Source of the DNA: an uncultured Nitrospirota bacterium
GTDB lineage: Bacteria > Nitrospirota > Nitrospiria > SBBL01 > CAZSHZ01
NCBI GenBank assembly: GCA_964606955.1
Contig: CAZSHZ010000170.1
Location: 1-40,183 of the forward strand
DNA: 40,183 bases
Reading direction: 5' to 3'
This document shows, piece by piece, positions 1 through 40,183 of this stretch (positions are counted from its first letter, which is position 1; every line of letters starts with the position of its first letter). The position numbers and the translations under genes were made by a program. The notes beneath the pieces were generated by a model that saw only the letters and a list, made by a program, of their open reading frames with translations, was not told the origin of the DNA and ran no database searches.

Positions 1-167
1 TGGACGTCGCGGTTCTCCACGATGTTGTGTCGATCGTCGCAATGGAAAGAGGCCGAGAAGGTGTTGGAGTAGATGGCCGTGGCCAGCAGGGTAAGAAGGA
101 GAAGAACAGAGAGCCCAGAGGCGGAGACGCGTTCCAGAAACGAACCGGCGCCTGGTTTGCTCGTCAT
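1..167 (-). CDS. N-terminal fragment of a membrane protein (continues beyond window start); TPR/PMT_2-like N-terminus
   Basis: ATG at 167-165 (minus strand) opens a frame that stays open to position 1: MTSKPGAGSFLERVSASGLSVLLLLTLLATAIYSNTFSASFHCDDRHNIVENRDV. It has one hydrophobic helix followed by FHxDDxxNIVEN, a motif I associate with N-termini of bacterial TPR/GT39-like membrane proteins. Absent from the ORF track because it has no stop inside the window. Confidence 0.5.
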   Translation of the reverse strand, partial: MTSKPGAGSFLERVSASGLSVLLLLTLLATAIYSNTFSASFHCDDRHNIVENRDV

Positions 168-220
168 AGCTCGGCCCGAATCTTAGTCTTCCCTGAGGAG
201 CGACTCAAGCGTCCGCCCTA

Positions 221-250
221 TTGACCGAAGCCGATCCCGTTGGCTATTAT
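221..250 (+). promoter_or_regulatory. Putative sigma-70 promoter (-35 TTGACC, 18-nt spacer, -10 TATTAT) directly abutting the OMP start codon
   Basis: TTGACC at 221-226 and TATTAT at 245-250. The ATG at 257 lies 6 nt after the -10 hexamer and has no Shine-Dalgarno sequence (tttcct precedes it). Confidence 0.35.
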
Positions 251-256
251 TTTCCT

Positions 257-1117
257 ATGAAGCGGATCTTTTTTGCCGGTCTGTTTCTCCTCCTCCTCTT
301 TCCGGTCCCCGGGCATGCCTTTCATCGGGAGCCTTCCAGCCCGAGTCCCTTTGAAGCGAGATACGGACCGGTGAATTTCGGTTTTGAGATCAGACTGACC
401 AATCGGGACCTCCTGACGGACTCTGCGGTTTTTCCCGGCGGCGGGCCGGGGTGCACCGGCACAGGATGCGATTCGAGTGAGCGGGTCTTCGACAAGGAGC
501 GGATCGCCGCCGATTCGGTCCGGCTCCTTGCGCGGCTTGGGCTTGACCTTAAATGGTTTGAAATCTGGGCCCTGGCGGGCGGGAGCGGCCTTTCACTCGA
601 TGTCGGGGATTTCGATGCGCGGTTCTCATTCGCGTACGGGGGGGGCGGCCGATTTAACTTCTATCGCTCCGAGGGCGACGGCCCGATTCGCCGGGCATTC
701 CTCGATTATGAGTTCCTGGCGTTTACGGCGCAGGATCAGACCGTCTTCGACCCAGTGGATCCGGACACTCCCGTGACCTGCACGACGAGCGGCGGGTTGA
801 CAGTCTGCAATCCGAACCTCCTTCGGGTTGAACGGGTCCATGAGGAGATTGATTGGCGGGAGCATACGATCCGGGCTGGAGTGGAAGGGGGCCACGATCG
901 TTTCATCCCCTATGGGGGGATCCGGTTTTCCTTTGTTGATGGGAAGGATCGGATCGATGCGACGGGGCGCCCTTTGGAGATCGATTTCAAGGAGGAGGAC
1001 ACATTCGGCCTCTTTCTCGGGACGCGCTATTTACTAGACCGGAAATCCTCTCTCTTTGTCGAACTCGGGATGATCGACCAGTTCAATCTTTCGGGGGGGG
1101 TGCGTGTCGCGTTTTAA
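257..1117 (+). CDS. Outer-membrane beta-barrel protein (OmpW/OmpA-like small porin fold), uncharacterised
   Basis: Signal peptide MKRIFFAGLFLLLLFPVPGHA. Alternating amphipathic strands, Gly/aromatic-rich, and a C-terminal ...GGVRVAF ending in Phe (BAM recognition signature). Start moved from the track's TTG at 221 to the ATG at 257. Confidence 0.7.
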   Translation: MKRIFFAGLFLLLLFPVPGHAFHREPSSPSPFEARYGPVNFGFEIRLTNRDLLTDSAVFPGGGPGCTGTGCDSSERVFDKERIAADSVRLLARLGLDLKWFEIWALAGGSGLSLDVGDFDARFSFAYGGGGRFNFYRSEGDGPIRRAFLDYEFLAFTAQDQTVFDPVDPDTPVTCTTSGGLTVCNPNLLRVERVHEEIDWREHTIRAGVEGGHDRFIPYGGIRFSFVDGKDRIDATGRPLEIDFKEEDTFGLFLGTRYLLDRKSSLFVELGMIDQFNLSGGVRVAF

Positions 1118-1472
1118 AAAAAGGATTCTGCTTCTTTTTCTGCTCGCCTTTCTAGCGGTAGGGTGCCACGCAACCTCGAGCCGGACCTCCGTCGCTCTTG
1201 GCCTATCCTACTCCAATTATGACGCTCCTCCTCCGCTCTACGTCCATTATCCGTATTATCTCAATTATCCCTATTATTACGTTCCCGATCCCTTCTTTTA
1301 CCCTTATCTTTACTATCCTTATCCGCTGTTGGTTTATCGCCCTCCGCGGGTTTCCTTTTTCATGGGGACCGGGTTCGGCTTCGGTTTCGGGACCGGAACG
1401 GTTCTGATCGACGGGAGACGGCCGCTGCACGGGGGGCGGCCGCTGCGCGGGGGGCGGGGCTCCCTCCGCTAG
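1104..1472 (+). CDS. Small lipoprotein with an extreme Tyr/Pro-rich low-complexity core
   Basis: GTG start overlapping the OMP gene by 14 nt. Lipobox LAVG-C (MSRFKKRILLLFLLAFLAVGC). Core is YVHYPYYLNYPYYYVPDPFFYPYLYYPYPLLVYRPP, followed by GFGFGFGTG. The C-terminal RPLHGG/RPLRGG is encoded by an 18-nt tandem repeat (1419-1436 and 1437-1454). Confidence 0.6.
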   Translation: MSRFKKRILLLFLLAFLAVGCHATSSRTSVALGLSYSNYDAPPPLYVHYPYYLNYPYYYVPDPFFYPYLYYPYPLLVYRPPRVSFFMGTGFGFGFGTGTVLIDGRRPLHGGRPLRGGRGSLR

Positions 1473-1474
1473 GA

Positions 1475-2434
1475 TTACCCTTCCGAGTAGACGCCGATTT
1501 TTCTGAGCCGCTCCCAGCGGCGGCGGAGGATCTCTTCTTTGGGGATGCCCGATAGATCCTGCAGATGCCTTAAGACCGCTTTCCCAACCGACTCGATGGC
1601 CCGGGCCGGATCGCGATGAGCCCCGCCCGCAGGTTCCGGGATGATCTCGTCGATCACGCCGAGGCCCAACAGATCCTCTGCGGTCATTTTCAGCATCTCC
1701 GCGGCTTCGGGCGCCTTCGCGCCGTTATTCCATAGGATTGCGGCGCATCCCTCCGGAGAGATGACGGAGTAGACGGCATACTTGAGCATCAGGAGACGGT
1801 CTGCGACCCCGATGGCGAGCGCGCCCCCGCTCCCCCCTTCCCCGATGACGATGCTGACGATGGGAACGGCAAGGCGGGACATGACGAAGAGATTCCTTGC
1901 GATCGCCTCGGCCTGGCCCCGCTCCTCGGCGCCGACCCCGGGAAACGCGCCGGGCGTGTCGATGAAGGTGACGAGCGGCTTTGAAAATTTTTCGGCAAGG
2001 CGCATCAGCCGGAGCGCTTTGCGGTATCCCTCGGGGTTCGGCATCCCGAAGTTGCGATGGATCCGCTCCTTGACCGTCTTTCCCTTCTGGTGGCCGATGA
2101 CGACGATCCCGCGGCCCTCATGCCGCGCGATCCCCCCGACGATGGCCCGATCGTCCGCGTAGTTTCTATCTCCATGGAGCTCAAGAAACGAGTCGAAGAG
2201 GCCGGCGATGTAGTCGAGCGTTCCCGGGCGGTTGGTGTGGCGGGCAATCAAGGTCTTCTGCCATGGAGAGATCTTCGCGAAGATCTCGGCGCGCATCGCT
2301 TCGGCCTTTTTTATCAGGCGCTTTAACTCCTCCGCCGCGCGCGGATCCGAGGGGACCTGGCCGGAGAGGTGCGCGATCTTCTCCTCGATTTCGATCAGCG
2401 GTTTTTCAAAGTCGAGTTCGTCCCGGGCGGCCAT
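1475..2434 (-). CDS. accA: Acetyl-CoA carboxylase carboxyltransferase alpha subunit
   Basis: MAARDELDFEKPLIEIEEKI... N-terminus and the conserved carboxyltransferase core (FIDTPGAFPG, GEGGSGGALA). Start placed at the ATG at 2434, 2 nt after the dnaE stop; the track's upstream extension overlaps dnaE. Confidence 0.93.
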   Translation of the reverse strand: MAARDELDFEKPLIEIEEKIAHLSGQVPSDPRAAEELKRLIKKAEAMRAEIFAKISPWQKTLIARHTNRPGTLDYIAGLFDSFLELHGDRNYADDRAIVGGIARHEGRGIVVIGHQKGKTVKERIHRNFGMPNPEGYRKALRLMRLAEKFSKPLVTFIDTPGAFPGVGAEERGQAEAIARNLFVMSRLAVPIVSIVIGEGGSGGALAIGVADRLLMLKYAVYSVISPEGCAAILWNNGAKAPEAAEMLKMTAEDLLGLGVIDEIIPEPAGGAHRDPARAIESVGKAVLRHLQDLSGIPKEEILRRRWERLRKIGVYSEG

Positions 2435-2436
2435 CT

Positions 2437-5400
2437 TCAGGCCTCGATCATCTGAACAGCCTCCGCCCCGAGGAGGGCGAACAGGGCGCTCTTCAGCTCG
2501 GGGACCGGCGCCACGCAAAAGTTCTTTCCTGCCATGATCCGGGTCGGTCCCGCCGGGCCGGTGACCTCCAGGAAGACCTTTATCGGTCCCGGGAAGCGGC
2601 TTAAGACCTCGCTGAGGCTGTGCAGCAGCTCTACAGAGGCGGGGGTGGCGCCGAATACGAGCAGAAGCGCCGGGCGCCGAGGGGGCCGCGCCTCATGGAC
2701 GGTCTGGATCTTAAGCGCCTTGACCTTCAAGGCCTTCTCCCCGTTCGCCTTTTCGATCAGGTCGATCGTTCCATGCACGACCAGGGGAACGTCGCCCAGA
2801 AGGAGGGTAGAGGCGTTGCGGTAGAGATCCGGGAAAACAATCACCTCAACCGCGCCGGTCAAATCCTGAAGCCTGAGGACTCCCATCCGATCACCCTTTC
2901 TGGTGACCATCTCCTTCTCTGAGAGGACGATTCCGCAGATCCGGACCTCTGTGCCTTCCGGAATTTCCTGAAGAGATTCGATCAAATTCAACTCTAGGTT
3001 TTCCAGCACCGTTGCAAGTCTCCGAAGGGGATGGGCCGTCAGGGGAAAACCAAACACCTCCTTCTCATATCGGGAGACGAGGGTCTCCTCCCATTCCGGG
3101 ATTGCCGGGATGTTCCCCCCGTCTTGCGATTCTCCGAAGATGCTCATCTGATGGTCGGCCACGCGGGAACGCATGCCGGCCCCGACCGCCATCGCCTCAT
3201 CCAGGGCCGATGCCAGCGCGGCGCGCGGATGGCTGAACGTGTCGAACGCCCCCGCTTTGATCAGCGCCTCCATGGCGCGACGATTCACCTTCTGGAGGCC
3301 GACCCTGGAGCAAAGATCGTATAGGGATACGAAGGGGTGAACCTCGCTGCCGCTCTCCCTTGCGGCAAGGATCGCCTCGATCGCCGCGGCGCCGATCCCT
3401 TTGATTCCGAGAAGCCCGTAGCGGATTCCCGCGGGGGCCAGCGTGAAATCGGAGTCCGACAGGTTGACGTCCGGGGGGAGGATCGGGATCGACATCTCCC
3501 GGCAGTCGGTGATGTAGCGGATCATCTTCTCGTCATTTCCGATTTCGCTGGAGAGCAGGGCGGTGAAAAATTCGCGCGGATGGTGCGCCTTCAGATAGGC
3601 CGTCTGGTAGGCAATCATGGCATATGCGGTAGAGTGGCTCCGATTGAACCCGTATCGGCCGAAGGTGACGACCTGCTCGAAGAGGCGCTCCGCCTTTCCC
3701 CGTGGAATCCTGCGTTCCACGCAGCGGTTTACGAAGGTTTCCTGTTGCTGAAGGATCTCCTCCTTCTTCTTCTTCCCCATCGCCTTGCGGAGGCTGTCCG
3801 CCTCTCCCGGCGTGTAACCCGCCGCGGCCTGCGCGATCTTCATCACCTGTTCCTGATAGACGATGATCCCCAATGTGGTCTTGAGGATCTCCTCAAGCTG
3901 GGGGAGTTCGTATTTGATCGCGATCTCGCCGCGGCGCCGCTTCACGAACTCCTCGACCATCCCGGCATCCAGCGGCCCCGGCCGATAGAGCGCCAGGATC
4001 ACGATGAGATCCTCGAAGCGCTCCGGGCGGTAGCGCTGGACCAATTCCCGCATCCCCTGACTCTCCAATTGGAACAGGCCTACGGTCCTTCCGCTTGAGA
4101 TCAGTTCGTAACAGGCCGGATCGTCGAGCCGGATCTTTTCGAGAGTCAGCGTCTCCTCGGGAGAGCGGTTGTGGTTAATCAGCGCTACGGCCCGATGGAT
4201 CACGGTCAGATTGCGGAGCCCCAGGAAATCAAACTTCACGAGGCCGACCTTTTCCACCGACCCCATCTCGTACTGGGTGACGACCTCTCCCTTCTCCCCC
4301 AGACGGAGCGGGATCACGTCGCGCAGCGGTTCCTGGGAGATCACAATTCCTCCCGCGTGGATCGAGGCGTGCCGGATCTGCCCTTCAAGCCCCTTGGCGA
4401 GTTCGAATGCCTCCTGCATTTTCGGGTTTGCGGCGAGGGCCTCCGCGAGCCGCGGCTCCATCTGCAGGGCCTGACCCAGCGTGGTCTCCTTCCGTTCGTC
4501 CCCCTCTATAATCGCGCCGGGGATCAGTTTGGCGACCCGATCGACCTCGCTATAGGGGATCTCCAGCACACGGCAGACGTCCCGGAACGCCTGTTTCGCC
4601 TTCATCCGTCCGAACGTCGTGATCTGGGCGACATGTTCTCTCCCGTATTTCTCCGTCACATAGTTGATCACCTCCTCGCGGCGCGCCTGGCAGAAGTCCA
4701 TATCGATGTCGGGGGGGGCGATCCGGTCGGGATTGAGGAAGCGCTCAAAGAGGAGATCGTAAGTAATCGGGTCAATCTCGGTGATCCTCAGGGCGTAGGC
4801 GACGAGGCTTCCCGCGGACGAGCCGCGGCCGGGCCCGACTGGAATTCCGCGCCGTTTTGCGAAGTCGATGATGTCCCACACAATCAGGAAATACCCCGCA
4901 AAACCCATCGTGTTGATGACCAACAGCTCGTAGTCGAGCCGATCCCGGTAAACGGAGGGGATCGACGAGGTTCCCATCCGATCGGCAAGCCCCTTTCCGG
5001 CGAGTTCCTCAAGATAAGATTCGCGCGTGTATCCCCCGGGAACCGGATAGTGCGGCAGCCGCAGCCTCCCGAGATCGAGCTCCACGTTGCACCGTTGGGC
5101 GATCTCGAGCGTTGCCGAGATCGCTTTCGGGAGACGGGCGAAGGCGGCTGTCATCCGCTGCGCGTCCTTGAAATAGAGCTCTTTGGTGCCGAAGCGCATC
5201 CGCCGAGGATCGTTCACCGTCTTGCCGGTCTGGATGCAGAGAAGGGTGTCGTGCGCGCGGGTGTCGCCCGGGGAGAGATAATGGCAGTCGTTCGTTGCGA
5301 CCAGCGGAATCTGGGTCTTGCGCGAGATCTCTTCGAGTTCGTGATTCACCCGCTGTTGGATCTCAAGCCCGTTGTCCTGTACCTCCAGATAGAAATTATC

Positions 5401-5931
5401 CGGTCCGAAGATCTCGCGGTACTCCTGGGCTGCCGATAGAGCCGCCCCCGACGGTCCCCGGAGAAGAAGATAAGGAACCTCGCCGCGCAGACAGGCGGAG
5501 AGGGCGATCAAGCCGCCGCGGTGGCGGTGAAGAAGGTCCTTGTCGATTCTGGGTTTGTAGTAGTATCCCTCAAGATGCGCGGCGGAGACGAGCTGGACCA
5601 GATTGGAATAGCCTTTTTCATCCGCCGCCAGCAAGATCAGGTGATAGTAGGGGACCCCCGACCCGCCGCTCTCGTAGTCGTCGTCTCCTCCCGACCCTTC
5701 GCGATCGAACCGGCTCTTCGGCGCGAGATAGGCTTCGCATCCCAGGATCGGTTTGATCCCCGCCTTTTTCGCCTCCATGTAGAATTCAACGGCTCCGAAG
5801 AGATTTCCATGGTCGGTGATCGCCAGCGCGGGCATCCCCTGCTCCTTCGCCTCTGTGATCAGCCGTCCGATCTGATTGGCGCCGTCGAGGAGACTGTACT
5901 GGGTATGGACGTGGAGATGGACGAAATTCAT
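2437..5931 (-). CDS. dnaE: DNA polymerase III alpha subunit
   Basis: PHP-domain N-terminus MNFVHLHVHTQYSLLDG in a protein of about 1165 aa with the conserved polymerase core. The ATG at 5931 is preferred; an in-frame GTG at 5949 is the alternative. Confidence 0.95.
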   Translation of the reverse strand: MNFVHLHVHTQYSLLDGANQIGRLITEAKEQGMPALAITDHGNLFGAVEFYMEAKKAGIKPILGCEAYLAPKSRFDREGSGGDDDYESGGSGVPYYHLILLAADEKGYSNLVQLVSAAHLEGYYYKPRIDKDLLHRHRGGLIALSACLRGEVPYLLLRGPSGAALSAAQEYREIFGPDNFYLEVQDNGLEIQQRVNHELEEISRKTQIPLVATNDCHYLSPGDTRAHDTLLCIQTGKTVNDPRRMRFGTKELYFKDAQRMTAAFARLPKAISATLEIAQRCNVELDLGRLRLPHYPVPGGYTRESYLEELAGKGLADRMGTSSIPSVYRDRLDYELLVINTMGFAGYFLIVWDIIDFAKRRGIPVGPGRGSSAGSLVAYALRITEIDPITYDLLFERFLNPDRIAPPDIDMDFCQARREEVINYVTEKYGREHVAQITTFGRMKAKQAFRDVCRVLEIPYSEVDRVAKLIPGAIIEGDERKETTLGQALQMEPRLAEALAANPKMQEAFELAKGLEGQIRHASIHAGGIVISQEPLRDVIPLRLGEKGEVVTQYEMGSVEKVGLVKFDFLGLRNLTVIHRAVALINHNRSPEETLTLEKIRLDDPACYELISSGRTVGLFQLESQGMRELVQRYRPERFEDLIVILALYRPGPLDAGMVEEFVKRRRGEIAIKYELPQLEEILKTTLGIIVYQEQVMKIAQAAAGYTPGEADSLRKAMGKKKKEEILQQQETFVNRCVERRIPRGKAERLFEQVVTFGRYGFNRSHSTAYAMIAYQTAYLKAHHPREFFTALLSSEIGNDEKMIRYITDCREMSIPILPPDVNLSDSDFTLAPAGIRYGLLGIKGIGAAAIEAILAARESGSEVHPFVSLYDLCSRVGLQKVNRRAMEALIKAGAFDTFSHPRAALASALDEAMAVGAGMRSRVADHQMSIFGESQDGGNIPAIPEWEETLVSRYEKEVFGFPLTAHPLRRLATVLENLELNLIESLQEIPEGTEVRICGIVLSEKEMVTRKGDRMGVLRLQDLTGAVEVIVFPDLYRNASTLLLGDVPLVVHGTIDLIEKANGEKALKVKALKIQTVHEARPPRRPALLLVFGATPASVELLHSLSEVLSRFPGPIKVFLEVTGPAGPTRIMAGKNFCVAPVPELKSALFALLGAEAVQMIEA

Positions 5932-5957
5932 GCGAGAAAAATCTAGCACAAGAAGCC

Positions 5958-6539
5958 TTGAAAAACCATCCTATTTTGGGTAAGGTTCGCCTAGTACGCG
6001 GGGGTCCGTTGTTGAAAGTCTCCTGGAAGGCGACTCCGGTCTATCTTCTCCTCATTCTGCTGTTGTTCTTCGCCCGTCCGACCTTCGGGACGTTCGCCCT
6101 CGGCTTTCCTCTGGTCTGTCTGGGAGAGGGGTTGAGGCTCTGGGCGGCGGGACATTTACAGAAGAACCGCGAGGTCACCACAAGCGGACCGTATGCTCAT
6201 CTGAAAAACCCTCTTTACCTCGGGACGCTCCTGATCGCGGTGGGCTATGGCATCATCACGGGACAGCCGATTCTTCTTGGGGTCGCCGGGGCGGGCTTTT
6301 TTTTCTATTATGTCCCCTTCAAGAAGAGGAGGGAATCGGAGCGTCTTGAGGGGCTCTTCGGGGAGAGGTGGAAGGATTACGATCGTTTGGTCCCCGATTA
6401 TCTTCCGCGGTTGTCTCCCTACGAGCGGCGCGAGATCCGCCGCTGGTCCTGGTCCTGCGTCCGGGCCAACAGCGAACATGAGACCGCCGCCGCCGTTGCG
6501 ACGGGCACGCTCCTCCTCACTCTGCGCATCTTCCGGTGA
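5958..6539 (+). CDS. ICMT/PEMT-family membrane methyltransferase-like protein (paralog 1)
   Basis: Multi-pass membrane protein with LRLWAAGHL...TSGPYAHLKNPLYLGTLLIAVGY, typical of the isoprenylcysteine carboxyl methyltransferase / phospholipid methyltransferase superfamily. TTG start; exact start uncertain. Confidence 0.7.
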   Translation: MKNHPILGKVRLVRGGPLLKVSWKATPVYLLLILLLFFARPTFGTFALGFPLVCLGEGLRLWAAGHLQKNREVTTSGPYAHLKNPLYLGTLLIAVGYGIITGQPILLGVAGAGFFFYYVPFKKRRESERLEGLFGERWKDYDRLVPDYLPRLSPYERREIRRWSWSCVRANSEHETAAAVATGTLLLTLRIFR

Positions 6540-7267
6540 TTCCCCTTTCCTTCTTGCCGGAACCGCCCTCTCGCCCAACCCCGCGCCGTTTTCCGGGAGA
6601 GATCGTGGCGGTGCTCCACCCCCCGGGTCTCTACAATCCGGCGATCTATCTCATCTCGAACGGAAGGGTCGTGAAGGACTATCGACCGACCCCTTTTGTC
6701 TGCCGATTTTTTGTGGGGATCTTCTCCACATGGCGGGAGACTCGGATGGCCGGCCGTCTTCAGGGGATTCCGGGAATTCCGGTCTGCTTCGGTGCGATCG
6801 ATCGCTACGCCGTGGTCTTCCAGTACATCGACGGGAAACAGGCGAGGGAGGTCAAACCTGGCGAACTCTCCGATCTCTTTTTCGCACGGCTGGAGGCCCT
6901 GGTCAAGGCCGTCCACGATCGCGGGGTGGTTCTGGCGGATCTCAGGAACCTGAAGAACATCATGATCGGAAAGGATGGGAGCCCTTATCTGGTGGATTTT
7001 GCGACCGCCTTCAGTCGCGGGTTTAAATTTAATCCGATCAAGGCATTTCTCTATTGGGTTTTCTTCCAGGATGACCTGCTCGGGATCGCGAAGCTGAAAA
7101 AGCGGCTCGCCCCGCACCTGTTGGCCGAGGGGGAGAGTCGGAAATTGGCCGAAGGGCTGGTTTTCCAACGCGAGGCGATTGTGATAAAAAAGGTTCTGGT
7201 CGCGTGCGGGAAATGGCTGGTCCGGCTCGGCCTTTTTACAAGAAAGAGGGAGGTTCCTAAGGCATGA
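6536..7267 (+). CDS. Atypical protein-kinase-like fold protein (Kdo/WaaP/RIO/Bud32-like)
   Basis: GTGA overlap with the preceding gene. Catalytic-loop-like VHDRGVVLADLRNLKNIMIGKDGSPYLVDFATA (D-L-x-x-x-x-N then a DF motif) and a possible ATP lysine in GRVVKDY. No glycine-rich loop recognised. Confidence 0.55.
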   Translation: MIPLSFLPEPPSRPTPRRFPGEIVAVLHPPGLYNPAIYLISNGRVVKDYRPTPFVCRFFVGIFSTWRETRMAGRLQGIPGIPVCFGAIDRYAVVFQYIDGKQAREVKPGELSDLFFARLEALVKAVHDRGVVLADLRNLKNIMIGKDGSPYLVDFATAFSRGFKFNPIKAFLYWVFFQDDLLGIAKLKKRLAPHLLAEGESRKLAEGLVFQREAIVIKKVLVACGKWLVRLGLFTRKREVPKA

Positions 7268-8823
7268 AGGTCCGTCGCGCACTCCTCTCTGTTTTTCGGA
7301 AAGAGGGGATCGTCGAATTTGCCCGAGGGCTGGTCGCCCTTGGCATCGAGATCCTCTCCACGGGGGGAACGAGGAAAACACTAGCCGAATCGGGAGTCCC
7401 GGTGCGCGAGGTCTCCGACTATACCGGTTTCCCGGAACTGCTGGACGGAAGGGTAAAAACCCTCCACCCGAAGATCCACGGCGGGATCCTCGGCCGCCGA
7501 GACCTTGAAAAACATCGTCAGGAGATGGAACTCCATGCGATCGAACCGATCGACATGGTCGTAGTCAATCTCTATCCCTTCCTCGAAACGCTTTCCCGGC
7601 CGGGAGCCACCCATGAGGAGTTGATCGAGAACATCGATATCGGAGGACCGGCGATGCTCCGGTCGGCGGGGAAGAACTTCTCTCATGTGCTGGCGGTGGT
7701 CGATCCCTCCGACTACCTGCGCATCCTCGAAGCGCTCGCATCTGCGGGAGGAGAGGCTCCGGAGGGGATGCGGCGGGAGCTTGCGGCCAAGGCATTCGCG
7801 CACCTTTCCGTGTACGATCGCGCCATCTCCGAATTTCTGGCAGGGACAGAGGGGCCCTTCTCCGTGCGGCTCAGGTTGGATTTCTCGCGGGTCTCCCTCC
7901 TGCGGTATGGAGAAAATCCGCATCAGAATGCGGCGTTCTATCGCGAGGACGCCGCGCCCGACGGATCGGTGTCGAAGGCAGCGCTCCTCCATGGAAAGGA
8001 GATGTCTTACAACAATTTTCTCGATGCCGACGCCGCCCTGCGCCTGGCCGGTGAGTTTTCGGATCCTGCCGCCGTGATCGTCAAGCATAGCAACCCCTGC
8101 GGGGTGGCGATGGGAAGCCGGCTGGCCCGGGCCTATCTTCGCGCCCGCGAGGCCGATCCGGTTTCCGCATTCGGCGGAGTTGCGGCCCTCAACCGGCCGG
8201 TCGATGAGGAGACCGCCAGGGAGATCTCCTCAACCTTTATGGAGGTCGTCCTCGCCCCCTCCTTTGCGCCAGAGGCGCTCGAGGTGTTAAAGAAAAAAAA
8301 GGATCTGCGGCTGCTTGAGGTCGGGCCGATCTTGAGGGGTATGCCGCCGGGATACGACTTCAAACGGATCATTGGAGGTCTTCTGGTCCAAGACTGGGAT
8401 GTCGATCCGATTGGGGAGATCAAAAGCCTGAAAGTCGTGACCGAGCGAAAACCGTCCGACGCCGAGTATCAGGCGCTCGCGTTCGCGTGGAAGGTGGCAC
8501 AGCATGTCAAATCCAACGCGATTGTCTTCGCCGGGATCGAGGAAGAGGGGGACCTCCAGACGATCGGGATCGGCGCGGGCCAGATGAGCCGCGTCGACTC
8601 GGTCAGGCTGGCCGCGCTCAAGGCCCGCTCTTTGCTCGAGGGGGCGGTCATGGCATCCGACGCGTTCTTCCCTTTCCGCGACGGGATCGACTCCGCCGCT
8701 GAGGAGGGGATCACCGCCGTCATCCAGCCGGGCGGCTCGATCCGAGACGCAGAGGTCATCGCTGCCGCGAATGAACGGAAGATTGCAATGCTCTTCAGCG
8801 GAATCCGACATTTCCGCCACTGA
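7264..8823 (+). CDS. purH: Bifunctional AICAR formyltransferase / IMP cyclohydrolase
   Basis: N-terminus [23 protein letters not shown] (MGS-like domain), then ...KHSNPCGVA..., and a C-terminal ...[14 protein letters not shown] overlap with the upstream gene. Confidence 0.96.
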
Positions 8824-8844
8824 CGGCTGCTTGCGGGGGCCGGA

Positions 8845-10101
8845 ATGAAACTCCTGGTGGTTGGGGGAGGGGGGCGCGAGCATGCGCTGATTTGGAAACT
8901 GCGCGCTTCCCGTCTGATAAAGAAGATCTACTGCGCCCCGGGAAACGGGGGGATCGGCCGGATCGCCCAGCGGGTCGCGCTGGACCCCTCAGACATTTCC
9001 GGGCTTGCCGCATTCGCGCGAAAAAATAGGATCGACCTGACCGTCGTCGGTCCGGAACTCCCTCTGTCGCTCGGAATCGTCGATGAGTTTGTCCGATTTG
9101 GTCTTTCGATCTTCGGCCCATCAAAACGGGCGGCGGAGATCGAGACAAGCAAGGCGTTTGCAAAGGAGTTTATGCTCCGGCATGAGATCCCCACCGCCGG
9201 GGCGAGGATCCTACCCGCCGACCAAGCGGCGGCGGAGGCCAAGCGGTGCCGGCTCCCGGTGGTCCTGAAGGCGGACGGGCTTGCCTCCGGAAAGGGGGTG
9301 ATCATCGCGAGGATCCGCGAAGAGGCGGCCGCCGGTGTGCAGGCGCTCCTTTCCCTCGGAAAATCCTCCTCCAAAATCCTCTTTGAGGAGATGCTGGAGG
9401 GGGAGGAGGCCTCGTTCCTTGTGCTCACCGACGGCAATAAGGTGCTCCCCCTTGCGGAGGCTCGCGACTACAAGAGGGTCGGGGAGAGCGATTCGGGACC
9501 GAACACCGGTGGAATGGGAGCCTATTCTCCGGTTCGTAAGATCCCTAAAAGCGTGCGGGATGAGGTGTTGGAGACGATCCTCCGTCCTGCGATCCGGGGT
9601 CTCGCCAAGGAGGGGAGGCCGTTTCTGGGGATCCTCTATGCCGGAGTGATGCTGACCTTTTCTGGGCCGAAAGTGCTGGAGTTCAACGCCCGCTTCGGGG
9701 ATCCGGAAACGCAAGTGATCCTCCCCCGCCTGGCAGGGGAGCTGGTCGAGCCTCTCGGCGCCTCTGCCGCCGGAAAACTCGGCGGAATAAGACTTCGATG
9801 GAAAAAGGAGACGGCCCTCTGCGTCGTGATCGCATCGGGCGGCTACCCGGGTCCGTTTGAGAAGGGCATTTCGATCCGAGGCCTTGCTGGATCCGGGCAA
9901 TTGTCGCAAGGGGATAAAGAGGCGCTTGTTTTTCATGCGGGAACGGAACTGGGGGAAACCGGGTGGAACACCAGCGGCGGGAGGGTTCTGGGGATTACCG
10001 TCCTGGGAGAAGGGATTCCGGCCGCCCGGGAGCGGGTTTACGCGGCCTGCAAACGGGTGGAGTTTTCTGGGATGCATTACCGGAGCGACATTGGAAAATA
10101 A
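8845..10101 (+). CDS. purD: Phosphoribosylamine-glycine ligase
   Basis: [20 protein letters not shown]-terminus and an ATP-grasp core ([23 protein letters not shown]). Confidence 0.96.
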
Positions 10102-10178
10102 AGCGGAAGGGGACAGGCGGGTGGGTGGGGGCGTGGGCGGAACGTCCGGGGTCCCCAAAGACCGCGTCTTTGGGGCAA
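10102..10178 (+). repeat. Repeat copy A (long form): G-tract module plus GGGGTCCCC-anchored 10-bp hairpin
   Basis: Starts immediately after the purD TAA. G-tracts span 10109-10137. GGGGT lies at 10148-10152. Stem CCCCAAAGAC (10153-10162), loop CGC, stem GTCTTTGGGG (10166-10175), perfectly complementary. The 5' module matches copy B at 36 of 40 hand-aligned positions. Confidence 0.8.
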
Positions 10179-10274
10179 TCAAAGCCTGACGCTCGCAGTA
10201 AGGATAGGGTAAATTGGCGGCCGCTGATCGCAGGCCTGCGGATTCCGCTGGTCATCGCCGGACTTGCCGTCTCA

Positions 10275-10847
10275 ATGGCGCTGGATGGGAGCGCTCGGGC
10301 GCTGGCGCGGGAGACGGATCTCTCTTCTCTGCATCCCATGGTCAGTGGGATGATCCGTGGAATCACCTTTCTGGGCGATTTTCCCCTGCTGATCAGCGTG
10401 TCGATTCTCCTCGCCGCATGGGGTTATTGGGTCCGTCATAGGGAGGGGGATCGCTGGTTTGATTTCGGATGGGGACTCTCCTTTTCTCTGGTCGTTGCGA
10501 GTGTCATCGTGAAGGTGTCCAAACACCTAATCGGACGGGAACGCCCCTTTCTCCTCCGCTCTCCCTACGTGGGGCCCGCGATGGCCGGACCGACATTGAT
10601 GGACGGGTACGACTCGTTTCCCTCCGGACATGCCGCCTCGGCATTCGTCGTGGCGGCTCTCCTGGCGGCGCGTTGGCCGTCTAGGAAGGGCTTTTTTTAT
10701 CTGATCGCCGTTCTGGTCGCTCTCTCCCGGCTCCTCCTTGATGTTCACTATCTTTCGGATATTCTTGCAGGCGGGATGATCGGATACTACACGGCCCGCG
10801 CCTATCTTGCTGCGGCCCGCCCCTCCGGAGAGCCCAAACCTTCTTGA
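10275..10847 (+). CDS. PAP2-family membrane phosphatase (lipid phosphate / undecaprenyl-PP / lipid A phosphatase family)
   Basis: All three PAP2 motifs are present: KHLIGRERP, PSGH, SRLLLDVHYLSD. Start set to the first ATG after purD (10275). The track's 9963 start overlaps purD and repeat copy A. Confidence 0.8.
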   Translation: MALDGSARALARETDLSSLHPMVSGMIRGITFLGDFPLLISVSILLAAWGYWVRHREGDRWFDFGWGLSFSLVVASVIVKVSKHLIGRERPFLLRSPYVGPAMAGPTLMDGYDSFPSGHAASAFVVAALLAARWPSRKGFFYLIAVLVALSRLLLDVHYLSDILAGGMIGYYTARAYLAAARPSGEPKPS

Positions 10848-10874
10848 CCCTTTCAATTTCCCTGTGATAGCGTC

Positions 10875-11414
10875 ATGAGGCTTATGGCCAAATCAAAGAG
10901 AAACCCTAAAGTTTCCCAGCCGAAAGTGGCGGTCGTGGTCGCCAGCGACTCCGATCTCCCTTTAATGGAACCGGCCTTTAAAATGCTGGCCGAGTTTCAG
11001 ATCCCGTTCCTCTCTACGCTTGCCTCCGCCCACCGCTCACCCGAACGAACCAGCCGAATCGTCCGGGAGGCCGAGGAGCGCGGCGTTTGCCTCTTCATCG
11101 CGGCGGCGGGAGGGGCGGCGCATCTTGCCGGCGTGATCGCGGCCCAGACGGATCGTCCGGTAATCGGAGTTCCGCTCGACACTTCCACGCTCTGTGGCCT
11201 CGATGCTCTCCTTGCCACGGTTCAGATGCCGGGGGGTGTGCCGGTCGCCACGATGGCGATCGGAAAGGCCGGAGCGAAGAACGCCGCGGTCCTAGCGGCG
11301 CGGATATTGGCTCTCTCCGATCCACAACTGGCTAGAAGAGTGGTTTCCTATAGAGCCGGTTTGGCGCGGGAGATTGAAGAGAAGGCCGCAAGGTATGAGA
11401 AGAATTTCCGTTGA
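10875..11414 (+). CDS. purE: N5-carboxyaminoimidazole ribonucleotide mutase
   Basis: KVAVVVASDSDLPLM...SAHRSPERT...AAGGAAHLAGV...PVIGVP, the characteristic PurE core. Alternative ATG at 10884. Confidence 0.93.
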   Translation: MRLMAKSKRNPKVSQPKVAVVVASDSDLPLMEPAFKMLAEFQIPFLSTLASAHRSPERTSRIVREAEERGVCLFIAAAGGAAHLAGVIAAQTDRPVIGVPLDTSTLCGLDALLATVQMPGGVPVATMAIGKAGAKNAAVLAARILALSDPQLARRVVSYRAGLAREIEEKAARYEKNFR

Positions 11415-12012
11415 CCCGACCGCCCCGGACGAAGCTGCGGTCCTGGAAACCGCTCAGCTGATCGCAAAAGGGGGGCTCGCAGTTATCCCAACCGACACGT
11501 TCTACGCCCTGGCGGGAAATCCCTTTGATCTAAAGGTTCTTGAGCGGATCTTCTCGGTAAAAGGCCGGCCGAAAGGCCGGCCGATCCTTCTTTTGATCGG
11601 AGAGGTGGGCGATCTATCAAAGATCGTCCCGGTCATCTCCGCGTTCGGGCGCCGGCTGATCGAACGGTTTTGGCCCGGACCCCTTACCCTGGTCTTCCCT
11701 GCCCCAGAGAATCTCCCTGCCGCCCTCACAGCCGGGACCGGCTCGATCGGAATCCGTCTTCCGGATTCTCCCTTTATCCGGGCAGTCTGCCGCCGCCTTG
11801 GGGGAGCGATTACGGGGACTTCGGCGAATCTGAGCGGAGAGAAGGAGTCGCTTACGGCCGAAGAGGCCGCGGGATCGTTGGGAGACCGGGTCGATCTGAT
11901 GGTGAACGGCGGCAGGGTGGGTGAGCCGGTCCCCTCAACCGTCGTTCGCGTGGTCGGCGAACGGATCGAGGTCTTGAGGGAGGGGAGGATTCCCCGTGCG
12001 GCTTTCAACTAA
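11395..12012 (+). CDS. tsaC: L-threonylcarbamoyladenylate synthase (YrdC/Sua5 domain)
   Basis: VIPTDTFYALAGNP and SVKGRPKGRPILLLI motifs, with a ...TSANLSGE tail. The ATG at 11395 is preferred over the TTG at 11374; it overlaps the purE end by 20 nt. Confidence 0.88.
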   Translation: MRRISVDPTAPDEAAVLETAQLIAKGGLAVIPTDTFYALAGNPFDLKVLERIFSVKGRPKGRPILLLIGEVGDLSKIVPVISAFGRRLIERFWPGPLTLVFPAPENLPAALTAGTGSIGIRLPDSPFIRAVCRRLGGAITGTSANLSGEKESLTAEEAAGSLGDRVDLMVNGGRVGEPVPSTVVRVVGERIEVLREGRIPRAAFN

Positions 12013-13402
12013 ACTCGTTCTGACGATGCTCGGCCTCCTCCTCCTCTCCCTGGGGGTCTCTTACCTCATCAACCTCCGGAGCGAGACGATCTTTCTGAAG
12101 AAGGTGCAGGATAACATCGGGGAGCTGTCGACCGCCATCCAGGTCTCCGTCGAGGAGTTGACGAGCACGGAGCGGACGAACGAGGCGCGGTTGGCGGATT
12201 ATGTCCGGCGGCTGAAAAGCAAGGGGGTCCAAGAGGTCTCGATCATCAATAATGAGGCGGAGATCCTTGCCTCCTCAAACCCCCGACGGGTCGGGGAGCG
12301 CCTTGATCCGAGGAAGAAGGATCTCTTCATTACGGCCCGCCTGGGCGAATTGCAGGGGGTTACGGAGCCCCAGCGGGAGTACAACCTTCTCGTTCCGATC
12401 GTGGTCGGAAACGAGCAGCGCGGATTCGTCCATATCATCATGCACCTAGATGATTATCAGAAACTTACCTCTTCGAATCTCCGAAGGAGACTGCTCACGA
12501 CCCTTGCGATCTTCTCTCTCGGCATCGGTGTTTCTATTTTCCTCTCGCTTAAATACACGCGGCCGATCGAGGAGGTTGCCCGAGCGGCAAAGCGGGTCGC
12601 GGCCGGAGATCTTTCCCGATCACTCCCGCAGCCGCTGGTCGTCGGCCGTCGAGATGAGATCGGTGAGCTCACCTCTTCGTTCAATGAAATGGTGGAGCGG
12701 CTGAGGGACCACCGTGAACTTCAGGAGCGGCTGCGGAAGGCGGAGCAGCTCTCAGCCCTTGGGCAGATGGCCTCCGGGATTGCCCACGAAATCCGGAATC
12801 CTCTCAATTTCATCAATCTTTCAATCGATCACATCGTCGCGAAGCGGAACGGTGTTGATCCCGCCGAGGTCGAAGAGTTGGTCCGGCAGATCAAAGCGGA
12901 GATCCACCGTCTCAACCAGATGGTGGAGAATTTCTTAAGATACGGGAAACCGCTCAAACTGAATTTAGTCCGCGTGGACCTCCGGCAGATCATCAATGAT
13001 GTCGTCGCCTTGGCGAGGCCGAAGGCGACCGAGCAGGGGGTCGGGATCGAGGTGGCCAACGGGAATCCCCTCCCGCTGGTGCGGGTCGATCCGGAACTGT
13101 TCAAGACCTGCCTGGTCAACGTGATCGGAAACGCGATTCAGGCCATGCCTTCCGGCGGACAACTCCGAATTGCCGCGGGGCAGCGGGGATCGACGGTCGA
13201 GGTCCTCTGCGCCGACAGCGGCTGCGGCATCGCTTCGGAGGATCTCGAAAAGATCTTCCAGCCCTATTTCACGACGAAAAAGTTGGGGATCGGACTGGGG
13301 CTTTCGTTCACGCGTCGGATTCTCGAGGAGCATGGGGGGTCGGTGCAGGTGGAGAGCTGCCTGCGGGAGGGGACGAAGGTGACGATGGCGGTGCCTCTAT
13401 GA
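11996..13402 (+). CDS. Sensor histidine kinase (two TM helices, extracytoplasmic sensor, HAMP, HisKA, HATPase)
   Basis: H-box SGIAHEIRNPLNFI, N-box VIGNAIQAM, G1 DSGCGI, G2 GIGLGLS. HAMP-like segment after the second TM helix (LLTTLAIFSLGIGVSIFLSL). GTG start. Confidence 0.9.
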   Translation: MRLSTKLVLTMLGLLLLSLGVSYLINLRSETIFLKKVQDNIGELSTAIQVSVEELTSTERTNEARLADYVRRLKSKGVQEVSIINNEAEILASSNPRRVGERLDPRKKDLFITARLGELQGVTEPQREYNLLVPIVVGNEQRGFVHIIMHLDDYQKLTSSNLRRRLLTTLAIFSLGIGVSIFLSLKYTRPIEEVARAAKRVAAGDLSRSLPQPLVVGRRDEIGELTSSFNEMVERLRDHRELQERLRKAEQLSALGQMASGIAHEIRNPLNFINLSIDHIVAKRNGVDPAEVEELVRQIKAEIHRLNQMVENFLRYGKPLKLNLVRVDLRQIINDVVALARPKATEQGVGIEVANGNPLPLVRVDPELFKTCLVNVIGNAIQAMPSGGQLRIAAGQRGSTVEVLCADSGCGIASEDLEKIFQPYFTTKKLGIGLGLSFTRRILEEHGGSVQVESCLREGTKVTMAVPL

Positions 13403-14793
13403 GCGCCGGGGCGGGCCGAACGGAAGAAAAGGTCCTGGTCGTCGACGACGAGGCGCCTCAGCGGGAGATCCTCAAGAAGATCCTCCAGTCCGAGGGGTAC
13501 TTGGTCTTGGGCGCCGGAAACGTCGCCTCGGCGCTTTGCCTCCTGAAGGAAGAAAAAATCGACCTCGTCATCACGGATTTGAAGATGCCCGATTCGGACG
13601 GGTTGTCTGCGGTCGACCGGATTCTCGGCGAGACCTCCGCCCCATGTATCATTATGACCGCCCACGGCTCGATCGATTCAGCCGTCGATGCGATGAAGAA
13701 GGGGGCGTTCGATTACCTGACCAAGCCGCTTGACCGCGAAGAACTGCTGGTCGCGGTGGCCCGGGGGCTTGAGAAGGTCCGGCTCATCGCGGAAAACCGG
13801 ATGCTGAAGAACCAGCTGCGCAAGCGTTTCTCGATCCACAACATCATCGGAATGCACCCTAAGATGCAGGAGATCTTCCGGACCCTCGAAAAGATCGCCC
13901 CCTCTTCCGCCACGATCCTCGTCCTCGGCGAGTCGGGCACCGGTAAGGAGCTGATCGCCCGGGCGATTCACTATAATAGCCCCCGCAAAGAGAAGCCGTT
14001 CCTTGCCATGAACTGCGCCGCAATTCCAGAGTCCCTCATCGAGTCGGAGCTGTTCGGACATGAGAGGGGCGCGTTCACGGGAGCCACGGACCGCTCCATC
14101 GGCCTGTTCGAGGCGGCGCAGGAGGGAACCCTCTTTCTCGATGAGATCGGGGACCTCTCCCTCCCCCTTCAGGCGAAAATTCTTCGGACGCTCCAGGAGC
14201 GGGAGATCCGCCGGATCGGCGGACGTGAGGAGATCAAGGTGGACGTCCGCGTCATCGCGGCAACCAATAAAGATCTTTTGGAAGAGATCAAGGAAGACCG
14301 GTTCCGCGAGGACCTCTACTACCGCCTGAACGTGGTCTCGCTTAGGATTCCATCCCTTTCTGAGCGGAGCACCGACATCCCCGATCTCGTCCGCCATTTC
14401 ATCCGGAAGTACCAGCGAAAGGGCAGCAGTGAGGTAAGGGGAGTCTCGCGGGAGGCGCTTCGGTTCCTCATGGAGTACTCCTGGCCGGGGAATGTCCGGC
14501 AACTCGAATCCGCAATCGAGCGGGCGATTCTCCTCTGCGCGGGAGAGGAGATCGGCGTTGAGGATCTTCCGAACGAGATCAGAAACCCTGCGTTGGGCGG
14601 GAAGATCGATTTCGAGATTCCCCCCGGTTTCTCGCTTGAAGAGTTTGAAAAAAATCTCCTGGTCAGCGCGCTGAGGAAAAACGACTGGGTGGTCAGCCGG
14701 GCCGCCAAGATGCTGGGGATTTCGTATCGAACCCTGCAGTATCGTCTTGAGAAATTTGCGATCCAGCGGACGGATGCGCCCTCACCAAATTAG
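13399..14793 (+). CDS. Sigma-54-dependent response regulator (NtrC/AtoC family: REC-AAA+-Fis HTH)
   Basis: REC domain (VLVVDDE...[11 protein letters not shown]), Walker A GESGTGKE, the sigma-54 contact loop ERGAFTGA, Walker B LFLDEIG, and a C-terminal [23 protein letters not shown] overlap with the kinase gene. Confidence 0.94.
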
Positions 14794-14875
14794 AGCGGAA
14801 GGGGACAAGTCGGGCGGGTAGGGGCGTGGGCGGCGCACGCGGGGTCCCCACCGGCTCTTCCGGTGGAGGGGGCAA
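14794..14875 (+). repeat. Repeat copy B (long form): G-tract module plus GGGGTCCCC-anchored hairpin
   Basis: Starts immediately after the regulator's TAG. G-tracts span 14801-14830. GGGGTCCCC lies at 14841-14849. Stem CCACCGG (14848-14854), loop CTCTT, stem CCGGTGG (14860-14866), extendable through a bulged A to CC/GG. Confidence 0.8.
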
Positions 14876-15012
14876 CTTGAGCCCCTGTAATGGTGCGGCG
14901 GATACACCAAAAGGAAGACCGGCAGTTCCTACGGGCCAATCTTCCTCTCCTTCAGAATAAAAATCGTTCGGGAAGTCGAGACCTTACACGAGAGGGCGGT
15001 TAGAGGCTCTTC

Positions 15013-15028
15013 GGGTATGGGCTTTGCA
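15013..15028 (+). promoter_or_regulatory. Candidate sigma-54 (-24/-12) promoter
   Basis: gGGtAtG-ggct-TTGCA has GG at 15014-15015 and GC at 15026-15027. Spacing is exactly that of TGGCAC-N5-TTGCA. The -12 element is perfect and the -24 element is partial. It lies about 50 nt upstream of the ATG at 15078 and directly downstream of a sigma-54 activator gene. Confidence 0.4.
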
Positions 15029-15077
15029 GTTCACGCCTGCCGCGTTTTTCGTTATTCACTCTCGCGAGGAGAATAGA

Positions 15078-15422
15078 ATGAAAAAGTGGTTTCTCGTGTT
15101 TGGGGTTCTTCTGATGACCGCGTCCATTGCGATGGCCCAGGAGGCGAAGGCTCCGCCAAAGAGTAAAATGGCGGTCATCATGGTCAAGGGAGAAGTGACC
15201 TCGGTCGACGCCGCAGGCAACACGGTCACGGTAAAGGGGAAGGACAAGGAAATTAAATTAAACGTGACCGATAAGACGAAGATCATGGCCGGAAAGGAGA
15301 AGAAGGGGTTGGCGGACATCAAGGTCGGCGACAAAGTCGCGGCCCGGGCGATGGAGGAGGATGGAAAGACCGTGGCGAAAGCGATCCGGATTAAAGGGGA
15401 GAGTAAGGCCGAGAAAAAGTAG
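15078..15422 (+). CDS. Small secreted Lys-rich protein (114 aa), uncharacterised
   Basis: RBS AGGAGA at 15067-15072. Signal peptide MKKWFLVFGVLLMTASIAMAQE. The mature part is beta-rich (VTSVDAAGNTVTVKGKDKEIKLNVTDKTKI...KVGDKVAARA). The track's upstream extension (15024) was discarded. Confidence 0.75.
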   Translation: MKKWFLVFGVLLMTASIAMAQEAKAPPKSKMAVIMVKGEVTSVDAAGNTVTVKGKDKEIKLNVTDKTKIMAGKEKKGLADIKVGDKVAARAMEEDGKTVAKAIRIKGESKAEKK

Positions 15423-15427
15423 AGTTT

Positions 15428-15742
15428 TTAGTCCGTTTTTTTCGGGGGGGTTGCGGGCGCATCCTTTGAGGGGCCTTTGACCTCCCCTGACGTCCCCTTC
15501 GCCTCCCCCTCGGGCGCTTTCGACTGATCTTTTCCGCCCTCTTTCGGTTCTTTCTTCTTGCGGGCGTAGTCGGTTGCGTAGAAGCCGCTCCCTTTGAAGA
15601 CAAGCCCGGCCGGGGAACTTAAGACCTTTTTGAGGGGCCCTTTCTTACAATCCGGGCATGTCGACGGCGACGGATCGCTGAACTTCTGAATGATCTCCGT
15701 TCGGGAGCCGCAGGCTTGGCATTGATATTCGTAGATCGGCAA
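15428..15742 (-). CDS. FmdB-family zinc-ribbon protein with a Lys/Pro/Glu-rich tail
   Basis: MPIYEYQCQACG...CPDCKKGPLKKVLS...FKGSGFYATDY is the canonical FmdB/CxxC-CxxC signature. The TTG start directly abuts the aminotransferase stop. Confidence 0.85.
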   Translation of the reverse strand: MPIYEYQCQACGSRTEIIQKFSDPSPSTCPDCKKGPLKKVLSSPAGLVFKGSGFYATDYARKKKEPKEGGKDQSKAPEGEAKGTSGEVKGPSKDAPATPPKKTD

Positions 15743-16915
15743 TCAATCCCTCCTTAAAAGCGCTTTTTCGATCCGATCCATCGCCTCCGTAAGTTTCTCC
15801 AACGGAAGCGCGTATGAGATCCGCAGGTATCCGGCGGCCCCGAACGCCGTTCCCGGAACTGTGGCAACGCCTGCCTCCTCAAGAAGACGCTCCGCGAGCC
15901 GGACGTCGTCTTCGGGTCCGGAGCCTTTAGAGAAGTGAGGAAAGAGATAGAAGGCGCCGGCCGGAATCTGGCAGCGCGCCCCTGGAAGCTTGTTGAGGCG
16001 CTGGACCATCGCTCTTCTCCGGCGATCAAATTCATCAACCATTTTTCGGGCGAAATCCCCTGCTTCCGTCAGCGCCGCCACTGCCGCTTTCTGGGAAATG
16101 GACGTTGGATTGGATGTGCTCTGGCTCTGCACGGTCGTCATGGCGGCGATGATCTCCCTTGGACCGGCCGCATAACCGATCCTCCATCCGGTCATTGCGG
16201 CCGATTTTGAAACTCCGTTGACCACGATGGTCCTCTTTCGGACCTCCTCGGAGAGCGAGGCGATGCTGAAATGGCGCGCCCCCTGATAAATAAATTTTTC
16301 GTAGATCTCACCCGAAATGATCAAGAGATCCTTTTGAAGACAGATCGCGGCGATCCTCTCCAGCATCTCTCGATCGTATACGGCGCCGGTGGGATTTGAA
16401 GGCGAGTTGATGATCAGCGCCCGGGTCCGCGGCGTGATCGCGGCAGAGAGGGACTCCGGGGTTAAGAGGAAACCGTCTTCCTCGCGCGTCGGAACGATCA
16501 CCGGTTCGGCCTCGGCAAGGAGGATCTGATCGGGGTAGGTGACCCAGTACGGCGCCGGGATGATGACCTCGTCGCCCGGGCCGAAGAGGACCTGCGCGAG
16601 ATTGTAGAGGGAGTGCTTGGCGCCGCAGGAGACGATGATCTCATCGTTTTGATACCGAAGCCCGTTTTCCTTCAAGAGTTTGGTGGCGATCGCCCGCTTA
16701 AGCTCTTCAATCCCCGCGGGGGGGGTGTATTTGGTGAACCCTTTGCGGATCGCGTCTATCGCCGCAAGTTTGATCTCTAAAGGAGTGTCGAAGTCCGGTT
16801 CCCCGAGTCCCAGATCGATGATCTCCCGGCCTGTCGCCGCGAGCGACCGGGCCCGAGCCGCCATCGCCATCGTGGCGGAAGGGCGGATTTTCTTAAGGCG
16901 GGACGCGAATTTCAT
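15743..16915 (-). CDS. Class I/II pyridoxal-phosphate aminotransferase (aspartate aminotransferase-like)
   Basis: LGLGEPDFDTP, IINSPSNPTG, and the PLP-lysine motif NGVSKSAAMTGWRIGY. Confidence 0.92.
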   Translation of the reverse strand: MKFASRLKKIRPSATMAMAARARSLAATGREIIDLGLGEPDFDTPLEIKLAAIDAIRKGFTKYTPPAGIEELKRAIATKLLKENGLRYQNDEIIVSCGAKHSLYNLAQVLFGPGDEVIIPAPYWVTYPDQILLAEAEPVIVPTREEDGFLLTPESLSAAITPRTRALIINSPSNPTGAVYDREMLERIAAICLQKDLLIISGEIYEKFIYQGARHFSIASLSEEVRKRTIVVNGVSKSAAMTGWRIGYAAGPREIIAAMTTVQSQSTSNPTSISQKAAVAALTEAGDFARKMVDEFDRRRRAMVQRLNKLPGARCQIPAGAFYLFPHFSKGSGPEDDVRLAERLLEEAGVATVPGTAFGAAGYLRISYALPLEKLTEAMDRIEKALLRRD

Positions 16916-17415
16916 TTCCCCCTCAATTTCTGGGCGAGCCGTTTCATCACAGCAGGCGGGACGAACTTCGTCACGTCGCCGGAGAGGGAGGCGACCTCTT
17001 TGACGATGGTCGATGTGAGATAAGAATATTCCTCGCTCGGCATTAAAAAAACCGTCTCGACCTCCGCGGCCAGTTTGCGGTTCATCAATGCCATCTGGAA
17101 TTCGTATTCGAAATCGGAGACGGCGCGCAGGCCGCGGATGATTGCTCTTGCCCCTTTTTGTCTCACGTAATTGACCAGGAGCCCGGTGAAGGGCTCCACC
17201 TCCAGCCGTTCGAATCCGGTTGCCTCGCGGACCATCGACACGCGTTCATTGAGGCTGAAGAGCGGCTGCTTGCGGGGGTTGTGGGCAACCGCGACCGTCA
17301 CCGCGGAGAAGATCTTCAGGCTCCTTCGGATGATGTCGATGTGCCCGTTGGTGATCGGGTCGAACGTCCCGGGGTAGACCGCGAGGGACGCGCGTGTCTT
17401 ACGACTTTCTTTCAT
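16912..17415 (-). CDS. coaD: Phosphopantetheine adenylyltransferase
   Basis: AVYPGTFDPITNGHIDIIRR motif and conserved length (about 165 aa). Confidence 0.94.
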   Translation of the reverse strand: MKESRKTRASLAVYPGTFDPITNGHIDIIRRSLKIFSAVTVAVAHNPRKQPLFSLNERVSMVREATGFERLEVEPFTGLLVNYVRQKGARAIIRGLRAVSDFEYEFQMALMNRKLAAEVETVFLMPSEEYSYLTSTIVKEVASLSGDVTKFVPPAVMKRLAQKLRGK

Positions 17416-17953
17416 AGAACGTCAACGCCGTCTCTCCATACCGGTAGGTCCGGCGCAAGGCCAATCCCCCGACCTCCTGCGGAAGCGCTTTTTTTGAGAA
17501 GTACTCGATTGCCACGACGCCCGTCGGCGAGAGGATAACACCCTCCGAGAGTGATCGCAACAAAGAGTTCGGGGGCTCCGAAGAGTAGGGCGGATCGGCG
17601 AAGACGATGTCGAATGGGAGCGCCCCTTCGCGCAAGAACTGGAGGAAATGCTCCACATCGGAGCGGACGATCTCGGCATACTCAAAAAGCCGCAGACGTT
17701 CGATGTTTGCCGCCAGCGTTCTCAGCGCGGAGGGATCCTGCTCCACGAATACGGCCCGGTCGGCGCCACGTGAGAGGGCTTCGATCCCGACTCCTCCTCC
17801 TCCTGCGAAAAGATCAAGGAAGCACGATCCGGGAACGTACGGCGCGACGATCGAGAAGAACGCCTCGCGAACCTTCTCCGCGGTCGGCCGGGTCGCCCGC
17901 CCGCGAGGGGAGAGGATCGCGCGACCCTTCAGAGTCCCGGCGATGATCCGCAC
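17399..17953 (-). CDS. rsmD: 16S rRNA (guanine966-N2)-methyltransferase
   Basis: MRIIAGTLKGR..., the SAM-binding segment LDLFAGGGGVGIEALSRGA, and FADPPY. Confidence 0.9.
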   Translation of the reverse strand: MRIIAGTLKGRAILSPRGRATRPTAEKVREAFFSIVAPYVPGSCFLDLFAGGGGVGIEALSRGADRAVFVEQDPSALRTLAANIERLRLFEYAEIVRSDVEHFLQFLREGALPFDIVFADPPYSSEPPNSLLRSLSEGVILSPTGVVAIEYFSKKALPQEVGGLALRRTYRYGETALTFYERKS

Positions 17954-18011
17954 GAAAAGATCATGCCCAAATACCCTTTACATCGCAAGGAGCGTCTCCT
18001 ATAATCCGGCT

Positions 18012-18452
18012 GTGTTCGCCCCCGCGCTGGTGCCGCTTTTTTTCATTCTCTCGGCCTGCACGTTCCGAACGCCTCTTCTTGATCCCGAGACAAAAAAATT
18101 CGAGAAGGGGGAGGCAATCACGGTATCGGTCAGGCAGGTAACGACGGAGATCGGCGCGGAAGATAGGAAACGCTTCGGGGTTGACCTGTCAGCTTACTAT
18201 ACCCCGGTTTTAGTGACTCTCCTCAATCGGTCCGATTTTTCGGCTGCCCTCAATCCCTTCGAGGCCCGTCTGACGGTTGTTTCGCAAGAGGGGAAGGAAA
18301 GCATCTATCCGCCCGGGGGAAACGAGGAGGGGGTAATTATATTTAAGAAAATACACGCTACGGCCTGCGGGGAGGCCGTCCTTTCCCTGCCGAGGATCTC
18401 TGTTTTAAATCAGGAAAAAGAGTTCACTTTCGGGTTTTCATGCCGAAAGTGA
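18012..18452 (+). CDS. Hypothetical lipoprotein
   Basis: Lipobox FILSA-C in (M)FAPALVPLFFILSAC. An in-frame GTG at 18012 lies just outside rsmD. The track's 17607 start and the ATG at 17943 overlap rsmD on the opposite strand. Start uncertain. Confidence 0.5.
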   Translation: MFAPALVPLFFILSACTFRTPLLDPETKKFEKGEAITVSVRQVTTEIGAEDRKRFGVDLSAYYTPVLVTLLNRSDFSAALNPFEARLTVVSQEGKESIYPPGGNEEGVIIFKKIHATACGEAVLSLPRISVLNQEKEFTFGFSCRK

Positions 18453-18473
18453 ACGTCGACGAATGGTTGGCCT

Positions 18474-18650
18474 TCAGTGGGCTTTTTCTTGCGCGGGCTG
18501 AAGGGCTGCGCCGATGCTTCTCTGCCGGTTGGTTAAAATGGTGGCGTCGACGAGCGCTCCGCAGTTAATGCATTTGTACGCGTGAAAGATGATAAAAAAA
18601 TCGGTCATCCGTTCCCGATACATCAACCCCTTACATTTAGGGCACTGCAT
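18474..18650 (-). CDS. 58-aa zinc-ribbon protein (CPKC...CINC), not in the supplied ORF track
   Basis: Minus-strand ATG at 18650 is preceded by GGAGGG with a 5-nt spacer. Translation: MQCPKCKGLMYRERMTDFFIIFHAYKCINCGALVDATILTNRQRSIGAALQPAQEKAH, with the stop at 18476-18474. A near-consensus sigma-54 promoter sits just upstream. Confidence 0.65.
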   Translation of the reverse strand: MQCPKCKGLMYRERMTDFFIIFHAYKCINCGALVDATILTNRQRSIGAALQPAQEKAH

Positions 18651-18697
18651 GACACCCTCCTTTTCTCTGCTTCTCTGCTTTTCACGCCCCCTTATCC

Positions 18698-18713
18698 TGC
18701 AACGTGTGTGCCC
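18698..18713 (-). promoter_or_regulatory. Near-consensus sigma-54 (-24/-12) promoter reading into the zinc-ribbon micro-gene
   Basis: The minus strand reads gGGCAC-acacg-TTGCA. That is 5/6 for the -24 element, a perfect -12 element and exact N5 spacing. The GC dinucleotide lies about 50 nt upstream of the ATG at 18650. Confidence 0.6.
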
Positions 18714-18836
18714 TCGTTTTTTTTAAACAGTTCATTGTTTTTACAGATATTTCCGATCGGTTCGTCCTCGTTGCTCTTACCTGTGGTTAGGGGCCTCTGA
18801 CGTTTTTCGGCATTTTGTATGGGCCTGCAGATTAAT

Positions 18837-19544
18837 ATGGGCCTTCAGAATATTAAAGAGTGGCCCGAGCAGGAGAGGCCGAGGGAGCGTCTCTTCTTAA
18901 GTGGACCGGAGAGTCTCTCGGACGGCGAGCTCCTGGCGATCCTACTTCGGACCGGCTCGCGCGGGAAGAACGCCGTTGATCTCGGACGATATCTCCTGTC
19001 GCGGATGGCCGATCTCCGTTCCCTTGGGAGGGCGACTCCGGTGGAACTCGCCTCCATTCCCGGAGTCGGCCGTGCGAGGGCCGCTCAGATCCTCGCGGCA
19101 GCAGAACTCGGCCGCAGGATCGGCTCGCTTCCCATCTCTCCCGGGGAGCCGGCCCGGACCAGCGGTGACGTCTTCCGCCATTTCCGACCGCTGTTTGCCG
19201 GGAAGAAGGCGGAGGAGTTTCACGTCCTGCTGCTGGACACGCGACACCGCCTGATCCGGACTGTTCCGATCTCTAAAGGAAGCCTCTCCGCCAGCGTCGT
19301 CCATCCGCGGGAGGTCTTCCTTGCGGCGATTCGCGAATCGGCGGCTGCGATGATTCTCATCCATAACCATCCGAGCGGCGAACCTACCCCCAGCCCGGAA
19401 GATCGGCGGTTGACCGAACGGCTCGCGCAGGCGGGCGAGATTCTCGGGGTCCCTGTTTTAGACCATGTCGTTGTCGGCGAGGATTCGTACTATTCGTTTG
19501 CAGATCATAAGGAGATCGATTTGACAGTGAGGAGGACTCTATGA
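18837..19544 (+). CDS. radC: RadC-like JAB/MPN domain protein
   Basis: N-terminus MGLQNIKEWPEQERPRERL, HhH-like segment ELLAILLRTGSRGKNAVDL, and JAMM motif LIHNHPSGEPTPSPED. An upstream in-frame ATG at 18819 arises from an 18-nt tandem duplication of the start region. Confidence 0.9.
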   Translation: MGLQNIKEWPEQERPRERLFLSGPESLSDGELLAILLRTGSRGKNAVDLGRYLLSRMADLRSLGRATPVELASIPGVGRARAAQILAAAELGRRIGSLPISPGEPARTSGDVFRHFRPLFAGKKAEEFHVLLLDTRHRLIRTVPISKGSLSASVVHPREVFLAAIRESAAAMILIHNHPSGEPTPSPEDRRLTERLAQAGEILGVPVLDHVVVGEDSYYSFADHKEIDLTVRRTL

Positions 19545-19729
19545 ACCCCCTGCTTTCCCTCTGGCTTCTTGTCGCGGTTGCGATGGGACTTGTGATGCTC
19601 CTCTTCTCCATCAGCGACCGTTACATCGCCGTCATCGGGAACTTCTGGTTCATCATCGCAATCCTGATCGCGGGCTGGCTCCTCTTCGGATTTATCGGCT
19701 GGCTCTCCAAACGAGCTAAAAAGATCTAG
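19541..19729 (+). CDS. Small two-helix membrane protein (62 aa)
   Basis: ATGA overlap with radC and RBS GGAGGA at 19530-19535. Two hydrophobic helices (LLSLWLLVAVAMGLVMLLF and FWFIIAILIAGWLLFGFIGWL) and a basic C-terminus. Confidence 0.6.
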   Translation: MNPLLSLWLLVAVAMGLVMLLFSISDRYIAVIGNFWFIIAILIAGWLLFGFIGWLSKRAKKI

Positions 19730-19780
19730 CCCGCCGGTCGTCCGCCACCCTCTTTTCTCCACAACTCTTTGATTTTTCTG

Positions 19781-19810
19781 TTTACTTTCGATTTTTAAAA
19801 GTGTTACTAT
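19781..19810 (+). promoter_or_regulatory. Putative sigma-70 promoter for the bamA array (-35 TTTACT, 18-nt spacer, extended -10 TGtTACTAT)
   Basis: TTTACT at 19781-19786 and TACTAT at 19805-19810, preceded by TG. It sits in the only AT-rich gap before bamA. The ATG at 19821 has no SD sequence. Confidence 0.3.
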
Positions 19811-19820
19811 CTCTGACTTA

Positions 19821-22091
19821 ATGGCCAGGGTCCTCCTCGTCCTCGTCGGCCTTCCCTGGCTGCTCTTCTTTTTCTCGGAGGCTTTGGGGGAGGAGAGACC
19901 GATCATGGTCAAAATGATAGATGTCGCGGGGGCCCGCCGAATCGATCCCGGGACGGTCCGCTCCCGGATCAAAAGCCGAGAGGGGGGGAGATTTTCGGTC
20001 GAAACGGTCCGGGAAGATATCGCGGCGCTCTATTCGACCGGATATTTCCAAAGGGTAGAGGTCGAGTCGGAAGGCTTTGAGGGGGGGGTCCGGCTCACCT
20101 ACCGAGTCGAAGAGAGGCCGTTTCTAATCGATATTCAATTCGAGGGGAATACGAGCATTACTAAGGAGACCCTCTCCGATAAAATTCTCTTCAAGAGCAA
20201 TCGCTTTTTGGATGATCTGAAGGTGAAGGAGGAGGCGGAGAAGATTCGAAAAATGTATGAGGACGACGGGTTTTATTCCGCCGGCGTCACTCCGGTCGTC
20301 CGCCGCTTGACGGAGGGTAGGGCGACGCTGGTCTTTGTGATCCGCGAGGGGGAGCGCGCGTACGTCAAACGGATCGACTTCGAAGGAAACCGGGCTTTAA
20401 GCCGGCGGGACCTGAAGAAGTCGCTTTCCACCTCCGAATATTTCTGGTTGACCTCCTGGCTGACGGAATCAGGGAGATTTAAGAAGGAGCAGGTCGAGGG
20501 GGATGCGGAGCGGCTCCGCGAGGTCTATCTGGACAGTGGTTACCTTCAGGTCCAAGTCGGAGCCGGGCGGGTGACCCTTGCGGACGACAAGAGATGGTTT
20601 TTTCTTTCCTTTCCGATCGTCGAAGGGCCGCAGTTCGCGGTTCAGAAGATCTCATTCTCGGGAAACCGGCTGTTCACGGACGCAGAGATCCGATTGATGC
20701 TGATCCTGAAGGAGGGGGAGGAGTTTTCGCGGGCGAAGCTCAGACGAGACATTCAAGAGGTCATCGACCGGTATGGCGATCGGGGGTATGCGTTCGCCTC
20801 TGTCGACCCCCAGATCACCCCCGACGAAAGGGAGCGGGTCGCGGACGTCAAACTTTTTGTAAGCGAAGGGGAGCAGGTGACGGTCCGCCATATCAATATC
20901 AGCGGAAACGACAAGACGCGGGACAAGGTGATCCGCCGCGAGGTTCGTCTGTCCGAGCAGGAGCTCTGGAACACCAGTCTCCTCCGTCGGAGTTTTCAAC
21001 GGTTGAACAACCTCAACTTCTTCGAGACGATCGATATGACGCCCCGGAGCGTCGGCCCGGGCGAGGTCGACTTGAATATCCGGGTGAAGGAGAAGCCGAC
21101 CGGTTCGTTCTCCCTGGGAGGGGGATACTCCTCCATTGACCGGTTCATGATCCTGACCCAACTCTCCCAGGGGAATCTCTTCGGCCGGGGAGAGCTGCTG
21201 CGCGCCCGCACGGAGTTCGGCGCGAGGCGAAAGGATTTCACACTGACGTTTCGAGAGCCCTATCTCTTTGATTACGAGGTCTCGGCCACCACGGACCTTT
21301 TCAATAACGTGCGGAGTTTCGACAGCTACAAGGAGCACCGGGTGGGAGGCGGTCTCGCCCTGGGAAAACAGTTCACCGAGTATGTCTCAGGGTCGGTGAC
21401 CTACACCCTTGAGTCCTTGAAAATCTTTGAGGTCGATTTCGCGCGGGCGCCGGAGATTGCGATCCGCCAGGAGGCGCGGGGGAAAACGATTACCAGTTCG
21501 CTGGGATTTTCCCTTGCGCGGGACACCCGCGATTTCTTTTTCGACCCGAGCCGGGGATCACGATATTCGGCGTCCATCGAGTTAGCCGGAACCGTCCTAG
21601 GCGGGGATAACGACTACTACCGGACGATCGGAGACGCGTCGAAATATTTCCCCCTCTGGTGGGATCACGTCGGAGTGCTGCATGCGCGGATCGGATACGC
21701 TGAGGCCCTCTTAAGCCAGGAGCTCCCGATCGGGGAGCGCTTCTTCGTTGGCGGGATCAACACCGTCCGAGGCTTCAATTTCGGCCGGGCGGGCCCACAG
21801 TCGACGACGGGGCAGATCCTCGGCGGGAACAAAGAGCTCTTCTTCAATGCCGAATATCTGTTCCCCATCGTCCGAGAGGCGAAGCTCAAAGGGGTGCTCT
21901 TCGCGGATGCGGGGCGCGCATTTGATGACCCGGAGCGGATCGACCTGGGCGACCTTCGGCAGAGTTTCGGCGGAGGGATCCGCTGGATCACCCCGATCGG
22001 ACCGCTTCGGCTTGAGTACGGGAGAAAGATTCATCCAAAAGAGGGGGAGAGTGTAGGTGAGTTGGAGTTCTCCATTGGGACGCTCTTTTAG
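19821..22091 (+). CDS. bamA: Outer membrane protein assembly factor BamA (Omp85)
   Basis: Signal peptide, repeated POTRA-type modules, an Omp85 barrel with VRGF and related motifs, and a C-terminal ...EFSIGTLF. Confidence 0.95.
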   Translation: MARVLLVLVGLPWLLFFFSEALGEERPIMVKMIDVAGARRIDPGTVRSRIKSREGGRFSVETVREDIAALYSTGYFQRVEVESEGFEGGVRLTYRVEERPFLIDIQFEGNTSITKETLSDKILFKSNRFLDDLKVKEEAEKIRKMYEDDGFYSAGVTPVVRRLTEGRATLVFVIREGERAYVKRIDFEGNRALSRRDLKKSLSTSEYFWLTSWLTESGRFKKEQVEGDAERLREVYLDSGYLQVQVGAGRVTLADDKRWFFLSFPIVEGPQFAVQKISFSGNRLFTDAEIRLMLILKEGEEFSRAKLRRDIQEVIDRYGDRGYAFASVDPQITPDERERVADVKLFVSEGEQVTVRHINISGNDKTRDKVIRREVRLSEQELWNTSLLRRSFQRLNNLNFFETIDMTPRSVGPGEVDLNIRVKEKPTGSFSLGGGYSSIDRFMILTQLSQGNLFGRGELLRARTEFGARRKDFTLTFREPYLFDYEVSATTDLFNNVRSFDSYKEHRVGGGLALGKQFTEYVSGSVTYTLESLKIFEVDFARAPEIAIRQEARGKTITSSLGFSLARDTRDFFFDPSRGSRYSASIELAGTVLGGDNDYYRTIGDASKYFPLWWDHVGVLHARIGYAEALLSQELPIGERFFVGGINTVRGFNFGRAGPQSTTGQILGGNKELFFNAEYLFPIVREAKLKGVLFADAGRAFDDPERIDLGDLRQSFGGGIRWITPIGPLRLEYGRKIHPKEGESVGELEFSIGTLF

Positions 22092-22104
22092 ATTGCCTAT
22101 CGGT

Positions 22105-22145
22105 CGCGCCGTCCGGGGTCCCCAAAAGCCCCGCTTTTGGGGTGG
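22105..22145 (+). repeat. Repeat copy C (short form) in the bamA-skp spacer
   Basis: GCGCCGTCCGGGGT, then stem CCCCAAAAGC (22120-22129), loop CCC, stem GCTTTTGGGG (22133-22142), perfectly complementary. Confidence 0.75.
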
Positions 22146-22176
22146 ATGTATAGACCGGCGCGTCATCGGAGGAACG

Positions 22177-22707
22177 ATGAAGATCACGGGTTCGCTGGCC
22201 TTGGCGCTTTTTCTTATCCCTGCCTTCGGGGCGTTGACCGGAGCCGCCGAGCTGAAAATCGGCGTGGTCGATGCGCAGCGGGTGCTGGATTCCTCGAAAG
22301 AGGGGAAACGGGTGAAGGCCTCCATGGAGGAGTTCGTCAAAAGCCGCCAGAAGATTATTGACCTGGAAGAGGACGAGTTGAAGAAGGCAGAGGAGGAGCT
22401 CTCTCGGCAGTCGTCGGTCCTTTCCGCCGAGGCGCGGAGGGTAAAACAGGACGAATTTCAGAAGAAACTCATTGAGTACCAGAGGCGGGCGGCGGAACTG
22501 AACAAGGAGGTCCAAGGGAAGCGACACGACATCCTAAGGGGCTTCAATGAACGGGTGGAGGCGGCGGTCAAGGAGATCGCGGAGAAGGAGGGATACACCC
22601 TGGTCTTCGACAGGAACAGCGACGGCGGTGCGGTGGTCTATGCGAAAGAGAGCCTCGATCTGACCCCGCGGGTAATCGAATTAGTGGACCGGTCGCCTCG
22701 ACCGTGA
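22177..22707 (+). CDS. skp: Periplasmic chaperone Skp/OmpH
   Basis: RBS GGAGGA at 22168-22173. Signal peptide MKITGSLALALFLIPAFGALTGA. KIGVVDAQRVL followed by a coiled-coil Lys/Glu-rich body. Canonical position after bamA. Confidence 0.9.
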   Translation: MKITGSLALALFLIPAFGALTGAAELKIGVVDAQRVLDSSKEGKRVKASMEEFVKSRQKIIDLEEDELKKAEEELSRQSSVLSAEARRVKQDEFQKKLIEYQRRAAELNKEVQGKRHDILRGFNERVEAAVKEIAEKEGYTLVFDRNSDGGAVVYAKESLDLTPRVIELVDRSPRP

Positions 22708-23804
22708 AAAAGGGAGTGGCAACGAAGAGCCGTTCCAGCTTTACGCTTGCGGATCTGGCCCGTCTTGTCGGGGGAGAATTGATCGGGGACTCCTCGATTG
22801 AAATTTCCGGGATCGCGCCGATCACCTCGGCGCGGTCAGGCGAGGTCACCTTTTTGGCGCATCCTAGGTACGTTCCGCTCTTGAAGTCTACGGCGGCCTC
22901 CGCCGTGCTCCTCCCCCGCGCAGAGGCTTTAGCGTACGTCAACGGAAAGGGGGAGGATCCGGCGGTCATCTCGGTCGATCATCCCTACCTCGCTGTCATA
23001 TGTTTAATCGAACTCTTTTACCCGGCTCGCCGTCCGGAGCCGGGAATTCATCCGAAGGCCCAGGTCGATCGGACCGCCAGGATCGCTCCGGATGTCTCAG
23101 TCGGCCCGTTCGCGGTGATCGAGGGAGGGGTGACGCTGGACGCGGGCGTCGTCGTCGGAGCGGGGACCTTTATCGGAAGAGACAGCCGGATCGGCGAGGC
23201 GACGCATCTTTACCCTAACGTTACGATCCGGGAGGGGGCTATCGTCGGGAAGCGGGTGATTATCCACAGCGGGACGGTCGTCGGGAGCGATGGATTCGGT
23301 TTCATTCCCATCGGCGGGAGTCACCGAAAGATTCCGCAGGTCGGTATCGTGGAAATCGGTGATGACGTTGAGCTGGGTGCGAATGTGACCGTGGACCGTG
23401 CGACGCTCGGCCGGACGATCATCGGGCGCGGCACCAAGGTCGACAATCTCGTCCAGATCGCGCATAACGTCACGATCGGAGAGGACTGCATTCTCGTCGC
23501 GCAGGTCGGCATCTCGGGAAGCAGCAAGATCGGACGCTCGGTGACGCTTGCCGGGCAGGTCGGGGTGGTGGGGCATGTCGAGGTGGGGAACGGGGTCACC
23601 GCCGCGGCACGCGCGGGGATTTCGAAGGATATTCCCGACGGAGCCGTGGTCGGAGGGGCCCCGGCTCGGCCGCATCGCGAATGGCTGAAGAGTGAGGCGG
23701 CGCTCCGCTCGCTTCCCGAACTGATCCGGCGGGTCAAGGAGCTCGAAGCACAAATCGGGCGCCTGTCGACCGGAGGGCAGGGGGAAGGGGAGGGATCTCG
23801 GTGA
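22704..23804 (+). CDS. lpxD: UDP-3-O-acylglucosamine N-acyltransferase
   Basis: N-terminus FTLADLARLVGGELIGD, a long hexapeptide-repeat (left-handed beta-helix) region, and a C-terminal helix. GTGA overlap with skp. Confidence 0.94.
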   Translation: MKKGVATKSRSSFTLADLARLVGGELIGDSSIEISGIAPITSARSGEVTFLAHPRYVPLLKSTAASAVLLPRAEALAYVNGKGEDPAVISVDHPYLAVICLIELFYPARRPEPGIHPKAQVDRTARIAPDVSVGPFAVIEGGVTLDAGVVVGAGTFIGRDSRIGEATHLYPNVTIREGAIVGKRVIIHSGTVVGSDGFGFIPIGGSHRKIPQVGIVEIGDDVELGANVTVDRATLGRTIIGRGTKVDNLVQIAHNVTIGEDCILVAQVGISGSSKIGRSVTLAGQVGVVGHVEVGNGVTAAARAGISKDIPDGAVVGGAPARPHREWLKSEAALRSLPELIRRVKELEAQIGRLSTGGQGEGEGSR

Positions 23805-24262
23805 TCATCGAGGGGGCCGAGATCGCCTCGATCCTCCCGCACCGCTACCCATTTCTCCTGGTCGATCGGGTCCTCGAGATGGAGAGCGGAAAGCGGATCA
23901 CGGCGATCAAGAACGTGACCTATAACGAGCCTTTTTTTGCCGGCCACTTCCCCGGTAACCCGATCATGCCCGGCGTTCTGATCATCGAGGCGATGGCGCA
24001 AGCGGGAGGGATTCTCGCGATCCGTTCCAGCAAGAACCCCGAGGCGATGCGGCAGGTCTTCTTCACCGGGATCGAGAAGGCGAGGTTTCGAAGGCCGGTG
24101 ATCCCCGGGGACCAGCTGCGGATCGTTCTGGAGGTGATCGGACAGCGGGAGCCGTTTTGGAAGATGCGCGCGGAGGCTTTTGTCGGGACGCAGAAGATCG
24201 CAGAGGCGGTCCTTTCCGCGATGGTGGGAAAGAGGGTTGCAGAACCCCAGGAGGAGCCGTGA
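23801..24262 (+). CDS. fabZ: 3-hydroxyacyl-ACP dehydratase
   Basis: [14 protein letters not shown] and [23 protein letters not shown]. Confidence 0.96.
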
Positions 24263-25053
24263 ATGTAGAGAAGACGGTGATCGATCCGACCGCAGTGATC
24301 CATCCGAAGGCGGAGATTGAGCCGGGCGTCGCCGTCGGGCCCTACGCGGTTGTCGGCGAGCATCTGAAGATCGGGAAAGGGACGACGATCGGGGCCCACG
24401 CCGTTCTCTCGGGATGGACCGAGATCGGCGAGGAGTGCCGGATTTTCCCCTTCGCCTCGATCGGCGAGCCGCCTCAGGATCTCCGCTATCGGGACGAAGA
24501 GACCCGTCTTATCATCGGCAGAAACAACGTGATCCGCGAGTTCGTCACGATCCACCGGGGAACCCCGAAGGGACGAGGGGAGACCGTCATCGGAGACGAC
24601 GGTTACTTCATGGCCTACGTGCATATTGCCCATGACTGCGTAATCGGCGATCGGGTTGTGATGGCCAACAACGCCTCTCTTGCCGGCCATATCACGATCG
24701 GGGAGGGGGCGATTGTTGGAGGCTTGACCGGTATCCATCAGTTCGTCCGGATCGGGAGATTCGCGATGGTCGGGGGCTGTTCCGGGATCTCCCAGGACGT
24801 GCCCCCTTTTATTTTGGCGTCCGGCGCCCGCGCCGGGATCGTCGGCCTGAACCTGGTCGGTCTGAAACGTCAAGGATTTTCCGACGAGAGAATAACGATC
24901 CTAAAGCAATGCTATAAAATTCTTTTCCGCTCCAAACTGACGCTGCGGGCCGCGCTGGAGCGATTGCGGCTTTCGCCGTCGCCCGACGTGCGGGAGATGG
25001 TGGAGTTCATCGAGGGATCCCAGAGAGGGATCTTGCGGGAGCGCCGCCGGTGA
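24259..25053 (+). CDS. lpxA: UDP-N-acetylglucosamine O-acyltransferase
   Basis: GTGA overlap with fab[14 protein letters not shown] followed by hexapeptide repeats, and the C-terminal helical domain ([10 protein letters not shown]...). The track's 24157 start lies inside fabZ. Confidence 0.94.
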
Positions 25054-26918
25054 ACGGCGCACCGCGCCCGAGGATCGGGCTGATCGCCGGGGGTGGGCGA
25101 TTCCCCCTCCTGGTCGCTCAGAGCGCGCGCAAAAAGGGGTACTACGTTGTCGTCGCCGCGCACCTCGGGGAGACCGAGCCGAAGATCGAGTCGCTTGCCG
25201 ATGAGACGCATTGGTTGAGACTTGGTCAGATCAACCGCCTGATCAAAATACTGAAGAAGGCAGGGGTGGAAAATGCCGTTCTGGTCGGGGGCGTGAAAAA
25301 GGCGAAGATCTTCTCCGTCCGTCCCGATCTCCGCTCGCTCTCCATCCTGACCCGCCTTGTCGGGCGGGAGGACGACACCCTGTTGCGCGCCTTCGCCTCC
25401 GAATTGGAGCAGGAGGGGATCAGCGTGGTCTCCCCGACTCTTTACCTAGAGGACCTTTTGGCGGAGGAGGGGATTCTCGTGGGACGGGTCTTGCGATCGG
25501 AGCGAGAGGACCTCGAATACGGCTTTAGGCTGGCGAAGGAGATCGGCCGGCTTGAGGTTGGCCAGGGGGTCGCCGTCAAGAAAAAGGTCATCCTTGCTGT
25601 TGAAGCGATCGAGGGGACCGACGAGATGATCCGCCGCGCGGGCGCAGTCGGCGGAAGAGGAGCCATCGTTGTTAAGGTCTTAAAGCCGGGCCAGGATGAG
25701 CGCTTCGATCTCCCGGCGGTGGGGCCGGTCACGATAGAGACGATGGCGCGGGCGAAAGCCAGAGTCCTCGGCCTGGAGGCCGGGCGAACCCTCCTTCTGG
25801 ACCGCCAGGAGATGTTTGCCCTTGCCCGCAAGCATGGAATCGCCATCGTCGGGTTGGGGGGATCAGGAGGAGAGCCGGCTAAAAAGATAACGGCGGCGAG
25901 GGAAACGAGGGAGGCGAAGAGGGTTCCCCGAAGAGAGGCCGAGAGGGAGGTGTTCTCCGCTCCCCTGATCAGAGTAGCCGTCGTCGGCGTCGGACATCTC
26001 GGTCAGCACCATGCGCGGATCTACGCAGAGATGGAAGGGGTTGAGCTGGTGGGCGTCGTCGATTCGGACTGGGCGCGCGCCGCAGAGATCGCCGCGAAGC
26101 ACGGCTGCGCGGCCTTTGAACATGTTTCCTCCCTCCCCTCGATCGACGCGGCGAGCGTGGCCGTTCCGACCTCCGATCACCATGCAGTCGGCGCCTACCT
26201 CTTGGACCGCGGGGCGGACCTGCTGATCGAGAAACCGGTGACCCGCACGGTCGAGGAGGCGGACGATCTGATTGCCCGTGCGGCGCGCACTGGGAGGATT
26301 ATTCAGGTCGGCCATGTCGAGCGGTTCAACCGCGCGACGAGAAAACTCCTTGAGACCGCCCAGGAGGTCCGGTTCATCGAATGTCACAGAATGGCCCCCT
26401 TCGCGGAGCGGGGGACCGACGTCCATGTCGTACTCGATCTGATGATCCATGATCTTGATCTGATCCTTGCGCTGGTCCGCTCTCCGGTGGTTGAGGTACG
26501 GGCGGTCGGAGTGCCGGTCCTCTCGCAGCGGTTTGACATCGCCTCCGCGCGGGTCGCCTTCGCCTCCGGGTGCGTGGCGAACGTCACCGCAAGTCGCGTC
26601 TCGCTTGAGCGCAAAAGGAAATTCAGGATCTTTCAGCGGGACACTTACATCTCTCTCGACTTTCTCGCCCACGAGCTTCTGATCTGCCGGCGCAAAAAAG
26701 GGGAGGACGGGAGGATGGCGATCGTTCCGGAGCGGCTGGTGGTCGAGCGCGAAGAGCCGCTCGCGGCGGAGCTCTCCTCGTTCGTCCATGCCGTCCGTTT
26801 CCGAAAGCGGCCGGAGGTCTCGGCGGAGGATGGGCGCGAGGCGCTCCGGCTTGCTCATGCCATTGTGGAAGAGGCGGAGGAGCAGGCGGCGTCCCTCCTT
26901 CGCGAGGTCCCGGTGTAG
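25050..26918 (+). CDS. lpxI: Fusion protein: LpxI-like UDP-2,3-diacylglucosamine hydrolase (DUF1009) plus a Gfo/Idh/MocA NAD(P)-dependent oxidoreductase
   Basis: The first ~270 residues carry IGLIAGGGRFPLLVA...VAVKKKVILAVEAIEGTDEMIRRA...KPGQDERFDLPAVGPVTIETM (LpxI signature). A charged linker follows (GGSGGEPAKKITAARETREAKRVPRREAERE). Then comes a Rossmann motif IRVAVVGVGHLGQHHARIY...LIEKPV...QVGHVERFN (Gfo/Idh/MocA). Confidence 0.85.
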   Translation: MNGAPRPRIGLIAGGGRFPLLVAQSARKKGYYVVVAAHLGETEPKIESLADETHWLRLGQINRLIKILKKAGVENAVLVGGVKKAKIFSVRPDLRSLSILTRLVGREDDTLLRAFASELEQEGISVVSPTLYLEDLLAEEGILVGRVLRSEREDLEYGFRLAKEIGRLEVGQGVAVKKKVILAVEAIEGTDEMIRRAGAVGGRGAIVVKVLKPGQDERFDLPAVGPVTIETMARAKARVLGLEAGRTLLLDRQEMFALARKHGIAIVGLGGSGGEPAKKITAARETREAKRVPRREAEREVFSAPLIRVAVVGVGHLGQHHARIYAEMEGVELVGVVDSDWARAAEIAAKHGCAAFEHVSSLPSIDAASVAVPTSDHHAVGAYLLDRGADLLIEKPVTRTVEEADDLIARAARTGRIIQVGHVERFNRATRKLLETAQEVRFIECHRMAPFAERGTDVHVVLDLMIHDLDLILALVRSPVVEVRAVGVPVLSQRFDIASARVAFASGCVANVTASRVSLERKRKFRIFQRDTYISLDFLAHELLICRRKKGEDGRMAIVPERLVVEREEPLAAELSSFVHAVRFRKRPEVSAEDGREALRLAHAIVEEAEEQAASLLREVPV

Positions 26919-26923
26919 CGTCT

Positions 26924-28039
26924 ATGGGGGGGATCTTTCTGGTGGCAGGGGAGCCCTCCGGCGACCTCCACGGGAGCGCGCTAGTCCAAGCCCTGAAAGA
27001 AGAGAATCCGCGGGCCGAGATCTTTGCCATCGGAGGGGCCCGGATGGCCGGCGCCGGTGCCGAGATCCTCTATCCTTCCGATCGCCTCAGCGTCGTCGGC
27101 CTCGTGGAGGTCGCCGGCGCGTTGCCGGCGATCTTCGGCGCGTGGCGGACCGCGACGGCCGCCCTTCGAAGACGCCGGCCGGACGTTTTCGTTCCGATCG
27201 ACTACCCCGGTTTCAATCTCCGCCTCGCTGCTTTCGCCGCGCGCCGAGGCGTCCCCGTGGTCTACTACATCGCTCCCCAACTCTGGGCCTGGAGGAGGGG
27301 TCGGATTAAGCGTATGAGAAAGTCGGTCAGGCGGATTCTGGCCATCCTCCCCTTTGAAGAAGAATTTTTCCGGTCCGCCGGAATCGCCGCCGATTTCGTA
27401 GGGCACCCGCTGTTGGAACGGCCGATAAACAATCGGCCCGATCGGACCCTTTTTCTTCAATCGATCGGCCTCTCTTTAGATCTCCCGGTGGTCGCCCTTC
27501 TTCCCGGAAGCCGGCCGCAGGAGATCCGGCGGCATCTCCCTCTGATGCGGCGCGCGATGGAGTTGATCCTAAAAGAGAGAAAGGCCCAGTCCGTGATCGC
27601 GGCGCTCTCCTCCATAGCAGATGACGTGTATGCCGGCGACCCGACGACGGTCCGGGTCGTCGACCGAACGGCCGCGCTCCTTTCGGTCGCCGATGTCGCG
27701 CTGGTCGCCTCCGGGACGGCGACCCTCGAGGCGGCGCTCGCCGGCACGCCGATGGTAATCGTCTATCGGGTCGCTTGGCCGACGTACTGGGCGGCGCGCT
27801 CTGTCGTCACCGTCCCCTACATCGGGCTGATCAATCTGATCGCGGGGAAGGGGATCGTCCCGGAACTCCTTCAAAACGAGGCGACCCCTGAGGCGATCGC
27901 GAAAGAGGCGCTCCGTCTCTTTCTGACGACACAGAGAGACGAGATGAAGCGGGAGATGGGGGCGGCGGTCGCACGCCTCGCCGGGAACGCCGGGGCATCC
28001 CGACGCGCCGCCCGCCTGATCCTGTCGGAGATTGAATGA
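26924..28039 (+). CDS. lpxB: Lipid-A-disaccharide synthase
   Basis: IFLVAGEPSGDLHGSALV N-terminus, VDYPGFNLRLA-type motif (IDYPGFNLRLAA), and ...ASGTATLEAAL... Confidence 0.94.
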   Translation: MGGIFLVAGEPSGDLHGSALVQALKEENPRAEIFAIGGARMAGAGAEILYPSDRLSVVGLVEVAGALPAIFGAWRTATAALRRRRPDVFVPIDYPGFNLRLAAFAARRGVPVVYYIAPQLWAWRRGRIKRMRKSVRRILAILPFEEEFFRSAGIAADFVGHPLLERPINNRPDRTLFLQSIGLSLDLPVVALLPGSRPQEIRRHLPLMRRAMELILKERKAQSVIAALSSIADDVYAGDPTTVRVVDRTAALLSVADVALVASGTATLEAALAGTPMVIVYRVAWPTYWAARSVVTVPYIGLINLIAGKGIVPELLQNEATPEAIAKEALRLFLTTQRDEMKREMGAAVARLAGNAGASRRAARLILSEIE

Positions 28040-29829
28040 TACACATCTATCGCCGATTGATCCGCTATACCCGCCCCTATCTGCTGCAGATCTTGGCCGC
28101 TATTCTCTGCGCCGCCGGTTTCGCCGCGATGACCGCCCTCCTCATGTCTCTGATCAAGCCGACGATCGATGAGATGTTCATCCGGGGAGACCGGCGGATG
28201 CTGTTTGTCATCCCCTTTTCGATCATCGGGGCGATGACGCTCCGTGGGCTCTTCGGCTACGCGCAGGCGTACCTGACGCGCTATGTGGGAAACCGGATTG
28301 TCACCGATCTGCGCGGGCGTCTGTACCGGCATACCCTTCTTCTTCCGGTCGGATTTCATCAGAGGCAGACGACGGGTGCCCTCATTTCACACATCGTGAA
28401 TGATGTCTCCCTGCTGCAGGGGGCGGTCTCCTCGGCGGCCAAGGATCTCGTTCAGCAGAGTTTTACCCTCCTCGCGCTGATCGCGCTGATGTTCTATCTT
28501 TCGTGGGGTCTTGCCCTGGTGGCCCTCTTTGTCCTTCCGCTCGGTTACCTTCCGCTCTCTAGGCTGGGCCGTCGCCTCCGACGCATCTCCCGCACCGGGC
28601 AGGAGCAGATGGGAGATCTGACGAGCATCCTGCAGCAGACGCTTTCGGGGGTTCGGACCGTAAAGGCCTTCGGCCGCGAGGAGTTTGAGAGCGGGCGATT
28701 CGACGCCGCCAACCGGATTTATTTTAAAAACCTGATGCGCGGGGTTCATGTCACCGAGATGGCCACGCCCATTCTGGAGACCCTTGCGAGCCTCGCCATC
28801 GCGGCGGTGATCGGGTTTGGCGGCTATCACGTCATTGTGCTGGGGGGGAGCACGCCGGGGACCTTCCTCTCCTTTTTTGCGACCGTCTGGATGATGTATC
28901 CCCCGCTGAAAGGCCTCTCCGGCGTTTACAGCCTTCTGCAGCAGGCGAGCGCGGCGGCCGATCGGGTCTTCGCAACGCTCGATACGCTCAACGAAGAGCA
29001 GCAGGAGGCCGGGAAGGAGCCGTTTCGTTCGGTGCGCGGCGAGATCCTCTTCGACCGGGTCTCCTTTCACTATCGTCCCGCCCAGAGGGTCTTGGAGGAG
29101 GTCCGTTTCCATGTAAAGCCGGGAGATCTCGTCGCGATCGTTGGCTCCTCCGGAAGCGGAAAGAGCACCCTCGTGAACCTGATCCCGAGATTCTTTGATC
29201 CCGACTCCGGACGGATTCTCCTGGACGGCATCGATCTGCGCGAACGCTCCCTCTCCTCGCTCCGCGAGCAGATCGGCATTGTGAGCCAGGAGGTGATCCT
29301 TTTCGACGATACGGTCCGGGCCAACATCGCCTACGGTCGGAGGGAGATCCCGCTCTCTCGCGTGGAGGAGGCGGCGCAGGCAGCCTACGCAGATATCTTC
29401 ATCAACAAGATGCCGGAAGGGTTTCTCACCCGGATCGGAGAAGGGGGGAAGACCCTGTCCGGCGGGGAGCGCCAGCGGATCGCCATTGCCCGGGCGATCC
29501 TGAAAGATCCTCCGATCCTGATCCTGGACGAAGCGACAAGCGCACTCGATTCTGAGTCGGAGTATGTGGTTCGCAAGGCGCTCGGCAACTTGATGAGAAA
29601 CCGCACAACGTTTGTGATCGCCCACCGCCTCTCGACAATCCTCCATGCGGACCGGATCCTCCTGTTGGACCAGGGGAGAATCGTCGAGGAGGGGAAGCAT
29701 GCGGAGCTGCTCCATCGGAACGGTCTCTATCGCAGGCTCTATGAGATGCAGTTTTCGACCCCGAAGGTTCAGGAGGGGGTCCCCGGCGGCTTGGCCGCTG
29801 GGGCGGAGCCTTCTGGGGCCCAGGATTAA
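28036..29829 (+). CDS. msbA: Lipid A export ABC transporter (permease/ATPase) MsbA
   Basis: Six-TM ABC exporter domain, Walker A GSSGSGKST, signature LSGGERQRIAIARA, Walker B ILILDEATSALD. Lies between lpxB and waaA. The C-terminal tail (about 24 aa) is encoded by repeat copy D. Confidence 0.92.
   Translation: MIHIYRRLIRYTRPYLLQILAAILCAAGFAAMTALLMSLIKPTIDEMFIRGDRRMLFVIPFSIIGAMTLRGLFGYAQAYLTRYVGNRIVTDLRGRLYRHTLLLPVGFHQRQTTGALISHIVNDVSLLQGAVSSAAKDLVQQSFTLLALIALMFYLSWGLALVALFVLPLGYLPLSRLGRRLRRISRTGQEQMGDLTSILQQTLSGVRTVKAFGREEFESGRFDAANRIYFKNLMRGVHVTEMATPILETLASLAIAAVIGFGGYHVIVLGGSTPGTFLSFFATVWMMYPPLKGLSGVYSLLQQASAAADRVFATLDTLNEEQQEAGKEPFRSVRGEILFDRVSFHYRPAQRVLEEVRFHVKPGDLVAIVGSSGSGKSTLVNLIPRFFDPDSGRILLDGIDLRERSLSSLREQIGIVSQEVILFDDTVRANIAYGRREIPLSRVEEAAQAAYADIFINKMPEGFLTRIGEGGKTLSGGERQRIAIARAILKDPPILILDEATSALDSESEYVVRKALGNLMRNRTTFVIAHRLSTILHADRILLLDQGRIVEEGKHAELLHRNGLYRRLYEMQFSTPKVQEGVPGGLAAGAEPSGAQD
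29775..29803 (+). repeat. Repeat copy D, embedded in frame in the last codons of msbA
   Basis: GGGGGT, then stem CCCCGGCGGC (29781-29790), loop TTG, stem GCCGCTGGGG (29794-29803). The single mismatch would be a G-U pair in RNA. Confidence 0.7.
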
Positions 29830-29830
29830 T

Positions 29831-31111
29831 ATGTGGATCTATAACCTCTCCCTCTTTCTGGCGTCCCCCTTTCTGCTTCTACTGCTTTTGGTGCGTCTCC
29901 TGGGCGACCCGGCCTACCGCCGAGGCCTTTCCGAGCGGCTCGGCCGTGTCCCGGAGCAGCTAACCGGCGGCGAGCCGATCTGGATCCATGCCGTATCCGT
30001 TGGAGAGGTACGCGCGGCGGCGCCGCTGATCCGAGCGCTCAAGGAGCGGATCCCCGGCGCCAAGGTTGTCCTATCGACCGTGACGGCGACGGGGAGAGGG
30101 GTGGCCGGGACGCTGATCCCGGAGGCGGACGCCCTTTTTTACCTCCCCTTTGATCTTCCCGGCATCCCCCGCCGGGTCGTCCGGAAAATCCGCCCGCGGG
30201 CGGTCATCCTGGTGGAGACCGAACTCTGGCCGAACCTCATGGCGGCGCTCGCGGCCGAGCGGATCCCGCTGATCCTCGTCAACGGCCGGATCTCCGAGCG
30301 TTCCTTCCCGCGATATCTCCGCTTCTCCTTTTTCTTCCGCAGGCTGATTGCGAAGTTCGATCTTTGCCTGATGCAGAGCGATCGGGATCTCTCGCGGATC
30401 GTGGCTCTTGGCGCCGATCCGGCGCGCTGCCGCAGAACGGGGAATATGAAACTCGATGACGCTGTGCGCCTGGCAAACGGCCGCGGGCGCGAGAGCGCCC
30501 ATCTCCTCCTTAGGCTCCCATCCTCCGGCGACCCGGAGCCCCTCCGGTTGATCGTCGCGGGGAGTACGCATCCGGGGGAGGAGGAGATCGTTCTCTTGGC
30601 CTTCCGCGCGCTCGAGCCTAAGAAGAGGAGGCTTGTCCTCCTCCTTGCCCCGCGCCACCCGAATCGGTTCGACGAGGTGGCGCGAACGATCGCCTCCCTT
30701 GGGTTTCCGCTCCATAGGAGAAGCCTGCTTGCCGGGGATCGGATCGTCCCGGGGGCGGTGATCCTCCTCGACACGCTTGGAGAGCTTGCGGGTCTTTATC
30801 CCGCCGCGGATGCCGTCTTTATCGGCGGGACGTTTCGACCGATCGGCGGGCACAGCCTTGCGGAGCCGGCCGCCGCCGGAAAGGTCATCCTGTACGGTCC
30901 CCATATCGAAAATTTCGAGGAGATCGCGCGGGAGCTCGAGCATCGCGGATGCGCCGTCCGGGTCCCCTCTCCTGAACTTCTGGCCGAGGCCTTAAAGAAG
31001 GTATTGGATGATCCCCTTCTTGCCGCAAAAGGAGAGGAAGGGGTCCGATTCGTGCGGGAGCATGCGGGGGCCGTGCGCGAGAATGTCCGGGAAATTTTAA
31101 ACGTTCTATGA
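29831..31111 (+). CDS. waaA: 3-deoxy-D-manno-octulosonic acid (Kdo) transferase
   Basis: The ATG at 29831 is 1 nt after the msbA stop. N-terminal anchor MWIYNLSLFLASPFLLLLLL, then WIHAVSVGE and ...FIGGTF...GGHSLAEPAA. Confidence 0.93.
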   Translation: MWIYNLSLFLASPFLLLLLLVRLLGDPAYRRGLSERLGRVPEQLTGGEPIWIHAVSVGEVRAAAPLIRALKERIPGAKVVLSTVTATGRGVAGTLIPEADALFYLPFDLPGIPRRVVRKIRPRAVILVETELWPNLMAALAAERIPLILVNGRISERSFPRYLRFSFFFRRLIAKFDLCLMQSDRDLSRIVALGADPARCRRTGNMKLDDAVRLANGRGRESAHLLLRLPSSGDPEPLRLIVAGSTHPGEEEIVLLAFRALEPKKRRLVLLLAPRHPNRFDEVARTIASLGFPLHRRSLLAGDRIVPGAVILLDTLGELAGLYPAADAVFIGGTFRPIGGHSLAEPAAAGKVILYGPHIENFEEIARELEHRGCAVRVPSPELLAEALKKVLDDPLLAAKGEEGVRFVREHAGAVRENVREILNVL

Positions 31112-32133
31112 GAAGTCTTGCCGAGCGATTCCGTCTCCTTCTCGCGCCGCTCTCTTTTGCATTCGGCTGGTGCATGCAGAGGCGGATTGATCTTTACCGG
31201 GTCGGGATCCTGCGCGCCGTTCGGTATCCCTGCCGGGTGATCAGCATCGGCAATCTGACGCTCGGTGGCACCGGGAAGACCCCGACGGTCCTGAGCCTGG
31301 CCAAAGGTTTTCTCGCTCGTGGGGAACGCGTCTGCGTGGTGACGCGCGGGTATCGGCGGAACAGCCGGGGCCTCGTCGTTGTGTCGGACCAGCGCGACCT
31401 CTTGACCGATGTGAAGAGCGCCGGCGATGAGGCCGCATTCATCGCGCGCCAGGCGAAAGGATGTCCCGTGATCGCTTCCGCCGACCGGCAAAAGGGGATT
31501 GAGGCGGCGCTCCGACTCTTCGATGCCGGCGTGGTCCTTCTCGATGACGGATTCCAGCACCTTGCGGTCGAGCGCGATCTCGACATCGTGCTGATCGATT
31601 CCACCGATCCCTTCGGCAATGGTCTCGTATTTCCCGGAGGGCGGCTGCGCGAGCCGCTCCGGAATATCGCCCGCGCCGGCGCGATCCTCTTTACCCGCGC
31701 CGACCAGTCGGATCCCTTTCCGCTGATCCGACAGATGGCAAAGATCGCCGGGTCGATCCCCATCTTCTATTCCTCCTTTACGCCTCGCGCCCTACTCCAC
31801 GTCGGCAACGGGGGGGAGCGTCCTCCCTCCGAGCTCAAAGGGAAGCGGGTCTTCCTCTTTTCCGGTATCGGGAATCCCCGATCCTTTCGAAAGACGGTTG
31901 AAGGCCTCGGGGCGGAGATTCTCGGCGAGAAGATCTTCCGCGATCATTTCGATTATCCCGCAGGATGGGAGCACTCCCTCCCCTCGATCGCGACGGACGC
32001 CGACCTCCTCCTGACGACGGAGAAGGACGGGATCAAAATCGGACCGAGCCCGGATGTCTGGATGCTCGCGATCGAACTCTCTCGGATTGAAGATCGAAGA
32101 CTCTGGGAGGAGAAGGTCTACGGCCTCCGGTAA
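31108..32133 (+). CDS. lpxK: Tetraacyldisaccharide 4'-kinase
   Basis: P-loop IGNLTLGGTGKTP and DDGFQH motif. ATGA overlap with waaA. Confidence 0.94.
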   Translation: MRSLAERFRLLLAPLSFAFGWCMQRRIDLYRVGILRAVRYPCRVISIGNLTLGGTGKTPTVLSLAKGFLARGERVCVVTRGYRRNSRGLVVVSDQRDLLTDVKSAGDEAAFIARQAKGCPVIASADRQKGIEAALRLFDAGVVLLDDGFQHLAVERDLDIVLIDSTDPFGNGLVFPGGRLREPLRNIARAGAILFTRADQSDPFPLIRQMAKIAGSIPIFYSSFTPRALLHVGNGGERPPSELKGKRVFLFSGIGNPRSFRKTVEGLGAEILGEKIFRDHFDYPAGWEHSLPSIATDADLLLTTEKDGIKIGPSPDVWMLAIELSRIEDRRLWEEKVYGLR

Positions 32134-32134
32134 G

Positions 32135-33007
32135 TTGAAGATCGCCGGCGAGACGGTCGGCCTCATCCTCCTTCTTGCGCTGATACGCCTTCTCCCCTTT
32201 TCGTGGGCGAGACGGATCGGCGAGGGTTTGGGCCTTCTTGTACATCGTATCGATCGAAAGCACCGGAGGATTGTGATCGAGAATCTTTCAGCCGCGTTCA
32301 GAGGGGAGGATTCACGACGAATCGCCCAACTGGCGAGGAACTCTTATAAGCATCTCGGTTATTCGTTTGTCGAATATCTCCAGGTCGCCGGGCTGAAAGA
32401 TTTTCTTCCGCCGTGCGAGATCGAAGGGGTGGAGCGGATTCGACGCTCCCTCTCCGCCGGCAGAGGGGTGATCCTTGTTGGCGCCCACTGCGGAAATTGG
32501 GAACTGATCCCGAAATTCTGCGTTCTCTCCGGAATCAGTGTTGCGGCGGTCGGCCGGAAAATCGACAACCCCTTTCTTCATCGTCTTGTGAATCGCGAGC
32601 GTCGCGAAGGGGGCAATCGCGTCATCGAAAAACGAGGGGGGTTCGCGACCGCCCAGGAGATCCTCAGGAAGGGGGAGGTGGTCGGGGTTGTTCTGGATCA
32701 GAACGTCTCGGGGAAGGGGGGCGTCTTTGTCGAGTTCTTCGGCCGTCCCGCCTCGACGACCCGAGCCGCCGCCCTCCTTGCGCTGAAGAGCGGCGCGGCG
32801 GTCCATTCCGTTTTTATTCACCGGAACAGCGACGGCACGCACCGCCTCACCTTCTCGGAGGAGATCCCGTTGACCCGAACGGGGGATCTCAAGAGGGATG
32901 TCCTCGAGAATACGCAGCGTTTCACGGAATATGTCGAAGGTGCGATCCGCAGTCATCCGGAACAGTGGCTCTGGATGCACAAAAGATGGAAGACTCAACC
33001 GAATTGA
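32135..33007 (+). CDS. lpxL: Lipid A biosynthesis (Kdo)2-lipid IVA late acyltransferase (LpxL/HtrB family)
   Basis: N-terminal anchor, catalytic HX4E motif GAHCGNWEL, ...LDQN..., and C-terminal PEQWLWMHKRWK. TTG at 32135 is the first start after the lpxK stop. Confidence 0.82.
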   Translation: MKIAGETVGLILLLALIRLLPFSWARRIGEGLGLLVHRIDRKHRRIVIENLSAAFRGEDSRRIAQLARNSYKHLGYSFVEYLQVAGLKDFLPPCEIEGVERIRRSLSAGRGVILVGAHCGNWELIPKFCVLSGISVAAVGRKIDNPFLHRLVNRERREGGNRVIEKRGGFATAQEILRKGEVVGVVLDQNVSGKGGVFVEFFGRPASTTRAAALLALKSGAAVHSVFIHRNSDGTHRLTFSEEIPLTRTGDLKRDVLENTQRFTEYVEGAIRSHPEQWLWMHKRWKTQPN

Positions 33008-33015
33008 ATCTGAAG

Positions 33016-34644
33016 ATGATCCGCCGGCTTTTGGTCTGGGCTCCGAACTGGGTAGGGGACGCGGTGATGGCCGCCCCTGCGATCGACGCAATCGCGCGGC
33101 GGATACCGGATGCCCGGATCTCCCTTTTGGTGCGGCGGCCGGTCAGCGATCTTTTTATGCGCCACCTTCGGATCGACCGGATTCTCCTTTACGATCCGAC
33201 AGGGAGGCACGGCGGCCTCGGCTCTTTTCGGTTGGTCCTCGACGTTCGAAAAGAGCGATTTGACGCAGCGCTTCTTCTCCCAAACTCATTTCGCGCGGCG
33301 GCGATCTCTGCGGCGGCCGGCATTCCGAACCGGTGGGGGTACGGCACGGACGGACGAAGCCTCCTGTTGACCCGGCCGGTTCCGCCCCCCTTGCGGCGGC
33401 CTCACCAGGTCGTTTACTACAAAAATCTGGTGGATGTCCTGGTCCCGGAGCGCGGCCCATCGGCGGAGGTCCCTCCGGCTCCCTCTCTTCTGCTGGGGGA
33501 GGATGAAGCGGCAGAGGGACTGGCTCTCCTGACGAAAAAAGGGGTGCGGCTTCCGGTCATCGGCATGCACCTCGGGGCCGCTTATGGATCGGCCAAGCGA
33601 TGGAGCCCGAAACGATTCGGCGAGGCCGCTCGACGTCTTTCAAGCGCCGGATTCTCCATCGTCTTTTTCGGCGGCCCGGAGGATCGGCCTCTTGCTGAAG
33701 AAGCCGCGGCATCGGCCGGCTCCGGCATCTCCACGATTTTCGCCGGCGAGATTGATCTGAGAGGGGCGATGGCCGTCATCCATCACTGCGCGGTATTTCT
33801 CTCGAACGATTCCGGGCCGATGCATGTCGCGGCCGCTTTGCGGCGTCCGGTCGTCGCGATCTTCGGTCCCACCAATCCCCAAATCACCTCTCCGGTCGGC
33901 GATACGACCGTCATCATCCGCCGTCCCGTCCCCTGCTCTCCCTGCATGTTTCGCGATTGCCCGATCGACCACCCCTGTATGGAGCAGATCACGGTTGAGG
34001 AGGTGGTCGGGGCGGTGCTCCGGTCGGCGGGTCTGCCGCAGCATATGATTGCGCGCCGGTCTTTAACGGCGCGACCTCGGGGTCGGCGGGCGGTCTTCGT
34101 CGATCGGGACGGGACGATCAACCGGGAGGTTGGTCATGTGGACAGCCCGGAGAAGATCGATCTCTTGCCGGGTGCTTCAGAGGCGATCGCCGCACTCAGG
34201 GGGGCTGGTTTTCTGGTGATCATGACCACGAATCAGTCCGGGGTTGCCCGGGGCCTCTTCTCGGAGGAGATCCTTTCGGCGGTCAATGCAAGGGTGGCCG
34301 GACTTCTGGCCGAGCAGGGGGCCGCGCTCGACGCAATCTACTACTGCCCCCATCTTCCCGACGCGCTTTGCGGTTGCCGCAAGCCCGCTCCCGGGATGCT
34401 CGATCGAGCCGTCGGCGATTTGGGCGTCGATCTTTCGAGATCTTTTGTGGTGGGAGACAAGGTGGTTGATCTAAAATTGGCGCTCAACGCCGGGGCGCAG
34501 GGAATCCTCGTGAAGACCGGCTACGGCCGGCGGGCCGTCGCCGAGAGAGAAAGGGAGGTGGCGGCTGCGAATCCCCGGTTTATCGCGGAGGACCTCCTGG
34601 CGGCCGCCCGCTTTATTCTTCGACAAAAAGAGGAGGGACGATGA
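33016..34644 (+). CDS. waaF: Fusion protein: ADP-heptose:LPS heptosyltransferase II-like (GT9) plus D-glycero-D-manno-heptose-1,7-bisphosphate 7-phosphatase (HAD)
   Basis: The GT9 N-terminus [23 protein letters not shown] resembles WaaF, with ...[12 protein letters not shown].... From about residue 355 there is a HAD DxDxT motif [10 protein letters not shown] plus TNQSGVARG and the Zn-site [18 protein letters not shown] of GmhB. The first 201 codons of the track ORF overlap lpxL and were discarded. Confidence 0.88.
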
Positions 34645-34808
34645 CGCTTAAAAAGGAGCTTTTGGAGATCCTGGCCTGTCCAAAGTGCAAGGGGGAGATC
34701 CGACTGACGGAGAAATCGGACGGCCTTGCCTGTGACCGCTGCCGCCTGGTCTATCCGATCCGAGACGACATCCCGGTGATGCTGATCGAGGAGGCCCGTC
34801 CCTTTTAG
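34641..34808 (+). CDS. Trm112/YcaR (UPF0434) family small zinc-ribbon protein, 55 aa, not in the supplied ORF track
   Basis: ATGA overlap with the upstream gene and RBS AGGAGGGA at 34631-34638. Translation: [55 protein letters not shown], the family's typical LLxILxCPxCKG...YPIxDxIPVML pattern. Confidence 0.85.
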
Positions 34809-35576
34809 ATGCCTTCCGAAAAGATCTCGGTCACGATCATTACCCACAACGAGGAGGCCTCGATCGGCCGGGCGCTTCAGAGCGCTTCCTGGGCCGATGA
34901 GATCGTCGTGGTCGATTCCATGAGCACGGATCGGACCGCCGAGATCTGCCGGGAGCGGGGGGCGCGGGTCATCCGGCATCCATGGGAGGGATATGCGCCA
35001 CAGAAAAACCGCGCGATCTCGCTTGCCTCGCACGATTGGATCTTCAGCCTGGATGCGGACGAGCGGGTGACCCCCGCGCTCGCCGAGGAGATCCGTAAAG
35101 AGATGACGGAGGGGCCGCGGAGGGAGGGATATTACATCCCTCGGAAGAATTTCTTTCGGGGGAGATGGATCCGGCACGGCGGATGGTGGCCGGATTACAC
35201 CCTCCGCCTCTTTGATCGGAGAAGGGGAAAATTCGCCGAACGACTGGTCCACGAGACCGTCATCCTCGAGGGACGGGCCGGCTACCTCGACCACCCGCTC
35301 GAGCACTTTACCTACGATTCCATCGAGGATTTTCTCGCGCGTGCCCAGAACTATTCGCGCCTGGCCGCCCAGGAGATGGCCCTGCAGGGGAAATCGGAGC
35401 GGCTGGCCGACCTTCTCTTCCGGCCGCCGGCGACGTTCATCAGGATGTATCTGCTGAAGGGGGGATTTCGCGACGGCCGAGACGGATTCATTCTCGCCAT
35501 GCTCTACTCTTATTACACCTTCTTGAAGTATGCGCGGCTGGGGGAGAGGGGGAGACCCGGCGATGAGGGTGTTTGA
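34809..35576 (+). CDS. Family 2 glycosyltransferase (LPS core type)
   Basis: ISVTIITHNEEASIGRAL...VVVDSMSTDRT...LDADE (DxD), the GT-A/GT2 signature. The ATG directly follows the previous stop. Confidence 0.88.
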   Translation: MPSEKISVTIITHNEEASIGRALQSASWADEIVVVDSMSTDRTAEICRERGARVIRHPWEGYAPQKNRAISLASHDWIFSLDADERVTPALAEEIRKEMTEGPRREGYYIPRKNFFRGRWIRHGGWWPDYTLRLFDRRRGKFAERLVHETVILEGRAGYLDHPLEHFTYDSIEDFLARAQNYSRLAAQEMALQGKSERLADLLFRPPATFIRMYLLKGGFRDGRDGFILAMLYSYYTFLKYARLGERGRPGDEGV

Positions 35577-36102
35577 AGGGCTGGCCGATCATGTGAGCCG
35601 GCACCGGATCACCACCAGCTTCGTCCTCGGCGTCCCTGCGGCGGTTCTGGCGGAGCCGACCGGCGCCTCGATTGCGCTGGGGCTTCTTCCGGTAGCGGCG
35701 GGCGCCGCGCTTAGGATCTGGTCCTCCGGCTGCATCGAAAAGGGGGTCTCCCTGACCCTCTGTGGCCCCTATGCCCTCTCGCGGCATCCCCTCTATTTCG
35801 GGAACTTTCTTCTCGGCCTGGGGTTCGCGATCATGACGAACAGATTGTGGATTGTCCTTGTCTATGTCGGACTCTTCGCGTTTATCTACGACGCAACCAT
35901 CGAAAACGAGGAGCGAAAACTTTCCGAGAAGTTCGGCCTGGCGTTCGAGCGATACGCGCGCTCAGTCCCCAGATTCTTTCCGCGCCTGAAGGTCCCCTCG
36001 TTCTCCGGATTCGATTGGCAACTCGTCCGCCGCCATCAGGAGGAGCGGACCTGGGCGGCGATCGTCGGCCTGCTCCTCTTTTTCGTCATCCGGGCCCGAT
36101 GA
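35563..36102 (+). CDS. ICMT/PEMT-family membrane methyltransferase-like protein (paralog 2), inside the LPS core cluster
   Basis: LRIWSSGCIEK...CGPYALSRHPLYFGNFLLGLGFAI...NEERKLSEKFGLAFERYARSVPRFFPRL. Same architecture as the 5958-6539 product. ATG at 35563 overlaps the GT2 end by 14 nt. Confidence 0.78.
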   Translation: MRVFEGLADHVSRHRITTSFVLGVPAAVLAEPTGASIALGLLPVAAGAALRIWSSGCIEKGVSLTLCGPYALSRHPLYFGNFLLGLGFAIMTNRLWIVLVYVGLFAFIYDATIENEERKLSEKFGLAFERYARSVPRFFPRLKVPSFSGFDWQLVRRHQEERTWAAIVGLLLFFVIRAR

Positions 36103-37172
36103 ATCGTATCCTCCTGGTAAAGCTTCGTCACATTGGAGACGTTCTGATGATGGTCCCGGCGATCCGCGCCCTCCGGCGCGCGTTCCCCGGCGCCCACATC
36201 GCCGCTCTGGTCAACCGGGGGACCGAGGCGATGCTGACAGAAAATCCGCTCATCGACGAGATCATCACGTTCGATCGATCGATCCTGGGGCTCCCGCTCG
36301 TCGCTCGCTGGCGGGCCGAGCTCCGGTTCATCCGCGGGATTCGGCAAAGGAGATTCGACGCGGTCTTCGACTTCACCAGCGGAGACCGCGCGGCGTTGTA
36401 CGCCTTTCTCTCGGGCGCTTCGGTTCGAGTCGCGTACGATCTCGGACAGGGTTTCTTCGGGAAGCGCCTTCTCTACACGCATCGTGTCCCGCTTGCGAGC
36501 CGACGGCTGCACGCGGTTGAAAAGGACTTGCAGCTTGTCCGGGCGCTCGGATGCGACGTCGAGGATCAATCGCTCGCCCTCTACTGGTCTGCGCAGGAGG
36601 ATGAATTTGTCCGCCTCCTCTTTTCTGCGGAAGAGGTCGAGGAGGAGGAGATGAAGGTCCTCGTCCATCCGACCTCCCGGTGGCTCTTCAAGTGCTGGCG
36701 TGACGAGGCGATGGGGGAGATTATCTCCCGGCTTGCCGCGCAGCGGGTTCGAGTATTTCTCACCTCCGCCCCCGACTCACGGGAGATCGAGCGGGCGCGG
36801 AGGGTTCGTTCGCTTGCCCAAGGAGCCGTCATCGACCTGACCGGGCGCCTCTCGCTTAAACAGTTGGCTGCCCTGATTGCAAGATGCGATCTCTTCATCG
36901 GCGTGGACTCCGCGCCGATGCATATCGCGGCGGCCGTCGGGACCCCCGTCGTGGCGCTCTTCGGTCCCTCGGGGGAGATCCACTGGGGTCCGTGGGGGAG
37001 GGCACGGGATGGGGAGCGCCATACCGTCGTGGCCGAGAGGCGCTTTATCTGCCGCCCCTGCGGAAAGGCCGGCTGCAACGATTCAAAGAAGAGCGACTGC
37101 CTGGATGAGTTGCCGGTCGACCGCGTATGGGAGGCCATCAAGAGACGCCTCCCGCAGAGATCGGCTCGATGA
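36099..37172 (+). CDS. GT9 ADP-heptose:LPS heptosyltransferase (WaaQ/RfaQ-like)
   Basis: MNRILLVKLRHIGDVLMMVPAIRAL (KLRHxGD as in heptosyltransferase III), ...GVDSAPMHIAAAVGTPVVALFGP. ATGA overlap with the upstream gene. Confidence 0.88.
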   Translation: MNRILLVKLRHIGDVLMMVPAIRALRRAFPGAHIAALVNRGTEAMLTENPLIDEIITFDRSILGLPLVARWRAELRFIRGIRQRRFDAVFDFTSGDRAALYAFLSGASVRVAYDLGQGFFGKRLLYTHRVPLASRRLHAVEKDLQLVRALGCDVEDQSLALYWSAQEDEFVRLLFSAEEVEEEEMKVLVHPTSRWLFKCWRDEAMGEIISRLAAQRVRVFLTSAPDSREIERARRVRSLAQGAVIDLTGRLSLKQLAALIARCDLFIGVDSAPMHIAAAVGTPVVALFGPSGEIHWGPWGRARDGERHTVVAERRFICRPCGKAGCNDSKKSDCLDELPVDRVWEAIKRRLPQRSAR

Positions 37173-38356
37173 GTTATACGTTCATCTACCTCCACCGCCT
37201 CCACTTCCCTTCCGAATCAGGGCAGACGATCCAGGTCCTCCGTCACTATCATGCCCTGGCGGTGCGGGGGGAGACGGTCCATATCTACTATCGGGCCCGC
37301 TCCCCCCTTTCCGAGTCTGAAGTCGATTCGACATTGAAGTTCTACGGTCTTGCGCCGCTTCCCACTTTTCATCTGCACTGCATTGAAGATGGGATTTTAG
37401 GAGGAGTGCGGCTGCGGAACGCGGCGAGGGGCCTGGTCCGATCCGCCGACAGCCGTGGGCCTGTCATACTGGTCGCGCGGACGCTTTCGGGCGCCGAGGA
37501 TGCGCTCGCGGTTCGCGACGGCGCGCGGGACCGGCCGATCTCCGTTTTCCTTGAACTCCACGAGACGGCGATCCCCCACCTGGTCTATCGAGAAGAGGGG
37601 AGGGGCCTTAAGGCCTGGTGGGCCTTTCGAAAGGAGGTGAAGCTCTTCCGAAACGTCGACGGGATTATCTGCACGACGCGGCCCCAGTCGACGCTTCTGG
37701 ATGAATTATTTCCGCGACACGCCCCAGTTGTGCTTTTACCCAATGGAGTCCCGCTTGAGATGTTTAAGGACGCTCGTGGCGCGCAACGAACGGATGATCT
37801 CTTTCGTCTGCGATACGCCGGGCAACTCTCCGGATGGAAAAATATCGAGATCCTGGTTGAGGTCTTGTGCCATCTCCCCTCTCGTACGCTCCTGGAGATT
37901 GCAGGGGGAAAAAAGGAAGACGGCCGCAGGAGGGATCTGGCGGCTCTAGCGGGGAGGCTCGGTGTTTCGGCGCGTGTCCATGACCTCGGCTTTCTCTCCC
38001 CCGGCGAGGTGCCCGATTTTCTTGCAGGCGCCGACTGCCTCCTCCTCCCCTTGGGAGACAATGTGAGATCGCGGTATTTTACCTCGCCGATGAAGCTCTT
38101 CGAATATGCGGCGAGCGGCGTCCCGATGGTGGTGACACGTCAGCCGAGCACCTTGAGCCTTCTGGAGGAAGGGGTCCATGCCCTCATGGCAGAGCCGAAT
38201 TCGTCCGACGATATGGCCAAGGCGATTCGACGGCTGATGTCCGAGCCTCTTCTGGGGAGGAGGCTTGCCGATAACGCGCTGGGATGGGTGGTTCAGCATT
38301 CTTTGGAGGCCCGCGCGCAGAGGTACCTGGAGTTCATCGAGGAGCGGATCGGATGA
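37169..38356 (+). CDS. GT4-family (GT-B) glycosyltransferase
   Basis: GT-B fold C-terminal domain with ...LLLPL......SPMKLFEYAASGVPMVV (the E-x7-E region). ATGA overlap with the upstream gene. Confidence 0.82.
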   Translation: MSYTFIYLHRLHFPSESGQTIQVLRHYHALAVRGETVHIYYRARSPLSESEVDSTLKFYGLAPLPTFHLHCIEDGILGGVRLRNAARGLVRSADSRGPVILVARTLSGAEDALAVRDGARDRPISVFLELHETAIPHLVYREEGRGLKAWWAFRKEVKLFRNVDGIICTTRPQSTLLDELFPRHAPVVLLPNGVPLEMFKDARGAQRTDDLFRLRYAGQLSGWKNIEILVEVLCHLPSRTLLEIAGGKKEDGRRRDLAALAGRLGVSARVHDLGFLSPGEVPDFLAGADCLLLPLGDNVRSRYFTSPMKLFEYAASGVPMVVTRQPSTLSLLEEGVHALMAEPNSSDDMAKAIRRLMSEPLLGRRLADNALGWVVQHSLEARAQRYLEFIEERIG

Positions 38357-39465
38357 GAATCCTCCATACCGAGGCCTCGACCGGATGGGGGGGACAGGAG
38401 ATCCGGATCCTTCTGGAAGGGGAGGAGATGATCCGCAGAGGGCATTCGGTCACCCTTGCCGCCGATCCCGCCTGCCGGCTTTTTTCAGAGGCGCGATCCA
38501 GGGGCTTTCGTCTGATCCCCTGCTGTTTCGAGCGGCGGCGGCCATTCCGGGCGATCGGAGAAGTGATGCAAGCGATCCACGCGGAGGAGATCGGGCTGGT
38601 CGTGACCCACTCCTCCCTCGATGCCTGGCTGGGCGGTCTGGCGGCCCGCCTCTCTCGACGACGGCCTTCCCTCGTCCGCCTGCGACATCTTTCGACGCCG
38701 ATCTCAAGGGGATGGTTCGCTTCCCTCTCGCGTTTCCTTTATCTTCAACTGGCGGATCATATTGTAACCACCGGCGAGGAGACGCGGCGCGCCATGATCG
38801 AGCGGAATCGCTTTCCTCAGGAGCGTATCACTTCGATCCCGACCGGTGTCGATCTTTCGCGGTTTGACCCGGTAAGGGTCAACGGAAGCGCGCGCGCCCA
38901 TTTTGGGATCGCCCCCTCGGATCCGGTGATAGTGATTGTGGCGACCCTCCGGTCATGGAAGGGGCATCAGACCCTCCTTGAGGCCTTGCCGGTGGTCCTT
39001 CGGAAAATGCCGCGATGCCGGCTGTTGATTGCCGGGGACGGACCGGCGTGGGGGAGGGTCTCTGACCTCGTGGACCGGCTCGATCTCCGGGAACGGGTGA
39101 TCATGCTCGGGGACCGGAGCGATATCCCGGAGATCCTCGCCTCCGCAGATCTACTGGCTCTCCCCTCCTACGGACATGAAGGGGTTCCGCAAGCCGTCCT
39201 GCAGGCGATGGCGATGGAGAAACCTGTGGTCACCTCTCCTGTCGGTTCTCTTACGGAGGTCGTGGCCGACGGCCGAAACGGGAGACTGATCCCTCCTGGC
39301 GACTCGGCGGCTCTGGCTGCGGCGATCCTCTCGATCCTGCACGATCCGGAGGGGGCCCGGAGAATGGGTCAGGCGGGTCGACGGCTCGTTTTGGAGAGAT
39401 ATTCTCTCTCGACGATGATCGACCGGGTCGAGACCCTCTATCAGAGGCTTTGCGATCGCGCATGA
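38353..39465 (+). CDS. GT4-family glycosyltransferase (LPS core, WaaG-like)
   Basis: MRILHTEASTGWGGQEIRIL N-terminus, ...LLALPSYGHEGVPQAVLQAMAMEKPVVTSPVG... (E-x7-E). ATGA overlap with the upstream gene. Confidence 0.86.
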   Translation: MRILHTEASTGWGGQEIRILLEGEEMIRRGHSVTLAADPACRLFSEARSRGFRLIPCCFERRRPFRAIGEVMQAIHAEEIGLVVTHSSLDAWLGGLAARLSRRRPSLVRLRHLSTPISRGWFASLSRFLYLQLADHIVTTGEETRRAMIERNRFPQERITSIPTGVDLSRFDPVRVNGSARAHFGIAPSDPVIVIVATLRSWKGHQTLLEALPVVLRKMPRCRLLIAGDGPAWGRVSDLVDRLDLRERVIMLGDRSDIPEILASADLLALPSYGHEGVPQAVLQAMAMEKPVVTSPVGSLTEVVADGRNGRLIPPGDSAALAAAILSILHDPEGARRMGQAGRRLVLERYSLSTMIDRVETLYQRLCDRA

Positions 39466-40183
39466 AGATCGCCCTCGTTCGCCGGCGCTATGTGGAGCAT
39501 GGAGGGGCGGAGAGGTATCTCGCCGAGGTCGCTTACATCCTCTCCAAGGAGGGGCACGCGGTTCATCTTCTGGCGCATTCCTGGAGGCCGAGCGATGGAA
39601 TCGTGCTGCATCGTGTGGCGATGACCCCGTGGCCGGCTGTTCTGCGCCTCTGGTCGTTTGATCGGAACGTTGAGCGGATCGTTGAGCGGGAACGGTTCGA
39701 CCGGGTCTTCTCGTTCGAGCGGGTCAGGATGTTCGATCTCTTCCGGGCAGGGGACGGATGCCACGCGGCGTGGCTTGAGCGCCGCCCTGATCAGGGGCTG
39801 TCCAGACTCCTCCGGAGAGTCAGCCCGCATCATCGCGCCCTTTTGGCCCTTGAGCGCGAGATCTTCGAGCGGGCGAAGGGCGTGGTTTCTTCAGCGAGCG
39901 AGGCGAGCGAGAGGGGGAGGCTCCAGCCGGCTTTGCCGGTGGAGGGGGCGACGCCGGGGGTCCCCGAGCGCTGTGCGCTCGGGGCAGGAGCCCCTATAAT
40001 CGTGGCGAATTCGAAGATGGTTAAAGAGGAGATCATCCGGATCTACGGGGTTGGGCCCGAGCGGATTGCGGTGGTTTACAACGGCGTCGACACAGATCGC
40101 TTCTCTCCCGCGGTGCGCTCGGCGTTGCGCGAGCGGACGCGTGAGCGGCTGGGGCTTGCGGCGGGCGATCGCCTCTTGCTGTT
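39462..40183 (+). CDS. GT4-family glycosyltransferase, 5' partial (runs off window); carries an in-frame repeat insertion
   Basis: ATGA overlap with the previous gene, and the frame is open to the window end. Translation begins MKIALVRRRYVEHGGAERYLAEV...HHRALLALEREIF and continues ...IIVANSKMVKEEIIRIYGV...VVYNGVDTDRF, typical GT4. Absent from the ORF track because it has no stop in the window. Confidence 0.85.
   Translation, partial: MKIALVRRRYVEHGGAERYLAEVAYILSKEGHAVHLLAHSWRPSDGIVLHRVAMTPWPAVLRLWSFDRNVERIVERERFDRVFSFERVRMFDLFRAGDGCHAAWLERRPDQGLSRLLRRVSPHHRALLALEREIFERAKGVVSSASEASERGRLQPALPVEGATPGVPERCALGAGAPIIVANSKMVKEEIIRIYGVGPERIAVVYNGVDTDRFSPAVRSALRERTRERLGLAAGDRLLL
39927..39984 (+). repeat. 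Repeat copy E (compound: B-like hairpin plus GGGGTCCCC hairpin) inside the GT4 coding sequence
   Basis: CCGGC-TTT-GCCGG followed by TGGAGGGGGCGAC closely matches the tail of copy B. Then GGGGGT, stem CCCCGAGCGC (39962-39971), loop TGT, stem GCGCTCGGGG (39975-39984), perfectly complementary. Confidence 0.75.

Follow-up and report, generated by a model that had tools for sequence, protein, structure and literature searches.

The window, by which we mean the whole 40,183-bp stretch of DNA analysed, has a G+C content of 61%. Its first part carries purH-purD, a PAP2 gene, purE and a sensor kinase with an NtrC-type regulator, while further along comes a long lipid A/LPS cluster (bamA, ompH, lpxD, fabZ, lpxA, lpxI, lpxB, msbA, kdtA, lpxK and glycosyltransferases). 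Five copies of a hairpin repeat with the head GGGGT, designated A to E, are present along these genes, all of them on the plus strand and sense to transcription, separated by 4.7–10.2 kb and scattered roughly evenly at about one per 8 kb. The pattern GGGGTCCCC-N13-19-GGGG was found these five times in the window with respect to 0.04 expected, a number reached in 0 of 100 shuffles, and the positions and sequences that a previous sequence-only reading had given for the five copies were correct. The exact GGGGTCCCC appeared six times (five on the plus strand and one on the minus strand), with 1.24 expected from dinucleotide-preserving shuffles. The sixth, which falls within dnaE at positions 5650–5658 of the minus strand, lacks a hairpin and seems to be a chance occurrence. 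No further convincing member was revealed when the window was searched for GGGG-type heads with a perfect hairpin of 6 bp or more behind them.

Hairpin structure of the five copies

Copy A extends from 10148 to 10175 in the spacer between purD and the PAP2 gene, with the head GGGGT at 10148–10152 and the hairpin CCCCAAAGAC-CGC-GTCTTTGGGG at 10153–10175. In copy B (14841–14872), the head is followed by the bulged hairpin CCCCACCGG-CTCTT-CCGGTGG(A)GGGGG. Copy C (22115–22142) consists of GGGGT plus CCCCAAAAGC-CCC-GCTTTTGGGG and is found in the 90-nt spacer between bamA and ompH, while copies D (29776–29803; GGGGT plus CCCCGGCGGC-TTG-GCCGCTGGGG) and E (39957–39984; GGGGT plus CCCCGAGCGC-TGT-GCGCTCGGGG) lie in coding sequences. 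According to RNA and DNA folding, the stem of copies A, C, D and E has 10 bp, one of them a G-T pair in D, and its 3-nt loop is closed by C-G, so that these four have the palindrome size and the stem-loop form of REPs. Copy B presented a 7–9-bp bulged stem (a 7-bp perfect core with a bulged A), a 5-nt loop and a folding energy that did not improve on that of shuffled sequences. The architecture that had been proposed as common to the five copies holds for four of them, B being a bulged variant.

The inner stems of the four perfect hairpins differ from one another yet remain complementary. As RNA, the hairpins of the copies had stabilities between −16 and −28 kcal/mol, with modest z-scores (−0.1 to −2.3), and the use of DNA parameters gave stronger z-scores, which reached −3.4, in all but one of the five copies. 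These stronger DNA z-scores and the triloops closed by C-G are compatible with a hairpin at the DNA level. As had been noticed from the sequence, none of the five copies is followed by a U-tract, the tails 3' of the hairpins being CAATCA, CAACTT, TGGATG, CGGAGC and CAGGAG from A to E. In addition, scans of 9900–15200 and 39300–40183 showed neither terminator-like nor sigma-70-like sites at copies A, B and E, and a TATAAT located 3' of copy E was discarded as a promoter element since it is coding sequence. Rfam 15 gave no match at any copy of the window with the gathering threshold, nor with a permissive limit of E≤5.

Gene context and mosaic organization

Four copies (those at purD, the NtrC-like gene, bamA and msbA) had been described as lying at gene 3' ends, and this is so for A, B and C, which are located 0–50 nt past stop codons, but not for D, which, like E, is inside an ORF. 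Copy D is within the msbA reading frame, 24 nt ahead of an extended stop codon, and the start of kdtA is only 2 nt past that stop. When the 179 C-terminal residues of this MsbA were used as a query, the alignment with solved MsbA chains ended at residue 154–156, and several of these chains themselves finish there, give or take one residue. What is left of the query, 23 residues (...FSTPKVQEGVPGGLAAGAEPSGAQD*), constitutes a C-terminal extension of 23 codons that reads through copy D, which is thus translated.

Copy E is found in an ORF with its ATG at 39462, which overlaps the preceding stop as ATGA and stays open up to the end of the window. It corresponds to a WaaG-like family-4 glycosyltransferase. 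WaaG structures matched this ORF at residues 3–138 and 185–239, leaving about 37 surplus residues in between, and the Pfam Glyco_transf_4 match of the intact ORF was likewise split into two stretches, with 68.5 bits. When 36 residues were removed (nt 39888–39995, SSASEASERGRLQPALPVEGATPGVPERCALGAGAP), the match became a single stretch that covered 2–170 of the 170 profile positions with 76.7 bits. Given both the split WaaG alignment and the merging of the Pfam match by the deletion, we consider that positions 39888–39995 of the plus strand are a 108-nt in-frame insertion of 36 codons in the middle of the gene. It comprises copy E and, just 5' of it, a degenerate version of the hairpin of copy B (CTCCAGCCGG-CTTT-GCCGGTGGAG, followed by GGGGC; 39921–39944, plus strand).

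Copies A and B are preceded by related G-rich modules of about 46 nt on the plus strand. That of A (10102–10147) begins at the first base past the purD stop (TAA|AGCGGAAGGGGACA) and that of B (14794–14840) at the first base past the stop of the NtrC-like gene (TAG|AGCGGAAGGGGACA). They are 81% identical over 43 nt, a stretch in which GGGGTCCCC is included, and each forms with its hairpin a composite repeat of about 75 nt. Six canonical G-quadruplex motifs were found in the window, one of them in module A, which also contains GGGGACAG, and another in module B. Copies B and E, for their part, have CCGGTGGAGGGGGC and GAGCCCCTRTAATSGTG in common, and 3' of both there is a motif of the form GAGCCCCT(G/A)TAAT(G/C)GTG, which reads GAGCCCCTGTAATGGTG past copy B (14879–14895, plus strand) and GAGCCCCTATAATCGTG past copy E (39988–40004, plus strand), where the codons for the native IIVAN of the glycosyltransferase fall in its 3' part. 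This motif could be either the end of an element or a common target site. In this genome, the GGGGT units are joined to other modules, namely the G-quadruplex-prone module and the B-type hairpin, in mosaic repeats comparable to BIMEs.

Same-species contig and syntenic loci of relatives

A contig of the same species (CAMTYH010000019.1 of assembly GCA_947085945.1, hereafter L127) is 99.9% identical to positions 18303–34262 of the window, and copies C and D are unchanged in it. More distant relatives were obtained through a BamA-based scan of metagenome contigs, five of them 35–56% identical and with at least some 10 kb of flanking sequence. The syntenic loci of nine relatives (BamA identity of 35–60%; about 120 kb) did not contain any GGGG(N)CCCC hairpin, and this includes the relatives with a BamA identity of 51–60%. 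Besides the same species, a search with LpxD among 5.8 billion proteins gave no match closer than 54% identity, and the best named matches of the organism were Manganitrophaceae and Nitrospira MAGs. In view of this, the organism belongs to a deep-branching lineage, and with its nearest relatives only about 54% identical in LpxD there is no pair of filled and empty sites for the copies of the window themselves. A conserved cis-element was rejected, given that the syntenic loci of relatives lack the copies and that their orientation to the neighbouring genes is mixed elsewhere.

It must be noted that the L127 MAG carries an element with tnpB of the IS200/IS605 family, which is absent from the window. 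Its presence indicates that hairpin-dependent single-strand transposons circulate in this lineage. The right end of this element has a different hairpin (CGGGC-GTTA-GCCCG), with no GGGGT motif, and a search for identical copies of tnpB gave none.

The units as discrete insertions

In other genomes, the units are discrete insertions of about 31–45 nt, with which some orthologous and paralogous sites are filled while others lack them. Two related Nitrospirota MAGs (orthologous loci L004 and L082) differ by a clean 36-nt indel corresponding exactly to the unit, with flanks 95–98% identical. At locus L085, a second unit (CCGGGGTCCCC...GGGGTGG) is inserted between perfect AACGC direct repeats, and a single AACGC is found at loci L005 and L010. 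Two more pairs of filled and empty sites were identified (L043 with respect to L045, and L039 with respect to L094), with the direct 5-mers GCCGA/GCCGT, as well as paralogous copies with and without the unit (locus L055). In the closed Manganitrophaceae chromosome OY970371.1, the presence of the unit distinguishes three paralogous repeats. Units also follow one another in direct tandem arrays, whose periods are 33, 39, 42 and 45 nt, and the indels of 36–42 nt contain one hairpin each.

The boundaries of these insertions are variable: direct 5-mers were present in two or three events and an inverted 5-mer (TCGCA/TGCGA) in another one, and some flanks were replaced. Flanking direct 5-mers numbered 60 with respect to 13 expected, with no fixed register and in a count inflated by the tandem arrays. 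Since the boundaries are not uniform and the statistics of target duplication are confounded by those arrays, we do not claim any transposition chemistry. A cut-and-paste MITE would have terminal inverted repeats at its very ends and a target duplication of fixed length, and in the unit the inverted arms lie between the conserved GGGGT head and the TGG tail.

The units land wherever they are tolerated, that is, after stop codons, between cistrons, in tRNA spacers, in in-frame loops and tails of proteins and in the variable helix P12 of an RNase P RNA. In this regard, a copy was found between fusA and tuf (locus L030), another one 3 nt upstream of a tRNA gene in the sense orientation, and others 5–9 nt downstream of tRNA genes in the antisense orientation. 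The RNase P RNA is from Eremiobacterota, and the copy in its P12 is beside a second hairpin nearly identical to copy D of the window. Among the intragenic copies, there is an in-frame one in mfd, where it separates the UvrB-interaction domain from the RID domain, and others in the C-terminal tail of rpoN and in a giant restriction-modification/helicase ORF. With crude gene calls, 17 intergenic copies were sense to both neighbours, 12 antisense to both, 10 convergent and 5 divergent. The orientation with respect to local GC skew showed no bias across loci (48 to 65). Beyond the window, most copies occur alone or in direct tandem, and a single case of two adjacent inverted copies was seen (locus L008).

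Distribution and consensus of the family

When each species was represented by one genome (596 Gb), the pattern GGGGTCCCCAAA-N7-11-TTTGGGG, which represents the stem type of copies A and C, gave at least 114 tiles, from at least 77 assemblies and at least 12 phyla, with the same head and foot. The matches listed include Clostridia and other Bacillota (among them the isolate Brevibacillus thermoruber), Nitrospirota, Bacteroidota, Sphingomonadales (among them Sphingomonas glacialis), Eremiobacterota, Dormibacterota, Chlamydiota, Campylobacterota, Acidobacteriota, Saccharibacteria, Levybacteria and others. It must be considered that this cross-phylum sample was seeded with a single stem type and that, with 19 specified bases, roughly a few tens of matches are expected by chance, so that their count alone is weak evidence. 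Likewise, the pattern imposes 19 positions of the identical 29–30-mers found across phyla, which makes these less striking than it might seem.

Three features that the pattern did not impose indicate that the matches are a real family: the pairing of the deep stem, the bases at the flanks and the copies with other stems. Firstly, among the matches listed, stem depths 8–11, which are free in the pattern, were paired in 84–93% of the 99 distinct cores, with AT, TA, GC and CG all used. The pairs were counted from the hairpin foot, as a MAFFT alignment put the 3' arms out of register. The length of the hairpin in these cores was 21–28 nt, with a mode of 25. Secondly, taking one instance per assembly among the same matches, position −1 was C in 53 of 77, position +1 was T in 37 and A in 25 of 77, and position +2 was G in 46 of 77. 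Thirdly, the same tiles contained about 25 more copies with other stems (GAAGAC..., GGCAAG..., ATAAAA...) that keep the GGGGT head. The consensus of the family can be written as C-GGGGT-[CCCC-stem-loop-stem-GGGG]-T/A-G-G.

Within the tiles listed, many genomes had several copies, with at least 18 in one Chlamydiota MAG. Viral contigs gave two matches only. Clostridia have a conserved element of about 90 nt that comprises two hairpins, and its 5' module is the hairpin described here. No Rfam family was found at the motif in 18 related loci or in this Clostridial composite, and a plasmid BLAST with a Sphingomonad copy gave only an unrelated terminator-like match. Full-text literature searches (motif, REP, TIRYT) retrieved no description of a GGGGT-tagged family.

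Search for a mobilising enzyme

A search of the genome for a RAYT gene had been suggested in the sequence-only reading. Neither the window nor the DNA next to the motif in 114 eight-kb loci contained a Y1/HUH gene. All-against-all clustering of the 2,781 ORFs of the 114 loci did not reveal any protein family recurring near the copies, and it produced only generic clusters (ABC ATPases, SDRs and two-component proteins). The only Y1-like ORF that matched an HUH...Y regular expression, at locus L030, was discarded as the enzyme given that its flank carries a hairpin of the GTAG type and not the GGGGT motif. In addition, paired copies about 2.9 kb apart enclose housekeeping genes, with no transposase-sized ORF between them. 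The inverted repeats around REP-less Y1 genes (subclass 2.1, TIRYT) have the consensus GGGG[AT][CG]A[CG] (PMC3733652; PMC6006769), to which GGGGTCCC conforms in 7 of 8 positions and the GGGGACAG of module A in 8 of 8.

Discussion

In our opinion, the five copies are probably insertion elements of a REP-like kind, which an activity supplied in trans would move on single-stranded DNA. A role as a REP- or MITE-like mobile hairpin was one of those considered in the sequence-only reading, and it is favoured by the filled and empty sites, the tandem arrays, the in-frame intragenic copies, the absence in relatives and the presence of both orientations elsewhere. The unit consists of a conserved unpaired head, (C)GGGGT, directly 5' of a hairpin of 21–28 nt whose foot is always CCCC/GGGG, often followed by T-G-G. 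It would spread at the DNA level, with the hairpin formed on single-stranded DNA such as the lagging-strand template, and an enzyme acting in trans would read the short guide at the 5' foot of the hairpin, by analogy with the HUH/Y1 enzymes (RAYT/TnpA-REP and IS200/IS605 TnpA) that act on GTAG-tagged REPs and IS ends. Once transcribed, the hairpins might have an incidental effect on mRNA decay or translation, which would not be the reason for their presence.

The changes in the stems had been taken as a sign of selection on structure. That the stems vary but stay complementary was confirmed, not only in the window but also over the 99 distinct cores of other genomes, where copies occur in both orientations and the changes are compensated as well. 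Nevertheless, compensation is not in itself proof of selection at the RNA level, because it is expected of every palindromic repeat family.

An RNA-level cis-element, whether a terminator lacking a U-tract, a block to 3' exonucleases that stabilises the upstream mRNA or a site for an RNase or another protein anchored on GGGGUCCCC, is an unlikely explanation of the copies. The five copies of the window are sense to transcription, three of them stand shortly past stop codons, their RNA hairpins are stable and, within the crude gene calls, convergent spacers outnumber divergent ones (10 to 5), as happens with REPs that act in 3' UTRs. However, copy E is amid an intact WaaG-like ORF and copy D is translated, both of which disfavour termination as the primary role, and termination at D would even be harmful given the short distance between the extended msbA stop and the kdtA start. 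Against this explanation there are also the lack of a U-tract, the modest RNA z-scores compared with the DNA ones, the syntenic sites of relatives without copies and the situation in other genomes, with 12 copies antisense to both neighbours with respect to 17 sense, antisense copies past tRNA genes and a copy inside an RNase P RNA. Consequently, the proposed primary role as a terminator or as a stabiliser of mRNA 3' ends is unsupported. As for the invariant GGGGUCCCC base, its function as a protein recognition site is plausible, and more likely on single-stranded DNA than on RNA.

It is also improbable that the copies, instead of being independently mobile units, represent the remains or isolated ends of some larger mobile element, such as the end hairpins of IS200/IS605-type elements or PATE, or scars of site-specific recombination. 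The layout of a guide plus a hairpin is that of IS200/IS605 ends (PMC3201880), the tnpB element is polymorphic in this species, the Clostridial hairpin belongs to a larger conserved element, and the consensus of the Y1 inverted repeats (PMC3733652; PMC6006769) fits sequences of the window as indicated above. But the hairpin at the right end of the L127 tnpB element is another one, the paired copies enclose no ORF of the size of a transposase and, in the clean indels of 36–42 nt, it is the single hairpin unit itself that comes and goes. A binding or structural site on double-stranded DNA (for a dimeric regulator or a nucleoid protein, or a cruciform or gyrase/IHF-type site like those proposed for BIMEs) kept for chromosome organization is very unlikely: the two overlapping palindromes (GGGGTCCCC and CCCC...GGGG) with invariant outer half-sites and a variable centre, the conserved flanking bases and the even spacing in the window agree with it, but an operator does not need the self-complementary centre observed at stem depths 8–11 with many types of pairs, the copies in coding regions and RNase P RNA and the tandem arrays of identical units are better explained by insertion, and we know of no cognate protein across 12 phyla.

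If the copies are REP-like insertion elements, it is possible, although we propose it only tentatively, that the GGGGT hairpins constitute a third, undescribed superfamily of tagged palindromic repeats beside the GTAG and CGTC REPs, spanning at least 12 phyla and mobilised by a widely transferred single-strand DNA enzyme. Such a superfamily would include lineages of the candidate phyla radiation, Chlamydiota, Nitrospirota, Eremiobacterota, Clostridia, Bacteroidota and Sphingomonadales, and the REP-less Y1 subclass 2.1 (TIRYT) may be a candidate for its enzyme, to judge from the sequence of its inverted repeats. REP-type repeats are usually seen as lineage-specific passengers of one domesticated transposase. 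A head and a foot shared by distant phyla, together with insertion in frame in essential genes such as waaG-like, msbA, mfd and rpoN genes and in RNase P RNA, would point to a mobilising activity on single-stranded DNA that has been broadly transferred or has evolved repeatedly, and the GGGGT hairpins would give a substrate to subclasses of Y1/HUH enzymes that are now without one. From a practical point of view, the units break short-read assemblies and produce spurious ORFs and protein extensions in annotations, and they could be used as strain markers for uncultured lineages such as this deep-branching Nitrospirota-like organism.

With respect to known systems, the GGGGT units resemble intrinsic terminators in having a hairpin clamped by G+C past stop codons (three of the five copies), but they differ from them in the lack of a U-tract, the translation of two copies, the conserved GGGGT head 5' of the stem and the occurrence of both orientations elsewhere. 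The Rickettsia palindromic elements (RPEs) are also inserted in frame in protein and RNA genes without destroying them. Unlike the GGGGT units, RPEs are 100–150 bp long, are restricted to Rickettsiales and have unrelated sequences, and some of them correspond to REPs of the CGTC type (PMC3733652).

In the case of IS608, a Y1 HUH transposase acts on single-stranded DNA, where it reads a hairpin with a 4-nt guide at its 5' foot (PMC3201880). The ends of the IS200/IS605 family are similar to the GGGGT units in the size of the hairpin and in the guide at the 5' foot, and the family is present in the same species. However, two different hairpins (LE and RE) flank the genes of these elements, with cleavage sites at defined distances, whereas a single hairpin unit of 31–45 nt is the whole insertion here, and the end hairpin of the local tnpB element differs. 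IS200/IS605 elements and PATE are inserted on the 3' side of a tetra- or pentanucleotide that is fixed, with no duplication of the target, and variable flanks were observed at the GGGGT units.

REPs and BIMEs are palindromes tagged with GTAG or CGTC (Di Nocera et al., 2013, PMC3733652; Quentin et al., 2018, PMC6006769). The tag of our units is GGGGT, and not GT[AG]G or CGTC, in the five copies and in every related copy, the foot consists of four C-G pairs, and the units appear as singletons or direct tandems instead of the inverted dimers of REPINs and BIMEs. REP families are usually specific to a species or genus, in contrast with one tag and foot in at least 12 phyla. REPs typically exceed 100 copies per genome, mainly extragenic, and five GGGGT copies were counted in the 40 kb of the window, two of them in ORFs, and at least 18 in one Chlamydiota MAG. 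Given the different head, the lack of an inverted-dimer habit and the fact that no RAYT is linked to them, we place the GGGGT hairpins beside the REPs and not within them. Both groups are nonetheless multi-copy palindromes of 20–40 nt with a short, conserved and unpaired tag at the 5' foot, which appear to be mostly extragenic and biased to the 3' side of genes, with occasional in-frame copies, including those in DNA-repair genes, and they have in common stems and loops that are variable within the family and a mosaic association with other modules.

Sequence environment of the window copies

Two of the six canonical G-quadruplex motifs of the whole window were found in the G-rich modules that copies A (10148-10175) and B (14841-14872) of the GGGGT hairpin share on their upstream side. 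Both motifs (GGGG..GGG.GGG.GGGGG) lie on the sense strand, at 10109-10131 and 14801-24, and each is located directly 3' of a stop codon. In addition, one Logan short-read contig, identical to the window in purD, terminated within the G-rich module of copy A (L001, 1304-1333), as would happen if the genome contained more than one copy of the module and assemblies consequently broke there.

On the 3' side, each of the copies B, D (29776-29803) and E (39957-39984) has, within 5-30 nt, an A+T island with the pattern T(R)TAAT-N1-2-GTG(G), at 14879-14895, 29815-29835 and 39988-40004, respectively. These islands may reflect a target-site preference, or else they may be a coincidence; in E and D the island consists of native coding or stop-start sequence.

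Relatedness of the organism and strain-level polymorphism

With the exception of one MAG of the same species, the organism of the window is without a close relative on record. Leaving that MAG aside, the closest LpxD in a set of 5.8 billion proteins had 54% identity, the nearest BamA, a partial match in metagenome contigs, had 60%, and the best-named matches were Manganitrophaceae and Nitrospira MAGs. It must be noted that the lipid A cluster includes a 622-residue ORF (25050-26918) in which the N- and C-terminal domains of LpxI and a GFO/IDH/MocA oxidoreductase domain are joined, an unusual fusion for which an identical gene call is present in the public MAG.

Sequence comparison of the window with L127, a contig of the same-species MAG (CAMTYH010000019.1, GCA_947085945.1), revealed 99.9% identity across 16 kb. 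At its start (1-993), L127 carries a tnpB gene of the IS200/IS605 family, encoding OrfB_IS605 and Cas12f1-like TNB domains, and homology to the window restarts about 15 nt after the end of this gene. At the matching junction (~18272/18273) the window sequence is unrelated to the tnpB region of L127, and therefore the TnpB element is a strain-level presence/absence polymorphism. The right end of the element bears a hairpin, CGGGC-GTTA-GCCCG, and the GGGGT motif was absent from that end. A second small indel polymorphism between these two assemblies of one species was also observed, namely an additional segment of approximately 59-68 nt in L127 (1037-1092) that lies between direct repeats, ATCC(C)GCCC, and is missing from the window (18303-18314).

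The GGGGT hairpin in other bacteria

In two genomes of Sphingomonadales, one a Citromicrobium and the other a Novosphingobium MAG, a GGGGT hairpin (L078, 5445-5474; L115, 2324-2353) occupies an equivalent position, 5-6 nt 5' of the start codon of an ORF beginning MAGHSKFK, which, from its sequence read by eye, we take to be YebC-like. The shared position points either to an insertion that took place long ago or to a leader that has been conserved.

A conserved element of roughly 90 nt in Clostridia has the GGGGT hairpin as its 5' module; within this element, AGAGGAGGAGCAACGGAGCGA is followed by a second hairpin with co-varying arms and then by ...AGCGAA. It was found in L030 (1551-1640), where it is placed in the fusA-tuf spacer, and in L002, L015, L026, L027, L033, L038, L047, L056, L061 and L105. 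A search of Rfam with this element gave no match; possible identities are an RNA not yet annotated and a composite repeat.

Finally, in the RNase P RNA encoded at L012 3780-4242 (an Eremiobacterota MAG), helix P12 is enlarged by an insert of about 96 nt. This insert contains two hairpins of the family, one of which, GGGGG-CCCCGGCGGC-TTT-GCCGCTGGGG, is nearly identical to copy D of the window.
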